From an uncultured Bacillales bacterium (GTDB lineage Bacteria > Bacillota_I > Bacilli_A > RF39 > UBA660), in assembly GCA_948442255.1 (NCBI GenBank), contig CAOJRT010000002.1, positions 8,088 through 72,087 of the forward strand: a stretch of DNA of 64,000 nucleotides, read 5' to 3'. Made by a program: the position numbers and the translations under genes. Positions within the stretch are counted from its first letter, which is position 1. The number at the start of each line of letters is the position of its first letter. Below are positions 1 to 64,000 of this stretch, piece by piece. The notes beneath the pieces were generated by a model that worked only from the letters and a program-made list of their open reading frames with translations, was not told the origin of the DNA and ran no database searches.

Positions 1-193
1 CTATAGAAAACAATAACCATTTGCCTCTTCTTAAGATATCATCAAAAGATAACCCTATGAGAGATTTTTGAAACTCTGCTCTATCCGTTGCTATAATTCG
101 CTCATATAAAACACTAACTTTTTTTATTCTTTTGTGAAGTACTTTTTCTTTTAGTACTCGTCTTACTGTTTCTACTTCTGCTATTTCTGGCAT
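1..193 (-). CDS. mutM: formamidopyrimidine-DNA glycosylase (Fpg/MutM), N-terminal part; gene runs off the left edge
   Basis: Not in the ORF track because it is edge-truncated. ATG at 193..191 is preceded by AAGAGG. Translation MPEIAEVETVRRVLKEKVLHKRIKKVSVLYERIIATDRAEFQKSLIGLSFDDILRRGKWLLFSI matches the Fpg N-terminal signature (MPE-PEVE-RR ... RRGK-LL). polA-fpg neighbourhood as in Bacillus. Confidence 0.85.
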   Translation of the reverse strand, partial: MPEIAEVETVRRVLKEKVLHKRIKKVSVLYERIIATDRAEFQKSLIGLSFDDILRRGKWLLFSI

Positions 194-1019
194 CCTCTTT
201 TTTACTCCTCACTTTCTTTTTCTTCATTTTTTCTTTATCTATCAAATAAATACCTACAACATCTCCAAAACGCAACAAATAATCTTGTAAGGTAATAGTA
301 AAAGAATGCAAATCAATCATCGAAATCGTTTCTTTTAAAAGAAGGTGAATTTTAATAAAGCGCATTCCTCCAACTAAAGAAACATGCAAACTATGCACTT
401 TTACTACTTCTTCACGACTTTCTATTTGCTTTACTACAGCATCTTCTATAACATAGTCCTCTTCATATAAACGAGCAAAGGAACGTTTTATGATAGAGAA
501 ACCTTTTACAAGAAAGAACATAGAAATAAGAAACGTTCCTACACGATCTGCATAACGAAAGAATCCAATAAATCGACTTAATTTAGTAAAAATAAGACTT
601 CCTAAAAGAATGCCATATTGCAAAAAATCTACAGTACTATTCATTCCTGAATAAGAAAGAAGTCCTTTCTTTTTATTGTAATTCATTATTATTGTAAAAC
701 TACATACAATATAACGAATTAAGAAAGAAATCACTAGATATAATAACAAAAACCAACTAGGAGATTGTATTTTATCTATAAAGCAAACAAATAATATTGC
801 TAAAAAACCCATAAGGAATAAAAAAGAACTAAAACTACTTAAAATACTTTTATACTTTTTATTCTTTCTATCTTTAAAAGTTACAAAATATATAAATAAA
901 AGAAATAAGTCAAAAGAAGCACAAGCTAATAAAGTATAACTATGACATAAAAAACTCCCAAAAAATTTAAAGATAACCAAAATCATCTCCACAAAAATAA
1001 AACGTTTTATTTCTTTCAT
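114..1019 (-). CDS. multi-pass membrane protein, cation-diffusion-facilitator-like (degenerate metal-site residues), with Lys/Ser/Arg-rich tail
   Basis: 301-aa ORF with ~6 hydrophobic helices and a C-terminal VHSLHVSLVGG...IKIHLLL block resembling the CDF cytoplasmic domain. TM2/TM5 Asp/His positions are poorly conserved. The last ~27 codons overlap the fpg start. Confidence 0.45.
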   Translation of the reverse strand: MKEIKRFIFVEMILVIFKFFGSFLCHSYTLLACASFDLFLLFIYFVTFKDRKNKKYKSILSSFSSFLFLMGFLAILFVCFIDKIQSPSWFLLLYLVISFLIRYIVCSFTIIMNYNKKKGLLSYSGMNSTVDFLQYGILLGSLIFTKLSRFIGFFRYADRVGTFLISMFFLVKGFSIIKRSFARLYEEDYVIEDAVVKQIESREEVVKVHSLHVSLVGGMRFIKIHLLLKETISMIDLHSFTITLQDYLLRFGDVVGIYLIDKEKMKKKKVRSKKEDARNSRSRNSKTSTKRKSTSQKNKKS

Positions 1020-1028
1020 ATAAACCTC

Positions 1029-3602
1029 CTACTTTGTTTCATACCAATCGCTTCCATAATCATGACTGACTTTAAATGGAACATCTAAAGTAACACAAGT
1101 CTCCATATTCCTTCTAACAATTTCTTCTAAAACTTCTTTTTCTTCTGCAAGAACATCAAAAATAAGTTCATCATGTACTTGTAAAAGCATTTTGCTTTTT
1201 AAGTGATTCTTTTCTATTTCTTTATAAATCTTAACCATAGCAATTTTCATAATATCGGCACTTGTTCCTTGTATAGGGGTATTTAAAGCAATTCTCTCTC
1301 CTGTTTGACGAATCATATATCCACTATTGTTAAGTTCTTCAATCACTCTTTTTCGATTAAAAAGCGTTCTTACATACCCATCGCGATAAGCATCTACTAT
1401 AATCTTATCCATATATTGTTTTACCCCAGGATATAATTCATAATACTTATTAATAAATTCTTTCGCTTCTTTAGCACTTATTTCTAAATTCTCTCCTAAT
1501 CCAAAACCAGATATACCATATACAATTCCAAAAATAACGGCTTTTGCTGTTCTACGCATATCTTTAGTAACCTCTTCCATAGAAACATCATAAATATCAG
1601 CAGCTACTTTTGTATGAATATCTTGATCATCAATAAATGCTTGCTGTAAATCTTTTGAACCTGATACATGCGCAAGAACTCTGAGTTCTACTTGCGAATA
1701 ATCAGCACTTAAAAACATATCATATTCTGGTAAAAAAGCTTTTCTTATTTTTCTACCTTCTTCATCTCTAGCGGGAATATTTTGAAGATTAGGTTCTACA
1801 GAAGACAATCTTCCTGTTCTCGTTAAATTTTGTTTAAATATAGTATGTATTTTACCATCTTCATGAATAAATCCTGTCAAACCTTCTAAATAAGTACTCT
1901 TTATCTTCGTCAAATTTCTATATTCAAGAATAAGAGGAATAATAGGATGATGTTGAATAAGTTTATTCAATATAGCGACATCTGTCTTATACCCTCTTTT
2001 TGTTTTCTTTGCAAAAGGAAGATGAAACTTTTCAAATAAAAGAATACCTAATTGACGAGGACTACTAATATTAAACTCTTCCCCCGCATATTCATAAATA
2101 GAACTTTCTAATTTTTTTATTTTTTCATCTAAATCAATTTCCATAGCTTTCAAAATGGAAGCATCTACACGAATTCCATTATCCTCCATAGAAGCAAGAA
2201 CTTCAATTAATGGATGCTCTACTTCATAATAAAGAGTTTCCATTTCTTCTTCTTTCAATTTATCTTCATAAGTCCTCTTAATATCATAAATAAATCTTGC
2301 TTTTGCAACAATGTCGTCCTTTTTAAAACCTGTCTTTAAACTTTGTGAATAAAAAGCAATATCACATTGATTACTATTCATTAAGTAAGCAATATCATCT
2401 TTCATCAAAATATTAAGTAAATAAGCAGCTATCATAATATCAAATGAACAAGAAATAGATAGCCCCTCCTTTTTTAAAAGGATATAATTTTTCTTATAAT
2501 CAAACGTACATACTTTTCTAGTTTTTAGAAGCGGAATTAGTTCTTCTAACATCGAATTACTTACAAAATAATTATGATTTTTATCACAAACACCGACTCC
2601 GACAATGGCTCCTTCATGATAATTTTCTTTATCACACTCAATATAAATAGAAACATCATCTTCTAAAGCTTCCATATCTTCAATATGGTGAACAAAAGTA
2701 TAAGAAATAGTACTTTCCTTTGGTTTACTCATTCCTACATTCTTCTTTATAAAAGAGAAAAATTCTAATTCTTCATATAATTTATTTAAAGCAACAAAAT
2801 CTGCTCCTTTATATTGAATATCTTCTAATTTTACCTGCAAAGGAACTTCTTTATAAATAGTAGCTATTTCCTTACTAACAAAAGCACTTTCTTTGTCATC
2901 TATTAGTTTTTCTTTCAGTTTACCTTTTATTTCGGCAATATGCAAATAGATTTCTTCAATCGTAGAATAAGTTCTAAGTAAATTAATAGCAGTCTTATCT
3001 CCAATTCCTCTTACTCCAGGAATATTATCCGAAGGATCCCCTGCTAAAGCTTTATAATCTATAATATGAATCGGCTCAAATCCCCAATCTTCTTGAAAAG
3101 AAGTTGGATTATAACGAATATAATCTTTCTGTTTTAATAGCTTCATATCCACAACATCACTAAGAAGTTGCAATAAATCTTTATCAGAAGAAATGATTGT
3201 CGCATCATAATTTGAATCTTCTTCACACATACGAGCAAAGGTTCCAATAATATCATCAGCTTCATAAGGCTCCAACTCAAAATGAGGAATTCCCATGGCA
3301 TCAAGCAAATCTTTTGCAATAGGCATTTGTAACTTCAAATCTTCAGGAGTTGCATTTCTTCCATCTTTATATGTCTCATATTTTTGTTTTCTAAAGTTTG
3401 TCCCTATATCAAAAGCAACTGCAATATACGAAGTTTTTTCTTCCACGATAATCTTATTCATCATATTAATAAAACCATATAAAGCATTAGTAGGCATTCC
3501 CTTACTATTCTTCATTATATTTCCTGTATAGGCAGTAGCATAATAACTTCTAAATAATAAATTATTTCCATCTACCAAGATTACTTTTTTCACACTTATC
3601 AC
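1029..3602 (-). CDS. polA: DNA polymerase I (5'-3' exonuclease + Klenow-like polymerase)
   Basis: 857 aa. N-terminal 5' nuclease (LVDGNNLLFRSYYA, GDPSDNIPGV). Pol A motifs DYSQVELRVLAH, RRTAKAVIFGIVYG, QVHDELIF. Confidence 0.97.
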   Translation of the reverse strand: MISVKKVILVDGNNLLFRSYYATAYTGNIMKNSKGMPTNALYGFINMMNKIIVEEKTSYIAVAFDIGTNFRKQKYETYKDGRNATPEDLKLQMPIAKDLLDAMGIPHFELEPYEADDIIGTFARMCEEDSNYDATIISSDKDLLQLLSDVVDMKLLKQKDYIRYNPTSFQEDWGFEPIHIIDYKALAGDPSDNIPGVRGIGDKTAINLLRTYSTIEEIYLHIAEIKGKLKEKLIDDKESAFVSKEIATIYKEVPLQVKLEDIQYKGADFVALNKLYEELEFFSFIKKNVGMSKPKESTISYTFVHHIEDMEALEDDVSIYIECDKENYHEGAIVGVGVCDKNHNYFVSNSMLEELIPLLKTRKVCTFDYKKNYILLKKEGLSISCSFDIMIAAYLLNILMKDDIAYLMNSNQCDIAFYSQSLKTGFKKDDIVAKARFIYDIKRTYEDKLKEEEMETLYYEVEHPLIEVLASMEDNGIRVDASILKAMEIDLDEKIKKLESSIYEYAGEEFNISSPRQLGILLFEKFHLPFAKKTKRGYKTDVAILNKLIQHHPIIPLILEYRNLTKIKSTYLEGLTGFIHEDGKIHTIFKQNLTRTGRLSSVEPNLQNIPARDEEGRKIRKAFLPEYDMFLSADYSQVELRVLAHVSGSKDLQQAFIDDQDIHTKVAADIYDVSMEEVTKDMRRTAKAVIFGIVYGISGFGLGENLEISAKEAKEFINKYYELYPGVKQYMDKIIVDAYRDGYVRTLFNRKRVIEELNNSGYMIRQTGERIALNTPIQGTSADIMKIAMVKIYKEIEKNHLKSKMLLQVHDELIFDVLAEEKEVLEEIVRRNMETCVTLDVPFKVSHDYGSDWYETK

Positions 3603-3643
3603 CTATCTAATATTATAACAGAAAAAGACTTCTGTAAAAATAT

Positions 3644-4330
3644 TTAATCCTTATTTTTCTGACATTCGCTGATAAAAGTTGCAAAAAGAACATTAAACTG
3701 CGGAAGTATTTCTGGATGAAATTGTACCCCAATTAGAAAGGAATCATCCAAAATAGATTCTATCCCCTCAATTATCCCATCTAAAGAAGTAATTGAAACA
3801 CGAAAAAGATTTCCTACATGAGTAACTGTATTCCTGTGCACACTATTTACCATAATTTCTTCCTGCCCTAAAATTGAAAATAAAAATGAATCTTTCTTTA
3901 CAATAACTTTATGTGCAAGTTTTTCATTAGTTTCTCTTACTAAATCACATGGCCAATGATGTTCTAAAGAGTCAATCGGTTTTATAATACGTTCAGCTAT
4001 TTTTTCTTGATTTACAGAATACATAGCTAATGTCTGCATACCTAAGCAAATACCAAAAATAGGTTTTTTATTTTTATAAAAATAATCTATCACTTCAAAA
4101 GCAACTGGTCTTACTCGGTCTCCCCCTGGTAACAACAAACCATCACACATAGCAAGGATTTCTAAAATAATTTTTTCATCTACATAAGGTATTAAAAATG
4201 GAATTCCTCCATTTTCTACAATCTTTTTTATATAATTATTACCATAACGATAAGTATCCTGAAACGTATCATTTGTTAACATATAATTGCTTGTTGCTAA
4301 AATGCCTATAACAGGTTTATTTTTTGTCAT
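3644..4330 (-). CDS. class I glutamine amidotransferase / peptidase C26 (gamma-glutamyl hydrolase-like)
   Basis: 228 aa. Nucleophile elbow GICLGMQ and the QFHPE catalytic His-Glu motif. Confidence 0.8.
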   Translation of the reverse strand: MTKNKPVIGILATSNYMLTNDTFQDTYRYGNNYIKKIVENGGIPFLIPYVDEKIILEILAMCDGLLLPGGDRVRPVAFEVIDYFYKNKKPIFGICLGMQTLAMYSVNQEKIAERIIKPIDSLEHHWPCDLVRETNEKLAHKVIVKKDSFLFSILGQEEIMVNSVHRNTVTHVGNLFRVSITSLDGIIEGIESILDDSFLIGVQFHPEILPQFNVLFATFISECQKNKD

Positions 4331-4435
4331 AAATGTATCTTATCCTTCAACTGAATTATACTATATTAAAGATAAGAAAAATATAGATTATTTTCATATT
4401 ATATGCTATTATTTAAAATAGAAAAGAGGTTAAAA

Positions 4436-5236
4436 ATGAAAAATATAGAATGGAAAAAATTAATTGTCTTACTTATAATCATTGTTGCTGTCATTGGAAT
4501 TGTTGTTTTAATAGCAAATTTATTAAACAAAGACGGAGATGTTCCAACAAATGAACAAAAGACATCTGCCGAAAAGTTAACGATAAACAATATTTGCAAT
4601 TTAACAAAAGGTTATGGAACGATGTATGATGGAATTGATGTCTTATTTAGTCACGATAAAGTAACCTATGAAGACTTAAGCGTATCAAACGTTTTAAATG
4701 CTGCTGTAAGATATGCAAAAGATAACTTAGATACTGAAATATCTCCTGCTACCATCTATCAAATAGAAAAAGCAACACCTTATCGTTCTTCTGTGTATGA
4801 ATTTTACACAGGTGAAATAATAAGACAAGCAATAAAAGAATTATTTGGGGTAGACTTTGAAAATAAGACAAGCCGCCCTGAATTCAATTATGGATATAGT
4901 TTCATTTACATAAGCGAATTTGACGTCTATTTAATGACAACAAATGAATATTACAAAGAAAAAGATGAAAACTATGGAATTGCTTACCATATTATAAGTA
5001 CGACAAAAGACAAAAAAACAAACAATTTAAAAACAGAAATAGCCGTTGCCTTCACAGTAATAAATGATTCAAAAAAATTATTCTTAAAGGAACCAGATGC
5101 AGACAAAGCCGTTTATGAAAGTAATACAGAGGACTCTGAAATAGAAGAAAGCAAAATAAATGAATTTAATCATTACACCATCACATTAAAAGATATGGAC
5201 GGCAAACATGTATTTGACTCCATTGAAAAAAATTAA
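4436..5236 (+). CDS. hypothetical N-terminally membrane-anchored protein
   Basis: The track ORF starts at 4403. ATG at 4436 (MKNIEWKK...) follows AAGAGG. A single N-terminal TM helix (LIVLLIIIVAVIGIVVLIA); no recognisable family. Confidence 0.6.
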   Translation: MKNIEWKKLIVLLIIIVAVIGIVVLIANLLNKDGDVPTNEQKTSAEKLTINNICNLTKGYGTMYDGIDVLFSHDKVTYEDLSVSNVLNAAVRYAKDNLDTEISPATIYQIEKATPYRSSVYEFYTGEIIRQAIKELFGVDFENKTSRPEFNYGYSFIYISEFDVYLMTTNEYYKEKDENYGIAYHIISTTKDKKTNNLKTEIAVAFTVINDSKKLFLKEPDADKAVYESNTEDSEIEESKINEFNHYTITLKDMDGKHVFDSIEKN

Positions 5237-5258
5237 CTATTGCTAAGCAATAGTTTTT
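5237..5258 (+). terminator. rho-independent terminator
   Basis: CTATTGC-TAA-GCAATAG hairpin followed by TTTTTATTT, directly after the stop at 5236. Confidence 0.7.
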
Positions 5259-5317
5259 ATTTACAAAAAACGACCTAAAGCTTATAATGAAAATCAAGAA
5301 AGGAAATTATAACAAGC

Positions 5318-5644
5318 ATGGAAAAACAAACAATTGATAAGCTTCTAATCGATATAAAATGTATTTATAAGTATAACGAAAATATAAAAACTTACTATCT
5401 AAAAAAATGGCTTATTGACTATGACGAAAAAGTAAATTATACAGAAATTGCACAATCATCATCTTCTTTGCCTTTACTTTGGGAAAATATCTTTTATCCA
5501 AACACAACTACACACTTCTTTTTAGAACTCGTAAATACGTTTCAAAAACTGGAGACAAAAGATAAAAAAAGGACCCCATATAATAGTTATAGTCAAGCGA
5601 TAACTACCTATTGTTTAAAAACATTAGCAAGAATAATATTATAG
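5318..5644 (+). CDS. hypothetical protein
   Basis: 108-aa ORF with ATG start; no recognisable motifs. Confidence 0.4.
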   Translation: MEKQTIDKLLIDIKCIYKYNENIKTYYLKKWLIDYDEKVNYTEIAQSSSSLPLLWENIFYPNTTTHFFLELVNTFQKLETKDKKRTPYNSYSQAITTYCLKTLARIIL

Positions 5645-5737
5645 ACATAATAGAAAAAAAGAAGGATTAGACAATCTTAGCGAATATAAGGAAATATTTG
5701 GAAATGACTCCATTCCAAAAAACGTTTCGATGTATAA

Positions 5738-5983
5738 TATACGATTTTAGTTCGCAATTTAACTAAAGAAGATATCTCTCTACTACAAAAAATAGCTGTC
5801 GCATTAAAATTTGATTTTAATTACTATCATTTAAAAAGAATTAATAAAAGAATAATACTAACCTTAAAAGCAAGAAAAATAATGATCTCTTTGCTAACAG
5901 GAAAACCCTATCAAAAAGCGATAGTCCAAAAAGAAACTTTCTCTCGAATATTAAACGAAATTCAAGACGATTTTCGATATTAG
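5738..5983 (+). pseudogene. start-less open frame, probable gene remnant
   Basis: An 81-codon frame (…NLTKEDISLLQKIAVALKFDFNYYHLKRINKR…QDDFRY*) is open from the stop at 5735..5737 but has no ATG/GTG/TTG near its 5' end. It lies in a 560-bp stretch with no ORF of 60 aa or more. Confidence 0.25.
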
Positions 5984-6207
5984 AAAAGAATACTATAATT
6001 CTGACGAACATTTCTTAAAAAAGGAAAAATTAAAATAGAAATAAACTTCAAATATAGGGACTCAAAATGACGCAAGAGAAAAAGGAAAAGAATTAAAAGA
6101 ATGCACTACTAATAATTAGACAAAAAATCGAATTTTAAAAAAGAAAAAATATTAACAGAGGTAAAGAAATATAATCATATAAAAAGTTACACCATTTGTG
6201 TAACTTT

Positions 6208-6864
6208 TTATTTTATATATTTTCCTAGTTTTGGACTAGAGACCTCATTTTGTGTAATAAATTTTCCATCTACATAAGACCAAGATTGTGAAAATATATT
6301 AGCAACATCATTTTCTGATAAGATATAATCATAAATAACTTTATCAGTACCTCCAACAACAATTTGTGGTTCTATCGTTTCTATTTTCTTCTCCAGAGTA
6401 TATCCTTCAGGAACCTTATACTCTATTTTTACACTTCCATCCTCTAATAAAACATATTCTGAAGAAGGAGATACAACGTCACCTGTAGTTTCATTTTTAG
6501 CAATTAAAACCTCTTTATAGCCAATAACATTTCCTTTAGCATCCTGTGTTAACATATAACCTTTAGGAACAACATAAGAAACTTTCGAATCAAAATAAGA
6601 AACATGTCCTACTTTACAACTTATTTGCTTTCCATTAAAAGTATAAGTTCGATTATAATTTTCTAAATCCTTCATTTGATGCTCTAAAGCTTTTTCATAC
6701 CCCAAAATAGGAGTTAAGATAGTTGTAATTGGACAAACATATTTAGTCGGATTATTTAATGTACAAGAAGCAAAAAGACTTACTCCTACTCCTATTGCCA
6801 ATGCTTCAGTCAAATGAAGTATCTCATTTTTCTCTTTTATTTTTATTTCTTTTTCATTATTCAT
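6208..6864 (-). CDS. hypothetical lipoprotein-like protein
   Basis: 218 aa. RBS AAGGGGGA. Hydrophobic segment ending in the lipobox-like LFASC. Confidence 0.55.
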   Translation of the reverse strand: MNNEKEIKIKEKNEILHLTEALAIGVGVSLFASCTLNNPTKYVCPITTILTPILGYEKALEHQMKDLENYNRTYTFNGKQISCKVGHVSYFDSKVSYVVPKGYMLTQDAKGNVIGYKEVLIAKNETTGDVVSPSSEYVLLEDGSVKIEYKVPEGYTLEKKIETIEPQIVVGGTDKVIYDYILSENDVANIFSQSWSYVDGKFITQNEVSSPKLGKYIK

Positions 6865-6931
6865 TTTTTATCCCCCTTAATTCACGTACTGATAGTATAG
6901 CAAAGCTATGAAAATTAGGCAAATTTTCCTT

Positions 6932-9900
6932 CTAAAATAAACTGAGTTGATTACTTTCTGACATATTGTCTAAACATCCTAATTCTTTTAATTTTTCTAA
7001 AGATGTATTATTTACTTTTCCTCGTTCTCTTAAATCTTGAATCGAAATAAATGGTCCCCCTTTACGCGCTTTTACAATCGCATCGGCAACGTTTTCTCCA
7101 AGTCCATCAAGGGCTCTAAATGGAATTATCAAACCTTTTTCATCTTCCGTAATGATAAATTTCTTCCCATCACTTTTATCCACATCTATATTTTTAAAAT
7201 AGAAACCTCTTTCACACATTTCAAGACAAAGTAAAAGTGTTTCGCGTATATCTAAATCTTTATTAGAGGCTTGATTTCCTTTGGTATCAATTTCATCAAT
7301 TTTCGCACGAATAGCATCTCCTCCTCTAACCATCGAAGCAATATCAAATTGATCACGCCGAATAGAAAGATAAGCACAGTAGTAAAGAATCGGATAATGA
7401 ACTTTAAACCACGCAATTCGGAAAGCACTCGTTACATAAGCAGTAGCATGCGCTTTTGGGAACATGTATTTTATCTTGCGACAAGACTCAATATACCATT
7501 CAGGAATATTTGCTTCTCGCATAGCCGCTGCATGATCTGCCCAAGTAGCAGGATCTTTACTTGGTTTGCCTTTACGAACAAACTCCATAATTTTAAATGC
7601 CTTGGCTGGTTTCATTCCCCATTGAATTAAATTAACCATAATATCATCACGACACCCTATAACATCTTTAAACGGAACTTCTATAACCCCTTCTTTATTA
7701 GGTGTACATAAATCTCTTGCATTTCCAAGCCATACGTCTGTACCATGTGATAACCCAGAAATTTTGATTAATTCGGCAAAAGTAGTTGGTTTTGTTTCTT
7801 CAAGCATACCAAGTAAGAAAGAAGTTCCAAATTCAGGAACACCTAGTGTTCCCGTTGGACAATATTTTCTTCCTTCTTTATCCACACTGCCTCGTAAACG
7901 ATAACGGTCAACTCCTAAAATCTCAGGACCAGTAAATATTTTCATCGTGTCTAAATCTCCTAAATCAATTGCCGTAACATCAAATTCCTTACCATGTGTA
8001 ATATAGGTAACTGCTAATTCCTGTAACATACGTAAAACAGTTGGATCATCGTGTCCTAGTATATCAAGTTTTAAAAGGTCCGCATCAATAGCATGATAAT
8101 CAAAGTGTGTTGTTCTCCAAGCACTCGTAGGGTCATCAGCAGGATATTGAAATGGTGTAAAATCCCAAATATCTTTATAACCTGGAACAACAACAATTCC
8201 TCCTGGATGTTGCCCTGTCGTACGTTTGACTCCCGTACATCCAACAGCGATACGTTCCACCTCAGGAACTCGAACAAAAGACTTAATAACACCCTTTTTC
8301 TTTAAATCATCTTTTCCTGTAACAGTAAGACCATAACTAGTAGCCTCCGTTTTTAAAATATCATGCAAGCGTTCTTCATAATACCCTTGAACATATCCAT
8401 AAGCTGTTTTATCGGCCACTGTACCAATCGTTCCAGCACGATACACATTATCTGTACCAAATAAAACTTTCGTATATTCATGAGCAGAAGCTTGATTATC
8501 TCCAGAAAAGTTAAGGTCAATATCAGGAACTTTTTCTCCAGCAAAACCTAAGAAGGTTGCAAAAGGCATATCATTTCCTTGGTGAATCATAATTTCACCA
8601 CATTTTGGACAAGCTTTCTCTGGCAAATCAAATCCTGAAGGATAATTTTCTGCATAAGAGACTCCCTCATCATCTTGAAATTCGCTATGCTGACACTTAG
8701 GACAATAATAATGAGCAGGTAAACCATTACATTCTGTAATACCCATCATACTTGCAACAAAAGAAGACCCTACAGAACCGCGTGATCCTACTAAATAACC
8801 ATCATCATTAGAATGTTTAACTAATTTTTGTGCAATTAAATAAATAACATCGAATCCCCCACCAATAATTCCTGTTAACTGGGCTTTTGCTTGTTCGATT
8901 GCTTCTTCATTCGTAAGTTCTGTCTCACTATTGCGTTTCACTTGTTCTTTTTTTAAAGCAATTACTCCATCATATCCACTCATGATAACATCATGTAGAT
9001 AAGGAGTAAACATAGCGTCTCGTTCCTCATCTGTTTTATCTGGATAAAGAAGAGTTAAATTCTCTTTTACTAAATCATTAATCTTATCCCCATAAAACTC
9101 TTGCGCTATACGCTCCTCAATATTAGGTGGAAGAGGATTTCCATACATGCTATGCGCTTTATCAAAAACCAAATCACGACAAGTTTCTTGTGAGTGTTCA
9201 ATAATAGGAGAATAAGGTTTATCTGGATAAACTACGACTTCAATATCTTCTAACTGCTCAATTATCTTATTTGGATTTTCAACAACGATTTCATGAATTA
9301 AATCAGCATCTTCCAAAAAGGCAAACTCTTCCTTCATTTCTTTTGTTGTTCTAAAAAATTGATTCGGAATATGTCCTTCCTGTGCAGCAACGGAATCATT
9401 ATAATATCCATTTAAAATATAAACATTATCTTGTTCTCTTACAATCCCTGCCACACTTAGCTTCCGTAACGAACTACTAACTGCTTTTAATTTTTCAGCT
9501 TCGCCATCTCTTCCTTTAAAGGAGTCCTCATAAGCGTTTTTTTTATCTGGAGCATATATAAAAGCTATATTTGTTGAAGTAATCGCTATTTTTTTTATCT
9601 TTGTCAATACATAAATGTATTTTAATACTTTTTGATCAACTTCATTTAATAAAACGCCTTGTGATTTTGCTTTTTCTACTACTTTGGCAATATTCTCTAA
9701 GTTTGTACAACGTTTACTAGAAGAGGCTAAATAACGCGCCAAAGGATGTCTTCCTTTTCCTGGGACATTTTGGTTCACAATAATCTCTCTATACAAACGA
9801 TCTTCAGGATGAATTTGATGTACATCACCTGTTGCTACAACCATTTTGCCGATCTTTTTAGCACAACGAATAATCTTTTTTAAGCAAGTATGCAAATGAT

Positions 9901-12736
9901 CTAAGGAATTAATATCATGCCCACGTAGCAAGTGCATATAGTTTTCTGGTGGTTGTACCTCAATGTAATCGTAAAACTCCATTGCTTTACATAGATCTTC
10001 ATCACATCTTGTTTCTGCTAAATAAAAAACTTCTCCATTTAAGCAAGCACTCCCAATAAATAACCCTTCTCTATTTTCTTCAATTAGCTTTCTCGGAATT
10101 CTAGCATTCCTTGTAATAAAATTAGTATTAGCATAAGACACAATCTTAAACATATTTTTTAATCCTGTCTTATTTTGTGCAATAAAGGTTACATGTTTTC
10201 CATTATCATATAAATTAGCCAGATGCTCTGAAAAAGTCTTACCAGGAATATTTTCATACATTTGTAAATAATCATCTTTACACCAAGGAAATTTCCATCG
10301 ATAATCCATAATACCATATTTTTCAAATGGATACCCTAAACTTTCTTCTACTTCTTCCCCTTCTTCAATAGGCTTTATAATATAATTTTTATAAGAAACT
10401 AAGTCCCCAATATGTTCTAACTTTTTAGGGCTATTGCGAAAACTAATTTCTTCTAATAATCCCAGATTATTTAAATCACTAATCTTTTTTACTCCCTTTA
10501 TTTGATTTAACATCTTAGAAAAAATATAACCTGTATTTTCGGAGTCAACATCTGCTCCATGGTGTTGCCCAACATATACATTTAAAGAAAGACTCTTTTC
10601 CCCAAAATCATCTTCTACTTTGACAATGATTTCATTTCCAGCAGGATGCAATTTTATATGCCCATCAAAGTCAAGCAAACGAACTCCATCAACCACTTCT
10701 ACATCTACTAGTATCTCTTCTGTTTTAGATGCTTTATGAATTGTATCTAAGTGATAAATGTTACGATATTTTTTAACCCTATTTTCTGAAGAAAAGTCGG
10801 TATCATAATACTCCTGTTTCTCTATTTTCAAAACTTCTTCCCCATCTACTAAAATCTTAGTAAACAAAGAAGCAATTTCACTATCTATAATAGCACCACT
10901 TACACCAGATTCATTAACAGCTTCATCATCTTCATCATCCGCTTCTCCTGTATCAATGCCATAAAACTTTCCTAATGCTTTTAAACTATGTTTTTTTAAA
11001 TCGCGATTAATAACTCTAGATAACATTAAAGTATCAATAATCGGATTCTTTAATTCTCCTAAATCGTATTTATAATAAGCCATATCCAACATGTTTTTAT
11101 CGAATCGAGCATTATGTGCAACAAGTGGCAAATTGCCAATCCACTCTTTAAAACGTTTCGTAACATTACATTCATTATCTGCCGATTTTACATCATCATC
11201 AGAAATTTCAGTTATCCGAGTAATCGCCTCATCAATATGATGTCCAGGATTGATTAATTCATCAAAGCGATCAACAACTTCTCCATTTTTTATTTTGACA
11301 CCACCAATTTCAATCATTGAATCTCCAATCCCAGGGTTAAAACCAGTTGTTTCTGTATCGAATACCACAAAGGTATTGCCGTCTATTTCTTCTTCTGTCG
11401 GATTAAAACAAACATGTAAGAAAGACTCACACATTTCTATTTCTGTTCCATATCCAGCTTTAAAAAATTTTAAATTTTTTTTCTCTTCCTCAGCATCCTG
11501 AATCATTTTTTCCATCTCAGCAATGCCTTCTCCATTTCCTGATGTTTTTATTTCTTCTAAGCTCGCTTTTAATTCATCTATTTTCGCTTGTGCTTTCTTC
11601 TTAAGCCCCTTGTTATAAGAAGCAACTTCTCCAAAGACATGAGGAAAAGATTGACAACAATCATGGTCAGTTATAGCAATACCAGCGTGACCCCACTCTA
11701 TTGCTTGCTTAACAAGTTTAACTTCATCACATACACCATCCATCTGACTCATCATCGTATGTGCATGTAATTCACATCTCTTTTCTTCTTCCTTATCTAT
11801 CCTCTTAATCGTAGGCACATTTTCTAATACTTCATAACTTCTAAAATTAAAGACTAAATCATCTGCAAATGTATCAAAACGAACTTGTCCTTTAAAATGA
11901 AACCATCCACTCTTTAATTCCTTAGATTTTGTAATAAAATCTTCTTCATCTTTTGCAAAAGACTTGGCAAGAATACTAGAAGTATTATCGCTTATTTTCA
12001 AAGTGATTAAATATAAATCTCTTCCATCTTTCGTCTTCAATTGATTAAATTCTGAACCAAAGATATATGCTTCTAAATTAACGTTATTTTCTTCCCTATC
12101 AATACTTCCGATAGTTACAACGCCTTCTCTAGAATAATCAACTTTTTTCTTGTTTCCCCATCCATTAGAATCATTCTTATAAGAAGATTCTTCCTCTTTC
12201 ACAATAGCAATTGGACGATTTTTGGCTTCCTCTATTTCTTCTTGGATTTTTTTCTCATTTTCTTTATTAAGAGCTGTTGTAATTTCCATCTCATAAAATC
12301 CCATAGCAACTAAACCTGATACAAGATTTTTTATTTCTTTTTTTAACATGTCTGCAATTTCACTACGCGAATCTAACTCAATGATAATAAAATCATCATC
12401 AATTGTAATATTTTTATTTTCTAAAGAAACCAAAGAAGGTCGTTTTAAAATTAAATCACTTAATAAAACTTTAAAAGCTTCCAAAATATCTTGATCGTCT
12501 ACATCATTATAAATAAAATGAACATGACAAGGATTCTCTCCACGAATGCCTTTTTTTGCACACTGTAATAAAGAAAATGTGGCTTTTGGAGATAAAGGCT
12601 TTTCGTTTTCGATAAACACATTAAAAGAATTATCTTTTTTATTTAGTATAACTTTCGAGATAGATGCTCCCTCAAAATCTTTATTTTCATCTGTAAAACC
12701 TATACTTTTTAAAAAATTTAGCATCTTCTCTTCCAT
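6932..12736 (-). CDS. polC: DNA polymerase III alpha subunit, PolC type, unusually long (1934 aa)
   Basis: PHP motif CELHAHTMMSQMDG. DEDD exonuclease FVVFDTETTG / HNARFD / HHGADVD. Zn finger HYYCPKCQH...CPKCG. Core GYLVGSRGSVGSS, PDIDLNFSG, GTLGVPEFGT. C-terminal NQLSLF. Several extra in-frame blocks (see findings). Confidence 0.97.
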   Translation of the reverse strand: MEEKMLNFLKSIGFTDENKDFEGASISKVILNKKDNSFNVFIENEKPLSPKATFSLLQCAKKGIRGENPCHVHFIYNDVDDQDILEAFKVLLSDLILKRPSLVSLENKNITIDDDFIIIELDSRSEIADMLKKEIKNLVSGLVAMGFYEMEITTALNKENEKKIQEEIEEAKNRPIAIVKEEESSYKNDSNGWGNKKKVDYSREGVVTIGSIDREENNVNLEAYIFGSEFNQLKTKDGRDLYLITLKISDNTSSILAKSFAKDEEDFITKSKELKSGWFHFKGQVRFDTFADDLVFNFRSYEVLENVPTIKRIDKEEEKRCELHAHTMMSQMDGVCDEVKLVKQAIEWGHAGIAITDHDCCQSFPHVFGEVASYNKGLKKKAQAKIDELKASLEEIKTSGNGEGIAEMEKMIQDAEEEKKNLKFFKAGYGTEIEMCESFLHVCFNPTEEEIDGNTFVVFDTETTGFNPGIGDSMIEIGGVKIKNGEVVDRFDELINPGHHIDEAITRITEISDDDVKSADNECNVTKRFKEWIGNLPLVAHNARFDKNMLDMAYYKYDLGELKNPIIDTLMLSRVINRDLKKHSLKALGKFYGIDTGEADDEDDEAVNESGVSGAIIDSEIASLFTKILVDGEEVLKIEKQEYYDTDFSSENRVKKYRNIYHLDTIHKASKTEEILVDVEVVDGVRLLDFDGHIKLHPAGNEIIVKVEDDFGEKSLSLNVYVGQHHGADVDSENTGYIFSKMLNQIKGVKKISDLNNLGLLEEISFRNSPKKLEHIGDLVSYKNYIIKPIEEGEEVEESLGYPFEKYGIMDYRWKFPWCKDDYLQMYENIPGKTFSEHLANLYDNGKHVTFIAQNKTGLKNMFKIVSYANTNFITRNARIPRKLIEENREGLFIGSACLNGEVFYLAETRCDEDLCKAMEFYDYIEVQPPENYMHLLRGHDINSLDHLHTCLKKIIRCAKKIGKMVVATGDVHQIHPEDRLYREIIVNQNVPGKGRHPLARYLASSSKRCTNLENIAKVVEKAKSQGVLLNEVDQKVLKYIYVLTKIKKIAITSTNIAFIYAPDKKNAYEDSFKGRDGEAEKLKAVSSSLRKLSVAGIVREQDNVYILNGYYNDSVAAQEGHIPNQFFRTTKEMKEEFAFLEDADLIHEIVVENPNKIIEQLEDIEVVVYPDKPYSPIIEHSQETCRDLVFDKAHSMYGNPLPPNIEERIAQEFYGDKINDLVKENLTLLYPDKTDEERDAMFTPYLHDVIMSGYDGVIALKKEQVKRNSETELTNEEAIEQAKAQLTGIIGGGFDVIYLIAQKLVKHSNDDGYLVGSRGSVGSSFVASMMGITECNGLPAHYYCPKCQHSEFQDDEGVSYAENYPSGFDLPEKACPKCGEIMIHQGNDMPFATFLGFAGEKVPDIDLNFSGDNQASAHEYTKVLFGTDNVYRAGTIGTVADKTAYGYVQGYYEERLHDILKTEATSYGLTVTGKDDLKKKGVIKSFVRVPEVERIAVGCTGVKRTTGQHPGGIVVVPGYKDIWDFTPFQYPADDPTSAWRTTHFDYHAIDADLLKLDILGHDDPTVLRMLQELAVTYITHGKEFDVTAIDLGDLDTMKIFTGPEILGVDRYRLRGSVDKEGRKYCPTGTLGVPEFGTSFLLGMLEETKPTTFAELIKISGLSHGTDVWLGNARDLCTPNKEGVIEVPFKDVIGCRDDIMVNLIQWGMKPAKAFKIMEFVRKGKPSKDPATWADHAAAMREANIPEWYIESCRKIKYMFPKAHATAYVTSAFRIAWFKVHYPILYYCAYLSIRRDQFDIASMVRGGDAIRAKIDEIDTKGNQASNKDLDIRETLLLCLEMCERGFYFKNIDVDKSDGKKFIITEDEKGLIIPFRALDGLGENVADAIVKARKGGPFISIQDLRERGKVNNTSLEKLKELGCLDNMSESNQLSLF

Positions 12737-12745
12737 ATCCTACAC

Positions 12746-15646
12746 CTACAACTCTTCCATATTTGTAATAACAATTTGATATTTATCCAATCTTTTTACC
12801 ACTTGTCCTCTAAAACGAACAAAATCTCCACTTTTAACAAGATTTAAAAACGCATTATGTTTTGGAAAAACAATAAAATCAATGGTATCCGTTTCATCAC
12901 TAGCCGAAATAAACCCCATTGTTTCTCCTTTTTTCGTTTTAATTTTTCGCACACTATTTATTATAACAACACATGAAACAAATTTGTCAAAAAATTGCAC
13001 AATTCGATTAAGTTTCATCACATTATGTTGAAACTTACTTGCTGGATGATTTGTTACATAGTAACCAAATGTTTCTAATTCTTTTGTCATAAGTAGTGGT
13101 TCACTATATTCTTCATGCTCCACTATATTTGGTTTCATCACAAAAGACTCATCCAAATCATTGCATAACAACGCATAATCTAAAGCACTATCTATATTTT
13201 GAACCAATGTATTATGATTCACTCCAAAGTCCCGAAAACAATCAGCATCAATTAATGCTTCTATTGTTTTTTTATTAACACTTTTACCATATGTACGAGC
13301 AACAAAGTTAAAAAAGTCTGTAAATCTTCCTCCTTCTTTTCTAGCAAGGAGAATTTGTGCAACAGCCGCTCCACCAATATTATGAATCGCCGAAAGAGGT
13401 AATAGTAAAGCGTTCCCTTTGATAACATAAGAATCTAAACTAACATTAATATTTGGCTTAAAAAAACGTATATTTTTCTTTTTTGCTTCATCTATATATT
13501 CTTTTGTTTTTATTACACTGCCAATACTCATATTAAGTAGATTTGCCATAAAATAAACGGGGTAATTTGCTTTTAAATAAGCCATCTGATACCCTATTAA
13601 GGCATAAGAAACAGAATGAGCCTTATTAAACCCGTAATTAGCAAAAGCAAGTATGGTATCATATACTTCTTCTGCTACATCCTTAGTATAACCATTATGA
13701 ATAGAACGTTTAATAAAGACTTCTCGTTCTTTTTCCATAACTTCCACTTTTTTCTTACTCATTGCCCGGCGAATGTTATCGGCCTCAGAGAACCTATACC
13801 CTCCCATTAAAACCAAAACTTGCATTATTTGTTCTTGATAAACCATAATCCCGTAAGTATCTTTTAAAATAGGTTCTAAAGAAGAATCAGGATATATGAC
13901 CTTCTCTTTCCCCTCTTTTCGTCGTATAAACATATCAATATTTTGCATAGGACCTGGACGATATAAAGCCAAAGCTGCAACTAAATCACTAAAGGAAGTT
14001 GGTTTCAATTTGGCAATAAAACTTTTCATTCCAGAGCTTTCAAATTGAAAAACCCCCTCTGTATCCACTTGACGAAAGATATTCATCGTAACAGGGTCTT
14101 CTAGCGGAATAGAAGCCAAAGGAAGTTCTTTTCCTGTTTCTTCCTTAATAAGCTCTAAGACATTTTGAATAATAGTTAAATTACGCAAAGCCAAAAAATC
14201 CATTTTTAATAAGCCTAAATCTTCTAAAAATTCCATCGTATAGCCAGTAAGTAATTCTCCCCCATTATTGCAAACAGGAATCACTTCATCCAAAGGAACA
14301 GAAGAAATGACAACCCCAGCAGCATGAGTACTGATATGTCTTTTTAACCCTTCCAACTTATAGCTAATTTGATACACTTCATTTAAAGAGGCGTGTTGCA
14401 TAACAAAATCATGAATTGTCTTATTTTTCAAATTTTCTTCTAGACTACTTTTTGGATCCAACAAAGAACTCAATCGATCCACTAATTTCACATCTACATT
14501 TAGACATTTCCCCACATCGCGTATAACCTGACGAGCACCAAATGTTCCAAATGTCATAATGTTGGCAACACAAGTCTTACCATATTTTTCCTTAACATAC
14601 GAAATAACCTGGTCTCTTTTTGTATATTCAAAATCGATATCTATATCAGGCATAGTAATACGTTCTGGATTTAAAAAACGTTCAAAAAGAAGATCATAAG
14701 CTATAGGATCTACACTTGTAATCCCAAGTACATAACTAACAAGGCTTCCCGCAGCTGAACCTCTACCTGGTCCGACCAATATATGATGCATCTTAGCATA
14801 GCGCACATAATCATAAACAATTAAGAAATAATCAACAAAGCCCATAGAATGGATGACTTCAAGTTCATAATCCAAACGTTCTTCATAAGCAGATGGAATT
14901 TCGCCATTTAATCTCTTCAACAAGCCTTTTTTACATAATGAGGTCAAATAGGCAAAGGAATCTTCAATATCTTTATCATAATGCGGAATATAAGTTCCTT
15001 GTTTTGGAATTTTTAAATCAAACATCTGTGCAAATTCCTCTGTTGTCTTAGCATCCTCATCTAAGATTTCTTTATCTAAATAAGCATCACTATAGATTTG
15101 TAAATCTTGACTTACCCCCAAATCTATTTCTCTTAACATTCCTAAATATTTGACTTCTTGAAACGAAAAACAACACATTTCTTGAATATAAACAATATTG
15201 GAATTTTTAATGATAGCATTGCTCTTTTCAAAATGATTCTTATAACCAAGATATAAATCATGATAAATAGTAAGCAATTCATCATAAATAGACAGACTCT
15301 CAAAGGGAAGAACACAAAGTAAAGAACTCTTTAAAGTTTTTAAAGTAACATAACTGACTTCTTTGTTCTGAATCAAAGTATTTACCTTTAATAAATTTAA
15401 GTATCCTTCATAATTTTTAGCATATAAATAAAAATAGTTTTCTTGTAAATATACTTTAAGTCCTATAATAGGCTTAATGTCATTAGCTAAACATCCTTTA
15501 TAAAATGCCATACTTCCAAATAAGTTATCATCCAAAATAGCACAGGTTGAAAGATTATGTTGTTTTAAATAAGCAAATAATATAGGCATTTTAATTAAAC
15601 TTTGTAACAAAGAATAATCCGTTCGAATTCCAAGAGGCACAAACAT
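12746..15646 (-). CDS. dnaE: DNA polymerase III alpha subunit, DnaE type
   Basis: 966 aa. PHP N-terminus, GPGRGSAAGSLVSYVLGIT, MPDIDIDF, FNKAHSVSYA, C-terminal OB fold. Stop lies 9 nt before the polC start. Confidence 0.95.
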   Translation of the reverse strand: MFVPLGIRTDYSLLQSLIKMPILFAYLKQHNLSTCAILDDNLFGSMAFYKGCLANDIKPIIGLKVYLQENYFYLYAKNYEGYLNLLKVNTLIQNKEVSYVTLKTLKSSLLCVLPFESLSIYDELLTIYHDLYLGYKNHFEKSNAIIKNSNIVYIQEMCCFSFQEVKYLGMLREIDLGVSQDLQIYSDAYLDKEILDEDAKTTEEFAQMFDLKIPKQGTYIPHYDKDIEDSFAYLTSLCKKGLLKRLNGEIPSAYEERLDYELEVIHSMGFVDYFLIVYDYVRYAKMHHILVGPGRGSAAGSLVSYVLGITSVDPIAYDLLFERFLNPERITMPDIDIDFEYTKRDQVISYVKEKYGKTCVANIMTFGTFGARQVIRDVGKCLNVDVKLVDRLSSLLDPKSSLEENLKNKTIHDFVMQHASLNEVYQISYKLEGLKRHISTHAAGVVISSVPLDEVIPVCNNGGELLTGYTMEFLEDLGLLKMDFLALRNLTIIQNVLELIKEETGKELPLASIPLEDPVTMNIFRQVDTEGVFQFESSGMKSFIAKLKPTSFSDLVAALALYRPGPMQNIDMFIRRKEGKEKVIYPDSSLEPILKDTYGIMVYQEQIMQVLVLMGGYRFSEADNIRRAMSKKKVEVMEKEREVFIKRSIHNGYTKDVAEEVYDTILAFANYGFNKAHSVSYALIGYQMAYLKANYPVYFMANLLNMSIGSVIKTKEYIDEAKKKNIRFFKPNINVSLDSYVIKGNALLLPLSAIHNIGGAAVAQILLARKEGGRFTDFFNFVARTYGKSVNKKTIEALIDADCFRDFGVNHNTLVQNIDSALDYALLCNDLDESFVMKPNIVEHEEYSEPLLMTKELETFGYYVTNHPASKFQHNVMKLNRIVQFFDKFVSCVVIINSVRKIKTKKGETMGFISASDETDTIDFIVFPKHNAFLNLVKSGDFVRFRGQVVKRLDKYQIVITNMEEL

Positions 15647-15778
15647 AAAAAAACCACCTTTCTATATAAAGAACATAAAATTAAAGAAATATTTTCTTTT
15701 TCACATTATATCGCAAATATACATTTGTTCGCAACAAGAAAAGCTGTAAAAAAGTAAGAAATGAAAAAAATTAAATAA

Positions 15779-15807
15779 TTGACAACAAGAACATCTTATG
15801 GTAAAGT
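15779..15807 (+). promoter_or_regulatory. sigma-A-type promoter for rpmB
   Basis: TTGACA, 17-nt spacer, TAAAGT, ~36 nt upstream of the rpmB ATG. Confidence 0.5.
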
Positions 15808-15843
15808 CAATAAAGAAATGAATTTATTTAAGGAGGCGTAATT

Positions 15844-16014
15844 ATGGCAAAAAATTTAAGTACAAAAAAACCTTTAACTGGTAATAGAAGAAGTCATGCT
15901 TTAAATGCGACAAAACATGCACAAAAACCAAATTTCCAAAAAGTTACAATTAATGGAGAAAAAGTTATTTTATCTGCAAGAGAAGCAAAAACAATTAAGA
16001 AAGATGCTAAATAA
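15844..16014 (+). CDS. rpmB: 50S ribosomal protein L28
   Basis: 56-aa ORF missing from the track (<60 aa). RBS AAGGAGG. MAKNLSTKKPLTGNRRSHALNATKHAQKPNFQKVTINGEKV... matches the L28 pattern (GN..SHA.N.TKR...PN.Q). Confidence 0.9.
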   Translation: MAKNLSTKKPLTGNRRSHALNATKHAQKPNFQKVTINGEKVILSAREAKTIKKDAK

Positions 16015-16034
16015 ACCAAAAGTGGTTTTTTTTT
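16014..16034 (+). terminator. short hairpin/T-run terminator after rpmB (A/T runs on both sides, possibly bidirectional)
   Basis: AACCA-AAAG-TGGTT followed by T9. Sits between convergent rpmB and rpoZ. Confidence 0.4.
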
Positions 16035-16048
16035 GCAAAAAAAAGACA

Positions 16049-16243
16049 TTACTGAATAGTAATGAGACCTTTTTCCACTTCTTCCAAAGCACGTCCTAGT
16101 TCTTTTTTATTCACATATTCACTTTGTTTCATTTGAAAATGCTTATTTTGTAACATCTGTTTACTTCTTCTAGATGCTATATGAACTAGTTTGTACTTTG
16201 AATCAACAATATTTAATAGTTTGTCGATTGAAGGATATATCAT
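16049..16243 (-). CDS. rpoZ: DNA-directed RNA polymerase subunit omega
   Basis: 64 aa. MIYPSIDKLLNIVDSKYKLVHIASRRSKQM is the typical Firmicute RpoZ N-terminus. Confidence 0.85.
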   Translation of the reverse strand: MIYPSIDKLLNIVDSKYKLVHIASRRSKQMLQNKHFQMKQSEYVNKKELGRALEEVEKGLITIQ

Positions 16244-16330
16244 TTTTCATCACGCCCTTACAATACTATAATATCTAATTTTACATTTATTATATAGTAT
16301 TTACTTATTAAATTGACACACTTTTTACAA

Positions 16331-16699
16331 TTAACTTTCTTCTAACAAAGAAGCTTTTACCTCTTCGCCTTCTTTTACTAGCTTAATCTTAAGACCATTT
16401 AAAGTCGCTTTACTATTTCTAGGATCAACGACATTCCCCTCTTGATTAACAGAAACATAATATTTACTTTCTACCAAATCTCTAACAGTAATAATTTGCA
16501 CCCCTTCTTGTTCCAAAGTAGAGGAATTCTTCCCATAGAGTTCTGCTTGTCGCAAGATAAGATAAGTAGTCTCTTCATAAATTTCCCCTGCATCATCTTT
16601 AAAAGCATTCGACGTACTAATAACAACTCCTAGGGTAATCACTCCTAAAAGGACAATAACAATTAATAATTCAACTGCCGAATAACCATTCTTTTTCAC
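16331..16699 (-). CDS. prepilin-type N-terminal cleavage/methylation domain protein (type IV pilin/pseudopilin-like)
   Basis: GTG start after GGTGA. N-terminus KKNG|YSAVELLIVIVLLGVITLG fits the class III signal (G / aromatic-x-x-x-E + hydrophobic helix). Confidence 0.75.
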   Translation of the reverse strand: MKKNGYSAVELLIVIVLLGVITLGVVISTSNAFKDDAGEIYEETTYLILRQAELYGKNSSTLEQEGVQIITVRDLVESKYYVSVNQEGNVVDPRNSKATLNGLKIKLVKEGEEVKASLLEES

Positions 16700-16731
16700 T
16701 TTACTTCACCTATAAAAATTATATCACATTT

Positions 16732-17649
16732 CTAATCTTTTTTTGCAAAATAAGTAAGAATTGCTTTTCTATATATTTCTTTTGCTCGTAAATACATTGC
16801 TTCACTAGATAAAGAAAGATGTTTCATCATTACTCCACTATTTATTTCTAAGATAAAATATCCTTCACTTGTCTTGATAACATCAACGCTTCCAAAAGAA
16901 AGTCCTATATAAGAAACAGCTTCTAACGCCAAAGCAGTAACACTTTCCCTTACAGAATCTAGTATATCGAGAGACAAACGAGAACCACAAGATAAATTAA
17001 ACTTCCAATCATAGACATACTCTTCTCCCAAAGAAAGAATGCGATCCTCCAATCTTTCTACAATAGGAGAAAAATAAGTCGGATTAAAATCACAAAGCAA
17101 TTCCTGTATACTCCTTTTTCCATCCCCTACTACTTTAGGCATCTCTTTTTTATAGATGAGCTCTACCTTGCCATTTAAAACAATAACTCGATATTCATTT
17201 TCTATAGCATAATAAGGACATAAACTAATAGAATAATTCTTTTTAGTCAGTTGATAATAAATGCGTTCTAAAGCAGAAGTATCTTTTATATGAAAAACAC
17301 TTCTTCCACATGTCCCATCATTTACTTTTAAAACTACATCTTCTTCATATAAGAAAAATAATTTTTCCAAATCTTGAAACGTATTACACCCTTCTGCGTA
17401 AGATTGTTTCACATTTTCTCCATAAAAAATATGATGCGTAACAACAGAAATATTTCCCAAATTTAACAAGGAATATAAAGCGTATTTATCATCAATTACA
17501 GTCCCTAAAGCATGATCATCCAAAGCAAATTTATAACCAGCAATAACTTTTCTAACACCATCCTTTTCAAGAACACAAATCCAATCTTTTGAAAGGAAAT
17601 GACATTGTATATTTTCTTCTTTACATATCTCTATAAACATTTCTTTCAT
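16732..17649 (-). CDS. ATP-grasp domain protein
   Basis: Start taken at ATG 17649 (GGTGA 5 nt upstream). VVLKVNDGTCGRSVFHI, EYRVIVLNGKV and GSVDVIKTSEGYFILEINSG are typical ATP-grasp strands. Confidence 0.7.
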   Translation of the reverse strand: MKEMFIEICKEENIQCHFLSKDWICVLEKDGVRKVIAGYKFALDDHALGTVIDDKYALYSLLNLGNISVVTHHIFYGENVKQSYAEGCNTFQDLEKLFFLYEEDVVLKVNDGTCGRSVFHIKDTSALERIYYQLTKKNYSISLCPYYAIENEYRVIVLNGKVELIYKKEMPKVVGDGKRSIQELLCDFNPTYFSPIVERLEDRILSLGEEYVYDWKFNLSCGSRLSLDILDSVRESVTALALEAVSYIGLSFGSVDVIKTSEGYFILEINSGVMMKHLSLSSEAMYLRAKEIYRKAILTYFAKKD

Positions 17650-17676
17650 GTGCTTCACCAATTATAAGTATACCAT

Positions 17677-17700
17677 GAAAAAAATCTCCAGAGGGAGATT
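17677..17700 (-). terminator. rho-independent terminator of the split CotD-like gene
   Basis: Minus strand AATCTCC-CTCT-GGAGATT + TTTTTT, starting 2 nt after the TAA at 17703..17705. Confidence 0.8.
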
Positions 17701-17702
17701 TC

Positions 17703-17819
17703 TTAAAAACCACATTTATTATCATATACATTACATACTTCATTTTCCTCACAACAAGTAAATACAGGTTGATAAGTATGTCTATATATATGATGATTAA
17801 TGATTCTCGTATTGATAGG
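17703..17819 (-). pseudogene. 3' segment of interrupted CotD-like Cys/His-rich gene (no start, RBS or promoter of its own)
   Basis: Frame not listed in the track: (HIV)P-INTRIINHHIYRHTYQPVFTCCEENEVCNVYDNKCGF*. The (V/I)NH.H..H....P pattern resembles the B. subtilis CotD core. Continues the 22627..22830 ORF exactly in frame across the shared CCT. Confidence 0.75.
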
Positions 17820-17854
17820 AACAATATGTCATTGCCCCTTTTTGATAGATTCAT

Positions 17855-18640
17855 TCATTTCTTAATGTATTTACATTTTGGATAATTAGAACACCCAATG
17901 AATTTTCCATATTTTCCATTTTTTTCAACTAATTCATTACCACATTTTGGACATATTATACTATTTTCTAATTCTCTATTATTATTAATTTTAATACGAA
18001 TATCTTTCACATGCTGTTTTCTTAACGACTTATCTTCAATATTATTAGATATAATTATATTTTCTAATTCTTTTATATCATTATCAATAAGTAATTCTTC
18101 ATGTTTTAAAATTTCACTTTTTAAATAATCAACTTGTGTGACTATACTACTACTTTTAACATCAACCTTTGCTTGATTAGAAAAACAAATAATCGAAACA
18201 AAATATTTATCATCTACTTTAAGTAAATTTGATAAAGATTTTATATGGCCAAAATTTTGATGAATAGGATTTACAAAGTAGCTTTTATTTTTTCCTAAAT
18301 ATTGACACCATTTATTATCATATTCTTTTCCTTTAATCAAACCATAATAATTTTTCATTTCGATAACAAAAATTCCAAACCCTGATATAACTACATGGTC
18401 AATTTGATGAGTTCCTTTTTCATCTTTTATCATAATATCATTTAAAACTACATATTTATTTTTAGGTAATTTTTTTAATTCTAATTTTACCCAAAACTCT
18501 CCCATAAATCCTCTAAACTTTGGATAATATATTTTTAATATTATATATAATACTATTAAAACACTTGTTTCTAATAACAACATTGGATTATTTAAATACA
18601 CATTTATAATTCCTTCAATAAAACTTTTAATCATATCCAT
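17855..18640 (-). CDS. NERD domain protein with C-terminal topoisomerase-type C4 zinc ribbon
   Basis: 261 aa. N-terminal TM, NERD-like core (QIDHVVISGFGIFVIEMKNY), C-terminal CPKCGNELVEKNGKYGKFIGCSNYPKCKY. Confidence 0.8.
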   Translation of the reverse strand: MDMIKSFIEGIINVYLNNPMLLLETSVLIVLYIILKIYYPKFRGFMGEFWVKLELKKLPKNKYVVLNDIMIKDEKGTHQIDHVVISGFGIFVIEMKNYYGLIKGKEYDNKWCQYLGKNKSYFVNPIHQNFGHIKSLSNLLKVDDKYFVSIICFSNQAKVDVKSSSIVTQVDYLKSEILKHEELLIDNDIKELENIIISNNIEDKSLRKQHVKDIRIKINNNRELENSIICPKCGNELVEKNGKYGKFIGCSNYPKCKYIKK

Positions 18641-18672
18641 GAAATCACATCCATAATAATTATATCATGATT

Positions 18673-20241
18673 CTAAGCTAAATCATTAAAAGTAGTCTTA
18701 ATATTTATTGTTTTGTCTTCAAATATTTCAATTTTATCAATTAAATTAATTATTAATTCTCTACTTGGTTCTTTCATAGATAAAAATTTATTAATATATT
18801 CATCAATCATTTTATTTTTAGATTCCTCATTAATATTGTCATTAATACTATTATTTAATTCCGTGTATCTTTTTTGCTTTATATTTATTTCATTTTCTAA
18901 CTTAACTTTTACTCTTTCAAATTGTTCTTCAGTTATTTTTTTATTTAACTTATCAATATAAATAATATCTAAATTATCATTTATTTGCTTAATGTCGTTA
19001 GTTAGTCTTTCTAACTCTTTTTTATTATTTAATTTATTATCTTCAGTTAAATTATTTAATACATTATTTTTAACTTTATCTTTATTAATATAATTTAAGC
19101 AGATATTAGTTAATGAATTGATTATAACTTTCTCTAATTCATCATAGTTATTAGAATGAGTTGTACAAAGTTTTTGTTTCATATAAGTCCTATAATAATT
19201 GCAAATTGTATAACATCTATTATCTTTTTTTCTTCTGGATTGTATGGATATTCGATATCCACAATTACCACAATATAATAACCCATCTAATAAATGAATT
19301 TCTTTTTTTTCATTTCTTCCTTTATTTTTAGGTATTCTTTTTTGAACCTCATAAAATTTATCTTTTTCAATGATTGATTCATGAGTATTTTCCACAATTA
19401 TGTAATTATTAGGATTATTCTTAACAACCTTTTTTACCTTATAATTTATTTTACTTCTTCTATTTTGAACCATATCACCTATATACATTCTATTAGTTAA
19501 AATATCTCTTATAGTTTTTGAGTGCCACTCTCCATATTTTAAATTGTAATTACTCTTCCATTCAAAGTTATAATACTGAGCAGGTGTTTTTACTCCTTCA
19601 TTAGTTAATTGTTTGGCAATTTTAAAGAATGATAACCCATCTAAACACATATCAAATATTCTTTTAACAACACTTGCTTGTTCAATATTTATTACTAAAT
19701 GATTTTTATCATCTTTATCTTGATCATATCCAAACGGGGTTCTACCTCCTACCCATTTTCCTTCTTTCATTTTTGCTTTTAAACTAGATTTTATTTTTTT
19801 AGAAATATCTTTTGCATACATATCATTCATTATAGCTTTAAATGGTGCAATGTCATTATTAGAATTATCTAAAAATGTATCTATATTGTCAGTAACTGCA
19901 ATATATCTGACATTATGTTCGGGAAAATACTTTTCTATTAAATTCCCAGTTCCAATATAATCCCTACCTAATCTTGACATATCTTTTGTAATAACCATAT
20001 TTATTTTACCTGATTCAATATCATTTAATAATCTATTGAAATCTGGTCTATCAAAATTAGTCCCTGAATACCCATCATCAATATAAGTATCATAAACTCT
20101 TAAATTATTCTCTTTTACATATTGGAATAATAAACTCTTTTGATTTGTAATACTCTCACTCTCTAATGCTTTATCATCATCTTCTCTAGATAATCTTATA
20201 TAAAGTCCAACATTATATATCTTATTTAAACTCCCTAACAA
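18673..20241 (-). CDS. large serine recombinase (resolvase/invertase N-domain + recombinase domain + zinc ribbon + coiled coil)
   Basis: 522 aa. Catalytic region VGLYIRLSREDD...SITNQ, MVITKDMSRLGRDY. Recombinase domain GRTPFGYD. Zn ribbon LYCGNCGYR...CNYY. Long C-terminal coiled coil. Confidence 0.93.
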   Translation of the reverse strand: MLGSLNKIYNVGLYIRLSREDDDKALESESITNQKSLLFQYVKENNLRVYDTYIDDGYSGTNFDRPDFNRLLNDIESGKINMVITKDMSRLGRDYIGTGNLIEKYFPEHNVRYIAVTDNIDTFLDNSNNDIAPFKAIMNDMYAKDISKKIKSSLKAKMKEGKWVGGRTPFGYDQDKDDKNHLVINIEQASVVKRIFDMCLDGLSFFKIAKQLTNEGVKTPAQYYNFEWKSNYNLKYGEWHSKTIRDILTNRMYIGDMVQNRRSKINYKVKKVVKNNPNNYIIVENTHESIIEKDKFYEVQKRIPKNKGRNEKKEIHLLDGLLYCGNCGYRISIQSRRKKDNRCYTICNYYRTYMKQKLCTTHSNNYDELEKVIINSLTNICLNYINKDKVKNNVLNNLTEDNKLNNKKELERLTNDIKQINDNLDIIYIDKLNKKITEEQFERVKVKLENEINIKQKRYTELNNSINDNINEESKNKMIDEYINKFLSMKEPSRELIINLIDKIEIFEDKTINIKTTFNDLA

Positions 20242-20411
20242 TTTTTACCTCCTTCTAGAGATAAATAAGTACATGACGATGGTACCTCACTTTTTTTATT
20301 TTTACAAATCATTTGAATATATTTTTTAAGCTCTTTATTTAAAATTTTTATAAGAATATCATTTATATCATTATTTTCGTCATAAATATAATTAATTTTG
20401 TACTTACCCAT
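20235..20411 (-). CDS. small protein translationally coupled to the recombinase (possible accessory/directionality factor)
   Basis: 58 aa from ATG 20411 (GTGAGGTG upstream). Its stop overlaps the recombinase start by 7 nt. No recognisable family. Confidence 0.45.
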   Translation of the reverse strand: MGKYKINYIYDENNDINDILIKILNKELKKYIQMICKNKKSEVPSSCTYLSLEGGKNC

Positions 20412-20857
20412 TATTAAGCACCTCACTTAAATTTATGGATAAATTACTAATTTTAGTAATACTAAATTGAGTAATATACAAATTACGCATATATTTAGTA
20501 TTACTTATAAGCTCTCACTCCTAACATAAACATCATCTCCTTTTTGCATGATGCATGATAGCTCCACTAAGAAAGCGAGTCAAGTCTTAAACTATAGAAA
20601 ATTTTGTCTATCATCCTAAAAATATTCATAATTTAATGGGTTATGAAATAGCAGGATAAGAAGTTTGTGTATCAATACATAGTTTTCGTTTTGAAATAAA
20701 GAAAACTATATACACAATTCTTATTTTGCACTCGCAAAATTCAACCTATTTGGTAGGATGGTATCAAGGATAAGTCTAATAATAGCAATAATTTTAAGTA
20801 CAAAAAAATCATCCTATTGTCTAATTTTTACTAGATTTAGTAGGATGATAAATTTTT

Positions 20858-21610
20858 TTAATTGTTTTCTTCTATTTCAAAATTTAATAATTCATCACAA
20901 GTCTTTTCAAATAAATCTTGCTCGTGTTTTATGGTATCAATTAAGAACATTTTATCACTAGTATATTCTTTTAAACCTCTCATATAATAAGGTTTATCAT
21001 CATCTAATACAATGAATGGCATAATGTTATTTCTTAAGCATTCTTTAAACATAATAATTCTACCAACTCTCCCATTGCCATCTCCAAAAGGGTGAATTTT
21101 CTCAAAATTATAATGAAAATCAATAATGTCTTCTAAAGTAATATTAGTTTTTGAATTGTATTCAACAAGTAATTTATCAATTTCTTTTTCTACATCTTTT
21201 GGTGCAGTAGTATTGATAACATTAACAAGACCTATCATATTTGGAACTACTTTAAATCCCCCAACATTGTATCTAGGATTTTCTTCATCGCTAGTATTTC
21301 TTTTTAATATTTTATTCATTTCAATAATAATTTCTTTTGATAACTCATTATCAACATGATCTAACATATAATCAAATAATTTAAAATGATTTTTAGATTC
21401 TGTTAAATCATCTAATTTTATCAAATCATCACTTTTAGGAATAAAACTTGATGTATCAAATATGGCCTCAGTCTGATCACTAGTTAACCTACTACCTTCA
21501 ATTTTATTTGAATTATAAGAAAAATTAACTTGAGAATAATGATAGATATTACCTTTAAATTTTGATTCTTTTTGTTTGATTAATTCCTTTTTAATTTTAC
21601 TTATATCCAT
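20858..21610 (-). CDS. Fic family protein (AMPylase-type, with N-terminal inhibitory motif)
   Basis: Start at ATG 21610 (GGAGGA 9 nt upstream). Fic motif HPFGDGNGRVGR. N-terminal SNKIEG matches the (S/T)xxxE(G/N) auto-inhibition helix. Confidence 0.9.
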   Translation of the reverse strand: MDISKIKKELIKQKESKFKGNIYHYSQVNFSYNSNKIEGSRLTSDQTEAIFDTSSFIPKSDDLIKLDDLTESKNHFKLFDYMLDHVDNELSKEIIIEMNKILKRNTSDEENPRYNVGGFKVVPNMIGLVNVINTTAPKDVEKEIDKLLVEYNSKTNITLEDIIDFHYNFEKIHPFGDGNGRVGRIIMFKECLRNNIMPFIVLDDDKPYYMRGLKEYTSDKMFLIDTIKHEQDLFEKTCDELLNFEIEENN

Positions 21611-21611
21611 A

Positions 21612-22520
21612 TTACATGTCCTCCAATGAAATATTAATACCTGACTCACAATGTTTATAAAATTCTAAAGCACTTAAATGATATTTTGGCTTTTTATAAT
21701 TATATATACAGAGGTTATTTTTATTATAATTATTATTTAGTTCATATTTAATAAATTTATCTCTTACATCAATTAATAAATCTTTTAAAAAGTTATATTC
21801 GTGTATACCTTTAAATCTTTCCCACGAATGTTCAAACCAATAATATTTATTATTTTTTTCAAAAGTTAAATACGTATGAGTAGGACATTTGTCATTATCA
21901 TAATGAACTATAAAATATGTTTTAATATTCCAATCATTTCCTTTAAAATAATATCTTTCTAGTTCTACTTGATCCCAACATACGCCAACTTTATTTTTAA
22001 TAATTTCTTTAGGACTTTGTAAAATATAATTATCTGAATAAGATTCATCAACTATTGTATGTTTATTATTGCTTGTGTCAACCCATCCATATTCGATATT
22101 TTCCATTAAGTTCATAATTTCAAACTCGTTATAAAATTGCCAAATATTAAGTTGTCCTTTTGCTTTTATAGGTTTTATAGGTTTAATATCTTCAAGTATC
22201 CAAGCATATCTTCCTTCTTCATATTTACCACAAATATATTCTTGATAATTATTTTTTTTCATTTCTTCTACATAATCTTTTGTCATATATACACAATCAA
22301 CTAAAGTACATTTGCATATTATATAACCAAAATTAAGTGGTATATTATCTACGAGTGACATAAATTCAGTATCTTCCTTCCAATCTTTAGGAATAGCAGT
22401 AGCACCAGCATGAATATATAATTCACCCCTATAAGTTGTTTTCCAACTTCTTGTCTCAATTAACTTCTTTTTTTCTTTTATCAAAGTAGCACAAGGTTCT
22501 GTTAAACTTAATACCTTCAT
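21612..22520 (-). CDS. ASCH (PUA-like) domain fused to a transglutaminase/papain-like C-terminal domain
   Basis: Start at ATG 22520 (AGGTGA upstream). N-terminus MKVLSLTEPCATLIKEKKKLIETRSW is ASCH-like. C-terminus has GVCWDQ...PTHTYL...WFEHS, a Cys-His-acid arrangement. Confidence 0.6.
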   Translation of the reverse strand: MKVLSLTEPCATLIKEKKKLIETRSWKTTYRGELYIHAGATAIPKDWKEDTEFMSLVDNIPLNFGYIICKCTLVDCVYMTKDYVEEMKKNNYQEYICGKYEEGRYAWILEDIKPIKPIKAKGQLNIWQFYNEFEIMNLMENIEYGWVDTSNNKHTIVDESYSDNYILQSPKEIIKNKVGVCWDQVELERYYFKGNDWNIKTYFIVHYDNDKCPTHTYLTFEKNNKYYWFEHSWERFKGIHEYNFLKDLLIDVRDKFIKYELNNNYNKNNLCIYNYKKPKYHLSALEFYKHCESGINISLEDM

Positions 22521-22626
22521 TAAAATCACCTATAAACATTATATCATACAAAAAGACATTTCTTATTAAAACGCCTTTCATTTTGTACTTATTTCTCTCT
22601 TTATATTTTTGGTCTATCATAAATTA

Positions 22627-22830
22627 TCACACTTGAGGTACATCATAACAAATTTGTCTATGACAAACTCTTTCTTGAGGACACTCCATAACTTGAGGAC
22701 AAGTAGAAGCTGAACAACATTGTCCCATTCCCATATTCATAGAACAATCCATACCAGTATTTGCACTATTCACATTGGTATTATTCATATTATTCATATC
22801 GCTTGTATCAAAACATCTATTTACAAACAT
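22627..22830 (-). CDS. 5' segment of interrupted CotD-like Cys/His-rich gene
   Basis: 67 codons, MFVNRCFDTSDM...QCCSASTCPQVMECPQERVCHRQICYDVP-QV*. The last two codons and the TGA come from element DNA. RBS AAAGGA. Confidence 0.75.
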   Translation of the reverse strand: MFVNRCFDTSDMNNMNNTNVNSANTGMDCSMNMGMGQCCSASTCPQVMECPQERVCHRQICYDVPQV

Positions 22831-22850
22831 AAAAACTATCCTTTCTACTT

Positions 22851-22878
22851 TATCTTATGTAAGAAAAGCATTTTATGT
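22851..22878 (-). promoter_or_regulatory. sigma-K-type (late mother-cell) promoter match
   Basis: Minus strand AC, 17-nt spacer, CATAAGATA (consensus AC-16/17-CATAnnnTA), ending 20 nt before the ATG at 22830. Confidence 0.45.
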
Positions 22879-22922
22879 TTGTGACAAATAACTAGATAAA
22901 AAGCATATTCTATAAAAGACTT

Positions 22923-23453
22923 TTATTTTTGCAAATCCAAAACAATTTGTAAAGAATCATATACTTCTGGTTCTAAAAGGATCGTTTCTTCTGTACTACC
23001 ATACTCTAAAGAAAAAAGAACATCAATCTTACTTTGTTTTGTAATTTTATCTCCTTCTTTTATTCCCTCTAGCTTATAAGTAAAATGTTCAGGTACACCA
23101 AGAACTTCTACACGATTTAAAATTCCATCTAATTCACCATCATTCACTATCGAAAAAGGAATAGTTAATACCCCACTTTTTTCAGTATAAGTTACTCCAA
23201 ACGCTAATGTATTCTCTTCTATTTCTACATTCTTGTGTAAAAATAAACTCTCTTTACTTGTCCAAGCATCTCCACAAAATTCTAAAGAGACAGAAAAAAG
23301 AGGCTCTGCTAACTTTGCATTATTTACACTGACTACACTTGAAACTCCATTATCCAATGTGGCACTTAAAGCAACCACACTACTAACTAAACTAGCAAAG
23401 GAAGCAAAAATTGCTAATATGGCTATTATTGAAACTTTCTTACTACGTAACAT
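22923..23453 (-). CDS. hypothetical N-terminally anchored protein (beta-rich domain reminiscent of the N-terminal part of the 498/489-aa paralogs)
   Basis: Start at ATG 23453 (AGGAG 8 nt upstream). MLRSKKVSIIAILAIFASFASLV anchor. Confidence 0.55.
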   Translation of the reverse strand: MLRSKKVSIIAILAIFASFASLVSSVVALSATLDNGVSSVVSVNNAKLAEPLFSVSLEFCGDAWTSKESLFLHKNVEIEENTLAFGVTYTEKSGVLTIPFSIVNDGELDGILNRVEVLGVPEHFTYKLEGIKEGDKITKQSKIDVLFSLEYGSTEETILLEPEVYDSLQIVLDLQK

Positions 23454-23520
23454 AAATTTACTCCTATCATATTTTCCAGTATAGCACAAAAGAAACAGAA
23501 AAAAAAGTAGTCTACACTAC

Positions 23521-24828
23521 TTAAAACGGCATTTTAAACTGTCCACTACTCATCATTTTCATCATCTTTTTCATTTCTTCAAATTGTTTGAGCAAGCGAT
23601 TAATTTCCGCGACATCTCTTCCACAACCTTTACTAATTCTTTGTTTGCGTGTTGCTTTTAAAACTTCAGGATGACGTCTTTCATAAGGCGTCATAGAAAG
23701 AATAATCGCCTCTACATGTGCCATATCTTTAGGATTAATATTCACATTATTAAGTCCCATTTTTCTTGCTTGTGGAAGCATTTTAATGATATTTTCTAAT
23801 GGTCCCAATTTCTTAATTTGCTTCATGTTTTTTAAAAAATCTTCTAAATCATATTTTCCATTCATCATTTTTTTTGCTTGTGATTCAGCATCTTCTTCAG
23901 AAATAATTCCCTCTACTTTCTCAGCAATAGATAACACATCCCCCATATCCAAAATACGTTCTGCCATACGTTCAGGATAAAACTTTGTTAATCCATCTAG
24001 CTTTTCTGAGTCTCCTACAAACTTAATAGGTACATTTGTTAAATGACGGACAGATAAAGCAACTCCACCCTTTGTATTGCCATCTAACTTTGTTAAAATA
24101 CACCCCGTCAAATGTAACTTATTATGAAATCCTTGAATAACATTTATAGCATCTTGCCCCATCATCGCATCAATAACAAGCATAACTTCATCAGGGTGAC
24201 AGAAAGAAACAATTCCTTCTAATTCCTCCATTAAAACTTCATCAATATGCAAACGCCCAGCAGTATCAATAATAACATAATCATTCCCATTTTCTTTAGC
24301 ACTTGCAAGAGCGTGAGAAACAATCTCTAATACATCCTTTTTCCCTTCGGAATAAACAGGGATATCAAGCTGTTTACCAATTGTAATTAATTGGTCAATA
24401 GCAGCAGGCCTATAAATATCACAAGCAACCAACAAAGGTTTCTTAGCATGTTTTTTACGTAAATAATTAGCCAGTTTACCTGAAGTAGTTGTTTTACCAC
24501 TTCCTTGTAAACCAACAAGCATTAAAATACTTGGTTTCCCATCCACATATAGTGGAGCTTCCTCTCCTCCTAATAAGTCAACTAACTCATCTTTTACAAG
24601 CTTAATAAACAATTCATCTGGTTTTAAAGATTTCTGTACTTCCATCCCTAACGCTTTTTCTTTTACACGACTGACAAATTCTTTTACAACTTGATAGTTT
24701 ACATCGGCTTCTAATAAAGCCATTCGTATTTCTCGCATTGCTTCGCTAATGTTCTCTTCAGTAATTCTACCCATTCCACGAATATTTTTTATAGCTTTTG
24801 CAATACGATCTCCCATATATTCAAACAT
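23521..24828 (-). CDS. ffh: signal recognition particle protein Ffh
   Basis: GLQGSGKTTT, DTAGR, TKLDG GTPase motifs and a Met-rich M domain. ATG 24828 after AAAAGGTGA (the track start is an upstream GTG). Confidence 0.95.
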   Translation of the reverse strand: MFEYMGDRIAKAIKNIRGMGRITEENISEAMREIRMALLEADVNYQVVKEFVSRVKEKALGMEVQKSLKPDELFIKLVKDELVDLLGGEEAPLYVDGKPSILMLVGLQGSGKTTTSGKLANYLRKKHAKKPLLVACDIYRPAAIDQLITIGKQLDIPVYSEGKKDVLEIVSHALASAKENGNDYVIIDTAGRLHIDEVLMEELEGIVSFCHPDEVMLVIDAMMGQDAINVIQGFHNKLHLTGCILTKLDGNTKGGVALSVRHLTNVPIKFVGDSEKLDGLTKFYPERMAERILDMGDVLSIAEKVEGIISEEDAESQAKKMMNGKYDLEDFLKNMKQIKKLGPLENIIKMLPQARKMGLNNVNINPKDMAHVEAIILSMTPYERRHPEVLKATRKQRISKGCGRDVAEINRLLKQFEEMKKMMKMMSSGQFKMPF

Positions 24829-24860
24829 TTTAATCACCTTTTCTATTATAACAAATTAAA

Positions 24861-25457
24861 CTATATATGCCAATCACGATTACTATGTTCATGTTCATAT
24901 ACTAACTTAAGCATACCTTCTTCTGTTTTAATTATCTGTGTGAATATACAACCGCCAACATTTTGCCCCTCATTAATAGCAAATAACGTCTCTAAAGTTT
25001 CTTTCTGTTCTAAAGTTGCTTCTTTTTTATAGAATTTTGGATTAGGAATCATCGACGTATCTGTAAAATAACCGCGGTCATTAAACGCCTTTATAAATTC
25101 GGTACGACAAAATAAAACATAACCATAATAATGAACCAAGATACTTCTCTTGTCATAAAGTTGCGTAGCTCCTTCTACTCAGCTTAATTCCCTTAAATTC
25201 GCTAAGTGTTCTTGATAACTTACCATATCTTCTTTTAAATGTTGTAAGTAATTTTCATATTGCTCTATAAAATTAATACCAATATCCTGTCTGCCTACCC
25301 AAAGTGCCGAACTCTCTAACTGATGCCAAGGATTACAACCTGTATATCCTTTTGCTAAATAAAAAGTACCATCAGGTTTGATAAAAGCATTTTTCATAAC
25401 AAACAATTCCTTATTATTTTTTAATTCATTTTTTGTATATAACTTTAACTTTTCCAT
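24861..25457 (-). pseudogene. hypothetical gene interrupted by a single in-frame TGA (two 92-codon track ORFs in the same frame)
   Basis: 597 nt = 199 codons in one frame. The only stop is TGA at 25179..25181. The downstream half would need a TTG start with no RBS. Confidence 0.5.
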
Positions 25458-25536
25458 ATAAGAGCGCTCCTAAAATATGTCTTTTATTATATCGTATCTC
25501 CGTCTTTCAAGAAAGAAAAAAGATACATTTGTACCT

Positions 25537-26232
25537 CTATTTATCTAATTCTTCTTTAACTAATGCTAATATTTCTTCTTGAATTGCAAAAATATCTCTA
25601 AGTTTATCAACCTTATCCACACAATTTATTTTCTTATACTGATGTAGTACTGCCAACTCCAAATAAGCTTGTTCTGCATTACGAATATGTAAAGGACTTG
25701 CCTCATGTTGATCAGCCTCCTCATTTCTCCCCATCTTTAATTCAGCTACTTTTTTATAAGGAACATATAAGAAAATAGTTAAATCAGGTCTAGGGAGTTC
25801 TAAAAAGCCATATTCTAACTGATCTAATTCTTCATATAACTTTAGTCTTTCTTCCTTATCAAATAACTTTCCTCCTTGGTGCCCCATATTACTCTCAACA
25901 TAACGATCAATGATAACATCCACTCCATTAGCAAGTAAATCCAGAATCATTTTTCGGTGATATCTTCTATCAGCCGCATAATAAAGACATGCTACTTTTG
26001 GATCTACTTTCGCCGCTCCCTCAGGGAAATAGCCTTCACAAATATACTTTTTACCTAAATAAGGACCTCCTACTATTTTTCCAGTAGGTGTTTCATAATC
26101 AGGAAAACTAATACGTTCTACTACTCTTCCTTCCTTACGTAAGTTTTGCACTAACAAACTCGTTTGCGTTTCTTTTCCAGAACAATCTGTTCCTTCGACA
26201 ACAATAATCTTTCCTTTTCTTTTTTCACTCAT
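25537..26232 (-). CDS. tmk: thymidylate kinase family protein
   Basis: 231 aa. P-loop VVEGTDCSGKETQ, DRY motif IIDRYVESN. Confidence 0.75.
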   Translation of the reverse strand: MSEKRKGKIIVVEGTDCSGKETQTSLLVQNLRKEGRVVERISFPDYETPTGKIVGGPYLGKKYICEGYFPEGAAKVDPKVACLYYAADRRYHRKMILDLLANGVDVIIDRYVESNMGHQGGKLFDKEERLKLYEELDQLEYGFLELPRPDLTIFLYVPYKKVAELKMGRNEEADQHEASPLHIRNAEQAYLELAVLHQYKKINCVDKVDKLRDIFAIQEEILALVKEELDK

Positions 26233-26313
26233 AAATAATCCCTACCTTTTACAATTTTATCATAGCATAGTTCTTTATTTTTTAAAAGTGTAAAAAATAC
26301 ACAATAAAAAATG

Positions 26314-26616
26314 CTACATAGAAAGTACCTTTTCAATTCGCTTTTTTATCTCTAAAATATCCACTAATTGTAAGGAATCAGCAAGTAAATTATTTTTTTG
26401 ATAAAGATGCAATTTATCTTCATAATAATTTAATTTGTCTAATACAGTTTTAATCGTCTTTGCAACTGCACTACGACTAACTCCCTTTATCTCAGCTATC
26501 TCTCCCAAAGATAAATCTTCTTGATAATAGTTTTGAAAAGCAGTAGTTTCCTTCTCTGTAAGCAAAGATCCATATAAATCATATAAAGAATTGTAATACA
26601 AAAAATCTTCCATCAC
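26314..26616 (-). CDS. ylxM: YlxM/UPF0122 helix-turn-helix protein
   Basis: 100 aa. LTEKETTAFQNYYQEDLSLGEIAEIKGVSRSAV (sigma-70 region 4-like). Lies directly downstream of ftsY. Confidence 0.8.
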   Translation of the reverse strand: MMEDFLYYNSLYDLYGSLLTEKETTAFQNYYQEDLSLGEIAEIKGVSRSAVAKTIKTVLDKLNYYEDKLHLYQKNNLLADSLQLVDILEIKKRIEKVLSM

Positions 26617-27734
26617 ATCATATCCTTAAATAAACCATAAATATAGTTTTCTATGTCAAATGTTTTCAAATCATTCATACCTTCTCCAAGACCAATAAAT
26701 TTAACTGGAATATTTACCTCTTCTTTAATAGCTAAAACAATTCCTCCTTTAGCTGTCCCATCTAATTTAGTTAAAACAATTCCTGTAATAGCTGTAATTT
26801 CTTTAAAAGATATCGCTTGGCTAATCCCATTTTGTCCTGTAGTGGCATCAATAACTAACAAAGTTTCGTGTGGAGCATTTGGAATAATACGACCAATGAC
26901 TTTATTTACTTTTTCCAGTTCTTTCATCAAATTGACTTTATTTTGTAATCTTCCTGCTGTATCAATTAAAACAATATCCATTTTATCCTCTTTTGCCTTC
27001 ATAAGTCCATCAAAGATAACTCCTGCTGGATCCATGTTTTCTTTACCATAAAAAGAAACCTCAGCACGTTCAGCCCACTCTTCTAACTGTTTAACAGCTC
27101 CTGCACGAAAAGTATCCCCTGCAATTAACATAACACGATTTCCTTCCATTTTATATTTATGAGCCAGTTTCCCAATCGTCGTTGTTTTTCCAACTCCATT
27201 AACACCAACAAACAACAAAACAGTAGGGCCAAGAGAAGACATCGTAATTTTATCTGATAAGGATTCATTATCAACATAAATAATAAAGAGTTCATCAACT
27301 ATTACTTCATTTAAATAATTAGTATCCGTAATTTTTTCTGTCTTAACACGCTCTCTTAAACGATCCATAAATTGCATAACTGTTTTTACTCCTACATCAG
27401 CATGAATTAAAAGCTCTTCTAACTCTTCAAAATAACTCTCATCAATCTTTGTATATTTAATACCAAGTAAACTTAACTTAGAAACAAACTCTTTTCTAGT
27501 TTTTTCAAGTCCCTTGTCATATAAAGCAATACTCTGCGCCTCATCTACTTTTTGCTTATCATTTTGCTCAGCTACAAATTTTGCCCATTCTTCATCTTCT
27601 ACTTCCAAAGGGGAAGTTATTTCTGGAACTTTTTCTATCTCTTCAACATCGTCTACTGAAAAAGTTTCCTTTACTTCCTCTATAACTTTTTCTTTTTTAC
27701 TAATTAAATTCTTTAATTTATCAAATAATCCCAT
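26613..27734 (-). CDS. ftsY: signal recognition particle receptor FtsY
   Basis: 373 aa. GVNGVGKTTT, DTAGR, TKLDG. Confidence 0.95.
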   Translation of the reverse strand: MGLFDKLKNLISKKEKVIEEVKETFSVDDVEEIEKVPEITSPLEVEDEEWAKFVAEQNDKQKVDEAQSIALYDKGLEKTRKEFVSKLSLLGIKYTKIDESYFEELEELLIHADVGVKTVMQFMDRLRERVKTEKITDTNYLNEVIVDELFIIYVDNESLSDKITMSSLGPTVLLFVGVNGVGKTTTIGKLAHKYKMEGNRVMLIAGDTFRAGAVKQLEEWAERAEVSFYGKENMDPAGVIFDGLMKAKEDKMDIVLIDTAGRLQNKVNLMKELEKVNKVIGRIIPNAPHETLLVIDATTGQNGISQAISFKEITAITGIVLTKLDGTAKGGIVLAIKEEVNIPVKFIGLGEGMNDLKTFDIENYIYGLFKDMM

Positions 27735-27897
27735 CTATATCACCTAAACGTATTATAACCTATAAAAAAGAAAATAACTACCAATTTACAATGTAATAAG
27801 AACAAAAGATAGACTTTTTATCTCTCTTATATTATAATTATCTATAGCGAAGAACTAGAACTTTTTATGAATTTATTATGAAAGGAAAGATATAATT

Positions 27898-29580
27898 ATG
27901 AATAACAAAGACGATTTTACGTCTGTAATTCCCTTAGGAGGCCTAGGGGAAGTTGGGAAGAATATGTATGTATTTACCCACAAAGAAGAAATATTCATAA
28001 TTGATGCTGGCGTCATTTTCCCCGAAAGTGACCTTTTAGGTGTTGATTATGTAATTCAAGACGTAACTTATTTAAAACAAAATGAAAGTAAAATAAAAGG
28101 TTTATTAATAACGCATGGTCATGAAGATCATATAGGGGGAATATCATTTTTATTACAAAGTGTAAATATTCCCGTCATATATGGTGCCCAAACTTCTATT
28201 GACTTAATAAAAAACAAATTAGAAGATCGTTCGATTAGCTACAAAAATTTAGAAGTAATAAATGGCGATACAAAAATAAAGACAAAATATTTTTCTATCG
28301 AATTTATTGCAACAACCCATTCTATCCCAGATAGTTTTGGTATAGTTCTTCACACCCCTAATGGAACAATCGTATCAACAGGAGATTTTAAATTTGACTT
28401 AACCCCTATTGGTCCTATTGCTGACTTTCATAAAATGGCAAGAGTAGGAACAGAAGGTGTAAAATTATTATTAAGCGATAGTACAAATGCTTTATCAGAA
28501 GGATTTTCTAAATCTGAAAACTCTGTAGACGAAGCTCTATCAGATATCGTAAATGGTTATAATGGTCGTATTATAATTGCAACCTTTGCCTCAAATATCT
28601 ATCGCGTGAAACACATTGTAGAGACATGCCGAAAGAACAATCGTAAAATTATTATCTTTGGTCGTTCCATGGATACAGCAGTTAATCTTGCTTTAAATAA
28701 TGGCTTAATTACCGACAAAAGCTTATTTATTGATACAAGCCAAGCAAAAAGTTTAAAGAAAAATGAAATCTGTATTTTATGTACAGGATCACAAGGAGAA
28801 CCTTTAGCTGCTTTATCAAGAATTGCCCAAGGAACACATAAACAAATTTCTTTAATGCCAGATGACTTAGTAGTCTTCTCCTCGAATCCAATCCCTGGTA
28901 ATGCAGCAGCTATTAATCGTATTATCAATAAACTATACTTAAAAGGTGTAAAAGTAATTACCAACTCCGAATTTAGTGACATTCATACATCAGGACACGC
29001 GAAACAAGAAGAATTGAAACTTATGCTAAGATTAATCAAACCAGAATATTTCATGCCTATGCATGGCGAATATCGTATGTTAAAAGAACATGCCGAATTA
29101 GCTATTTCTTGTGATGTAAAAAAAGAAAACATCTTTATCCTAAATAACGGAGATTCCCTTATCCTAGATAAAAATGGAGTACATCGTGGTCCAAGTGTCA
29201 CAGCAGGAGATGTATACGTCGATGGTTCAAGAATTGGTGAAATCGGCTCCATAGTTATCAAAGATAGAAAACTTATGTCTCGTGATGGAATCTTGATAAC
29301 AATCGTGAACATTAACCCATTTACAAAAAAATTGTTAATTAAACCGAACATAACTACAAGAGGATTTGTCCTAGTCAATGAAAATACTGACTTAATCAAT
29401 GCCATAGAAAGAAAGACAACCGATATTATTAACAAATTCTTAAATGACAATTCTTATAGTTATACAGATTTAAAAAATCAAATCATCTTAGAACTACATC
29501 CATTTATAAGTAATCTTACAGGAAGACACCCAATTATTTTACCTGTTATTATGGAAGTTAAAGAAGCATCAAAAAAATAA
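27898..29580 (+). CDS. rnj: ribonuclease J
   Basis: 560 aa. Metallo-beta-lactamase/beta-CASP, HGHEDHIGG, typical RNase J N-terminus IPLGGLGEVGKNMY. Confidence 0.93.
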   Translation: MNNKDDFTSVIPLGGLGEVGKNMYVFTHKEEIFIIDAGVIFPESDLLGVDYVIQDVTYLKQNESKIKGLLITHGHEDHIGGISFLLQSVNIPVIYGAQTSIDLIKNKLEDRSISYKNLEVINGDTKIKTKYFSIEFIATTHSIPDSFGIVLHTPNGTIVSTGDFKFDLTPIGPIADFHKMARVGTEGVKLLLSDSTNALSEGFSKSENSVDEALSDIVNGYNGRIIIATFASNIYRVKHIVETCRKNNRKIIIFGRSMDTAVNLALNNGLITDKSLFIDTSQAKSLKKNEICILCTGSQGEPLAALSRIAQGTHKQISLMPDDLVVFSSNPIPGNAAAINRIINKLYLKGVKVITNSEFSDIHTSGHAKQEELKLMLRLIKPEYFMPMHGEYRMLKEHAELAISCDVKKENIFILNNGDSLILDKNGVHRGPSVTAGDVYVDGSRIGEIGSIVIKDRKLMSRDGILITIVNINPFTKKLLIKPNITTRGFVLVNENTDLINAIERKTTDIINKFLNDNSYSYTDLKNQIILELHPFISNLTGRHPIILPVIMEVKEASKK

Positions 29581-29614
29581 TTAGATGCTTTTCTATTTAT
29601 AAAAGAGGAACCTT

Positions 29615-30631
29615 ATGAAAAAGAAAAGAAAAATGAAAAAAAAATATAAAATTACATTCTTCCTAGTCATTGTACTTATCTGTAGCATTCCATTATTCTT
29701 CTTCCTATCAAAAGAAAATAAGCAAAAAGAGAATCCAACAGAAACGAAAGATACTCCAGTAATAAACGAATCAGCAATAGAAAAGAAATTAAAAAGTTTA
29801 AATTATACAAAAGAAGAAATCTCTTTCGTTTTAAAAGAAGTAAAAGAAGAAAATCAAGATATTCTGTTAAAGGAAGAAAAAGAAGTCGTCCTTCCTATTA
29901 TTAAAGAAACCTATTATATTGATGATTATTTAGAAAAGTATATTACTTATTATAAAGAAAATAGCGATTTAACAAAAAAAGAAATAATTACAAGAGTAAA
30001 TACACATATTGATGAACCATTTTATACAAACACAATCGAAACAGATACAACATTAGGAAAATTCGTCCTATTAAATAAATACTATCACGCCAATGAAACC
30101 TACCAAGGAAAAGATCTTATCAAAGTAGATAGTCAATATAATTTATATGGAAGTGAATTTTATTTATCTAAAGAATGTTACCATGCTTTCTTAAAAATGT
30201 ATGAAGATGCTTTAGAAGCTGGCTATGGATTTAAAATCAATTCTGCGTATCGAAGCTATGAATCACAAGTAAAAATCTATCAAGGATGGGTTAATAAAGA
30301 TGGACAAACACTAGCCGATACATATTCGGCAAGAGCTGGATTCTCTGAGCACCAAACAGGATATGCTTTTGATGTCCGAGACTTTCCCTTCACGAATGAT
30401 GATTACTCTAAAACAAAATCGTTCACATGGGTAAGCGAAAATGCTTATAAATATGGTTTCATTATCAGATTCCCAAAAGATAAAGAATATATAACAGGAT
30501 ATCAATATGAACCATGGCATTATCGTTATTGCGGAGAAGAATGTGCAAAATACATTCATGATACTGGAATTACATTTGAAGAATACTATGAATACTTTAT
30601 AAAATATAAAAATCCTAGAGGACTTATCTAA
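29615..30631 (+). CDS. peptidase M15 (VanY-type D-alanyl-D-alanine carboxypeptidase) with N-terminal anchor
   Basis: 338 aa. SAYRSYESQ, SEHQTGYAFD, EPWHYRY zinc/catalytic motifs. Confidence 0.85.
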   Translation: MKKKRKMKKKYKITFFLVIVLICSIPLFFFLSKENKQKENPTETKDTPVINESAIEKKLKSLNYTKEEISFVLKEVKEENQDILLKEEKEVVLPIIKETYYIDDYLEKYITYYKENSDLTKKEIITRVNTHIDEPFYTNTIETDTTLGKFVLLNKYYHANETYQGKDLIKVDSQYNLYGSEFYLSKECYHAFLKMYEDALEAGYGFKINSAYRSYESQVKIYQGWVNKDGQTLADTYSARAGFSEHQTGYAFDVRDFPFTNDDYSKTKSFTWVSENAYKYGFIIRFPKDKEYITGYQYEPWHYRYCGEECAKYIHDTGITFEEYYEYFIKYKNPRGLI

Positions 30632-30642
30632 AAGTCCTTTTT
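30620..30642 (+). terminator. rho-independent terminator
   Basis: GGACTT-ATCTAA-AAGTCC + TTTTT overlapping the stop codon. A second A/T hairpin at 30653..30672 lies between the convergent genes. Confidence 0.6.
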
Positions 30643-30678
30643 GCATGAAAAAATAGTAAAAAATTTTACTATTTCAAT

Positions 30679-32175
30679 CTACTCCGTCATTACATAAGGG
30701 GATTCACTTGTACCATCTCCACTTAGATAAGAAATTCCTGATTTTAATGATACAACAGGTCTAACACCAATACTATTCGAATTCCAATAAAATGTTACTT
30801 GTCGCCCAAAGACAATCATTCCCGAACGAGAACCAAAATCTAAAGAATGAGGAGACATCGTCCAACAATTTAAATTAGTAAACAAATAATAATGAGGATT
30901 AATCCCTGTATCGGTTGCACTCTTCTCTCCCCTTCCCCCTGCTAAAATCATTTCATCTGATGTAATAAGTCCAACAGGATATGTAAGCTTACCATTTCCT
31001 ATATCACTACTTACTGTAAAGACATCTTCCAGATTAGTAGCTCCTAATTTAACAGAAGTATTTGGCACATTTTCTCCCATAGTACCACCACTTCCCCAAA
31101 TACGTATTCTAGGGGCAAAATAAATAGTTGGGGCAGTCGCCTTAATATGATCTCGTTCATTATAGAATGGTGTGTCTTCTAAATACTTTTGGTAATCTAC
31201 TAAATTAGCAAGAAACCATTCGTCTATATAACTTTTAATAGCAGAATCTTCTGTATTATCATCATACATATATCCAACATATTTGGCATCATTCTGTTCT
31301 ACATTAAATGGAGAATTCCCTATTTGAGATGCTCCTGCCGTATTATTACAAACTCCTTTTTTTGGAACTCCATTATAAATAAGTTTCATTCCTCCTGTAG
31401 TTGTTGTTCGGATGATTTTCCAACAAAAATTAGCAAATAAAACATTGTTATTTTGTACATCTCCACGATAATAATAAATGGGGTAAGCATACGTAGCTGT
31501 CCTTGTTAATGTATAAACTCCTTTTCCATTCGTGTCACTTGAAAAGTCTCCAAAGTTGATTTCCAAATCACTTTGTGTTTCTTTTACTATTTGCTCATAT
31601 AAAGAATTTTTATTTCTTATAATTCCATCATTATTCTTTTGAATATAGTTTATTCTTCCTTCTAACGTTAGATTTGTACTAATTGTAGGATAAAGACTTT
31701 CATGCAAATCTTTTATATAGACAATTACTTTTAAAGTCTCTTTTTCTCCTGATGCTAGAACATCATTTTGCTTTATTTCTGCCCCATCTTTATAAGTGAT
31801 TCGATATTCTAAATATTTCTTCTGTGCAATTGTTAAAGGAGTCTTATAAATACTTTCAACTTGGGCATCTATAGTTCCTTTATTTACCACATCTATGTAA
31901 AATTCATAGTATTCATTTGGTTGACTAAAGGTTACTGTAAGAGAAACACTTGTTTTATCACTACTAATGACAGGTGGGATAGCACTCACACTCCCACTAC
32001 GTACTACAACATTTTCTAAATGTATATCCCAAGTCAGTTTATCCACATTTGCTACGATATCTAATTTTAAACTACTAGATAAATAAGCATACCCAATACT
32101 CATGCACAACAAAAGTATTAGGAGGCTTAAAATTAGCATTCTTTTTTTAGAAGATGCCCTTTTTATACTTCTCAT
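30679..32175 (-). CDS. secreted/surface protein, paralog A (498 aa)
   Basis: N-terminal anchor/signal ...LLILLLCMSIGYAYLSS, central FANFCWKIIRTTTTGG block, C-terminal IGVRPVVSLK...GDGTSESPY. Paralog of 53667..55136. Confidence 0.8.
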   Translation of the reverse strand: MRSIKRASSKKRMLILSLLILLLCMSIGYAYLSSSLKLDIVANVDKLTWDIHLENVVVRSGSVSAIPPVISSDKTSVSLTVTFSQPNEYYEFYIDVVNKGTIDAQVESIYKTPLTIAQKKYLEYRITYKDGAEIKQNDVLASGEKETLKVIVYIKDLHESLYPTISTNLTLEGRINYIQKNNDGIIRNKNSLYEQIVKETQSDLEINFGDFSSDTNGKGVYTLTRTATYAYPIYYYRGDVQNNNVLFANFCWKIIRTTTTGGMKLIYNGVPKKGVCNNTAGASQIGNSPFNVEQNDAKYVGYMYDDNTEDSAIKSYIDEWFLANLVDYQKYLEDTPFYNERDHIKATAPTIYFAPRIRIWGSGGTMGENVPNTSVKLGATNLEDVFTVSSDIGNGKLTYPVGLITSDEMILAGGRGEKSATDTGINPHYYLFTNLNCWTMSPHSLDFGSRSGMIVFGRQVTFYWNSNSIGVRPVVSLKSGISYLSGDGTSESPYVMTE

Positions 32176-32209
32176 ATATTACACTCCTATATTTTATTTT
32201 TATACTTTT

Positions 32210-32241
32210 ATTTTACCCCCCCCCCCGTAGTAAAATGTCAA
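32210..32241 (-). promoter_or_regulatory. candidate promoter with homopolymeric G tract in the spacer
   Basis: Minus strand TTGACA (32241..32236), 20-nt spacer TTTTACTAC+G11, TAAAAT (32215..32210). AGGAG RBS and ATG 32175 lie downstream. Confidence 0.5.
32216..32226. repeat. C11/G11 homopolymer
   Basis: Eleven consecutive C on the plus strand in an otherwise very AT-rich intergenic region. Confidence 0.95.
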
Positions 32242-32256
32242 TAAAAAAGAAACAAA

Positions 32257-33810
32257 TTATTTTGCTTCTTCTTGTGCTCTGGTTTCACGAATGACAGTAA
32301 TTTTAATTGTTCCAGGATATTGCATTTCCTTTTCAATCTTTTCTTTCATTTCACGTGCAATTTTATAACTTTGTGTATCATCAATTTCATCAGGTTTTAC
32401 CATAACGCGAACTTCTCTACCTGCTTGCATAGCAAAAGTCTTTTCGACACCTTCAAAACTATTTCCAATCGTCTCTAGTTGTTCTAACCTCTTTATATAG
32501 TTTTCTAAAGAGTCATTTCTAGCCCCTGGCCTTGCTGCAGATAAAGTATCAGCAATCTGTACTAGTGCTGCAATAATACTAGTAGCTTCTTCATCTCCAT
32601 GATGCGACTTTATCGCATTAATAACGACTGAATCCTCATGATATTTTTTACAAACTTCTTCCCCTAATTCAACATGGCTTCCTTCCACTTCAAAATCAAT
32701 AGCTTTCCCAATATCATGTAGTAAACCAGCTCTTTTTGCTAAAGCAACATTCTCCCCTAGTTCCGAAGCCATTAAACCTGTAAGATTAGCAACTTCTATT
32801 GAATGCTGTAAAGCATTTTGACCATAACTAGTTCTATAATTCAATTTACCTATTAAAGTAATTAACTTAGGATCCACCTTAGATAAACCAAGTTCATAAC
32901 AAGTATCATTTCCTAATTTCATAATAGTATTATTCATATCATTACATACTTTATCATAAACTTCTTCTATTCTAGCAGGGTGGATTCTTCCATCATGAAT
33001 TAAGGTTTCTATTGTTATTTTAGCAATCTCTCTTCTTAAAGGATCAAAAGAAGAAATAACAATTGCTTCTGGTGTATCATCAATAATTAAATCTACACCT
33101 GTTACGGATTCTATTGTACGAATATTTCTTCCTTCTCTACCAATTAAACGACCTTTCATCTCATCATTAGGTAATGTGATTGTACTTACCGTTTGTTCAC
33201 TAGTTACATCGTTTGCATAACGTTGCATGCTATGAACGATTAAATTTTTTGCTGTCTCATTCGCTGTCAATTTTGCCTCTGTTTCACGTTCTTTTACATA
33301 CTCCGCTATTTCCAAAGACATATTTTCTTCCACACGCTTCATAATTAAGTCATGTGCCTTTTCTTTTGAAAATTTAGCAATTGCTTCTAATTGCTCCATT
33401 TCATTTTTTAGTAATTCATCAATTTTAGCTTCTTTTTCTTGGAGTTCTTTTTGTGATTTAAGTAAATTATTATCTTTTTGATCAAGTAAAGAATCACGAT
33501 TCTGTAAGATTTCTTCTCTCTTATCTAAGCTTTTCTCTCTTTGAAGTAATCTTTCTTCAGATTCCTTTATTTCTGCCTTTTTTTCTTTAATCTCTTTATC
33601 CGTTTCTTGTTTTAAACGATAAGACTCTTCTTTTAATTCAGCTAAGGAATCTCTTTTTTGTTTCTCAGCATCATGTTTCGCTTGTTCAATTAATTTACTA
33701 GCTTTATTTTCAGTAGCTTTATTACGCATAAAGTTCACTACTGCCATAATAATTATACCTAAAATTATTCCAACAAGAAGTGCTAAAACGACAAGCAAAG
33801 TTTTGTCCAT
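32257..33810 (-). CDS. rny: ribonuclease Y
   Basis: 517 aa. N-terminal TM, coiled coil, KH domain (GRLIGREGRNIR), HD domain (LLHDIGKA). Confidence 0.95.
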   Translation of the reverse strand: MDKTLLVVLALLVGIILGIIIMAVVNFMRNKATENKASKLIEQAKHDAEKQKRDSLAELKEESYRLKQETDKEIKEKKAEIKESEERLLQREKSLDKREEILQNRDSLLDQKDNNLLKSQKELQEKEAKIDELLKNEMEQLEAIAKFSKEKAHDLIMKRVEENMSLEIAEYVKERETEAKLTANETAKNLIVHSMQRYANDVTSEQTVSTITLPNDEMKGRLIGREGRNIRTIESVTGVDLIIDDTPEAIVISSFDPLRREIAKITIETLIHDGRIHPARIEEVYDKVCNDMNNTIMKLGNDTCYELGLSKVDPKLITLIGKLNYRTSYGQNALQHSIEVANLTGLMASELGENVALAKRAGLLHDIGKAIDFEVEGSHVELGEEVCKKYHEDSVVINAIKSHHGDEEATSIIAALVQIADTLSAARPGARNDSLENYIKRLEQLETIGNSFEGVEKTFAMQAGREVRVMVKPDEIDDTQSYKIAREMKEKIEKEMQYPGTIKITVIRETRAQEEAK

Positions 33811-34041
33811 TTTATACCTCCATCTTTTATTTATAGAAAAATTATAACCATTTAATTATCTATAGTTTTATTATAAGGAATATTTAGTCTTTTTTCAAGA
33901 AAAATGCAAAATAGTAAATTAAATTTCTAATAGAAAAAGAAAATTTTTCTTTTATCTTTTAAGTAATATAAAGTTTTTCTTAAGTAAAAGAACTTTAACT
34001 TATAAAAAAATTTCTATTGCATATAGATAAAATAAATTTTC

Positions 34042-34068
34042 AAAAAAATAGAATTCCTACAGAATTCT
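34042..34068 (-). terminator. rho-independent terminator of recA
   Basis: Minus strand AGAATTC-TGTAG-GAATTCT + T run, overlapping the recA TAG. Confidence 0.7.
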
Positions 34069-35146
34069 ACTCTATCACTTCACCAGTTTCTTCATTAATT
34101 TCGACACTTTTTGTCTTTTTAGCAGTTGGCTTCTTCATACCATTTAAAATATCATAATGTTCTCTAATTTGATATTCCAACTCTTTACAAAAAGCAGCAT
34201 TTTCTTTTAAATAAGTCTTAACATTTTCTTTCCCTTGTCCAACTTTTTCCCCATTATAAGAATACCAAGCTCCACTTTTATCTAAAAGATTAATTTCAGA
34301 TGCTAAATCAACAACTTCTCCTTCTCTAGAAACACCTTCTCCATACATAATATCTACAGAAGCAGACTTAAATGGAGGAGCCACCTTGTTTTTAACTACT
34401 TTAACATTGGTTTTATTTCCAAGAACTTGATCTCCTTGTTTAATTTGCTCTCCTCTTCTAACCTCCAAACGTATTGAAGCATAGAATTTTAAAGCTCTTC
34501 CTCCTGGAGTTGTTTCTGGATTACCAAACATAACTCCTACTTTTTCACGCAATTGATTAATAAATATAGCGGTCGTTTTCGTCTTATTTAAAATACCAGA
34601 TATCTTACGCATAGCTTGACTCATCAAGCGAGCTTGTAATCCAACATGACTATCTCCCATCTCACCTTCAATTTCAGCTTGTGGAACTAATGCCGCAACA
34701 GAATCTACGACTACAATATCAATCGCTTCACTGCGAATTAAAGCTTCACAAATTTCCAAAGCTTGTTCCCCTGTATCAGGTTGAGAAAGCAATAATTCAT
34801 CAATATCTACTCCTAAATTTTTAGCATAAACAGGATCAAGCGCATGTTCTGCATCAATAAACGCAGCCCTTCCACCATTTTTTTGCACTTCGGCAATAGC
34901 ATGTAGTGCAAACGTTGTTTTACCAGAAGACTCAGGACCATAAATCTCTACAATTCTTCCTTTTGGGTACCCACCTACTCCTAAAGCCACATCTAGCATA
35001 ATAGAACCTGAAGAACTTGCTTCAATATTTAAATGAGCATCAGATCCTAATTTCATAATTGATCCTTTTCCAAATTGTTTTTCAATATCTGCCAGTACCT
35101 GTTCTAATGCTTTATCTTTATCTTTTTCATTATTAACTGTTTTCAT
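34067..35146 (-). CDS. recA: recombinase RecA
   Basis: 359 aa. GPESSGKTT Walker [11 protein letters not shown]1/L2 loop regions. Confidence 0.98.
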
Positions 35147-35177
35147 GTTTTCCTCCTACTTGTAATAACAAATTCAT

Positions 35178-35228
35178 TTTATAATATTTAAAAGGCATTT
35201 GTCAATACTTTTTTCGAACATTTGTTTT
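35178..35228 (-). promoter_or_regulatory. recA promoter with adjacent LexA (Cheo) box-like site
   Basis: TTGACA (35205..35200), 16 nt, TATAAA (35183..35178). CGAACATTTGTTTT at 35215..35228 matches GAAC-N4-GTTC with one mismatch. Confidence 0.55.
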
Positions 35229-35361
35229 TGTGTAACTTTTTTACTCTAAAATCCTCTAATTATCTAGAAAAAATCCTATTTTTCTAAAAAAAGCAGCAAC
35301 AAAAAAAGAGTTTTTGTCTAACTCACACCTTTCTATAAAAGAAAAAAAGCAACTAAATTGC

Positions 35362-35991
35362 TTATTTTTCATTGAACAAAATATCTTTATTCACCCAATA
35401 ATACTGACAAGCAGAAATGACACTCATAACAGTTGCAATAAATAAGAAGAAATCATCTACTGCAAGACCACTACCTATTAAGGCAAAAGGTAAATTAGAG
35501 AAGAACACTAACGTAACCCCTATCATCATACAAATGGTCTTAATTTTTCCAGCCCAACTTGCAGCTACAACACGACCTTTATTTCCACTCGCCATTTTTA
35601 TAGAATCCACTATAATATCTCTTGTAATAATAACCACAGGAACAACAACAGGAATTTTATCAGCACAAGCAAGTAAAATTAAGACACCATTCACTAAAAC
35701 CTTATCTGCTATAGCATCCATTACTTTTCCAAAATCTGTCACCATATTAAATTTTCTAGCAATAAAGCCATCTAAAAAATCAGTAATAGAAGCAATTAAG
35801 AAAAGAACTCCACAAACGATATATTTTAAAGAAAGAGGCACTCTTCCTAAAATAGGGGAAAAATCTTTCCATTCTACTCCAATAGCATTCCAATTCATAC
35901 AAAGAATAAAAAGTACCAAAAAAGACAATACAAGTCTTACACAAGTAATCTTATTTGGTAAATTCATTCCCTTTTTTTCACTTTTTTCCAT
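35362..35991 (-). CDS. pgsA: CDP-diacylglycerol--glycerol-3-phosphate 3-phosphatidyltransferase
   Basis: 209 aa. CDP-alcohol phosphotransferase motif DFLDGFIARK...GKVMDAIADK. Confidence 0.9.
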   Translation of the reverse strand: MEKSEKKGMNLPNKITCVRLVLSFLVLFILCMNWNAIGVEWKDFSPILGRVPLSLKYIVCGVLFLIASITDFLDGFIARKFNMVTDFGKVMDAIADKVLVNGVLILLACADKIPVVVPVVIITRDIIVDSIKMASGNKGRVVAASWAGKIKTICMMIGVTLVFFSNLPFALIGSGLAVDDFFLFIATVMSVISACQYYWVNKDILFNEK

Positions 35992-35999
35992 TTATTCAC

Positions 36000-36476
36000 C
36001 TACTTAATTACATAGCCAATCAAGTTTGTTGTCTTATTAGCAATGGTTATTTGTTTTATGGCCCACAAAGCAATCAACACAAGTACAAGTATAACAACAA
36101 AGATAAGTAAAGTCTTTAAAACTTTATTCTCCTTTTTAACTGTTGTTGTATAAGGAGAAACTACTTTTATTTCTTCTATTTCCTCCTTTTGTTGGTCTTG
36201 TATTGCTTTTTCAATATCTTCTACTGGTATTTTTGATGTATATTCAAACAAATACTCATTAAATTCATCAATAATTTTATCTGGTTCCAATCCCAAATAC
36301 TTTGCATAATTATGAATATACTCTTTTAAAGCAAAAATATCTTTAAAACAGCCAATATTTCCTTCTTCAATATTCTCAAGTACTAGCGTCTTAATCTCTA
36401 AATCGCTACTGGCCTCCTCTAAACTAACCCCCGACTCTTCACGAGTCGATCGTAAGAGTTCTCCAATCTCATTCAA
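36000..36476 (-). CDS. rodZ: RodZ-like HTH/transmembrane protein
   Basis: 158 aa. N-terminal Xre-type HTH (IGELLRSTREESGVSLEEAS), C-terminal TM helix. Position upstream of pgsA as ymfM/rodZ in Bacillus. Confidence 0.65.
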   Translation of the reverse strand: MNEIGELLRSTREESGVSLEEASSDLEIKTLVLENIEEGNIGCFKDIFALKEYIHNYAKYLGLEPDKIIDEFNEYLFEYTSKIPVEDIEKAIQDQQKEEIEEIKVVSPYTTTVKKENKVLKTLLIFVVILVLVLIALWAIKQITIANKTTNLIGYVIK

Positions 36477-36514
36477 GATTATTCACCCATCTTTCTATAA
36501 ATAATACATAAAAA

Positions 36515-36868
36515 AATAAAATTTAATAAGCCACGTTCTGTTCCCTAAAAGGGCGGCAAACATTTATCTACCTAATCAACATTAGGTCCTTTGCATCGTT
36601 CTTTATTCCTAGCAAAGACTCCCCTACCAATATTTGGGTTTCTCACTCGCGGGGTTTACCTCGTTCCACTCTAAAGATTACTCTCTAGTCTCGTCTCTTT
36701 GGCACTTTTATATCTAATCTAATCCCTTAAGGATTATTTCAAAGCCGTTAGTAAAAACTACCTAAGGTTATGTCTTCCCTTAGCACGAACACTACAATCA
36801 TCTCAGATTGTGTGAGCTTGGACTTTCCTCTATATAACAAAATATATAGCGTTTACCTAAAATTTTAT
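36515..36868 (-). ncRNA. rnpB: RNase P RNA (type B), ends approximate
   Basis: Minus strand contains GAGGAAAGTCC (P4 5' strand), GTGCCAAAGAGACGAG...AGAGTGGAACGAGGTAAACCCCGCGAGTGAGAAACCCAAAT...GGTAGGGGA and ...GGGAACAGAACGTGGCTTA (P4 3' strand), closely paralleling B. subtilis rnpB. Adjacent to gpsB as in Bacillus. Confidence 0.88.
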
Positions 36869-36874
36869 TTTTTC

Positions 36875-37204
36875 TTATTCATCTTTTCCATAAACAACTT
36901 TTTCAAGTTGACTTAATCTTCTAAGAAGGTCAATATTACTGACTTGTGAACTATTTGCAGTTCCTTCTGCTGCTTCTATATTTGCTTTAATACGACGTAA
37001 CTCATTGCGTAATTTATTATTTTCATCTTGCAAAAAAGCAACCTCTTTCTTACAATTTTTTATCTCGTTACTAAATTCATTATAGTCATTAATAACAAGA
37101 TCTAAAAACTTATCAACTTCTTGAGGACGATATCCTCGCGCATCAATCTTAAATTCCTTATCTAAAATCTCTTGTGGAGTTAATGCTATCTTCTCACTAT
37201 ACAT
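36875..37204 (-). CDS. gpsB: cell-cycle protein GpsB (DivIVA domain)
   Basis: 109 aa. LTPQEILDKEFKIDARGYRPQEVDKFLDLVINDY, C-terminal NIDLLRRLSQLEKVVYG. Confidence 0.9.
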   Translation of the reverse strand: MYSEKIALTPQEILDKEFKIDARGYRPQEVDKFLDLVINDYNEFSNEIKNCKKEVAFLQDENNKLRNELRRIKANIEAAEGTANSSQVSNIDLLRRLSQLEKVVYGKDE

Positions 37205-37498
37205 AACTAATTCACCCTTCTTAATGAATTTATTATAAGGCTTTTAAACTCTATTTGTCAAGGCGACGCATCTTTTCATCCATTTTCATACTTGCTTCTG
37301 TAGCAAGTTCTAATAATTCTTGTAAAAAATATTCTGCTTTCAATATCCACTCTTCCTTTCTATTATATAAACATAACAAATTATAAAAAATTAAGCAGCA
37401 AAGAAGACAAATTTAGACAAAACTATTATTGTAAATTTCTTTTTGTTAATACTATTTTTTCTCAAAAATTTATAGTATAATGAATTAAGGTGATAAAA

Positions 37499-38062
37499 GT
37501 GCAGTACCCTAATAACATTAGAAAGACATATAGTAAAATAAATGTCTCTCATAGTAATAGAGGAATGAGCTTAGAAAACGCCCTCAATCTAAGTAATAAA
37601 TACTACTTAGATAAAGATATCGCTTTAATATACAAAAAGCCAACTCCTATAGGAATTGTCGATGTTTCTTATAAAAATAATAAAAAAGTAATTGAAAAAG
37701 CTTATTTTAAAGAACAATCAACTTTAGATTATAATGGACTATATAGAGGAAAATACATTGATTTTGATGCCAAAGAAACACTAAATAAAACCGCATTTCC
37801 TTTATCAAATATCCACGAACATCAATCGATTCATATAAGAAATGTCATTCGTCATAAAGGAATTGTCTTTCTTATTATAAGAATGAACGCCATCACATAC
37901 CTATTAACTGGAAAAGATTATATTAACTATATTGATAATACAAAGAGAAAATCAATTAGTTACAAGTATATTGAAGAAAAAGCATATATAATAAAAGAAA
38001 GTTATCAACCACCACTCGATTATTTAAAAGTGGTAGATGAAATCTATTTTAAAGGAGAATGA
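37499..38062 (+). CDS. recU: Holliday junction resolvase RecU
   Basis: The track ORF starts at GTG 37490. GTG 37499 (GGTGA 5 nt upstream) gives MQYPNN..., like the B. subtilis N-terminus. Upstream of ponA as in Bacillus. Confidence 0.85.
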   Translation: MQYPNNIRKTYSKINVSHSNRGMSLENALNLSNKYYLDKDIALIYKKPTPIGIVDVSYKNNKKVIEKAYFKEQSTLDYNGLYRGKYIDFDAKETLNKTAFPLSNIHEHQSIHIRNVIRHKGIVFLIIRMNAITYLLTGKDYINYIDNTKRKSISYKYIEEKAYIIKESYQPPLDYLKVVDEIYFKGE

Positions 38063-40818
38063 AAATGAGTACAGAAAACAAAAGTACTACAAAGACAAAA
38101 AAGAAAGCATTTGTATCTGTCAAACAAAGTAATAATCCAACAATGAAAATAACGAAAGTAAAAAAAGAAAAACAAAAGAAGAAAAAAAATCCTGAAAAAA
38201 CAAAGAAAATAATCAATGTTCTATTATCAATTATAATGATACTAGGCATATTCGTAATGATAGCAATCATTAGTTTTAGTGCTTATATAGCCTTAAATGC
38301 TCCTCCCTTTGAAGCAGACAAATTATATAGTACAGAAGCTACTATATTATATGATAAAAATGGCGATGAATTTGCTCGTTTAGGGAGAGAACAAAGAGAT
38401 ATTGTAAAATACGAAGAATTACCAGAAGTATTAATCGATGCAATCGTTGCAACAGAAGATTCAAGATTTTTTCAACATAATGGTTTCGACTTTGTTCGAT
38501 TTGTTAAAGCTTCTTTAGGGCAACTCGCTGGTCAAGACGGAGCTGGTGGCGCTTCAACATTAACCATGCAAGTGGCAAAGAACTCTTTTTCTAAAGACGA
38601 AGCCACTGGAAAAATTGCTTCTTCAGGAATCGCTGGTATTATCCGTAAATTTAATGATATATATATTTCTGTATTTAAAATAGAAAAAAATTATACTAAA
38701 GAAGAAATTATTGAATTTTATGTCAATGCTCCTGGTCTTGGAAATAATACATTTGGAGTTGAACAAGCTTCTAGAAAATACTTTGGAAAATCTGTAAGTA
38801 ACCTTACGCTTCCTGAAGCCTCTCTACTTGCTGGAATATTCAATGCTCCTTCTCTTTACAATCCATACTATTCTCCTGAATTAGCCAGCCAAAGACGTGC
38901 AGTTGTTCTTAACCTAATGGTAAGACATGGCTATATTACAGAAGAACAAGCAGAAGGCGCTAAAAATATCTCAGTCGAATCTCTAACGGCTGAAAGTACA
39001 AGTGTTGGCTTAAACAGATATCAACAATTTATTGATATCGTATGTGACGAAGTAGAAAAAAAATATGGTGTAAATCCAGCAAATGTTCCAATGGAAATTT
39101 ATACTACTATGGATCCTGCAATCCAAGAAGTATACGTCGCTCTAAATAATCAAGATCTTGATAATAAAGGAATCATTAGTCAAGAACAAGACCCAACCAA
39201 ATTAGAAAAAAGAAAAAAGAATGCCTATGTTTTCCAAAGAAGTTATATGAAATCAGACTTCATTCAAATTGCTTCTATTGTAACAGACGTTCATGATGGC
39301 TCTATAAGAGGTGTAAACGGCGGAAGAAATCAAACCAGAGAAAGAGCTTTAAGTCAAGCAACAAGAGGTGTCATGCAACCAGGGTCAACTGCTAAACCAA
39401 TTTTTGCTTATGGTCCTTATATTGAATACAATAATGGAAATACAGGAACTATATTTTATGATAACAAAATGAACTATTCAAATGGACAATCAATCAAAAA
39501 TTCAGATGGAAAATTTAAGGGCGCTATGACAATGCGAGATGCTTTATCCCAATCAAGAAACATTCCAGCTGTACAAGCATTCCAAGCAGTAGATAAAGAA
39601 AAAATTGCCGAATTTGTCCATAACTGTGGAATTGATTATGGTGATACCCTATTAGAAGCCTTTGCTATTGGAGGAGGACTAGAAGTAAACCCTAAAATTA
39701 TGGCAGCAGCCTATGGAACATTCGCTAGAGGTGGATATTATATTGAACCTTATACCTTCACGAAAATCGTGTTCAGAGAAACCGATGAGGTAGAAGAAAT
39801 AAAACCAGAATGGGTAAAAGCCATGAGTTCCGAAACCGCATACATGATTACAGATATACTTAGAACTGCTGCGCAAAATAAAGTTGGTGGTGTATACACA
39901 GGAGTAAGAGGAACTGAAATAGCTGCCAAAACAGGAACATCCACTTATGATGCTAATTTCTTAAAACAACAAGGAATACCAAGTAGTGCATCAGATGATA
40001 ACTGGGCTATCTCCTACTCTCCTGATTATGTTATCGCTCTTTGGTATGGTGTTGAGTTTGCCACGAAAGATGCTTATACAGACTCTGTCAGAGCAGCAAA
40101 CGAAGTAAGAACAATCAATACACTACTTGTAAATAATATTTATAAAGAAAATTCAAAATTCAATCGACCATCAAATGTCATTGCAGCAGAATATGAAAAC
40201 GAAACAATTCCAGCTGAATTACCATCTGAATATACACCTCAAGATTATAAATCAACAGAACTTTTTAAAAAGGGGACTGAGCCTAGTGTAGTTTCAGAAA
40301 GATTTAGTGAGTTAAGTAATCCAACAAAAGGAGAAGCCATAAGCTCAGGTGGCACTATCAAACTAAGTTGGGAAGGTATACCAACACCAAATGCAATCAA
40401 CACAAGTTACTTAGACAATTACTTTACTAAAAACTATGGAAAATTTAAAGATATCTATTTAGAAAAACGCTTTGAATACAACAATACACAAATTGGTACA
40501 GTAGGATATCATGTATATCTTAGTACTCCATCAGGTTTAATTTCCTTAGGATATACAACCAATACATCTTACGAATATACTGTTACAGCACCAGGAACTT
40601 ATACCTTTGTTGTAAAATCTGAATATAGTATATTTAAATCTAATGCTTCAAGTGGATTAACAATTACAGCAAAAATAAAAGATATCACATCTGTAGAACC
40701 ATCTAATCCAGATGATGATACTAGCAGCGACGACAAAGATTCAGATAACGAAGACGATAAAAAGGAAGACAATCCTTCCTCAGGTAATTCACAAACAGGA
40801 AATAAAAAAGAAAATTAA
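38059..40818 (+). CDS. ponA: bifunctional class A penicillin-binding protein (GT51 transglycosylase + transpeptidase) with Lys-rich N-terminus, and an FN3-like domain plus acidic tail at the C-terminus
   Basis: 919 aa. EDSRFFQHNG, GASTLTMQ (GT51); STAKP, SRN, KTGT (TPase). Alternative ATG at 38065. Confidence 0.93.
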   Translation: MKMSTENKSTTKTKKKAFVSVKQSNNPTMKITKVKKEKQKKKKNPEKTKKIINVLLSIIMILGIFVMIAIISFSAYIALNAPPFEADKLYSTEATILYDKNGDEFARLGREQRDIVKYEELPEVLIDAIVATEDSRFFQHNGFDFVRFVKASLGQLAGQDGAGGASTLTMQVAKNSFSKDEATGKIASSGIAGIIRKFNDIYISVFKIEKNYTKEEIIEFYVNAPGLGNNTFGVEQASRKYFGKSVSNLTLPEASLLAGIFNAPSLYNPYYSPELASQRRAVVLNLMVRHGYITEEQAEGAKNISVESLTAESTSVGLNRYQQFIDIVCDEVEKKYGVNPANVPMEIYTTMDPAIQEVYVALNNQDLDNKGIISQEQDPTKLEKRKKNAYVFQRSYMKSDFIQIASIVTDVHDGSIRGVNGGRNQTRERALSQATRGVMQPGSTAKPIFAYGPYIEYNNGNTGTIFYDNKMNYSNGQSIKNSDGKFKGAMTMRDALSQSRNIPAVQAFQAVDKEKIAEFVHNCGIDYGDTLLEAFAIGGGLEVNPKIMAAAYGTFARGGYYIEPYTFTKIVFRETDEVEEIKPEWVKAMSSETAYMITDILRTAAQNKVGGVYTGVRGTEIAAKTGTSTYDANFLKQQGIPSSASDDNWAISYSPDYVIALWYGVEFATKDAYTDSVRAANEVRTINTLLVNNIYKENSKFNRPSNVIAAEYENETIPAELPSEYTPQDYKSTELFKKGTEPSVVSERFSELSNPTKGEAISSGGTIKLSWEGIPTPNAINTSYLDNYFTKNYGKFKDIYLEKRFEYNNTQIGTVGYHVYLSTPSGLISLGYTTNTSYEYTVTAPGTYTFVVKSEYSIFKSNASSGLTITAKIKDITSVEPSNPDDDTSSDDKDSDNEDDKKEDNPSSGNSQTGNKKEN

Positions 40819-40838
40819 AATAAGGGAAGCACATTTCC

Positions 40839-41774
40839 TTATTTTATTTTGTCTAACAAACTTATATATTCGGCAAATTCTTTCTTTTTTGTAATTGAAA
40901 AAACATATAAAATTCTTCCTCGTAAACTTTGAAGATAAAAACTTTTATCTTGTATAGAAAGTTTAGCAATATGTGAATCAATGCCATACTTATTTATATA
41001 ATACATTTCTTGACGAACCTTCTTTAAATAACTTCTTTTTATATTAACCTTTTGATTAACTACTAATCCTGTAACCAATAAAGCTCTGTTTTGATAGATT
41101 ACTTTAGTCTTCTCTCTATTAAGAAAAAGGCCTTTTTTCTTAAGTTTCTTTTTAACAAAAGCAATTAATTCTTTATCGTCAAAAATATCTCCTGAAAAAG
41201 TCATATCATCACTATATCTTGTATAAACAAGACCTTTTTCTAAAGCATACTTATCCATTTCATAATCAAAATCACGCATAAATAGATTTGAAATGGCAGG
41301 ACTAGTAGGTGCTCCCTGTGGCAAAAAATCAGCATAGCAACACAAGTTAGTTAATAAAACACCTACACTTTTAGGATAATAAGAAAAACAGCATTTATAA
41401 ACATCTAAAAAAGAAATACGATCAAAAAAATGGGCAATATCTAACTTTACAATTTTTTTCTTACCCACATGAGGAAGTGCATTTGCATAAATACCATTTC
41501 CTTTTTTATAAGCTGTTGCTACTGGAGTTATCTTTTTTTCTGCTAAAATAGTATCTAATATTCTTCGTTGTGCAAATTTCAGCATTTTACTTGGCTCATA
41601 AATAGTTCTTACTTTTCCATTTCTTTTTCTTATATAAAAAATCTTATAATTCTCAACAATATGATTACTCAACATATATAATTTTTGAAAATATTCTTTT
41701 TCCGATTTAGTTTCTTCCACTAAAAAAAGAGAAAGTAGAAACAAACGAATTTCTTTTATGACTTCTTCATTCAT
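40839..41774 (-). CDS. retron-type reverse transcriptase
   Basis: 311 aa. RTIYEPSKMLKFAQRRIL, NALPH, LDIAHFFDRI, LPQGAPTSPAISN, YTRYSDDMTFS (YxDD), retron-specific LLVTGLVVN. AGGAGA RBS. Confidence 0.9.
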   Translation of the reverse strand: MNEEVIKEIRLFLLSLFLVEETKSEKEYFQKLYMLSNHIVENYKIFYIRKRNGKVRTIYEPSKMLKFAQRRILDTILAEKKITPVATAYKKGNGIYANALPHVGKKKIVKLDIAHFFDRISFLDVYKCCFSYYPKSVGVLLTNLCCYADFLPQGAPTSPAISNLFMRDFDYEMDKYALEKGLVYTRYSDDMTFSGDIFDDKELIAFVKKKLKKKGLFLNREKTKVIYQNRALLVTGLVVNQKVNIKRSYLKKVRQEMYYINKYGIDSHIAKLSIQDKSFYLQSLRGRILYVFSITKKKEFAEYISLLDKIK

Positions 41775-41790
41775 TCTACCATCTCCTACA

Positions 41791-41941
41791 AAAGCAATAC
41801 AAAAGAATATACAAATGCGCGAATGTAACGAGCTACTACGTGAAGCGTAGAATATTACATGGAAGTATTTGTATTCATCCTATACTAAACTTCATCCCTT
41901 AGTGACTCACTAAAGTGGATTCCTCCAAACACTATTGCTTT
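41791..41941 (-). ncRNA. candidate retron msr-msd non-coding RNA (ends approximate)
   Basis: 9-bp a2/a1 inverted repeat AAAGCAATA (41941..41933) / TATTGCTTT (41799..41791). msr hairpin TTAGTGA-G-TCACTAA (41913..41899). Long imperfect msd hairpin ~41876..41805 with tip CTACG-CTTCA-CGTAG. Directly upstream of the RT. Confidence 0.7.
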
Positions 41942-41948
41942 CGGCCTT

Positions 41949-41977
41949 ATTGTATCATAACAAAAACAGCAAGACAA
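41949..41977 (-). promoter_or_regulatory. candidate promoter of the retron ncRNA-RT transcript
   Basis: TTGTCT, 17 nt, TACAAT, immediately after the nth stop. The predicted start falls ~7 nt before the a2 repeat. Confidence 0.45.
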
Positions 41978-42601
41978 TCATAAATTCTTATCCTTACTTG
42001 TACAATCTGCAAAGAATAAACATTCTTTACAATCTGGTTTTTTAGCTTTGCAAATATATCTTCCAAACAAAACCATTTGATGATGAGTTCTACTCCATAA
42101 CTTTTTAGGAACAAACTTCATTAACTTCTTCTCTACTTCTAAAACAGAATCATTCTTTTTTGCTATTTTAAGTCGTTTAGAAACTCTCTCAACATGAGTA
42201 TCTACAGCTATAGCAGGAACATCAAACAAATTAGATAAAACCACATTCGTGGTCTTTCTCCCTACTCCTGGTAAACTCTCTAAATACTCTCTATCATTAG
42301 GAACAACCCCATTATACTGTGTAACTAAACTAGTTGCAATAGCAATAATATAAGCGGATTTCTTCGTAAAAGAACCAAGAGGTTTTACAATTTTTTCTAT
42401 ATCTTTTTTTTCAGCTTTACTAAGTCCATAAATATCATAATGACTAAACAAATCATTCGTTACTTCATTGACTCTTTTATCTGTGCATTGAGCGGATAAA
42501 ACTACAGCAATTAATAATTCATAATCTCGATTATAATGTAATTCACATTTAGGATGAGGAAACATCTTATCTAGTTTTTCATTAAAACAACTTATACCCA
42601 T
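41978..42601 (-). CDS. nth: endonuclease III
   Basis: HhH-GPD motif LPGVGRKTTNVVL...VDTHV, 4Fe-4S cluster CKAKKPDCKECLFFADC. ATG 42601 overlaps the dnaD stop (TAATG). Confidence 0.93.
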   Translation of the reverse strand: MGISCFNEKLDKMFPHPKCELHYNRDYELLIAVVLSAQCTDKRVNEVTNDLFSHYDIYGLSKAEKKDIEKIVKPLGSFTKKSAYIIAIATSLVTQYNGVVPNDREYLESLPGVGRKTTNVVLSNLFDVPAIAVDTHVERVSKRLKIAKKNDSVLEVEKKLMKFVPKKLWSRTHHQMVLFGRYICKAKKPDCKECLFFADCTSKDKNL

Positions 42602-43260
42602 TACGCATCCAACCAATCATAATCTAATATTTCTTGTTCTTTTTTACTAAGCTCTTTGTCTTTTGATTTCTCTTCTCTTCTATTACGCATATGCTTCTTG
42701 ACATCATCCATCGTTTTAAAGCCCTTTTTCTCCCATTCATAGATGATTTTGTCAATATATCTAAAATTACTCACACCATTATAAACTGCTTCTCGTAAAG
42801 CCCCTAAAATGATTTCCTCCGATACACCACTAATAAGCCATCCATTAATAAGCTCTAATTCCATAGAAGAGATTGTTCTTCCAAGTTCTCTTTCAAATAC
42901 TTTAAAAATATCTTCTTTTGTCCCTTTCTCTTTTTTTTCTGTAGCCACTTCTAAGATTTTATTATAAAGTCCGTCCAATTGAACAACCTCAATAAATCTC
43001 CCCATCTCATCTTTAACACTATCTAAAGAAACAAATCCCTTCAATACCAAAGTATTAAACGCCTCCATAGCATCATTCATATCCATAGATAAAACTTGAC
43101 TAATAAGTTCAATCTCAAAACGTTTACTAAAACTATTTTCTAAATAGACAAGTACTAAAAAAGAAGGCAAAGACAATTCTTCTTGTAAAGAAACTTGAAT
43201 AATAGAATCAGCTACAACTAAATTTTTCCTCTTTAAAAAATCCTTCACAATCTCCTTCAT
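42601..43260 (-). CDS. dnaD: replication initiation / membrane attachment protein DnaD
   Basis: 219 aa. DnaB_2/DnaD C-terminal domain (ELINGWL..., NFRYIDKIIYEWEKKGFKT). dnaD-nth synteny. Confidence 0.85.
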   Translation of the reverse strand: MKEIVKDFLKRKNLVVADSIIQVSLQEELSLPSFLVLVYLENSFSKRFEIELISQVLSMDMNDAMEAFNTLVLKGFVSLDSVKDEMGRFIEVVQLDGLYNKILEVATEKKEKGTKEDIFKVFERELGRTISSMELELINGWLISGVSEEIILGALREAVYNGVSNFRYIDKIIYEWEKKGFKTMDDVKKHMRNRREEKSKDKELSKKEQEILDYDWLDA

Positions 43261-44350
43261 CTAACCACTTCTCTCTATTTTGTTCTACATAAGAAACTAC
43301 CGCTTCATGAGTATTTTCAAGTTCATGATTTAATATCTTATCTTTTAAATCCTCATACACAACACGTATAATTTTAGAAGGATCTATCTGCAGTATAGAA
43401 CAAATCTCCATACTATCAATTTGTATATCTTTTATACTTTTAATTTCTAAACTTTTATAAATTGTACTAATATCCTCTGGCAACAAACCTAATATAGAAC
43501 CAGCTACAATAGAAACATACAAATCATAGGAAAATAAAATATTTTTATCTATCTTACCATACTTTACAATACTTTGAATATTTTTTATCATTTCTTTTTC
43601 TTCTTTTGTAAAAGGATATTCTTTACGCATCTCTAACTGACTATACATCCCACAAATATCGGAAACTTGTACAACATTTGCATAATCGATTCCCAAGTAA
43701 GGAAGAAAACCTAAATCTCTTAAAATATCCAATCCTCTTAAAGCATTCGGACTTGATAAAATTTTCGTAAGTTCTTCTTTCACTCTCTCTAAAGACAATT
43801 CTTCTAATAAAGAAGCTTGTTTCTTTAATTCAGTATATAAAGTAATATCAATTTGAAAATCCAAACGAGTCGCAAAGCGAACAGCTCTTAACATACGTAA
43901 AGGGTCTTCTTGAATTCGTTCACTAACCTCCCCAACAGCTCGTATAACACGATTCTCTATATCCGATTTCCCGCCTAATAAATCAATTATCGTTCCATCA
44001 CGATTCATACATAATGTATTCATGACAAAATCTCTTCGGTTAATATCATCAATTAAATTATCAACATATTCTATCTCTACGGCTCTTCTCGACCCATTAT
44101 ATTTTAAATCTCTTCTATAGGTTGTAATATCAATATTATAATGGTCACTAATTAACTTAACCGAGCCATACTCATTACTAGTCGCATTTCCATTCCCAAA
44201 TATATCTAAAATATCTTTTACTTTCGCATTGGTACAAATATCTATATCATGAGAAGCAATCCCTAAAAGAGAGTCTCTTACATACCCTCCAACAATATAA
44301 GCTTCAAATCCTTTTTCTTCTATTCTCTTTAAAATATCTCTTACTTCCAT
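43208..44350 (-). CDS. cca: CCA-adding tRNA nucleotidyltransferase
   Basis: 380 aa. GGYVRDSLLG...HDIDI head domain, RRDFVMNTL, DPLRMLRAVRF. Confidence 0.9.
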   Translation of the reverse strand: MEVRDILKRIEEKGFEAYIVGGYVRDSLLGIASHDIDICTNAKVKDILDIFGNGNATSNEYGSVKLISDHYNIDITTYRRDLKYNGSRRAVEIEYVDNLIDDINRRDFVMNTLCMNRDGTIIDLLGGKSDIENRVIRAVGEVSERIQEDPLRMLRAVRFATRLDFQIDITLYTELKKQASLLEELSLERVKEELTKILSSPNALRGLDILRDLGFLPYLGIDYANVVQVSDICGMYSQLEMRKEYPFTKEEKEMIKNIQSIVKYGKIDKNILFSYDLYVSIVAGSILGLLPEDISTIYKSLEIKSIKDIQIDSMEICSILQIDPSKIIRVVYEDLKDKILNHELENTHEAVVSYVEQNREKWLDEGDCEGFFKEEKFSCS

Positions 44351-44386
44351 TGTATCTTCCTATCTATTATAAAAAGAGATAAATAA

Positions 44387-45025
44387 TTATCTCAATTGAT
44401 CAATCTGTTTTTGAAAATTCTCTTGCATACAGACAAAAGAACCACCAATCACCATATCAGCCCCTGCTTCTTTACAAAGCAAGGCAGTCTCTCTATTAAT
44501 GCCCCCATCTACTGAAATAATATAATGATAATGATTTTGCTCTCTTACTTCTTTTAATGTCTCAATTTTATAAAGCACTTCAGGTAAAAAGGCTTGTCCC
44601 CCTTCTCCAGGTTTTACACTCATAACCAAAACTTGATCAATATGAGCAAGCATTGGTATAATCTTATGCACTTTAGTCTCTGGATTAATCGCAATTCCCA
44701 CTTTTAACTTTGCATGACGAATCATATTAATAACGTCAATCGGTTTTCTATGGGCTTCAAAGTGCAACGTTAAGTATTCCAAATTAGGAACTTTAGCAAA
44801 ATCCTTAATATACTTATTTGGAGAGCTACACATCATATGCACATCTAACTTTTTATTTATATTTTTAAACAATTTCCTTATATCTGCCACACTATAGTTA
44901 AGGGAAGGAACAAAAATCCCATCCATCATATCAACATGAATATAATCACAATCAGTGACCTCTATTTTTTTTAAAGCCCCCTCTAAATCATCTTTAATTT
45001 TCAAAAAAGAAACAGCTACTTTCAT
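44387..45025 (-). CDS. rpe: ribulose-phosphate 3-epimerase
   Basis: 212 aa. HVDMMDG, VMSVKPGEGGQAF, DGGIN. Confidence 0.92.
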   Translation of the reverse strand: MKVAVSFLKIKDDLEGALKKIEVTDCDYIHVDMMDGIFVPSLNYSVADIRKLFKNINKKLDVHMMCSSPNKYIKDFAKVPNLEYLTLHFEAHRKPIDVINMIRHAKLKVGIAINPETKVHKIIPMLAHIDQVLVMSVKPGEGGQAFLPEVLYKIETLKEVREQNHYHYIISVDGGINRETALLCKEAGADMVIGGSFVCMQENFQKQIDQLR

Positions 45026-45855
45026 TTTTCCAACTCCTTCAAAAATTGCACATAATGGTCATATCTTGATTGTAAAATCATCTTATTTTCTACAGCTTCC
45101 TTAACTTTACAATTCGTTTCTTTAAAGTGTATACAATCGCGGTATTTACAAGTATATTGCTCAAATTCTACAAAGGTATCTCGTAAACTAAATTTATCTA
45201 TATCTTTTAAATCTAAAGCTGAAAAACCAGGTGTATCCGCAAGAAAGCCTTCCTCAATCAAGAAAAGCTCAACATGGCGAGTTGTATGTTTCCCTCTCCC
45301 TAAAGCTTCAGAAATTATATCAGTAGCAAGATGTAAAGAAGAATCCAAGCGATTTAATAGACTGCTCTTTCCTGCTCCCGTCTGGCCCGCTAAGACAAAA
45401 ATACGATTTTTTATTATTTCCTTTATTTTGGTAACTTCTGTATTATAAAGAACACGTATACCAATTCTTTCATAATACTTTTTCAAATCAGCAATGAGCT
45501 CTTGTTCTTCTAAAGAAAGCAAATCCACTTTTGTAAAACAAATAACTGGCTCAATAGCATAAAACGTTATCAAACTAAGCAATTTATCTAATAAATGCAA
45601 ATCCAAGCTAGGTTTTTTCACACTAGTCACAATAAGACAACCATCTACATTGGCAATAAGTGGACGATAAAGTTCATTCTTACGAGGATAAATAGAAAGA
45701 ATAAGATGTTTTTTTTCATCTATTAAAACATCATCCCCAACAAGAGGACTTTGTTTCTCATTTCGAAACTTTCCTCTTGCTCGACATTCATACAAATTCT
45801 CCCCACATTTTACAGTATATAAATTACTAATCAATCGAACAATTTTACCATTCAT
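45022..45855 (-). CDS. rsgA: ribosome small-subunit-dependent GTPase A
   Basis: OB fold N-terminus, circularly permuted GTPase (TKVDL ... GQTGAGKSSLLN ... DTPGF), C-terminal Zn site CKYRDCIHFKETNCKV. ATG 45855 overlaps the prkC stop. Confidence 0.9.
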   Translation of the reverse strand: MNGKIVRLISNLYTVKCGENLYECRARGKFRNEKQSPLVGDDVLIDEKKHLILSIYPRKNELYRPLIANVDGCLIVTSVKKPSLDLHLLDKLLSLITFYAIEPVICFTKVDLLSLEEQELIADLKKYYERIGIRVLYNTEVTKIKEIIKNRIFVLAGQTGAGKSSLLNRLDSSLHLATDIISEALGRGKHTTRHVELFLIEEGFLADTPGFSALDLKDIDKFSLRDTFVEFEQYTCKYRDCIHFKETNCKVKEAVENKMILQSRYDHYVQFLKELEK

Positions 45856-47627
45856 TAGCAAAGTCCCATCTCTTCGCAAGAAGGAGTATCATCCTCTCCA
45901 TTTCCTTCTCCAACAGAAGCAACTCTTATTGTTAATTTACTTTTTCCATCTGTTAATATAGTTGTTCCTGGAGCTCTGCTTTGTTGAAAGATATGATTTT
46001 CATTATAACTAGTTCCTGTTACATACTCAATGGACAAGTCGATATCATATTTTTCACAGAAAGCTTGTACTTCTTCTACTGTATATGTTCCATCAGTAAA
46101 ATCTGGATAAGCCGTTACAATTTTAGAAACAGTAAATGTTATCGTATCTTTTAAAGATAACTTTGTTCCTGCAGAGATATCTTGCTCTAATATCACACCA
46201 TTTTGAATAGAATTACTATCTTTTTCATCTATTTCTCTAAATTCAATTAAAACATACAAACCATAGTCTCGTAATAACTGCTGAACTTCTTCATATTTTT
46301 TTCCTGTATAATCCTCTATCTCAATCTTCGTATCTCCCTTAGAAATATAAAGAGTTACAACAGTTCCTTTACTACGCTTACTTCCCGCAGCTGGATTTGT
46401 CTTAACAACATTTCCTATAGCAACATCTTCACTACTAATCTCTTCCTGTTGGTCAGAGACTTCAAAACCTAAATCTTGTAGTTCGGAAATGGCATCACTC
46501 ACCATTTTACCAGATAAGTCTGGAACCGTAATATCCTTTGTATTAAACCCAAATGAGATAAACAAAACGAAAGCTGCTACAATGACAATTAATCCAACAA
46601 AAATAGCAGATAAAACAACTAAAATACGATTTTCCTTTTTTATCTCCTCATTTGTTATTTTCTTGACCAAGATTTCATCATCTTTCTTTCCTTCACTATG
46701 TTCTTCCTCAGTATGTATTGCTTTTTCTACTTGTTTTGTAAACTTTTTATTGTCCCCATCTAATTCAGGAAAAGGATACACATACTTTTCTTCATTAATG
46801 CGTGCATCATCCATACAAGTCTTTAAATCTTCATACATTCCTCTTGCATCATTATATCGATTCTTTGGATTCTTAGCAGCACTTCTAAGAATAATATTTT
46901 CAACACTTTGGGGAACCTCTGGTATTTCTTCGCGAATACTTGGTAATGGCTCTTTTAAATGTTTTAAAGCAATTTCTACTGCATTATCCCCACGATAAGG
47001 AAGAGTTCCTGTTAAAAGTTCATACATTAAAATTCCCATCGAATAAATATCACTTTTCAAGGTACTTCCTTTTCCACTCGCTTGTTCAGGAGGCAAATAA
47101 TGCACACTCCCCATTACACTATTCGTTTGTGTAAGTTGTGTAGCATTCATCGCCATAGCGATTCCAAAATCCGTAATTTTAACTAAGCCATTTTCCAAAA
47201 TCATAATATTTTGTGGCTTAATATCTCTATGAATAATATAGGAATCGTGAGCAACACTAAGTCCATCCGCAATCTGCCCCATAATATCAATAACTTCGGT
47301 AACAGTAAGCTTACCACGTTTCTTCAAAAGGTCTTTTAAGTTTTTTCCCTCAATATACTCCATAACAATAAAGTATTGCCCATTATCATCGCCAACATCA
47401 TATACTTCCACAATATTAGGATGACTTAAACTACTTGCATTCAAAGCTTCTCTTTGAAATCTTCTAACAAACTTATCATCATTTGATAAATCTCCACGCA
47501 GAATTTTAACCGCAACATCACGATCTAAAATAGTATCATAGGCCAAATAAACATTAGCCATTCCACCTTCACCAATAGATTTAATTATTTGATAACGATC
47601 ATTAATCTTTTGCCCCTTCATTATCAT
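45855..47627 (-). CDS. prkC: Ser/Thr protein kinase with extracellular PASTA repeats
   Basis: 590 aa. GEGGMANVY, HRDIKPQN, DFGIA. TM helix, then three PASTA-like repeats. Confidence 0.93.
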   Translation of the reverse strand: MIMKGQKINDRYQIIKSIGEGGMANVYLAYDTILDRDVAVKILRGDLSNDDKFVRRFQREALNASSLSHPNIVEVYDVGDDNGQYFIVMEYIEGKNLKDLLKKRGKLTVTEVIDIMGQIADGLSVAHDSYIIHRDIKPQNIMILENGLVKITDFGIAMAMNATQLTQTNSVMGSVHYLPPEQASGKGSTLKSDIYSMGILMYELLTGTLPYRGDNAVEIALKHLKEPLPSIREEIPEVPQSVENIILRSAAKNPKNRYNDARGMYEDLKTCMDDARINEEKYVYPFPELDGDNKKFTKQVEKAIHTEEEHSEGKKDDEILVKKITNEEIKKENRILVVLSAIFVGLIVIVAAFVLFISFGFNTKDITVPDLSGKMVSDAISELQDLGFEVSDQQEEISSEDVAIGNVVKTNPAAGSKRSKGTVVTLYISKGDTKIEIEDYTGKKYEEVQQLLRDYGLYVLIEFREIDEKDSNSIQNGVILEQDISAGTKLSLKDTITFTVSKIVTAYPDFTDGTYTVEEVQAFCEKYDIDLSIEYVTGTSYNENHIFQQSRAPGTTILTDGKSKLTIRVASVGEGNGEDDTPSCEEMGLC

Positions 47628-48370
47628 TGCTCTTCACCGCCTTCTAGACACAAATAAGCTATAGAAATATTATCTGTTCCCCCACGCGCATTACTTTTAC
47701 GAATCAATTTAACAATTTTTTCTTCAATTTCTAAATCTTCATCATTTAAAACTTTTTCAATTTGTTCTTTCGTCAACATATTAGTTAAGCCATCACTACA
47801 TAATAATATACCATCAATATGAACATCCACTTCAAAAATATCAAGTTCACATTTTTCACTACTTCCCAAAGCTTTCATAAGTACATTTCGCTTAGGATGA
47901 TATTTCGCTTCTTCTTCTGTTAAATCCCCTGCGGCAACCAACAAATTCACTAAGGTATGGTCATTAGTAACTTTTTTTAGTTTTCCATTTTTAAATACAA
48001 ATCCTGAAGAATCACCAATATTACCGAAAATCAAATAATCTTGGGTAAGTAAGGCCATAACGGCAGTAGTTCCCATTCCCATACTATCAGGATTTTCTTT
48101 TGTATAATCTAATATTTCTTTATTAATTTCATTAATATTATCATTTAACCAATTAATTGCATCTAATTTACTTCCAACACTACTCATTTCAGTGAAGCGC
48201 TTTCCCATATGCGTCACAACCATAGAGCTAGCTACTTCTCCTGCTCTATGTCCTCCCATGCCATCAGCAACGATTAACAATTGTTCGCCATTTCCATTTT
48301 TTAAAATCGTAACAGAATCCTCATTATGATCTCTTACCTTTCCTGAATCGGTTAAATAAAATGTTTTCAT
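47624..48370 (-). CDS. prpC: PP2C-family Ser/Thr phosphatase
   Basis: 248 aa. NEDS, ADGMGGH, CSDGL, GGTDNIS. Confidence 0.92.
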   Translation of the reverse strand: MKTFYLTDSGKVRDHNEDSVTILKNGNGEQLLIVADGMGGHRAGEVASSMVVTHMGKRFTEMSSVGSKLDAINWLNDNINEINKEILDYTKENPDSMGMGTTAVMALLTQDYLIFGNIGDSSGFVFKNGKLKKVTNDHTLVNLLVAAGDLTEEEAKYHPKRNVLMKALGSSEKCELDIFEVDVHIDGILLCSDGLTNMLTKEQIEKVLNDEDLEIEEKIVKLIRKSNARGGTDNISIAYLCLEGGEEQ

Positions 48371-49386
48371 ACTTTCACCTCTTTACTTCTTAGCTGTCCA
48401 CAAGCTGCATCAATATTCCTGCCAAACTCTTTTCTTATCGTAACCGATAAACCATGTTTCTTTAAAATATCATAAAAATGCATAACTTGTTCTTTACTAG
48501 AACGTTTAAACTCCATATGATTCGTTTCATTATAAGGGATTAAATTAACATACACATTCATACCTTTTATTAAACGAGCGAGTGTATGTGCACATTCATC
48601 ACTATCATTCACTCCATTAAGCATAACATATTCTATCGTCACTCGTCTATTTGTAATTTGTATATATTCCTTAATTGTCCCCATAAGTAAATCCAAACTA
48701 TACGCTTTGTTTACAGGCATCAACCTATTTCTAAGTTCATTTGTTGGTGCATGCAAAGAAATAGCCAAATTAACTTGCAACTCTTCTTTAGCCAACTCTT
48801 GAATTTTAGGAACAATACCACATGTGGAAATCGTAATATGTCTAGCTCCTATCGCAATCCCTTTTGCATCATTAATAATTTTAATAAAATCCATCACATT
48901 TTCATAATTATCAAAAGGCTCGCCGATTCCCATAATAACAACACTAGAAATCCTTTCTTTTATGTCCTCTTCTACTAATAAAATTTGTTCTACCATTTCA
49001 TAAGCTTCTAAATTCCTGACCTTTTTAAGACGCCCCGACTCACAAAAAGCACACCCCATATTACAACCAACTTCACTACTAACACAGATAGACAAACCAT
49101 AATCGTGCTCCATTAAAACCGCTTCTACATAATTAGAATCAGCAAGTAGAAATAGGTATTTTTTCGACAATTTATCTTCTTGCTTTTTCTTTATTTTAAT
49201 TCGAACCATTGAAAAATCGTGACTTAGTTGTTCCTGCCACTCTTTTTTTATATTAGTCATAGAAAAAAAAGAATTTACTCGATGCTGATATAACCATTCA
49301 TATACTTGCAAAGCTTTAAATTTTTTTTCTCCCTGCTTTATAAAATAATCTTCTAAATCTACTCTTTTTATACCGTATATATTCAT
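48367..49386 (-). CDS. rlmN: 23S rRNA/tRNA (adenine-C2)-methyltransferase RlmN (radical SAM)
   Basis: 339 aa. CNMGCAFCESG radical-SAM cluster, GIGEP, C-terminal AACGQL. Confidence 0.92.
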   Translation of the reverse strand: MNIYGIKRVDLEDYFIKQGEKKFKALQVYEWLYQHRVNSFFSMTNIKKEWQEQLSHDFSMVRIKIKKKQEDKLSKKYLFLLADSNYVEAVLMEHDYGLSICVSSEVGCNMGCAFCESGRLKKVRNLEAYEMVEQILLVEEDIKERISSVVIMGIGEPFDNYENVMDFIKIINDAKGIAIGARHITISTCGIVPKIQELAKEELQVNLAISLHAPTNELRNRLMPVNKAYSLDLLMGTIKEYIQITNRRVTIEYVMLNGVNDSDECAHTLARLIKGMNVYVNLIPYNETNHMEFKRSSKEQVMHFYDILKKHGLSVTIRKEFGRNIDAACGQLRSKEVKV

Positions 49387-49447
49387 TATTTAACACCTAT
49401 CCTAATTATATCATAAAACAAAGATTAAATTACAAAAAAAACCATAT

Positions 49448-50140
49448 TTAGACCTCTAAATATAGTTTTATTCTCCGTATCACTTTTTTTTCTATTCGCG
49501 AAATATAAGACTGACTAATCCCGAGCAATTCCGCCACTTCTTTTTGTGTATAAGCTTGCGTATTAAAAAGACCATAACGCATAATCATAATTTGTTTATC
49601 TCTCTCTCCTAACGTATCAATATACTTAGTTAATAACTCAATATCTGTCTTTTTCTCATATTCTTGGTAGACAACATCTCCTTCCGTTCCCATAATATCT
49701 TCTAAATGTAACTCATTTCCTTCACTATCAAAACTTAACGCCTCATCAAAACTAACATCTCCTCTCCTTTTTTTATTCTTTCTGATATACATTAAAATTT
49801 CATTTGAAATACATCTTGAAGCATAAGTAGCTAGCCGTATATTTTTATCAATCTTATAAGTATTAATTCCTTTTATTAAGCCAATAGACCCAATACTGAC
49901 TAAATCTTCTAAAGAATCAGTTGCCGACTCATACTTCTTCGCTATAAAAACAACCAAACGTAAATTGTGTTCAATCAATTTATTCTTAGCCTCAACATCC
50001 CCCTTTTGCGCTTTAATTAAATATTGAATTTCCTCTTCTTTTTCTAAAGGTGGCGGTAATATGTCACTACTTCCCACAAAGAAAAAAGCATTAAACTTCG
50101 TTCGTATAAAATAAATAAGTTTCTTAATAAATTGTATCAT
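49448..50140 (-). CDS. sigE: sporulation sigma factor E precursor (pro-sigma-E)
   Basis: 230 aa. Pro-sequence + ILPPPLEKEEE, NLRLVVFIAKKY, SRCISNEILMY, GISQSYISRIEK. Directly downstream of spoIIGA. Confidence 0.9.
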   Translation of the reverse strand: MIQFIKKLIYFIRTKFNAFFFVGSSDILPPPLEKEEEIQYLIKAQKGDVEAKNKLIEHNLRLVVFIAKKYESATDSLEDLVSIGSIGLIKGINTYKIDKNIRLATYASRCISNEILMYIRKNKKRRGDVSFDEALSFDSEGNELHLEDIMGTEGDVVYQEYEKKTDIELLTKYIDTLGERDKQIMIMRYGLFNTQAYTQKEVAELLGISQSYISRIEKKVIRRIKLYLEV

Positions 50141-50928
50141 TTTAATCCCTCCATAATTTGATTATTTATAATACAGTCAATCCCATCTATAAAAAAGGAA
50201 TCGTGACTTAATCCTACTAAAAAAGATTTTGTCTCCTTCCCGTCAATCACTATCTTAAAAGGGCGAAAACACGTAAGTAAACCACTATTATTTAAGGTAA
50301 CATAAGGTACATAAATAGGACTCCGTATATGATAATCAGGCAAACTCTTTTCATTTACAAGCAAGACACTATGATTCGAATAAGGATCTTTTATCTTATT
50401 TCCAGTATCTAAAAAAGCATTCAGCGTAACAAATTTATCTTCATTAAAATAAAGATCACATTTATAATAATTGGCATAATGATTTTTAAATTGTTTAAAA
50501 GATTTAATATACTTAAAGAATAAGAAGACACTAATAACAAGAACACTAAGATAGGACATACCAAGCCCTTTCGCCGAAAAAACAAGTCCCTTATTTGTAT
50601 AGCTGAATTGATTTTGTAAAAAAGAGACACTACCTCCAAGTAACATACTCACTAAATAAAAATACAAAACATTTTTAAAAAAATATTGTATATCCCGGTA
50701 TCCGAAAGCAACCCACAGCATAACTAATGAAACCCCAATTTTATAAAGAAAGAAACAAATAGAATTCATATCAAGAAATAAAAGAAACAAAGTAACTCCT
50801 CCTAATAAAGAGGCAAAAAAAAGATGATACCATTTCCTATTCCGTCTTAATATATAATTAACACTCACCAGTAATAAAAAATCAAAGATAAAATTTAACA
50901 AAAATACCAAATCCAAATAAATCTTCAT
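50137..50928 (-). CDS. spoIIGA: sigma-E processing peptidase SpoIIGA
   Basis: Start taken at MKIYLDLVFLLNF (50928). Five TM helices + aspartic protease motif FLDTGN. Confidence 0.85.
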   Translation of the reverse strand: MKIYLDLVFLLNFIFDFLLLVSVNYILRRNRKWYHLFFASLLGGVTLFLLFLDMNSICFFLYKIGVSLVMLWVAFGYRDIQYFFKNVLYFYLVSMLLGGSVSFLQNQFSYTNKGLVFSAKGLGMSYLSVLVISVFLFFKYIKSFKQFKNHYANYYKCDLYFNEDKFVTLNAFLDTGNKIKDPYSNHSVLLVNEKSLPDYHIRSPIYVPYVTLNNSGLLTCFRPFKIVIDGKETKSFLVGLSHDSFFIDGIDCIINNQIMEGLK

Positions 50929-50990
50929 AATATCACCAACCTTACTATACAAAAATACATTTGGAAAAAATGTCAAAAAAAAACGATTTA

Positions 50991-52064
50991 TTAAAAATCG
51001 TCTCTATTTCTTAAGAATGGAGGGATATCTACATTATCCAAATCATCCTCTTCTTCTCGATAAAAAGAACTATGATTTTTAGAAGAATTCTCTTCCATAT
51101 TATTGATTTGCTCACGATTATCATCAAATCCAGTGGCAATAACAGTAACAATAACTTCATCATTTAAGTTTTCGTTAATAACAGCACCAAAAATAGTATT
51201 AATATCCGTATTAGCAGCATTACGAACAACTTCAGCGGCATCTTCAGCTTCAAACAAAGTCAATGTGTTTCCACCTGTAATATTAATAATAGCATCAGTT
51301 GCTCCATCAATCGTATTTTCAAGTAATGGGGATGCTACCGCTTGTTTCGCCGCTTCTATGGCACGATCCTCTCCTACACCAATTCCAATTCCAATAATCG
51401 CATTTCCTCGATTTTGCATAACCGTTTTAACATCAGCAAAATCCAAGTTAACAAGACCAGATACAGCAATTAAATCAGAAATAGATTGAACACCTCTACG
51501 CAAAACATTATCAACTTCTCTAAACGCTTCTAGCATTGGTGTTGTTCTATCTATCATATCTCTTAATCGATCATTCGGTATAACAATAATAGTATCCACA
51601 TGCTTTCTTAATTCTTCCAATCCTACTTCCGCATGCTCCATTCTTTTTCGTCCTTCAAATTTAAAAGGCTTTGTAACAATAGCAACAGTTAAAGCACCTT
51701 GACTTTGCGCAATCTCCGCTACAATGGGAGCAGCACCAGTTCCTGTTCCTCCCCCTAGCCCACAAGTAACAAAAACCATATCAGCTCCCGCTAAAGCGTC
51801 CTCAATTTCTTTTTTACTCTCTAAAGCAGCTTCTCTACCAATTTCAGGATTAGCACCAGCTCCTAAACCTTCTGTAATCGTTTTTCCAATTTGCAATTTG
51901 GTTTCTGCTTTACTAGCATTTAATACTTGTAAATCTGTATTAGCTACTATAAAGTCAACACCACCTACACCAACTTCTATCATTCGATTAACAGCATTAC
52001 ATCCGCCTCCACCGACTCCTATGACCTTTATATTCGCAATTTGATCTCTTTGTAATTCTTGCAT
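50991..52064 (-). CDS. ftsZ: cell division protein FtsZ
   Basis: [23 protein letters not shown] 52064 is better spaced from GGAGG than the track start 52073. Confidence 0.97.
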
Positions 52065-52081
52065 TTTTTGCATCCTCCTTA

Positions 52082-53320
52082 TTAACCATTAAAAATGTAT
52101 CCAAACAATTTTGCTATAACACTTTCTTCTTGACTATTCAAATTAGCACCGCTTAAGATTTGTTGCTCCTCAATAGTAAAGATAGAATAATCTTTATCTT
52201 TTAACTGCTGCATATAAGCATAATATTTTATAAGACCAACACAAGTGTTATATTTATTATGCCTAACGCCTATTTCTTTAATAAGCCCCAGAGTCACTTC
52301 TTTTCCAAAAGTCTCATGTAATGTTAATGCAAAATCCTTACACTCTGTTAATCCTCCTGTAAATATTATATAACTTATTTCCTTTTTTGTTAAGTGATTT
52401 ATCTCTTTCTTACACAACTTAAGAATTTCCAACACTCGACTCGTAACCATTTCACTTACTTCAGATTGACTAACAACAATCATATCATCCATATTATTAG
52501 GAACTTCTAATAAATCTTTTTCTTGTGCTAAACCCGTATGAGCAAGAGCAAATTCTTCTTTTAGTTCTTTTGCCACTTGATTATGCACTTTATATATAAA
52601 AGAAATATCATTGTCAACGTTCTTCCCACCACGAAGTAAAACATTAGAATTTGTTAAAACCCCTTTGTTAAAAATAGATACCGTTGTCGTTTCTGCTCCT
52701 ATATTAACTAGTGCACCAATACTCTTATCTAAATCCTTATCTTTAAAAGAAAAATAATCTCCTATCGCATCTAACGCAATATCAAGAACATCAATACGTA
52801 ATCTTTCCAAACAAGCAAGAATAGGGTAAATATTCTTTTTAGGAGTCGATACCATCACACCACGCACTTTTAATACTTTAGAGGTAAGACCCTTTGGATC
52901 TCTTACTACTCGATTGTCATCTAAAGTAAAACTAGTAGGAAACATGGAAATATACTCTAGGTTAGGATCTTTCTTACTTTTGACTGCTTTTTGACTAACA
53001 AAAATAATATCTTTTCCTTCAATCAAATGTCCTTCGTTTTGAATTTCTGTACTCGCTTCTACTACAGTATATATCGCATTATTTGCTGGGACAGAAAGAA
53101 CCAATTGATGGATTTTTAAGCCGATAATTTCTTCACATTTTTGTATTACCTTTTCTACTACAGGAAGCAAAGCATTAGGCTCTTCCACCAAACCATCTTT
53201 TACTCCTTCACTCGGATGATCTGCTACAGCCAAAATGTTTAATTTTTTTTTTACCATTTCGCCGACAACGCATTTTACAGTATCAGATCCTACATCTAAA
53301 CACGCCATTATCTTTCGCAT
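52082..53320 (-). CDS. ftsA: cell division protein FtsA
   Basis: Actin-like ATPase (LDVGSDT, NIGAETT, FTGG). ATG 53320 lies 6 nt after GGAGTG. Confidence 0.93.
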
Positions 53321-53405
53321 TCTCATCACTCCATATTATACTAATTTTAATTATACAAGAATTAAGAAAATAAATCAACAAAGTACACAAAATACATGAA
53401 AAAAA

Positions 53406-53589
53406 TGTAACTATTCAGACTATAGTAATTTCAAAAATTAAATTTCCCATAAAATAAAGGATTGTTCAAATATTGATGATAAAAATTTTCACTATTGAAA
53501 AAAGCTTAAATATTTAAACTTTCCTTATAAATATTAGCGTTACAGCATATTTTTGATTATTTCATAATAATAGTGTCTGAATAGTTACA
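53406..53589. repeat. 184-bp segment bounded by a perfect 15-bp inverted repeat
   Basis: TGTAACTATTCAGAC (53406..53420) and its exact reverse complement GTCTGAATAGTTACA (53575..53589), 154 bp apart, in the paralog-B/ftsA intergenic region. Confidence 0.9.
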
Positions 53590-53666
53590 AAAAAAATGAT
53601 TATTACAATCATTTTTAATAAGCAAACAATACTTAGAAATAGAATAACTTGTTTTAAAATTTTCTT

Positions 53667-55136
53667 TTAATTAGAAATAACATAAGGAGATTGAACACTA
53701 CCATCTCCTGAAGAGTAAAGACTTCCTTTTTTTAGTGATAAAACAGGTCTTACTCCTCCTAAAGTACCATCCCAATAGCCATCTCCTATTCCGAATCCAT
53801 AGCCATCTTTAACAGCTAAAGCGGCTATCATAACAGGTATACCACCATGACTATATCGAGAGGGAGAAAGAGTATAATAATGGGAACTAGATGCTAAAAG
53901 CGATCCAGCCATCAAAAGTTCATCACTTGTTATTAGTCCAACTGGATAAGTTAAAGCTCCATTTCCTATTTCACTACTTACTGTAAAAATATCTTCTTTA
54001 TTAGTCGCGCCAAGCTTTATAGTCGCTCGTTTAACAGCATCAGCTTCTTCAGAGAAAACTAATCCCCATATACGAATCGAAGGAGCAAAGTTAAAAGGAT
54101 AATTATCTCCTACTGCTCCATCTCTTTCATTATAAAAAGGAGTATCTTCTAAGTAATCTAAGTAATTAAGCAAATTGTTTCTAAACCACTCATCTACAAC
54201 CCCTTTTATAGTAGAGTCTTTTGTATTATTATCATACATATAACCAACGTACTTTGCATCACCTTGCCCTGTATTAAATACACTTTTTCCTATCTCGGTT
54301 GCATCCCCTGTATTATTACATATGCCATTATTTGGAATTCCATTATAGATAAGCTTCACGCCTCCTGTATTAGTAGTACGTATGATCTTCCAACAGAAGT
54401 TGGCGAATATAACATTATTGTTTTCTACTGCTCCTCGATAGTAATAAATAGGTTCCCCATCTTTTTCTATCTTTGTTAGTTTGTATACACCTACTCCATT
54501 TTTTTCAGTTCCAAGATTTAGATTCACATCACTTTCAGCCACACTACTTAATACACGTGATAGTACTTTTCTTTTCCTTAGAACTCCATTTCCATCTTCT
54601 TGCACATAGTTTATTTGACATGTTAAATTAATTGTTTCTCCTTTGCTTGGAAGTTCTTCAGCTTTAATAATTCTATTAAATTGAATCAATACTTTTAATT
54701 GTTCTTTTTCACCAACTTTTAAAGTATCTCCTCTTTGAATTTCTACACCATCTGCATAAGTAACATGGAAAGTTAAATAATGACTTTGTGTTTCAGTTAA
54801 AATCGTTTTCACAAAAGACTCCACTCTTGCATCTATCGACCCACTATTTACTACATCCACATAAAACTCATAAAACTCTCCTGGTTCTCCAAAGGTAAAA
54901 TTCAAAGAGAGACTTGTTTTATCACTTCCTATTACTGGATTCCCCTCTATACTTCCTTCTCTTACACTAATATTTTCAAAGTGAACGTCCCAAATATTGG
55001 CACCAATCTTAGCGATTGTATTTATTTTCATATTTTCCGAAAGAATGGCATACCCAATACCCATGCACAAAAAAATTATTAGAAGTATTAAAGATAAAAC
55101 CTTCTTTTTAGAAGTTACTCTATTTAAACTTTTCAT
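53667..55136 (-). CDS. secreted/surface protein, paralog B (489 aa)
   Basis: Collinear with 30679..32175 (N-terminal ...FLCMGIGYAILSE, FANFCWKIIRTTNTGG, LEDTPFYNERD, GGVRPVLSLK...GDGSVQSPY). Promoter-like TTGCTA-17-TATAAT at 55200..55172. Confidence 0.8.
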   Translation of the reverse strand: MKSLNRVTSKKKVLSLILLIIFLCMGIGYAILSENMKINTIAKIGANIWDVHFENISVREGSIEGNPVIGSDKTSLSLNFTFGEPGEFYEFYVDVVNSGSIDARVESFVKTILTETQSHYLTFHVTYADGVEIQRGDTLKVGEKEQLKVLIQFNRIIKAEELPSKGETINLTCQINYVQEDGNGVLRKRKVLSRVLSSVAESDVNLNLGTEKNGVGVYKLTKIEKDGEPIYYYRGAVENNNVIFANFCWKIIRTTNTGGVKLIYNGIPNNGICNNTGDATEIGKSVFNTGQGDAKYVGYMYDNNTKDSTIKGVVDEWFRNNLLNYLDYLEDTPFYNERDGAVGDNYPFNFAPSIRIWGLVFSEEADAVKRATIKLGATNKEDIFTVSSEIGNGALTYPVGLITSDELLMAGSLLASSSHYYTLSPSRYSHGGIPVMIAALAVKDGYGFGIGDGYWDGTLGGVRPVLSLKKGSLYSSGDGSVQSPYVISN

Positions 55137-55198
55137 ATACTACACTCCCAAATTATTTCTATTCTATCTTTATTATACCTCTTACGTGGCAAAATAGC

Positions 55199-55224
55199 AA
55201 AAAAAAAACTCAACAAATGAGTTT
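55199..55224 (-). terminator. rho-independent terminator of the infC-rpmI-rplT operon
   Basis: Minus strand AAACTCA-TTTGT-TGAGTTT followed by a T10 run, 5 nt after the rplT stop. Confidence 0.8.
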
Positions 55225-55228
55225 ATTT

Positions 55229-55771
55229 CTATTTACTTAACACTTCAATTAATTCAGCCTTTTTCATTGAAGTAGCACCTTCAATACCTTTTTCTTTAGC
55301 AGCTTCTTTTAATTCAGCTACAGTCATCTTAGAATAATCAACTGTCTTTTTTTCTTCTGATTTCTTTGTTTCGCTTTTTAAAGCAGTTGCTTTCTTTTCT
55401 ACTTTCACTACTTTTCCCTCTAATGCAGCTTTAGCTGTAACAACTAAAGAAGCAAAAGCAGCAGGATCATCAATCGCAATTGTACTAAGCATTTTTCTAT
55501 CAATTAAAACACCTGCTTTAGTTAAACCATTAATAAATTTAGAATAACTAATTTCATTTTCACGACAAGCTGCATTAATTCTAGTAATCCATAATTTTCT
55601 AAAATTTCTCTTATTAGTTCTTCTATCTCTAAACGCATAAACTCCACTATGGAATGTTTGTTCTTGAGCTGTTTTAAATAATCTATGTTTAGAACCAAAA
55701 TAACCTTTAGCTTGTTTTAAAACTTTTCTTCTTCTATTTTTAGCAACATTTCCGCCTTTAACTCTTGTCAT
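55229..55771 (-). CDS. rplT: 50S ribosomal protein L20 with ~60-aa C-terminal extension
   Basis: Residues 1-118 are canonical L20 ([24 protein letters not shown]...). Residues ~119-180 are Lys/Glu-rich and end in [30 protein letters not shown]. Confidence 0.93.
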
Positions 55772-55788
55772 ATCCTACTCCCCCTTCT

Positions 55789-55983
55789 CTAAATGAAATC
55801 CTTCAAACGCTTAGTATCTGCAGCGTTAAGAACTCCTTGATTTCTTCTTTGTCTAACTATTTTTCCACTATCTTTTGCCGTTTTATGATTACCATTTGAC
55901 TTTTTATAAACAATAGTACCATTCTTTTTAGCTTTTAATACTTTACTAGATGATTTATGTGTCTTTTGTTTACAATTTCCCAT
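55789..55983 (-). CDS. rpmI: 50S ribosomal protein L35
   Basis: 64 aa, basic, between infC and rplT. KQKTHKSSSK N-terminus. Confidence 0.88.
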   Translation of the reverse strand: MGNCKQKTHKSSSKVLKAKKNGTIVYKKSNGNHKTAKDSGKIVRQRRNQGVLNAADTKRLKDFI

Positions 55984-55999
55984 AATTACACTTCCTTCT

Positions 56000-56524
56000 C
56001 TATTTTTTTGGTGCTAATAGCATGATCATAGTACGTCCTTCCAATTTTGGTTGAGACTCTATATCACAAACATCACTTAACTCATTCGCAAAACGAAGCA
56101 TGACTTCTTTTCCAAGTTCAGGGCGTTCAATTATTCTTCCTTTAAAGCGAATAGACACTTTAATCTTATGTCCCTTTTTCAAATACTCAGAAGCATTCTT
56201 CTTACGTGTATTAAAATCATGGACATCAATCCCCAAACTCAATTGATATTCTTTTATATCTTTATTACTTTCTCTTTGCTTCTTTTGTGATTCCTTAAGT
56301 TTCTTTTGTTTTTCATAACGATATTTATTATAATCCATAATTTTTCCTACAGCAGGAGTAGCATTACCGCTCATTAGAACTAAGTCTAATCCAGCATAAT
56401 TTGCTAAAGTTAACGCATCTTTAAGAGCTTTAACTCCCATTTGTTCCCCATTCGGACCAATTACCATTAATTCAGCCACTCTAATTTGCTCATTGATTGG
56501 CATATCATTTTTATCTTTTGCTAT
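56000..56524 (-). CDS. infC: translation initiation factor IF-3, probable non-AUG (AUA) start
   Basis: INEQIRVAELMVIGPNGEQ..., C-terminal domain. GGAGGTG is followed 6 nt later by ATA (56524..56522), giving (M)AKDKNDMPINEQIR, parallel to B. subtilis MISKDQLVNEGIR. The track start is an upstream GTG inside the RBS. Confidence 0.85.
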   Translation of the reverse strand: MAKDKNDMPINEQIRVAELMVIGPNGEQMGVKALKDALTLANYAGLDLVLMSGNATPAVGKIMDYNKYRYEKQKKLKESQKKQRESNKDIKEYQLSLGIDVHDFNTRKKNASEYLKKGHKIKVSIRFKGRIIERPELGKEVMLRFANELSDVCDIESQPKLEGRTMIMLLAPKK

Positions 56525-56545
56525 ACTAAGCACCTCCACACAATT

Positions 56546-56711
56546 AAAAAGGGCGAATACCTAGTATCCACCCAAAAAGACTTAACAAAAAATACTATTT
56601 TTCTTTTAAGCTTCTAACCTATCGTAACTCACTACAATCAGGTGGACGTGGATACATCGCTTTCTTTTCAATAACAATATAGATTATAAACTAAAAGATA
56701 TGACTTGTCAA
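56546..56711 (-). promoter_or_regulatory. consensus promoter plus L20-leader-type attenuator upstream of infC
   Basis: TTGACA (56711..56706), 17 nt, TATAAT (56688..56683). ~130-nt leader ending in hairpin GGGTGGATAC-TAG-GTATTCGCCC + TTTTT (56573..56546) just before the infC RBS. Confidence 0.7.
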
Positions 56712-56717
56712 CTGCTT

Positions 56718-58586
56718 TTAGTGCTTCTTTCGAAAAGTCTTTTTTTGATAATTAATTTCATTAACAGCTATTAATTGCTCACTTAATAATATAAGAGGAA
56801 TAAAAACAATATTAGTAATCCTTTGCTCTTTATCAAAATAAATCTTCAAATGACAAGCTCCATTCTGTACTCTATCTTTAAACAAAGAAGGTAAAGAACA
56901 AATACCATTAACAGTATCTATACTCATTCGGTGAAAATGTCCCAACAAATCAACATAAAAATCATCTGCACTTCTTCCTTCATAAGAATCATAATCCCCA
57001 ACAAGGTCAAATAATTCTTGTGTATGATAAAAATCATCTTCTATATGACTTTCGCATTTCAAATTCGGATGATGTAATGCAACACTATGATAGGTTCCTT
57101 TGTCATTTCCAAAATGAATAAAAGCGTGTTTATATCCCAAATCAATAAAATCTTCTCTTTTCTCTGCCAAAGATTGTATTAAATTGACACCATTCTCTAA
57201 ATAAGTCAAATCATGGTTTCCGCCCATTATAGCCTGTGTAATGGAAGAATCATAAGGATGTTTTAAACAGAATTGCTCCATCCGTCCCACTACCAAAGAA
57301 ATATTTTCTTTTTTTATTATCTGTTCATAATAAGCATCAGAAAAGAAATCTCCTGCATTTATAATTAAATGAACGTTATTTTTTATACAATAGTTATATA
57401 AAATATCCATTCTATACTGAAAAGCATCATCAACTACCTTTATATGATAATCAGACACAAAGACCAAATCAAGTGAAGTAGCAGAAGGTTCTATATCTAT
57501 AAAAAAATTCTTATAAATTGCATATAAAGAACGACAAAACCTATAGCGAAAAGGAAAGCATGCCTTATTAGGCGAAATAATATTGTATTGTCTAGATAGA
57601 ATCTGCAATCTTTGATAAATAACTTCTCTATCTCTTTTTAGTTGGTTCACTAAATACTCCATCGTCACACCATTAGGATTTTTAGTTAATTCTTGAATGA
57701 TAAGAGAATCAAGTGATTTTTCTTCTTCTAAAATAATTATAGAATCTTTTTTCTCATTTATATATTGTACATTTTCTTCTTGTACATGTTTTAATAAAGT
57801 CTGACAATTTTCTAACTCTTTTTCTAATGCTTGTACTTGTAAACACAACGAATCATACTCTTCCCCTTTAAGAGTTGCTTGTTTTAATTGACGTTCTAGT
57901 TCCCGCTTTATCCTTTCATAATCTTTTAAATTCTTTTTCTGCTCTTCTATTAAATCTTTTAAATCTTTAATTGTTCTTATTTTCTCTTTTCTATCTTTTT
58001 GTAAACGAGTAATAGAGGATTCCTTTTTTTCTAAAATTTTTGTTAAAGAAATAACTTTCTCTTCTAAAGTAGAAATATCCTTCTTTAAAGATTCTATCTC
58101 TTCTTTTAAAAGTAATTCTTCCTTTCTAGAATTGTCAGCAGAACCTTTGTCTAAATTTTCTAAATGTCCCATATCCTTACTTCCATTAATTCCATCTATT
58201 TCTAAATGATAGTTGATTAAGACTTTACCCATATCTTCTAACAACTTATATAAATTTATATCTTTTTCTTTCCCTGTTCTTTTTAGATAATCTAAATACT
58301 TATTTCTAATAGTTTCTAATTTTTCAAAGCAAGAAGAATCTAAATCCATTTTTTGCAAGGTATGATAAACTAAAATCATAACAATCATATAGACCCAAGT
58401 TGAAAAACGTTTCGGCAACTCATCATCACTAGAAAGGAATTTATCTATATTTTCATATAAATAAAGAATAATTTCCTCATCAGACACTTTTTTACTAAGA
58501 GTTGCTCGAATAACATCATAATGTAAAGATTTTACTCCTTTTTGTATTACCCCATTTAATTTTATTTTATCAGCAACTGTTAACAT
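56718..58586 (-). CDS. coiled-coil protein with C-terminal calcineurin-like metallophosphoesterase domain
   Basis: 622 aa. Central heptad-rich region (~150-290). MPE motifs SDYH, AGDFF, GGNHD, GHFH. Confidence 0.7.
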   Translation of the reverse strand: MLTVADKIKLNGVIQKGVKSLHYDVIRATLSKKVSDEEIILYLYENIDKFLSSDDELPKRFSTWVYMIVMILVYHTLQKMDLDSSCFEKLETIRNKYLDYLKRTGKEKDINLYKLLEDMGKVLINYHLEIDGINGSKDMGHLENLDKGSADNSRKEELLLKEEIESLKKDISTLEEKVISLTKILEKKESSITRLQKDRKEKIRTIKDLKDLIEEQKKNLKDYERIKRELERQLKQATLKGEEYDSLCLQVQALEKELENCQTLLKHVQEENVQYINEKKDSIIILEEEKSLDSLIIQELTKNPNGVTMEYLVNQLKRDREVIYQRLQILSRQYNIISPNKACFPFRYRFCRSLYAIYKNFFIDIEPSATSLDLVFVSDYHIKVVDDAFQYRMDILYNYCIKNNVHLIINAGDFFSDAYYEQIIKKENISLVVGRMEQFCLKHPYDSSITQAIMGGNHDLTYLENGVNLIQSLAEKREDFIDLGYKHAFIHFGNDKGTYHSVALHHPNLKCESHIEDDFYHTQELFDLVGDYDSYEGRSADDFYVDLLGHFHRMSIDTVNGICSLPSLFKDRVQNGACHLKIYFDKEQRITNIVFIPLILLSEQLIAVNEINYQKKTFRKKH

Positions 58587-58659
58587 AAGATGCCCTCCTA
58601 AAATTACTATCTATTGTAATAAATTTTTTTCTAATTGACAATAAAAAATGTACTCTTCC

Positions 58660-60678
58660 TTAAGAAGAATACACGATTAATTCATGTTGCGCTCTTGTAC
58701 AAGCTACGTATAATAAATTTTTTTCGTTTTTAAGATATTTACTTTCTTTATCACTATAAACAATAACACTATCAAACTCTAATCCTTTCGCTAAATAAGC
58801 GGGTAAAACAACTAATTCTTTATTAAATTCTTCACTATTCCCATTTAATAAAGAGATTGGATAATCTTCTTTCAATGCTTCATACAATTTAGATGAAGTT
58901 TGACTATCTCTTGTAATAACAGCAACTGATTTATATTTATCCCTTAAATAAGCTATATCGTTCGTTAATTCTTTACTATCTGTACGATGAATTAAAGGAA
59001 CTTGTTCTGTTTTACGTATTGCACAAACATGATTTAAGCCTAAAATTTTATTAGTAAATGCAATAATCTCTGGACTAGAACGATACGTTTTCGTTAAAGA
59101 AATACATTTACTTTGTTTAAACAAATTAGCAAGTATATCTAAACTCTCATATTTATAATAAGGATTAATCGTTTGATTTACATCTCCTAATATAGTAAAA
59201 TTACTATTTCTAAAAATCTTACTAATAATAAGATATTGTAAATAACTATAATCTTGTGCTTCGTCAATAACGACTTGTCTTATATCTCGTTCATAGCCAA
59301 AACCTTCTAGTAGTCCTTTCATATAAACAAATAAAAGCGCATCTTCATATTTTATCGTTTTACTATTTAAAAATTCTCTAATATCTTTATTTTGCATTCT
59401 TATTTTACAAAAATCACTGCTAAAGAATCCCAAATAAATATCTTTATAATCTTTCTTAAAACTACTATTTTCAAAAATTAATTTTCTATAAGTAGGTTTC
59501 TTTTTTATACTTCCTTTATAATTCTGTTCACTCAGTTTTTCAGCAATTAAATCTACTCTCTCAAAAAAAGGTAACATATTATAACGTTCATGCAATAACG
59601 AATTAATCTCCTCTTTACGCACATCATAGATTTTATTCTCTGTAAAGTCATGAACCATACGTGCTTTCCTAACATAATCTTCTATATATAAATCAATATC
59701 TTGTATTATTCCATCACTCTGTTTATAAGAAACAAGTTCTATATCTTTTTCTTTATCTGTATAATATTTTCCTATAAAATCCATAAATGGTTCAACAGAA
59801 GAAAACTCTGTAATAACACTTCCTAAGTAATCATTAAATGTTGTTTGTAATGTATTATCCTCTCCTAACTCTGGTAATACATTAGAGATATACTCTGTAA
59901 ATATTTGATTAGGAGAAAGGATTAAGACATCATTACTTGTTAAATTCTTTATTTTATAAAGTAAGAAGGCAATACGATGCAAAGCAACACTTGTCTTTCC
60001 ACTTCCAGCTATTCCAGACACAATAAGTGTTTTATCTCTTACATTTCGAATAACATGATTCTGTTCTTGCTGAATGGTATTAACAATATTTTTCATTTTC
60101 TCATTATTATTTGTCGCAAGAACTTCTTGTAATAATTCATCATCAATGCTGATGGAATTATCAAAAGCACTTACAAGTTTCGCTCCCACAATTTTATATT
60201 GTCTCTTTCTTAAAAGATTTCCTTTAATTGGTCCTTCTGGAGCGGCATAGGAAGCAGGCCCTACTTCATAATCATAAAACAAACTACATATAGGACTTCT
60301 CCAATCATAGATAATATTCCCGTAATCATCATCTTTTAGATAAGTAAGACCAAGATAGACACTAAAACGATCTCCCTCTTCATCTTCAAATACCACAGAA
60401 GCAAAATAAGGATTATCTTTAATACGATATAAACGCTTAAAATACTCTCTTTTCATAAGAAGCTGATTGGCTTCCAATTCGCTTTCTACATTGACTTGGT
60501 TTAACTCTTGTGCATCCATGGCACGTCGATTCTCCCAAGCATATTTACGAAATTCTAAAAACTTATCTTCTCCTTCAAAAATAGTCTCCCCCATCTTTGC
60601 AAGCTTATCATTTAGTAATTTCAATACTTCCTCAAGTCTTTTCTCTTCAAGTTCTAAATCTCTTCCAGTAATTGCCAT
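58660..60678 (-). CDS. helD: UvrD/Rep-family helicase, HelD-like
   Basis: 672 aa. N-terminal coiled/arm region with PYFASVVF block, Walker A GIAGSGKTSVALHR, DEAQD, C-terminal LYVACTRAQH. Confidence 0.8.
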   Translation of the reverse strand: MAITGRDLELEEKRLEEVLKLLNDKLAKMGETIFEGEDKFLEFRKYAWENRRAMDAQELNQVNVESELEANQLLMKREYFKRLYRIKDNPYFASVVFEDEEGDRFSVYLGLTYLKDDDYGNIIYDWRSPICSLFYDYEVGPASYAAPEGPIKGNLLRKRQYKIVGAKLVSAFDNSISIDDELLQEVLATNNNEKMKNIVNTIQQEQNHVIRNVRDKTLIVSGIAGSGKTSVALHRIAFLLYKIKNLTSNDVLILSPNQIFTEYISNVLPELGEDNTLQTTFNDYLGSVITEFSSVEPFMDFIGKYYTDKEKDIELVSYKQSDGIIQDIDLYIEDYVRKARMVHDFTENKIYDVRKEEINSLLHERYNMLPFFERVDLIAEKLSEQNYKGSIKKKPTYRKLIFENSSFKKDYKDIYLGFFSSDFCKIRMQNKDIREFLNSKTIKYEDALLFVYMKGLLEGFGYERDIRQVVIDEAQDYSYLQYLIISKIFRNSNFTILGDVNQTINPYYKYESLDILANLFKQSKCISLTKTYRSSPEIIAFTNKILGLNHVCAIRKTEQVPLIHRTDSKELTNDIAYLRDKYKSVAVITRDSQTSSKLYEALKEDYPISLLNGNSEEFNKELVVLPAYLAKGLEFDSVIVYSDKESKYLKNEKNLLYVACTRAQHELIVYSS

Positions 60679-60821
60679 AATCTACTACCCTCACTTCATA
60701 AAGTTTGCCACTAAAAAAAGATGGACTTCTCCTATAATGGTCTTTTGTCATCTTTTTATCTAAGTATCTAAGTCCTATTCATTATAAAACAAATAAAACT
60801 TTTTTTCAAGAAAAAAGATTA

Positions 60822-61091
60822 CTAATTTTTATTTTTAATAATCTCTAATTTATCTAAAAAATCAATAACTTCATCATTTTTATAACCAGTATGACAAACC
60901 TCTTTTATTTGTTCTTTATCAAATAATGCAACACCAGATGACTCTAAAATTCCTTCTGGAAAAGGACATCCTCTATAATCCCATACTTTTTTATTAGATC
61001 CTTCTACTACAAAGTAACCATTAATCATAATTTTTTTTGTTCCACCTTCAAGTAAAACAACACTTCCGATTGGCAATAATTCATTCTTCAT
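60822..61091 (-). CDS. DUF4176 family protein
   Basis: 89 aa. LLPIGSVVLLEGGTKKIMINGY...WDYRGCPFPEG...FDKEQIKEV matches the DUF4176 pattern (LPLGSVV.L..G..KLMI...DY.G..YP.G). Confidence 0.75.
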   Translation of the reverse strand: MKNELLPIGSVVLLEGGTKKIMINGYFVVEGSNKKVWDYRGCPFPEGILESSGVALFDKEQIKEVCHTGYKNDEVIDFLDKLEIIKNKN

Positions 61092-61099
61092 CTTTTCAC

Positions 61100-61537
61100 C
61101 TAATTCTTTCTAGGTGGCAAATCATCTGCCCCAGATATTTTAGTAACTCCATAGTTTTTCTTCATTTCAGTTTTTGAACGAGGAGCAGTAGGAGCTTTTG
61201 GCGTTCTAAGGACTCTTCGCTCTTTACTAATTGAAGACTTCTTTTCACGTCTTAATCCAGCTTTTGCAGGTTTACTACTTAATAAAGAAGGTTTATTAGC
61301 AACATACTCTTTATACTCCTCATTTTCTAAACCATAATAGAAAATTTCTTCAATTTGATTTGCATTAAATAAGCAATATACATTTTCCATAAAACCTTCA
61401 GGAAAAATACAACCATTATAATCAAAAACTTCATTTCCCTTTTCTAAAGCTACAGAAGAATAACCTGTAATCATAACTTTTTTAAGTCCTCCAGTTAATA
61501 AAACGACTGTTCCAATAGGCAAATCCTTTTTATTCAT
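61100..61537 (-). CDS. DUF4176 family protein with basic C-terminal extension
   Basis: 145 aa. DLPIGTVVLLTGGLKKVMITGY...FDYNGCIFPEG...FNANQIEEI, then a ~55-aa Lys/Arg/Pro-rich tail. Confidence 0.75.
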   Translation of the reverse strand: MNKKDLPIGTVVLLTGGLKKVMITGYSSVALEKGNEVFDYNGCIFPEGFMENVYCLFNANQIEEIFYYGLENEEYKEYVANKPSLLSSKPAKAGLRREKKSSISKERRVLRTPKAPTAPRSKTEMKKNYGVTKISGADDLPPRKN

Positions 61538-61551
61538 CTTCTTCTCTCTCC

Positions 61552-63687
61552 TTATTCAATAGAAATACTTCCACCATCACCTTGTACAAACTGTAAAGCA
61601 TCTTCATCTGTGAAATGAATGACATCGTCTTGTCCAGAAGATGGCTGATTTGGTGTATTAGATGCTCCAGAATCTAGTGGAGGTTTAGTACTTTCTTCTG
61701 TTTTATTTTCATTTAATTTATTTTTTCTTATTTCCTCTAAGAAATCTTTTTTAGCCTTAATATAACTATCTTTAGCCTTGATATATTTTTCTTTTGCTTC
61801 ATTACTTAGTGCCACTTTTTGATTAGCATCTTTTAATACTTCGTTATATTCTCGAACAATCTTATTATAATTTTCAGCATCTTCAACAGTCCAATCCTTT
61901 GTATCACTACCGAGTTTCTTTTGTACTTCATCTAATACCTTTTTTGCTTCTTGTGCTTTTGACACACTTTCATTTGCTTCCAATAAACTAGCTTTATATT
62001 TTTCTTCCGTATCTTGGAAACCTTCTCGCATTTTGATAATATCCTTATCCTGACTCATATTAACTAATAAAGTAGAGTTTGTTCCATTAACTAAGTCACT
62101 ATACTCTTGTCCATCATCGTAAGAAGTATCAAAATCTTTTATACCATCTTCATCCGCCAAACGATTAGCAATCTCCGTTAACGCATCTCTTCTGTCGCCT
62201 TCAATAAAAGCCATTGTTACGTATTCTTGACTACGTAAAATCGAATCAATTTCTGGTTCACTATATCCAAATTCTGTTAAACGTTTTCTAATGATATCAA
62301 AATCTCCATTTTCATAAAGAGTTAAGGCTTCATTCATCACTTCATTTATATGCTCATTTAACTCATCTTCATCTTGTGCTTCATACTCTGCACGAGCGAG
62401 ATCATCATAATCTATTTCAACAATAGATTCTAACTCTTCAGGGACTTCCTCTTTAGAAATTTCTTCTAAAGGAGGTAACACAACTTCTTCCTCTTTTTTC
62501 TCTTCTGGAAGCGGTGTTTGTTCTGGCTGTGTAGCATTACCATTAGAACCATTTCCAGCAGAAGTACCATTTCCACCACTAGAACCACTTCCACTAGATG
62601 AACCATTTCCACTAGATGAACCTTGTCCACTAGAAGTATTATTTCCTGTATTAGTAACTGGAGGTATAACATTTGAAATTGCACTTCCTAAAAATCCAGC
62701 CCCTACTAAACTCGCAGATGATCCCAAAGTTCCAACTACACTTGCACTATCCAAGATAGAGCTGAAAGTAGGATCAGAGGTAGGTTTTGAAAAGATAACT
62801 GTATCTCCATAAGAAGAGATATAAGAAGGTAATAAAGTTTTTACAAATTCATGGCTATATAATCCACTTGTAATAGTATTTGTCATAAAACCATTTGCAT
62901 TTTCAACAATATTGGCATAATTAAATTGTGTTCCATAAGTACGATTCATATAATCCGCTTCGATTTCTGCTGACATGACAGCATTTTCATAAGTAAATAA
63001 AGCATTCATAGCTTCACTTACAGATAGCTTAATTTTTTGATTATTAATCGTAACTTCAGTATCTACGCCTAACATAGTTACTCCATCACTTGCCAGTATT
63101 GTTTTTAAACCATAAATATCAGCTGTACTATTTAAATTAGCATACACTTGTTGAAATTCATTAATTTTGGTTTTTAATTCTAACATAGAAGCTTTAACAC
63201 TCTCTATTTTAGCTAAAGTATCATATAAATAAACATAATTATCTTCTCCGCCACAAGAACATAAATAAAGTAAATCAACAAAGACTTGTTGCGAAACATA
63301 AGACCATTTTACTGAATTAGGATTTTTTACACAATGATAAATACCAGTAAAGAAACCTATAACAGCTCCAATGATACCTCCAATCGTACCAATGGCTATA
63401 TTTCCTAAGACAGGAACAACTGTTCCAGCAATAGCACCTACTCCAGCACCAATACCAAAACCTTGAGCTGTATAAGAAACAACAAATCCCAAGTTTGCCA
63501 AATGATAATATTGACTCTCTGCATCTTTATATAAGTCATCCAAAAAGCCACTTTCTTTAAAATTCCAATACAAGTTATCAAAGTTTTCTCCCCAGATAGA
63601 TGTCGCTTCTTCTGTCGCTAAAATAGCTTTCGTCAAATAGGAATCTATAAGCTCCATTTCTGATGAACTCATTCTTATCTTTGCCAT
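61552..63687 (-). CDS. large hypothetical protein: helical N-terminus, glycine-zipper membrane segment, Gly/Ser/Asn linker, acidic coiled-coil C-terminal half (possible T7SS-associated substrate)
   Basis: 711 aa. GFGIGAGVGAIAGTVVPVLGNIAIGTIGGIIGAVIGFFTG (aa ~75-115). GQGSSSGNGSSSGSGSSGGNGTSAGNGSNGN low-complexity block. No enzymatic motif recognised. Confidence 0.6.
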   Translation of the reverse strand: MAKIRMSSSEMELIDSYLTKAILATEEATSIWGENFDNLYWNFKESGFLDDLYKDAESQYYHLANLGFVVSYTAQGFGIGAGVGAIAGTVVPVLGNIAIGTIGGIIGAVIGFFTGIYHCVKNPNSVKWSYVSQQVFVDLLYLCSCGGEDNYVYLYDTLAKIESVKASMLELKTKINEFQQVYANLNSTADIYGLKTILASDGVTMLGVDTEVTINNQKIKLSVSEAMNALFTYENAVMSAEIEADYMNRTYGTQFNYANIVENANGFMTNTITSGLYSHEFVKTLLPSYISSYGDTVIFSKPTSDPTFSSILDSASVVGTLGSSASLVGAGFLGSAISNVIPPVTNTGNNTSSGQGSSSGNGSSSGSGSSGGNGTSAGNGSNGNATQPEQTPLPEEKKEEEVVLPPLEEISKEEVPEELESIVEIDYDDLARAEYEAQDEDELNEHINEVMNEALTLYENGDFDIIRKRLTEFGYSEPEIDSILRSQEYVTMAFIEGDRRDALTEIANRLADEDGIKDFDTSYDDGQEYSDLVNGTNSTLLVNMSQDKDIIKMREGFQDTEEKYKASLLEANESVSKAQEAKKVLDEVQKKLGSDTKDWTVEDAENYNKIVREYNEVLKDANQKVALSNEAKEKYIKAKDSYIKAKKDFLEEIRKNKLNENKTEESTKPPLDSGASNTPNQPSSGQDDVIHFTDEDALQFVQGDGGSISIE

Positions 63688-63704
63688 AAAATAACCTCCT
63701 CAAA

Positions 63705-64000
63705 CTATGGATTTATAATTGGTTCTTCAATTGTCTCTGTTTTCTTTCCTGCGAGTACTGCTTTATTAAATGCCCAATGTCCATAATTACTCTCTAGCTC
63801 CGCATTAATATTATCTATATCCGTTAACAAAGCAGAACGCAAATCTCCTAAACCAACTTTTAAAACTTCTATGTCATTTTGTATTTCTTGATACATAGCA
63901 TTTAAATTATCGACACCACTTCCTGCGCCATTAGAAATAGAAAACGCATCGGTAACAGAAGCAGCGTTATATAATTCTTTTTTTACCTCATCTAATTTTT
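63705..64000 (-). CDS. small helical protein, 5' end beyond the right window edge
   Basis: The frame stays open upstream of the track ATG (…KLDEVKKELYNAASVTDAFSISNGAGSGVDNLNAMYQEIQNDIEVLK…). Stop lies 17 nt before the 711-aa gene. Confidence 0.5.
   Translation of the reverse strand, partial: KLDEVKKELYNAASVTDAFSISNGAGSGVDNLNAMYQEIQNDIEVLKVGLGDLRSALLTDIDNINAELESNYGHWAFNKAVLAGKKTETIEEPIINP

What the first reader, a model, noticed from the sequence alone, without database searches (positions are those of the whole stretch)
17703..22878. CotD-like Cys/His-rich gene split in frame by a 4.8-kb large-serine-recombinase element: candidate new skin-like sporulation intervening element
Seen directly: (i) ORF 22627..22830 (-) ends ...CHRQICYDVP-QV-TGA. 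(ii) 4.8 kb further along the same strand, an unlisted frame (17703..17828) reads HIVP-INTRIINHHIYRHTYQPVFTCCEENEVCNVYDNKCGF-TAA. It has no start codon, RBS or promoter, yet a perfect hairpin/T-run terminator (17677..17700) follows 2 nt later. (iii) Both break points carry the same Pro codon CCT (plus-strand AGG at 17817..17819 and 22636..22638, context GT[A/T]CCT). Removing the 4819 bp between the two copies fuses the frames exactly (...ICYDVP|INTRIINHH...). The result is a 102-codon ORF with its own RBS, a sigma-K-type promoter match (AC-17-CATAAGATA) and the terminator. (iv) The intervening DNA encodes a 522-aa large serine recombinase with a translationally coupled 58-aa ORF. It is more AT-rich than the flanks: single 60-nt lines hand-counted at 13/60 G+C inside (18961-) versus 22/60 outside (24061-). 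A TTGATAG motif recurs at the left flank, the inner left end and, inverted, the inner right end. (v) spoIIGA-sigE in this window show the host is a spore former. Established knowledge: skin (sigK, SpoIVCA) and SPbeta (spsM, SprA) are excised in the mother cell by large serine recombinases to rebuild late mother-cell genes. Inference: this is an analogous, very compact element targeting a CotD-family coat gene. I do not recall that target being described. The (V/I)NH.H..H....P core resembles B. subtilis CotD, but the family call is from memory.
Basis: partly seen in the sequence, partly recalled or inferred. Interest (0 to 1): 0.9.

Follow-up and report, generated by a model that had tools for sequence, protein, structure and literature searches.

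The report
Mobile cassette splitting a spore-coat-like gene
A 4.8-kb mobile DNA cassette carrying its own serine recombinase sits precisely inside a small, conserved, spore-coat-like gene of an uncultured gut bacterium, and related cassettes split the same codon of the same gene in dozens of other species, so this is very probably a new and unusually widespread example of the 'cut out in the mother cell to rebuild a sporulation gene' elements known from Bacillus and Clostridium.

Summary
Crossover is at a 2-bp CA core (minus strand 22635..22634 and 17828..17827). The element is 4807 bp and the rebuilt product is 106 aa (..CYDVPHIVPINTR..).

Two metagenome contigs carry the empty site with 100% and 99.94% identical flanks. 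More than 2,400 protein clusters are uninterrupted homologues.

Related elements split the same codon in 64 of 68 species-representative genomes examined. Their recombinases are 64-93% identical to this one. All 47 loci with both junctions rebuild an intact ORF in silico.

The recombinase is far more conserved (82-93%) than host Ffh (63-79%), so the element spreads horizontally. Its core is Fic, a 58-aa ORF and the recombinase; other cargo varies (2.8-7.4 kb).

The target gene carries a sigma-E/K-type -10 box (39/47 loci vs 13/476 controls). So does the 58-aa-ORF/recombinase operon (62/73 vs 34/764).

CotD similarity is weak and below Pfam's threshold.

Excision in the mother cell is inferred, not shown. 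This is a new member of a known kind: new target, new host clade, very compact and very widespread.

The parts
22851..22878 (-). Promoter-like site of the target gene: AC-N17-CATAAGATA. The -10 box is of the mother-cell sigma-E/sigma-K type.
   Evidence: Read directly. CATAnnnTA lies at -34..-25 from the ATG in 39 of 47 distinct orthologous upstream regions, against 13 of 476 control ORFs. The upstream ~60 nt are nearly identical in a relative whose neighbouring sequence is only ~79% identical.
22634..22830 (-). 5' part of the split gene, from the ATG at 22830 to the CA core at 22635..22634. In the occupied state it runs on into the element and stops at TGA 22629..22627, giving the 67-aa ORF.
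   Evidence: The same 67-aa product (P0002) is indexed in 58 blocks of the collection; the 23 contigs read carry it with this element, or with its left part where the contig ends.
22613..22633 (-). Left arm of the element (attL, P' side): AGTGTGATAATTTATGATAGA. It supplies in-frame TGA and TAA stops.
   Evidence: Conserved across about 50 loci from different species. TGATAGA mirrors TCTATCA of the right arm.
17827..22633 (-). The intervening element, 4807 bp, counting one copy of the CA core.
   Evidence: blastn of empty-site contigs L009 and L010 breaks at 22634 and 17828 with a 2-nt overlap. G+C is 23.3% against 31.5% in the flanks.
21612..22520 (-). Cargo gene, 302 aa: ASCH domain plus a weak transglutaminase-like match.
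   Evidence: Pfam ASCH 21.9 bits and DUF553 20.4 bits. phrog_3193, E = 1.7e-29. Present in only some related elements.
20858..21610 (-). Fic-domain protein, 250 aa. It is near-universal in the element family and matches a candidate anti-phage defence gene.
   Evidence: Pfam Fic, E = 2.8e-14. PADLOC PDC-S04, E = 2.5e-99 over the full length. Found at 85-93% identity in most related elements, including the smallest at 2.8 kb.
20802..20849 (-). Hairpin ATCATCCTA...TAGGATGAT plus a T-run after Fic; a likely intrinsic terminator.
   Evidence: Read. The stem arms and the T-run are conserved in the alignment of related elements. The consensus scan did not list it, because it has too few G-C pairs.
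20652..20748 (-). Conserved structured non-coding element with three helices. Role unknown: possibly an RNA regulator or a cis-acting DNA site.
   Evidence: RNAalifold and pair counts: 96.8% of cells paired against 34-54% when partners are slid; 7 of 8 pairs of helix 3 carry compensatory changes. No Rfam match.
20555..20583 (-). Sigma-70-type promoter-like site TTGACT-17-TATCAT, upstream of a mini-ORF.
   Evidence: 10 of 12 positions match. The equivalent site in other elements reads TTGACA-17-TAGCAT. Such matches are common in this AT-rich DNA: 61 found against 51 expected.
20455..20527 (-). Leader mini-ORF of 8 codons (20527..20501, ending ..AYK*). Its stop lies inside a 13-nt inverted repeat, AGTAATACTAAAT (20505..20493) and ATTTAGTATTACT (20467..20455).
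   Evidence: Read. The mini-ORF end and the repeat are conserved in related elements. Function not tested.
20430..20437 (-). CATAAATT: a sigma-E/K-type -10-like box 26 nt before the ATG of the 58-aa ORF.
   Evidence: CATAnnnT lies at -34..-21 in 62 of 73 distinct upstream regions, including 10 of 10 in the clade whose recombinase is <60% identical. Controls: 34 of 764 ORFs.
20235..20411 (-). 58-aa ORF, a candidate recombination directionality factor.
   Evidence: No family match. A homologous small ORF abuts or overlaps the recombinase start throughout the wider clade, including prophage-sized viral contigs. Its position matches sprB-sprA and skr-spoIVCA (PMC6957869).
18673..20241 (-). Large serine recombinase, 522 aa. 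Its TTG start overlaps the end of the 58-aa ORF.
   Evidence: Pfam Resolvase 87.6 bits, Recombinase 86.7 bits, Zn_ribbon_recom 35.7 bits. phrog_95 integrase, E = 9.5e-114. Closest solved structure is the TnpX catalytic domain, 2mhc, E = 2.9e-27. Its 90%-identity cluster has 689 members.
17855..18640 (-). Cargo gene, 261 aa: NERD nuclease-related domain plus a topoisomerase-type C4 zinc ribbon.
   Evidence: Pfam NERD, E = 5.8e-28; Zn_ribbon_Top1, E = 3.3e-16. Present in only some related elements.
17829..17849 (-). Right arm of the element (attR, P side): TCTATCAAAAAGGGGCAATGA.
   Evidence: Conserved in about 65 loci as TCTATCAAAAAAGGGCAAGGA, followed by CA.
17703..17828 (-). 3' part of the split gene: CA core 17828..17827, then T ATT GTT CCT ... 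TAA (stop at 17705..17703).
17677..17704 (-). Intrinsic terminator of the target gene.
   Evidence: An 11-bp stem and a 4-nt loop followed by U7; -11.1 kcal/mol, z = -2.64. Conserved in the relative L008.

Best explanation
This is an integrative, non-phage cassette of a previously undescribed family.

Shown:
- Its recombination unit is a 58-aa ORF plus a large serine recombinase.
- The recombinase targets a ~40-bp site inside the most conserved stretch (..E/D-V-P-H-I/V-x-P..) of a ~100-aa Cys/His-rich gene.
- That gene has a weak CotD-like core and a mother-cell-type promoter.
- Integration exchanged strands at the CA of the His codon, splitting the gene into a 67-aa stub and a promoter-less 3' piece.
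- Recombination between attL and attR at CA would restore the 106-aa reading frame exactly.
- The family moves between genera and has colonised this one site in many species.

Inferred:
- The recombinase and its small partner are transcribed from a sigma-E/K-type promoter in the mother cell.
- There they excise the element and rebuild the gene for late sporulation.
- The forespore chromosome keeps the element.
- This is the mechanism established for skin, SPbeta and gin.

The element costs its host little and also carries defence-type cargo (Fic/PDC-S04, NERD).
For: Precise, reversible insertion:
- Empty-site contigs have 100% identical flanks and a 2-nt CA overlap.
- The exact 106-aa product is in public assemblies.
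- A relative's empty site aligns without a gap.

Conserved target:
- 751 single-sequence hits and 2456 profile hits of about 100 aa.
- 16 invariant columns in the alignment.

Same codon hit in many species:
- 64 of 68 species-representative loci whose recombinase is 64-93% identical.
- All 47 loci with both junctions rebuild an intact ORF.
- The att arms are conserved, and the reconstructed attP is symmetric about CA.

Turnover without damage:
- Sister hosts with near-identical target proteins carry very different elements: L051 vs L081 and L032 vs L079, with recombinases 86 vs 64% and 89 vs 67% identical to the window's.
- Recombinase identity (82-93%) far exceeds host Ffh identity (63-79%).

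Mother-cell signals:
- CATAnnnTA before the target gene in 39/47 loci vs 13/476 controls.
- CATAnnnT before the small-ORF/recombinase operon in 62/73 vs 34/764, kept even where the recombinase is only 56% identical.

Other support:
- The small ORF sits where sprB and skr sit (PMC6957869).
- The host has SpoIIGA-like and SigE-like genes; these are the best NCBIfam matches but fall below the curated cut-offs.
- Per the papers read, skin, SPbeta, vfbin, gin and yin are excised during or in step with sporulation; vrin and the kamA phages are also reported as rearranged (PMC4191935, PMC5595907, PMC10747680, PMC6957869).
Against: - There is no direct evidence of excision. No attP junction was found in JGI metagenome contigs or in any of the 121 held loci, apart from a tandem array.
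- The two empty-site contigs differ from the window just after ffh, so they are element-free strains and not excision products.
- A sigma-70-type promoter, a leader mini-ORF and a hairpin also lie upstream of the recombinase operon. Expression may therefore not be limited to sporulation.
- The promoter boxes are consensus matches in AT-rich DNA, and the loci are related by descent.
- That the target is a coat or sporulation protein rests only on a sub-threshold CotD match and the promoter motif.
- The closest solved relative, TnpX, is known (from my own knowledge) to excise and insert without a directionality factor.
Confidence: 0.6

Rival explanations
1. Selfish site-specific cassette with no developmental role. 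The recombinase picked this site only because the sequence is highly conserved, like a tRNA gene, and so available in many hosts. The gene is simply off in carriers. Excision is rare, serves transfer only, and is not tied to sporulation.
For: - The element clearly spreads horizontally and accretes in tandem.
- It carries defence-type cargo, typical of selfish islands.
- A sigma-70-type promoter with a leader lies upstream of the recombinase operon.
- Its closest solved relative is the transposon recombinase TnpX.
- The host clade is reported to be losing sporulation genes (PMC10868615), so the target may be dispensable in some hosts.
- No circular form was seen.
Against: - The target family is under visible purifying selection: 16 invariant columns and more than 2,400 clusters. 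Yet it is occupied in a large share of genomes: 58 index blocks occupied against 2 contigs empty in this species, and dozens of other species.
- No decayed half was seen in 47 loci.
- The sigma-E/K-type -10 box before the recombinase operon is conserved across deep divergence.
- The tested precedents in mother-cell genes described in the papers I read are excised in step with sporulation.
Confidence: 0.3
2. Reversible on/off switch working in the germ line (phase-variation-like). Excision and re-integration in vegetative cells would create subpopulations with and without the coat-like protein or the defence cargo.
For: - Occupied and empty alleles coexist in one species with near-identical flanks.
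- There is a vegetative-type promoter.
- Elements turn over between sister hosts.
Against: - Serine integrases with a directionality factor are not known to cycle freely; this rests on established knowledge, not on a test here.
- The empty-site contigs are a structurally distinct strain.
- An excised circle has no evident replication function and would be lost.
Confidence: 0.07
3. Fixed insertional pseudogene or assembly artefact.
For: None beyond the bare fact that the gene is interrupted.
Against: - The same structure occurs in at least 23 independent metagenome contigs at 99.97% identity.
- It also occurs in dozens of other species.
- Both halves are intact everywhere.
- Empty sites exist.
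Confidence: 0.02

Closest known systems
gin element in gerE of Bacillus cereus ATCC 10987 (GirC serine recombinase plus GirX; PMC5595907)
   Same: - It is a non-phage element that splits a very small (225-bp) late mother-cell gene.
- It uses a serine recombinase plus a small directionality factor.
- Its attP-type site is an inverted repeat around a central dinucleotide.
- It spreads horizontally without transfer genes of its own.
   Different: - gin is 28.6 kb and has three recombinase genes; this element is 2.8-7.4 kb and has one.
- The target differs (gerE versus a CotD-like gene).
[quoted passage not shown]
- gin excision was shown by experiment; here it is inferred.
skin (sigK; SpoIVCA + Skr) and SPbeta (spsM; SprA + SprB) of Bacillus subtilis; skinCd of C. 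difficile
   Same: - A large serine recombinase rebuilds a mother-cell gene by attL x attR recombination.
- The directionality-factor gene lies directly upstream of, or overlaps, the recombinase gene (sprB-sprA, skr-spoIVCA; PMC6957869), as the 58-aa ORF does here.
- A mother-cell-type promoter lies in front of the factor (PMC4191935).
   Different: - Those are a defective prophage (skin), a prophage-like element (skinCd) and a 134-kb active prophage (SPbeta); this element has no phage structural genes.
- The 58-aa ORF showed no sequence relative in any library searched.
- The closest recombinase family hits are XisF and Ccr, far below cut-off.
- The target gene is new.
Tn4451/Tn4453 (TnpX) mobilisable transposons of clostridia
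   Same: - TnpX is the closest solved relative of the recombinase's catalytic domain.
- The element is small (about 6 kb) and moves through a circular form (from my own knowledge).
   Different: - Tn4451 carries a Mob gene and inserts at many GA-containing sites (from my own knowledge).
- No Mob or relaxase domain was found here.
- This element uses one strictly conserved site, with a CA core.
SCC cassettes (CcrAB/CcrC) of staphylococci
   Same: - They are compact cassettes moved by large serine recombinases into one conserved chromosomal site.
- Cargo is variable.
- They accrete in tandem; compare locus L059 with the account in PMC5595907.
   Different: - SCC inserts at the 3' end of rlmH (orfX) without inactivating it (from my own knowledge).
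- Ccr family scores here are about 109 bits against cut-offs of 900, so this recombinase is not a Ccr.
B. subtilis CotD / Pfam PF11122 (inner spore coat protein D)
   Same: - They share the His-rich core VPH-I-x-P-x-x-T-x-x-x-NH-x-x-x-x-H (hhalign E = 1e-4 over 21 columns).
- Both are small.
- The promoter type is as expected for a late mother-cell gene.
   Different: - The match is below Pfam's gathering score: 9.5 bits for this protein and at most about 16.5 bits among the eight members scored one by one, against a cut-off of 22.
- The Cys-rich flanks (MF.NRC.., CP.V.ECPQERVCHR, ..CCEENEV.NVYDNKCG) have no CotD counterpart.

Membership tests
Sporulation gene-intervening element (skin / SPbeta / vfbin / gin / yin class) | The element interrupts a coding sequence, and precise excision restores one intact reading frame. 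| tested here: met
   Joining at the CA core gives a 106-aa ORF identical to P0121 from the empty-site contigs. All 47 related loci with both junctions rebuild intact ORFs.
Sporulation gene-intervening element (skin / SPbeta / vfbin / gin / yin class) | It encodes its own site-specific (serine) recombinase and is bounded by attL and attR, which share a short core. The reconstructed attP has inverted repeats about a central dinucleotide. | tested here: met
   for the domains. for the CA core, with TCTATCA and TGATAGA at -21..-15 and +15..+21.
Sporulation gene-intervening element (skin / SPbeta / vfbin / gin / yin class) | The target is a sporulation gene expressed in the mother cell. | tested here: inconclusive
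   A sigma-E/K-type -10 box is strongly enriched (39/47 vs 13/476), and there is a weak CotD-like core. SpoIIGA and SigE are the best matches for two host ORFs, below cut-off. There are no expression or proteome data.
Sporulation gene-intervening element (skin / SPbeta / vfbin / gin / yin class) | Excision takes place during sporulation, in the mother cell only. | not testable with these tools
   Only indirect evidence: CATAnnnT before the small-ORF/recombinase operon in 62/73 vs 34/764 controls. No attP or circle was found.
Sporulation gene-intervening element (skin / SPbeta / vfbin / gin / yin class) | A recombination directionality factor is needed for attL x attR recombination. | not testable with these tools
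   The candidate is the 58-aa ORF. It is conserved next to the recombinase through the whole clade. It has no sequence relative in Pfam, NCBIfam, PHROGs, PADLOC or the PDB.
Large serine recombinase | N-terminal resolvase catalytic domain, followed by a recombinase domain and a zinc-ribbon domain. | tested here: met
   PF00239 87.6 bits, PF07508 86.7 bits, PF13408 35.7 bits; all are above their cut-offs.
CotD, Pfam PF11122 | Score at or above Pfam's gathering threshold (22 bits). | tested here: not met
This protein scores 9.5 bits. 21 of 24 family members give sub-threshold hits, the best with E = 2.7e-4.
CotD, Pfam PF11122 | Remote homology by profile comparison. | tested here: inconclusive
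   hhalign gives probability 56% and E = 1.1e-4 over 21 columns. The comparison was against a CotD sequence recalled from memory, which itself scores 58 bits on PF11122.
Prophage or defective prophage | Phage structural, packaging, lysis or replication genes, or their remnants. | tested here: not met
   The PHROG hits are an integrase and three families of unknown function. Only 5 ORFs fit in 4.8 kb. More distant relatives of the recombinase unit (56% identity) do lie on 39-56-kb viral contigs.
Tn4451-type mobilisable transposon | A Mob/relaxase gene with its oriT, and insertion at many sites. | tested here: not met
   No relaxase or Mob domain was found. A single conserved site is used in 64 of 68 genomes.
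SCC / Ccr cassette | CcrA/B/C recombinase at equivalog score. | tested here: not met
   CcrC 109.5 bits and CcrB 108.6 bits, against cut-offs of 900.

The most novel reading that the evidence does not exclude
A minimal mobile module (Fic + 58-aa factor + serine recombinase, about 2.8 kb) has made 'hide in a mother-cell gene and leave under sigma-E/K control' into a general host-range strategy.

It moves between genera of uncultured gut Bacilli, always into the same codon of a coat-like gene. It accretes defence cargo in tandem. It is excised in every sporulating mother cell.

If so, developmental gene rearrangement would be common in a major gut lineage rather than a curiosity of a few Bacillus and Clostridium strains.

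The conserved three-helix non-coding element upstream of the recombinase operon would then be a new regulatory RNA, or a transfer site, that controls the switch between transfer and developmental excision.
Probability: 0.35. Interest if true: 0.8.

Novelty: new member of a known kind. Interest (0 to 1): 0.68.

Why it matters
- Known sporulation gene-intervening elements are few: sigK, spsM, spoVFB, spoVR, gerE, yabG and kamA. Most are confined to single strains or species of cultured Bacillus and Clostridium.
- This one adds a new target, a small coat-like protein.
- It also adds a new host group: uncultured gut Bacilli, whose sporulation capacity and coat composition are debated (PMC10868615).
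- It shows a prevalence not reported before: the same codon is occupied in dozens of species-level genomes, and recombinase relatives were found in more than 500 genome stretches.
- It supplies a ready-made comparative data set of attB, attP, attL and attR for one recombinase family. That is useful for studying site recognition and for integrase tools.
- It gives a candidate directionality factor and a minimal 2.8-kb natural cassette.
- It marks an unannotated protein family of more than 2,400 clusters as a probable late-sporulation protein in these lineages.

Tried and rejected
- An exact attP junction search in JGI metagenome contigs found nothing.
- Short contigs carrying the recombinase (L119-L121) were checked as possible excised circles. 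They are element fragments.
- The one attP-like junction found, in L059, is a tandem array of two different elements, not a circle.
- I first read the empty-site contigs L009 and L010 as possible excision products. I rejected this because both diverge from the window right after the ffh stop codon.
- Rfam found no known RNA in the element.
- The sigma-70 and terminator consensus scans were uninformative in this AT-rich DNA: 61 sites found against 51 expected.
- I considered that the conserved TATCCTGC after the long hairpin is an IncP-type oriT nick site (YATCCTG|Y, recalled from memory). The consensus fold instead pairs it with an upstream TAGGATGA, so I do not claim an oriT.
- A profile search for a link to annotated CotD proteins listed only unnamed hits with no Pfam domain among the best 120.
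- The 58-aa ORF had no match in Pfam, NCBIfam, PHROGs, PADLOC or PDB sequences.
- I could not name the host beyond 'uncultured Bacilli/Tenericutes/Mollicutes/Erysipelotrichaceae MAGs'.

Full report
**1. What is in the sequence**

On the minus strand, an ORF starts at 22830 behind an RBS and the site AC-N17-CATAAGATA (22878..22851). It ends after 67 codons..CHRQICYDVPQV-TGA.

About 4.8 kb further on, a frame with no start codon reads TGA-HIVPINTRIINHHIYRHTYQPVFTCCEENEVCNVYDNKCGF-TAA (17828..17703). An 11-bp hairpin and a U-run follow it (-11.1 kcal/mol, z = -2.6).

Five co-oriented ORFs lie in between:
- a 302-aa ASCH-domain protein with a weak transglutaminase-like match;
- a 250-aa Fic protein;
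- a 58-aa ORF;
- a 522-aa large serine recombinase (Resolvase + Recombinase + Zn_ribbon_recom) whose TTG start overlaps the end of the 58-aa ORF;
- a 261-aa NERD plus Top1-type zinc-ribbon protein.

The insert has 23.3% G+C against 31.4-31.6% in the flanks.

**2.

Deleting 17820..22638 (shared CCT) does give a 102-codon frame. However, 751 database proteins of about 100 aa match the fusion over its whole length, and they read ..VPHI(I/V)PINTR.. at the join.

Joining instead at the dinucleotide CA (22635..22634 and 17828..17827) gives 106 aa with ..CYDVPHIVPINTR... That exact sequence is in public assemblies (P0121).

P0121 is encoded on two metagenome contigs (L009, 15 kb; L010) that carry the same neighbours but no element.
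- One flank of each contig is 100% identical to the window. The other is 99.94% (L009, over 8.1 kb) or 100% (L010).
- The two blastn pieces stop at window 22634 and 17828 and overlap by 2 nt.
- A more distant relative's empty site (L008, product 88% identical) aligns to the in-silico excised sequence without a gap.

So the element is 4807 bp, and the identity shared by attL and attR is exactly 2 bp. That is the hallmark of a serine integrase crossover.

The reconstructed attP is TCTATCAAAAAGGGGCAATGA-CA-AGTGTGATAATTTATGATAGA. It carries the 7-nt inverted repeat TCTATCA/TGATAGA at exactly mirrored positions.

**3. It is a family, not a one-off**

- The same element at the same site, 99.97% identical, is on at least 23 independent metagenome contigs.
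- The recombinase's 90%-identity cluster has 689 members.
All of the best 80 are gut MAGs labelled uncultured Bacilli, Tenericutes, Mollicutes, Erysipelotrichaceae or similar.

I built a profile of the target family and searched those loci.
- Of the 68 loci whose recombinase is 64-93% identical to this one, 64 have a half of the same gene on the same strand, split at the same profile position.
- The 5' half lies upstream of the element and the 3' half downstream.
- The four exceptions are short or truncated contigs.
- In all 47 loci that hold both junctions, joining at CA gives an intact ORF of 87-150 aa with the family's usual C-terminus.
- Element sizes run from 2810 to 7438 bp.
- The arms are conserved: host ..GT.CC.CA | AG(A/T)GTGATAATTTATGATAGAC on the left, and TCTATCAAAAAAGGGCAAGGA-CA | host on the right.

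**4. It moves horizontally and turns over**

Between hosts whose Ffh proteins are only 63-79% identical, the recombinases are 82-93% identical, the Fic proteins 85-93% and the 58-aa ORFs 56-90%.

Sister hosts with nearly identical target proteins carry very different elements. For L051 vs L081 the recombinases are 86 and 64% identical to the window's; for L032 vs L079 they are 89 and 67%.

One genome (L059) holds two different elements in tandem. They are joined by an attP-like hybrid junction, which implies recombination between an incoming attP and a resident attL or attR.

The smallest elements consist of Fic, the small ORF and the recombinase. ASCH, NERD, GNAT and a 527-aa protein are variable cargo.

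The Fic protein matches the PADLOC defence candidate PDC-S04 over its full length (E = 2.5e-99).

There are no phage structural genes. However, recombinases 56% identical, each with a homologous small ORF, lie on 39-56-kb viral contigs. The recombination unit is thus probably of phage origin.

**5. What the target is**

The family is large: 2456 clusters by profile search, none of the 120 listed carrying a name. It is also well conserved, with 16 invariant columns.

- Pfam CotD (PF11122) is the only family that recurs. It hits 21 of 24 members, always below threshold: this protein scores 9.5 bits against a cut-off of 22, and the best E-value is 2.7e-4.
- A profile comparison with B. subtilis CotD aligns only the core VPHIxPxxTxxxNHxxxxH (probability 56%, E = 1e-4).
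- The split falls inside this core.
- I therefore call the gene CotD-like in motif only, not a member of the family.

Its promoter is more telling. CATAnnnTA, the -10 box of mother-cell sigma factors (from established B. subtilis consensus, my own knowledge), lies 25-34 nt before the ATG in 39 of 47 distinct orthologous upstream regions. Among control ORFs in the same loci the figure is 13 of 476.

SpoIIGA and SigE are the best NCBIfam matches for two ORFs in the window, both below the curated cut-offs.

Published genome surveys predict that these uncultured Bacilli orders contain sporulators with few recognisable coat genes (PMC10868615).

**6. How it most likely works**

Shown: integration by a serine recombinase at CA, and full reversibility at the sequence level.

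Inferred: timing of excision.
- The small ORF sits where the directionality factors sprB and skr sit relative to sprA and spoIVCA (PMC6957869). It is kept next to the recombinase across the whole clade.
- About 26 nt before its ATG there is a CATAnnnT box (window 20437..20430).
- That box is present in 62 of 73 distinct upstream regions, including 10 of 10 in the clade whose recombinase is <60% identical, where the surrounding sequence has diverged. The control figure is 34 of 764.
- Further upstream lie four features: a terminator after Fic; a three-helix structured element with clear compensatory changes and no Rfam match; a sigma-70-type promoter-like site; and a leader mini-ORF whose stop codon lies in a 13-nt inverted repeat.
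- Two promoter types in front of the factor gene recall sprB, which has a stress promoter and a sigma-E/K promoter (PMC4191935, PMC6957869).

Taken together with the population argument, mother-cell excision is the best-supported reading. The population argument is that a gene under purifying selection is occupied in a large share of genomes with no decay of either half.

I put that reading at about 0.6, because no excision product was seen:
- the attP search in JGI contigs was empty;
- no held contig is a circle;
- the empty-site contigs belong to a strain that differs just after ffh.

The main rival, at about 0.3, is a selfish cassette that simply uses a conserved sequence as a landing pad and leaves the gene off.

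**7. Comparison with what is known**

Targets reported for such elements are sigK, spsM, spoVFB, spoVR, gerE, yabG and kamA (PMC4191935, PMC5595907, PMC6957869, PMC10747680). My full-text searches found no cotD-like target and no description of this family.

- The closest analogue is gin in gerE: non-phage, a very small target gene, and a recombinase plus a small factor. But gin is 28.6 kb, has three recombinase genes, and is restricted to the B. cereus group.
- By sequence, the closest solved recombinase is TnpX of Tn4451.
- Ccr and XisF family scores are far below cut-off.

**8. Verdict**

- This is a new member of a known kind: a new target and host clade, unusually compact and unusually widespread.
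- Developmental excision remains to be shown.

Noticed in passing
window 40839..41774 (-): A 311-aa retron-type reverse transcriptase. NCBIfam retron St85 RT gives E = 5.5e-62 (below cut-off), and PADLOC RT_Ec107-like gives E = 1.2e-109. It is probably a defence retron unrelated to the finding.
   Followed up: partly
window 20652..20748 (-): A conserved three-helix structured element between Fic and the recombinase operon. 96.8% of cells are paired, and 7 of 8 pairs of the long helix show compensatory changes across 15 elements. There is no Rfam family. G-U pairs favour the sense strand. Its 3' strand contains TATCCTGC, which resembles an IncP-type nick site (from memory), but in the consensus fold that stretch is paired.
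   Followed up: partly
window 20455..20583 (-): A sigma-70-like site (TTGACT-17-TATCAT) is followed by an 8-codon mini-ORF ending ..AYK*. The mini-ORF's stop codon lies inside a 13-nt perfect inverted repeat (AGTAATACTAAAT ... ATTTAGTATTACT). This looks like a leader-peptide control device for the small-ORF/recombinase operon.
   Followed up: partly
L059:1-8500: Two different elements, whose recombinase genes are 78% identical at the DNA level, sit in tandem in one target gene. They are joined by a hybrid attP-like junction, ATCTATCAAAAAGGAGCAAGGA-CA-AGTGTGATAATTTATGATAGA. This implies accretion through non-canonical att recombination, as in SCC arrays.
   Followed up: yes
L090-L101, L104, L105 (e.g. 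L091:9545-10312, L100:9554-10021): The sister clade of recombinases (56% identical, with the same small upstream ORF) includes some on 39-56-kb viral contigs. In the five loci inspected, the recombinase gene ends directly against an ORF that begins inside a LysM repeat (..KIVSGDTLW..). That ORF matches the SafA/ExsA-type LysM domain at 103-129 bits against a cut-off of 68. This may be a second, different sporulation-coat gene split by a related recombination unit.
   Followed up: partly
window 23524 versus L009:1-52 and L010:1-27: The element-free strain has different sequence immediately after the ffh stop codon. Both of its contigs end about 30-50 nt further on, which suggests a repeat or a second insertion there.
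   Followed up: no
window 20858..21610 (-): The Fic protein belongs to a 90%-identity cluster of 1999 members. It is the PADLOC candidate defence gene PDC-S04. It lies just downstream of the host gene's mother-cell promoter in the smallest elements, so that promoter might drive it. Not tested.
   Followed up: no
window 6932..12736 (-) and 12746..15646 (-): A PolC-like ORF of 1934 aa (PHP, RNase_T, DNA_pol3_alpha domains) lies next to a 966-aa DnaE-like ORF. This is several hundred residues longer than the PolC I recall from Bacillus.
   Followed up: no
window 30679..32175 (-), 53667..55136 (-), 22923..23489 (-): Three ORFs (498, 489 and 188 aa) have similar N-terminal signal-like segments (..KKR/KVLxLxLLIxxLCMxIGYAxLS..). 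The 188-aa ORF had no family match; the other two were not scanned. The 188-aa ORF lies directly upstream of the target gene.
   Followed up: no

Follow-up and report, generated by a model that had tools for sequence, protein, structure and literature searches.

Promoter repeats as transcriptional switches in known systems

Repeat-driven contingency loci are known mainly from pathogens, which include Neisseria, Haemophilus, Campylobacter, Helicobacter, and Mycoplasma, and the phase variation of gut commensals is known mainly from the invertible promoters of Bacteroides. The opc gene of N. meningitidis carries a poly-C tract in its promoter spacer, which exerts the same kind of volume control over a surface gene as the poly-G spacer of porA. 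A change of one nucleotide in the porA tract of N. meningitidis alters both the length of the spacer and the level of the transcript, and the tract thus regulates by degree and is not purely an on/off switch (PMC3899988). Likewise, the number of TA repeats at hifA/hifB of Haemophilus influenzae alters the spacing of -35 and -10 and thereby switches the fimbrial genes (PMC3899988). Spacer tracts also switch transcription of vlp in M. hyorhinis, maa2 in M. arthritidis, and vmm in M. mycoides (PMC2268961), and Vlp expression is combinatorial (PMC2268961; references in PMC11868660). The T-tract in the promoter of H. pylori sabA acts as a rheostat (PMC4081817, PMC4611032). The T tract in the vpma promoter of M. 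agalactiae has no role in variation (PMC2268961); a homopolymer beside a promoter alone is no proof of function.

The putative promoter of gene A

The window, that is, the whole stretch of DNA analysed, comprises 64,000 nt from an uncultured Bacillales bacterium (GCA_948442255.1 CAOJRT010000002.1:8088-72087), and positions are counted from its first letter. A run of eleven G residues lies in it upstream of gene A and probably serves as a slippage-driven switch in the spacer of a putative sigma-A-type promoter of this gene. The elements of the locus and of the second family member in the window, paralog B, are as follows.

32244-32273, minus strand: AU-rich 13-bp hairpin, with a U run as its 3' arm, overlapping the rny stop codon (-10.9 kcal/mol)
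32236-32241, minus strand: -35 hexamer TTGACA, 6/6 matches to the consensus, kept in all cassette-bearing paralogs
32227-32235, minus strand: non-repeat part of the spacer, TTTTACTAC, homologous to TTTTGCCAC in paralog B and to TTTTATTAC/TTTTGTCAT in other paralogs
32216-32226, minus strand (C11 on the plus strand): variable element, a homopolymer of 11 G residues in the window and of 9 or 10 in other samples
32210-32215, minus strand: -10 hexamer TAAAAT, 5/6 matches; TAAAAT/TACAAT/TATAAT/TATACT among the paralogs
32176-32209, minus strand: predicted short 5' UTR with a conserved AAAAGTA box and a Shine-Dalgarno sequence
30679-32175, minus strand: gene A, 498 aa, with a signal/anchor helix at the N-terminus, followed by a beta-sandwich and a C-terminal domain
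55172-55200, minus strand: promoter of paralog B, TTGCTA-17 nt-TATAAT, tract-less, with GTAAGAGG filling the tract position
53667-55136, minus strand: paralog B, 489 aa, 50% identical to A

The sequence-only reading from which this analysis started had described a G11 tract between near-consensus hexamers 20 nt apart, followed by AGGAG and the ATG at 32175, and direct reading of the minus strand confirms this arrangement. The Shine-Dalgarno AGGAG (32184-32188) lies inside the 34 nt that separate the -10 from the ATG, and the last G of the tract is the G at -14 of the promoter. The spacer measures 17 nt with G8, 18 with G9, 19 with G10, and the 20 nt of the window with G11. Near-consensus housekeeping promoters of the same window have spacers of 17 nt (rny) and 18 nt (recA and a divIVA-like gene), and a promoter scan scores the G9 allele as promoter-like, with 11/12 matches and an 18-nt spacer. 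The same reading had called a G/C run of 11 nt unexpected in such AT-rich DNA. It is the only such run in the 64 kb, for which base composition (30.4% G+C) predicts about 7e-4 runs of 11 or more; the second-longest G or C run has 5 nt, and runs of 6-10 do not occur.

Several other roles were considered for this region. The tract does not form part of a terminator, as a complementary C run is absent and the rny hairpin sits upstream of the -35. A downstream TATAAA is accompanied by neither a -35 nor a TG and was rejected as an alternative promoter. An upstream TTTACT, which as a -10 would let transcription start within the G run, has no conserved -35. An Rfam gathering scan of the window returned only RNase P (36522-36864) and no known RNA element in the intergenic region.

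That the G run has a function independent of its length, as a protein-binding site, a structure-forming element, or a site of reiterative transcription start from a different upstream promoter, is very improbable. The runs are always of G and never of C on the gene strand, which hints at a strand-specific role other than spacing, and a 7-bp inverted repeat (ATTTTAC...GTAAAAT) flanks the tract of gene A. However, this repeat is not conserved in paralogs, where the -10 reads TACAAT, and it was rejected as an operator for that reason. Paralog homology begins only about 6 nt before TTGACA and includes no conserved upstream -35/-10 pair, no Rfam family matches, and the length of the run is free from 7 to 11. 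The strand bias, too, may simply reflect an excess of G over C on the coding strand or the need for a G at -14.

Genomic context

Gene A is preceded by rny, which encodes RNase Y (32257-33810, stop codon TAA at 32259-32257) and is itself preceded by recA and pgsA, and is followed by convergent genes for a VanY-type carboxypeptidase and RNase J. Other genes of the window encode PolC, DnaE, PolA, a class A PBP, a PASTA kinase, SRP components, and RNase P class B. With this gene content, the window is core chromosome from a low-GC bacterium of the Bacilli that has a cell wall.

The hairpin at the rny stop codon is far more stable than expected (z = -4.6), and none of 200 shuffled sequences folded as well. 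A consensus terminator scan misses it because it holds too few G-C pairs. The folding prediction makes it probable that the hairpin is a weak intrinsic terminator, which would insulate gene A from rny read-through. It probably ends most rny transcription, and gene A would hence need a promoter of its own.

The window has several other features of note. The ORF of the PolC-type DNA polymerase III alpha subunit (6932-12736, minus strand) has 1934 aa, roughly 500 aa above the usual length, and the division of its PHP domain match into two separate parts suggests that it contains a large insertion or an intein-like element. Ribosomal protein L20 (55229-55771, minus strand, 180 aa) carries a C-terminal DNA/RNA-binding domain of the Rho_N/SAP/HeH type, a fusion found in other assemblies as well. 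A small ORF (16331-16699, minus strand) with a prepilin-type N_methyl motif looks like a pseudopilin or competence pilin. The region 17855-22529 (minus strand) encodes a NERD nuclease with a Top1-type zinc ribbon, a large serine recombinase (18673-20241), a Fic protein, and an ASCH/transglutaminase-like protein, and is possibly a mobile island. A stand-alone reverse transcriptase of the RVT_1 type (40839-41774, minus strand, 311 aa) adjoins a HhH-GPD glycosylase gene; since the window has no pair of template and variable repeats, a diversity-generating retroelement was rejected and a retron-like element is likelier. An ORF of 711 aa (61552-63687, minus strand) has no Pfam match and contains an 18-nt in-frame tandem repeat array at 62546-62664, and the neighbouring ORF of 622 aa (56718-58586) is likewise without family assignment.

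Tract-length variation between assemblies

The locus was retrieved from about a dozen ENA metagenome assemblies by exact look-up of the RNase Y and gene A proteins; an exact-locus pattern scan of the metagenome_contigs collection gave no match. A homopolymer of about 7-8 nt or more was taken as long enough to slip, a length exceeded by the G11 of the window and by the G9-G10 found elsewhere. The lengths at locus A are as follows.

G9, four samples: ERZ15143657, ERZ14864010, ERZ14867592, ERZ14864669
G10, five samples: ERZ14864678, ERZ14864022, ERZ14863989, ERZ15043454, ERZ14867579
G11: the window

Length polymorphism between populations had been set beforehand as a test of the switch, and its outcome is positive, with G9, G10, and G11 in near-clonal strains. 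The loci compared have 99.65-100% identity with the window, and no indel in their alignment falls outside the tract. Three loci without a single SNP relative to the G11 window carry G9 (L003) or G10 (L006 and L008), so that length is decoupled from the SNP haplotype and the tract changes faster than point mutations accumulate. Control runs of T10, T8, and A10 around paralog B are the same in the window and three assemblies, two of which come from samples with G9 at locus A. Near-identical strains differ at four tracts in all, namely those of three gene loci and of a tandem downstream cassette. The confinement of indels to the tract, the SNP-independent lengths, and the invariance of the T10 and A10 runs support the earlier proposal of slipped-strand phase variation.

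The lengths at locus A are those of consensus contigs from low-coverage (3-12x) Illumina assemblies, which raises the question of whether there is one true length that homopolymer and two-colour poly-G errors, PCR stutter, or the choices of assemblers have blurred. Junk poly-C occurs at contig ends at or near tracts (L011, L014, L016, and L184, the last with C52), contig L007 has an error-riddled region with clustered substitutions around positions ~330-360, and contigs often break at G tracts; hence, some length calls may be technical. Such errors as the source of the differences as a whole are nevertheless distinctly unlikely. The nine clean assemblies divide into four with G9 and five with G10, a split that is hard to explain by error alone as wrong consensus calls in half of the cases should be rare, and the control runs do not vary. 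At the paralog P0007, lengths differ at higher coverage too (G8/G9 at 24x and G7/G8 at 33x). The breakage of contigs is partly biological, since A and P0011 have a cassette of about 35 identical nt in common across the tract, and contig L005 indeed runs from the upstream region of A into a cassette of the TACAAT type. The sequence-only reading had also named an assembly artefact as a possible origin of the tract itself, which is present in every independent assembly spanning the site and is therefore not a one-off error. Technical error would in any case touch only the polymorphism and leave the promoter geometry and the family-wide recurrence of tracts unaffected. In practical terms, MAGs of this lineage break or are mis-called at G tracts, and tract lengths are reliable only when taken from reads.

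Strains differ by few SNPs, most of which cluster within the opening ~55 nt of gene A and at position -4 relative to its ATG (32179, 32158, 32156, 32138, 32133, and 32123; region 32123-32179), and a few others are scattered over the rest of gene A and the sequence downstream. Several kb upstream (rny, recA, and pgsA) are invariant except for the tract and the error-like contig L007.

Promoter cassettes of the paralogs

The sequence-only reading had assigned to paralog B an ordinary TTGCTA-17-TATAAT promoter without a tract, which is found at 55200-55172, and had concluded that only one copy would be variable. The latter holds inside the window; elsewhere, at least five further paralogs carry a tract-bearing cassette. 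The cassettes compare as follows.

Gene A: prefix TTTTACTAC, G9-11, -10 TAAAAT, spacer 18-20
P0002: TTGACA, prefix TTTTGTCAT, G7, -10 TACAAT, spacer 16
P0003: prefix TTTTATTAC, G10, -10 TACAAT, spacer 19
P0011: prefix TTTTACTAC, G9 or G10 (differs between samples), -10 TACAAT, spacer 18/19
P0007: prefix TTTTATTACCGA, CGA-G7 or CGA-G8, -10 TACAAT, spacer 19/20
Tandem gene downstream of P0007: prefix TTTTAATACGAA, GAA-G8 or GAA-G9, -10 TAAAAT, spacer 20/21

The cassettes of the paralogs thus hold G7-G10 in spacers of 16-21 nt, and three of these tracts vary between samples. The tract-less paralogs B and P0012, the latter with GAAAAAAAG at the tract position, both have a spacer of exactly 17 nt. 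The upstream regions of gene A, paralog B, P0002, P0003, P0007, the gene downstream of P0007, and P0011 were aligned; the corresponding protein identity of 57-68% comes from an alignment of four full-length proteins, because the contig ends within the gene downstream of P0007. The homology sets in about 6 nt ahead of the -35 and reaches the ATG, with unrelated sequence farther upstream, and conserves the -35, the -10, the AAAAGTA box, and the Shine-Dalgarno. This homology, the 17-nt spacers of the tract-less copies, and the scan score of the G9 allele give a good probability that TTGACA/TAAAAT is a real promoter.

The promoter and the first 90 nt of coding sequence, which correspond to the signal-peptide region, are 82-98% identical among the cassette paralogs, and the gene bodies are mostly 63-70% identical. 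A conserved cassette for expression and export joined to divergent mature parts is, at the level of sequence, the signature of variable surface-protein families. P0003 and P0007 (L097 and L179) are 96-100% identical over the first 600 coding nt and 69% thereafter, a mosaic that points to exchange among members of the family by recombination or gene conversion. When locus A, P0011, and P0003 were compared for coverage, the values were 13.0x and 12.4x in ERZ14863989 and 11.3x against 10.5-10.9x in ERZ14864022, which suggests that P0011 and P0003 belong to the genome of locus A.

Tracts in distant relatives

Unbiased family-profile scans yielded 156 loci (659 kb) of other species, with roughly 28-61% identity. 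These loci contain 14 G/C runs of at least 7 nt, all of them G on the gene strand, and 11 of the 14 lie within 200 nt upstream of the start of a family gene, a zone accounting for 3.8% of the sequence. A naive binomial calculation puts this enrichment at 7e-14, to be read with the fact that orthologous loci are not independent and represent about seven distinct promoter lineages. Examples include the following promoters.

L086: TTGAAA-ATC-G8-TATTA-TAAAAT
L092: TTGACA-TTC-G7-AAAATA-TATACT, with G8 in the diverged orthologue L107
L081: TTGACT-T-G10-TAGTTATGG-TAAAAT
L106, L149, L158, L161, and L172: TTAAAA-T-G9/10-...-TAGAAT

The presence of G tracts in about seven promoter lineages implies that the device was either kept or has arisen repeatedly across the family. 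An intragenic frameshift switch was considered for L106, L149, L158, L161, and L172 and rejected: in no simulated allele from G7 to G12 does the small upstream ORF run on into the family gene, and these tracts, too, are therefore upstream and non-coding.

Two further sites have a different arrangement. In L059, from a MAG of Ca. Scybalousia intestinigallinarum (DVKF01000001.1), a G9 at 175-183 lies inside an apparent signal-peptide coding region (…LLGGG / VSYAYFS…), the halves of which are out of frame as assembled and would be joined by G8 or G11. This site, which is at a contig end and where a clear start codon was not found, could represent the switch in a translational (frameshift) form. 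In L049, a G10 at 1796-1805 follows a tiny signal-peptide-like ORF (MKKSYNDMLTLSLLGGGAK*), and a terminator hairpin stands between it and the family gene, which is 110 nt farther downstream; the site may be the remnant of another family member.

The product of gene A

The C-terminal domain of protein A ends in the motif WT(M/L)SP...GVRPV(V/I)SL...SGDG...PY. An AlphaFold (AF2) model built from 26 homologues (mean pLDDT 70) shows an N-terminal helix at 5-35 that is at first basic and then hydrophobic; a beta-sandwich follows at about 50-180, and the C-terminal domain is mixed. The helix and the beta-sandwich make it plausible that the protein is exported and surface-exposed. Searches of protein A against Pfam, NCBIfam, PDB sequences, and, with Foldseek, PDB structures gave no significant match. 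The sequence G-Y-A-Y-L-S after the hydrophobic segment resembles a SipW-type signal; no NCBIfam or Pfam match to the TasA/camelysin type (SipW-cognate signal, Peptidase_M73) was obtained for protein A, and Foldseek aligned the TasA fibre 8aur with E = 0.067 only.

At least 1577 homologues are present in the protein collection, the named ones being entered as 'hypothetical protein [Bacilli bacterium]' from gut MAGs, and single MAGs hold more than 15-20 copies. The family is hence expanded and uncharacterised. Proteins A and B do not match DUF6273 (PF19789) even at E <= 1, and only in distant homologues, such as P0029, is there a match, limited to the final ~45 model positions (E = 8.5e-6), so that the relation of the family to DUF6273 is transitive and partial.

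A proposed promoter-spacer switch

In the proposed mechanism, slipped-strand mispairing during replication would add G residues to, or remove them from, a hypermutable repeat in the spacer. The number of G residues would set the distance between -35 and -10 and thereby the strength of the promoter, such that transcription of gene A would be stronger at G8-G9 and weak or off at G10-G11, in a manner that is heritable but reversible. Switching would be independent in each tract-bearing paralog, and constitutive expression would be expected of B and other copies that lack a tract and have an unchanging spacer of 17 nt. As several paralogs have a tract-bearing cassette of their own, a population could display different combinations of them. 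We infer that slippage may occur at a high rate within populations, that transcription would start at this promoter, and that expression would depend on tract length. The G at -14 provided by the tract could support some initiation independent of the -35, which would blunt the switch; such a role would also account for the invariable presence of G, and not C, on the gene strand.

The predicted optimum, G8 with its 17-nt spacer, was never seen at locus A. Since most cassettes measure 18-21 nt, it may be that the majority of copies are usually silent or weakly expressed, or else that the rule of 17 nt does not apply here, and a mostly-off family and decaying promoters fit these lengths equally well. 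This leads to the possibility that the tract is hypermutable without being used as a switch: the over-long spacer would have disabled a decaying paralog promoter, at which changes in length are neutral noise, and gene A would be silent or expressed only through rny read-through or -35-independent initiation. Spacers of only 18-20 nt at locus A, and of 18-21 nt in most paralogs, agree with such decay, which the two interrupted tracts (CGA-G7/8 and GAA-G8/9) and the weakened Shine-Dalgarno (ATGAG) of the paralog downstream of P0007 also resemble, and in the T tract of vpma there is a known case of a tract devoid of function (PMC2268961). However, gene A is intact (498 aa) in every assembly, and the tract keeps the same promoter position in paralogs with gene bodies that are 63-70% identical, which decay would not maintain. 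Independent promoter architectures in distant species carry a tract as well. The G9 allele of four samples gives an 18-nt spacer like those of the recA and divIVA-like promoters of the window, and the terminator-like hairpin stands between rny and the gene A promoter. Neutral decay is on these grounds unlikely, and a spacer switch that acts on gene A is the preferred reading.

Comparison with known systems

Mollicutes are relatives of these Bacilli, and Vlp is thus the phylogenetically nearest precedent for the spacer switch. It is also the closest known system in organisation: like Vlp of M. hyorhinis, gene A belongs to a multigene family in which several paralogs have tract-bearing promoters of their own, a conserved 5' region with the signal peptide, and divergent mature parts (PMC2268961; references in PMC11868660). 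The two differ in that the Vlp tract is poly-A and the tract here is poly-G, and there is no sequence homology between the proteins. Vlps are lipoproteins with size variation through in-frame repeats, whereas the Cys24 of gene A is not conserved (S in P0002 and P0012), the LLL before it is not lipobox-like, and no tandem repeats were found in the gene A coding sequence. The host here, unlike that of the Vlp system, has cell-wall genes (class A PBP and PASTA kinase).

With porA and opc the locus has in common a homopolymeric G/C tract between -35 and -10, which are here those of a predicted promoter. It differs from them in its occurrence in AT-rich, Gram-positive-type gut Bacilli, in an unrelated uncharacterised family, and in a cassette that is common to many paralogs; moreover, the tract here is on the long side of the optimum (18-20 nt), and that of porA extends from 17 nt downwards. 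The hifA/hifB switch, unlike locus A, consists of a dinucleotide repeat in a bidirectional promoter of a Gram-negative pathogen. Campylobacter jejuni and Helicobacter pylori resemble the present case in that their genomes are AT-rich and the long G/C runs, which are rare there, are markers of surface-related genes subject to phase variation (PMC4081817, PMC4611032). The tracts of C. jejuni are mostly intragenic frameshift switches and that of sabA is upstream of the -35, in contrast to a tract within the promoter spacer, between the hexamers.

A search of the literature on phase variation in RF39 or uncultured Bacilli found nothing relevant. If true, the switch of gene A would represent repeat-driven phase variation in an uncultured gut commensal, the family proteins would be candidate targets of immune or phage pressure, and spectra of tract length would offer a metagenomic read-out for testing the claim. 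More tentatively, but quite possibly, the walled gut Bacilli related to Mollicutes possess a lineage-wide contingency system, with a large exported family in which promoter and signal peptide form a conserved cassette, the DUF6273-like binding ends diverge, many copies have a poly-G spacer tract, and expression is combinatorial in a Vlp-like manner. In that case, commensal Firmicutes would vary their surface through repeats, beside invertons, as a major strategy that has so far escaped notice, and one readable directly from metagenomes. The mechanism itself is a known one, of the porA, opc, and Vlp kind; the lineage and the uncharacterised protein family are new for it.

Follow-up and report, generated by a model that had tools for sequence, protein, structure and literature searches.

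Does the reverse transcriptase (RT) gene that lies between nth and ponA in an uncultured gut Bacilli genome belong to a complete retron and, if so, where is its effector? The whole stretch of DNA analysed here (64,000 nucleotides, referred to as the window) had been described in an earlier note as carrying a compact retron with no adjacent effector. That note left three options: an effector-less (orphan or decayed) retron, one with an effector encoded in trans, or one with a different role. We conclude that the locus (40839-41942, minus strand, plus its promoter) is a real and intact retron, made up of an RT and a structured template RNA, with no adjoining toxin gene. Promoter, 153-nt msr-msd RNA and 311-aa RT are all that the cassette comprises. 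Very probably it works as a stand-alone retron that makes msDNA, belongs to the clade-2 ‘Ec107-like’ lineage and is selectively maintained; msDNA synthesis at the locus, which we infer from the sequence, is very likely.

Stand-alone Ec107-like retrons are already published as a class, of which the present locus is a further example, and the novelty that had been claimed for an effector-less retron was therefore overrated. Mestre et al. (2020; PMC7736814) defined stand-alone (msr-msd)-RT cassettes as the Ec107 branch of clade 2, originally 59 RTs, and left open whether they rely on unknown trans effectors or have another function. In SPIRE genomes the same type, there termed clade2_Ec107like, is the second most abundant retron group (192 loci; 93% Bacillota, 91% host-associated); the survey reports no recurrent accessory module and rates the group as ‘low novelty’ (bioRxiv 10.64898/2026.05.14.725207).

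The RT belongs to the retron family

The RT gene and the two genes that flank the element are as follows.

40839-41774, minus strand: retron RT, 311 aa, no extra domain (PADLOC, Pfam, PDB matches, dN/dS)
41978-42616, minus strand: nth (endonuclease III), left flank, outside the retron (Pfam HhH-GPD/HHH)
38059-40818, plus strand: ponA (class A PBP), right flank, convergent, outside the retron (Pfam Transgly and Transpeptidase)

Among the PADLOC models RT_Ec107-like scores best for the RT (364 bits, E 1.2e-109) and aligns over positions 3-303 of its 307; RT_III-A comes second (308 bits, E 1.7e-92), and all other retron types lie lower. Pfam detects RVT_1 alone (E 6e-22), and in NCBIfam the retron families score best, yet below their strict cut-offs. 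The ten top sequence matches in the PDB are all retron RTs, as are 14 of the 18 overall, and the closest solved structure by this measure is the Ec86 RT (E 9e-39). The hallmarks that had been read from the 311-aa ORF are borne out: NALPH occupies residues 98-102, LPQGAPTSP 151-159, YSDD 187-190 and VTG 234-236, and six residues (N98, H102, D189, D190, T235, G236) do not vary among 35 aligned homologues. PADLOC, NCBIfam and PDB comparisons all place the enzyme among the retron RTs and not with those of group II introns, DRT or Abi systems. By HMM ranking it goes with the Ec107 branch rather than with type III-A1 or other types; membership of this branch is thus a probable assignment that rests on the order of the PADLOC HMMs and the published description.

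Relatives of the RT number in the thousands; they are stand-alone proteins of 305-330 aa from gut and rumen metagenomes, mostly labelled as uncultured Bacilli. The window RT branches early in the RT tree and shares 50-55% identity with the bulk of the family. A search of IMG/VR for phage carriage gave just four distant matches (30-38% identity), so the family is not phage-borne.

The upstream RNA has a conserved msr-msd architecture

The gap upstream of the RT is 203 nt long (41775-41977). Within it we assign the following features, numbered on the window and read on the minus strand.

41790-41942, minus strand: msr-msd ncRNA, whole unit, 153 nt (covariance model and covariation)
41933-41941, minus strand: a2 inverted repeat AAAGCAAUA, msr 5′ end (exact repeat; helix 1 covariation)
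41932, minus strand: putative branching (priming) guanosine, directly 3′ of a2 (column at least 90% G in the family alignment)
41916-41927, minus strand: msr hairpin 1, UGGA-GGAA-UCCA (helix 3: 92.6% paired, 4/4 pairs covary)
41897-41915, minus strand: msr hairpin 2, CUUUAGUG-AGU-CACUAAGG (G-AGU-C core near-invariant; columns GA.T invariant)
41800-41876, minus strand: msd, long imperfect stem with inner CUACG-CUUCA-CGUAG hairpin (helices 5-9, 89-98% paired, all with compensatory changes)
41791-41799, minus strand: a1 inverted repeat UAUUGCUUU, ncRNA 3′ end (exact repeat with a2)

The 9-bp inverted repeat on which the earlier note had based its a2/a1 assignment, AAAGCAATA (41933-41941) and TATTGCTTT (41791-41799), is exact and unique in the window, and none of 100 shuffles matches it. 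It ends 16 nt before the ATG, not 17 nt as had been stated. The long msd-like hairpin was recovered as a repeat at 41809-41828 and 41855-41874. Folding of the single sequence adds little, as the 203-nt, AT-rich gap shows no extra stability over shuffled sequences (z = -0.27); the evidence for the RNA is for this reason comparative, not thermodynamic.

For the comparison, the upstream regions of 55 non-redundant loci were extracted and aligned. They have a common layout: an extended -10 box, a2, a conserved G, a short hairpin, a second hairpin, the msd, an invariant G, a1, a Shine-Dalgarno sequence and the ATG. In the family a2 reads GCAGUA or GCAAUA and is followed by the conserved G, the second msr hairpin is CUUUAACG-AGU-CGUUAAGG with a near-invariant G-AGU-C core, and the msd is a long stem around a CUACAC...GUGUAG hairpin whose primary sequence is unusually conserved. 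G41800, beside a1, is invariant. The consensus structure comprises ten helices with 45 pairs, and 92.1% of the positions concerned are paired across the 55 sequences versus 34-47% in slid controls, in which the 3′ partners were shifted by 1-3 columns. Compensatory double changes occur in 41 of the 45 pairs, and the covariation score is 0.319 against ∼ 0.07; none of 500 shuffles reaches the observed values. Helix 1, formed by a1 and a2, is 94.8% paired (5/7 pairs with compensatory changes) and helix 4, the second msr hairpin, 99.1% (7/8).

A covariance model built from 54 relatives, with the window left out, recovers 41790-41942 on the minus strand over its full length (model positions 1-168 of 168; 96 bits, E 5e-15), and this is the sole significant match in the 64 kb. 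The short msr-like and long msd-like hairpins that the earlier note had proposed are hence well founded, and on these comparisons we regard the msr/msd assignment as solid. The position of the corresponding nucleotides in characterised retrons suggests that G41932 would be the branch point and that reverse transcription would start at G41800. An Rfam scan of 38000-45000 (E up to 10) gave no retron family, and Rfam holds no family equivalent to the Ec107_like model; its only two hits, to sraA and ctRNA, were discarded as chance matches to the ponA terminator hairpin.

Promoter and translation signals

Two further elements flank the RNA within the gap.

41949-41977, minus strand: promoter; -35 TTGTCT (41977-41972), 17-nt spacer, extended -10 TGaTACAAT (hexamer 41954-41949)
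41783-41787, minus strand: Shine-Dalgarno AGGAG, 8 nt before the ATG (read from the sequence)

The -35 box starts at the base right after the nth stop codon. The promoter-like TTGTCT-17-TACAAT that had been noticed here is present, and as a single site it is no better than chance: a scan of this AT-rich DNA found eight promoter-like sites where 8.8 are expected. What speaks for it is conservation, since a TGnTATAAT box lies 5-8 nt upstream of a2 throughout the 55-sequence alignment. A GGAGG box is likewise conserved across the RT family. Because promoter-like sites occur at chance frequency and the fold is no better than shuffles, the window sequence taken alone is suggestive, not conclusive. 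The gap has a single ORF (30 aa, 41885-41977), which was rejected as a conserved gene: its frame is broken by a 5-nt length difference in hairpin 1 in L104, a related locus whose RT is 78% identical.

Insertion site and inheritance

The flanking genes are housekeeping genes, as had been proposed, and Pfam identifies RecU, Transgly/Transpeptidase, HhH-GPD and DnaB_2/DnaD on an identical contig. On contigs with the identical RT the gene order is rlmN, PP2C, PASTA kinase, rsgA, rpe, CCA-adding enzyme, dnaD, nth, the retron and ponA; ponA and recU lie beyond the retron on the opposite strand, followed by divIVA and on to recA and rny. The RT and ponA are convergent and separated by 20 nt, as the earlier note had it, and the right edge of the insertion coincides with one further feature.

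40821-40841, no strand assigned: palindromic terminator hairpin, common to the RT and convergent ponA; overlaps the RT stop codon and forms the right edge of the insertion

Two related loci, L105 and L109 (nth 79% identical), have the same gene order and no retron. Their nth and ponA genes are 11 nt (L105) and 24 nt (L109) apart, and an equivalent palindromic, bidirectional terminator lies between them. The closest nth relative, L107/L108 (82% identical), has a 279-nt gap between nth and ponA. This gap was searched for a retron remnant and showed no blastn similarity, the best covariance-model hit (E 0.76) lying elsewhere in the locus; a covariance-model search of L105, L107 and L109 gave no significant match. 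By these comparisons the element is a precisely bounded insertion between the nth stop codon and the ancestral palindrome. The previous estimate of roughly 1.1 kb becomes ∼ 1.16 kb, with the empty nth/ponA junctions of L105 and L109 as reference.

L104 comes from a second species (nth 80% identical) and carries its RT at the same position downstream of dnaD-nth. The dN/dS of the RT between the window and L104 is 0.16 at ∼ 22% amino-acid divergence. The L104 ncRNA scores 99.7 bits with the covariance model and differs by compensatory substitutions, e.g. CUACG...CGUAG to CUACA...UGUAG. The RT turned up on 31 contigs, and 32 carry the identical nth allele, so that virtually every contig of the species has the element. 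A retron at the same site in L104 and in virtually the whole of the species indicates that it was acquired before the species split and became fixed, and the shared site together with the low dN/dS shows vertical inheritance under purifying selection, not decay.

An island with Fic, NERD and recombinase genes lies 20 kb from the retron. These genes have no known link to retrons.

Neighbourhoods and the search for an effector

We surveyed the neighbourhoods of 98 related loci from gut and rumen metagenomes. In none of them does the RT carry a fused domain, and the complete RTs are uniformly ∼ 305-340 aa long. The immediate neighbours form 70 different upstream/downstream combinations. Each neighbour family is confined to 15 of the 98 loci at most, and those that do recur are mostly housekeeping genes or unannotated. 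The sole constant is the upstream gap of ∼ 200-290 nt, that is, the ncRNA. A gene for a PRTase-like or winged-helix protein adjoins the RT neither at our locus nor at any of the 98, and among the window ORFs scanned no retron-type effector (PRTase-like, ATPase or other) was found. The locus has no cis-encoded partner, and the claim that accessory ORFs and fused domains are missing thus stands, with RVT_1 as the only Pfam domain and the 98 loci free of fusions and of a family-wide partner.

In terms of classification, a tripartite retron defence system (types I-XIII) is recognised by a co-occurring effector gene or fused domain and type III-A by a neighbouring PRTase-like protein, which a winged-helix protein may accompany. 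Neither arrangement is seen at the locus, nor is the latter seen in its flanks or among the recurrent neighbours of its relatives. For want of an effector the locus falls outside the tripartite systems and outside type III-A, whereas on every point open to sequence analysis it agrees with a retron and with the Ec107-like stand-alone class. Across the lineage no accessory module recurs, in agreement with PMC7736814 and bioRxiv 10.64898/2026.05.14.725207; the one exception is a sub-lineage of 9 of the 98 loci.

In these nine loci an ABC-type ATPase (AAA_15/AAA_21, 288 aa, weakly PtuA/AriA-like) lies directly upstream on the same strand, and the outer flanks differ. ATPase homologues that are at least 88% identical have the ncRNA (158-163 bits) and then the RT behind them, whereas homologues at 74-83% identity occur without either. 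In the RT tree the RTs linked to the ATPase fall at scattered places. The ATPase was considered as a general retron partner and rejected, since it is absent from the window and its 74-83% identical homologues come without a retron. It may be an effector of the sub-lineage or a favoured insertion site; given its position upstream in some relatives, ‘no effector’ may not hold for every member of the family.

Comparison with known retrons

Retron-Eco5 (Ec107) of Escherichia coli is the obvious counterpart. Both are minimal, with an msr-msd and an RT of ∼ 310-320 aa, no fused domain and no conserved accessory gene, and both are chromosomal, sit between housekeeping genes and show no features of a prophage or mobile element. 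Ec107 took the place of a 34-bp intergenic palindrome, without traces of a mobile element (PMC6868368), which the empty site at our locus, the palindromic nth/ponA terminator, closely recalls. The YxDD box is non-canonical in both (YCDD in Ec107 and YSDD here, versus YADD). They differ in host (a gammaproteobacterium versus uncultured low-GC gut Bacilli) and in flanks (pyrE/ttk versus nth/ponA). The msDNA of Ec107 is 107 nt, whereas ∼ 75-85 nt are predicted here, and the likeness is one of PADLOC model and description.

Type III-A1 retrons, which combine the RT with a PRTase-like and a winged-helix protein, are the sister RT lineage within clade 2, in line with RT_III-A as second-best model, but their two partner proteins have no counterpart next to the RT here or in the 98 related loci. 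Retron-Eco1 (Ec86, type II-A) has the closest solved RT and the same ncRNA logic of a1/a2, priming G and msd stem-loop. In contrast to our locus, it has an adjacent NDT-type toxin that is checked by the msDNA-RT complex.

The SPIRE clade2_Ec107like group appears to be the same population as the window retron, and our 98 loci give the same picture. Relative to the portion of that preprint available to us, the early branching of the window RT is a difference, and the present analysis adds the insertion site with its exact borders, the empty-site relatives, the ATPase-linked sub-lineage, and the dN/dS and other signs that the element is under selection and of vertical descent.

Proposed mechanism and alternative explanations

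We propose that transcription of the cassette would start at its own extended -10 promoter. With no terminator in between, dnaD-nth transcripts probably run on into it as well. The ends of the RNA would pair via a1/a2, and the RT, translated from the same transcript, would bind the conserved msr hairpins. It would then prime from the 2′-OH of G41932 and copy the msd from G41800 towards ∼ 41876. The product would be a branched msDNA, predicted at ∼ 75-85 nt, that carries a stem-loop. As a working guess, the RT-msDNA complex may serve as a phage-sensing or nucleic-acid-binding module. It would have either a host-factor partner encoded elsewhere or no dedicated toxin at all, and we hold the two to be about equally likely.

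A stricter form of the first option would be a tripartite abortive-infection retron split over two loci, with a dedicated effector elsewhere in the genome. It is a serious contender, although we would not bet on it. Every retron defence system that has been characterised by experiment depends on an effector (PMC7736814, PMC10849725), the unusual conservation of the msd primary sequence would fit recognition by a specific protein, and the genome was inspected within 64 kb only. On the other hand, none of the window ORFs tested is effector-like, homologues of the known retron-associated proteins are missing from most genomes that have an orphan retron (Mestre et al., PMC7736814), and cooperating defence genes are normally adjacent, in contrast to the 70 unlinked neighbourhoods seen here.

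The second option, an effector-independent role of the RT-msDNA complex, is put forward tentatively and with comparable reserve. Without a toxin, the complex may act as a decoy or sponge that binds nucleic-acid-binding proteins of phage or host, or as a stress-linked regulator. In its widest form, which we hold with similar doubt, this reading would make the Ec107-like retrons in gut Bacillota domesticated elements, passed on vertically, whose RT-msDNA could work without a toxin effector. The strongly conserved primary sequence of the msd, purifying selection on the RT and a complete lack of gene linkage would all fit it.

Taken together, non-function and a missed partner in cis are improbable. 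The element could in principle be a decaying remnant that has lost a PRTase-type effector and persists, functionless, by inertia; the sister type III-A1 has PRTase-like effectors, which Mestre et al. suggested the Ec107 branch to have lost (PMC7736814), and RT_III-A ranks second among the PADLOC models. This is very unlikely for an RT with a dN/dS of 0.16 and all catalytic motifs intact, an ncRNA whose pairs are kept by compensatory changes, a conserved promoter and Shine-Dalgarno sequence, and an element that occurs in essentially all contigs of its species and has thousands of intact relatives. Of the options named at the outset, ‘decayed’ is accordingly disfavoured.

We give equally little credence to a cis effector that was overlooked, be it nth, ponA or a small hidden ORF. 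Endonuclease III acts on DNA and would be co-transcribed with the cassette, there being no terminator between them, and Ec107 adjoins pyrE, which was once suspected as its partner (PMC7736814). Against this, the dnaD-nth and ponA-recU order is unchanged in related species without the retron, other family members adjoin unrelated genes, the 30-aa ORF is out of frame in L104 and the gap to ponA measures just 20 nt. Finally, that the RT is of another bacterial kind (group II intron maturase, DRT or Abi) next to a fortuitous hairpin is hardly conceivable, because the partial NCBIfam matches to Drt2, Drt3a and group II RT are weak (E 1e-11 to 1e-18) and confined to the catalytic core, the retron models score 100-300 bits higher over the full length, the retron-specific NAxxH and VTG regions are present, the upstream RNA shows the a1/a2, msr and msd layout with strong covariation, and there is no intron RNA, maturase or endonuclease domain or DRT partner.

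Implications

The functional stand-alone retron that we favour makes the locus a clean natural example of an effector-less retron: a minimal 1.16-kb cassette with exactly defined borders and sister species in which the site is empty. Its vertical inheritance and purifying selection argue against simple decay. If the toxin-free reading is true, retrons are not obligatorily tripartite abortive-infection systems. In the census of Khan et al. (PMC10849725) clade 2 is among the highest producers of RT-DNA, and a compact, effector-free, low-GC member could therefore serve as a chassis for genome editing in Firmicutes. The cassette is small enough to be synthesised.

Conservation of the msd and probable read-through into the retron

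The msd of the stand-alone Ec107-like retron (window 41800-41876) is conserved not only in structure but also in primary sequence, among loci whose RTs are only ~50% identical (A2 and A3, alignments of the retron ncRNA regions of the window and its relatives). Examples of the conserved stretches are CUACAC..GUGUAG and GUCCAUUUCCAUAUUACAAUAUC. Such conservation is unusual among retrons, and hints that the msDNA could be recognized in a sequence-specific manner.

At the nth/ponA junction, all relatives carry a palindromic bidirectional terminator, including L105 and L109, whose junctions lack a retron.

Palindromic terminator at the nth/ponA junction
40821-40841, window
~5612-5645, L105
~5615-5650, L109

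In the window, the terminator hairpin contains the stop codon of the RT. Since no terminator separates nth from the retron promoter, transcription from the dnaD-nth operon is likely to read through into the retron.

The closest nth relative (82%) has a 279-nt nth-ponA gap (L107 4466-4744, L108 977-1255) that shows neither similarity to the retron nor a match to the covariance model built from the ncRNAs of 54 relatives. The gap may be a divergent 3' extension of ponA or another small insert.

An ATPase-linked sub-lineage

In one sub-lineage of Ec107-like retrons (L036, L042, L067, L069, L070, L074-L077, L111-L115 and L119-L121), the gene immediately upstream of the ncRNA and RT encodes an ABC-type ATPase of 288 aa (AAA_15/AAA_21) that weakly resembles PtuA/AriA.

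Arrangement at one such locus, L111
3501-4364, ATPase
4383-4556, ncRNA
4572-5528, RT

The outer flanks vary among these loci. The retron is absent beside ATPase homologues of 74-83% identity, one of which forms a pair with a DUF5680 gene. The presence of the ATPase next to these retrons could reflect either a role as lineage-specific effector or an insertion hot spot. For the Ec107-like clade, the accessible part of the SPIRE retron survey reports no accessory module (bioRxiv 10.64898/2026.05.14.725207).

Other loci of the window

A small minus-strand island (16331-22529) appears to be an integrated element of mobile or defence type, unrelated to the retron.

Genes of the island
16732-17661, -, RimK-like ATP-grasp protein
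17855-18640, -, NERD nuclease with topoisomerase-type zinc ribbon
18673-20241, -, large serine recombinase
20858-21649, -, Fic-domain protein (PADLOC candidate defence family PDC-S04, E 3e-99)
21612-22529, -, ASCH/transglutaminase-like protein

Further along (56718-60678), a 672-aa UvrD-like helicase (58660-60678), which weakly matches models for GajB and for DRT-associated helicases, adjoins a 622-aa protein (56718-58586) for which Pfam and PADLOC give no match. Between 60822 and 63687, two short paralogues of 89 and 145 aa, which share the motif LPIGSVV/LPIGTVV...GG.KK.MI.GY, are encoded downstream of a protein of 711 aa that matches nothing in Pfam, a layout that we take to resemble DUF4176-type genes beside an LXG-like polymorphic toxin.
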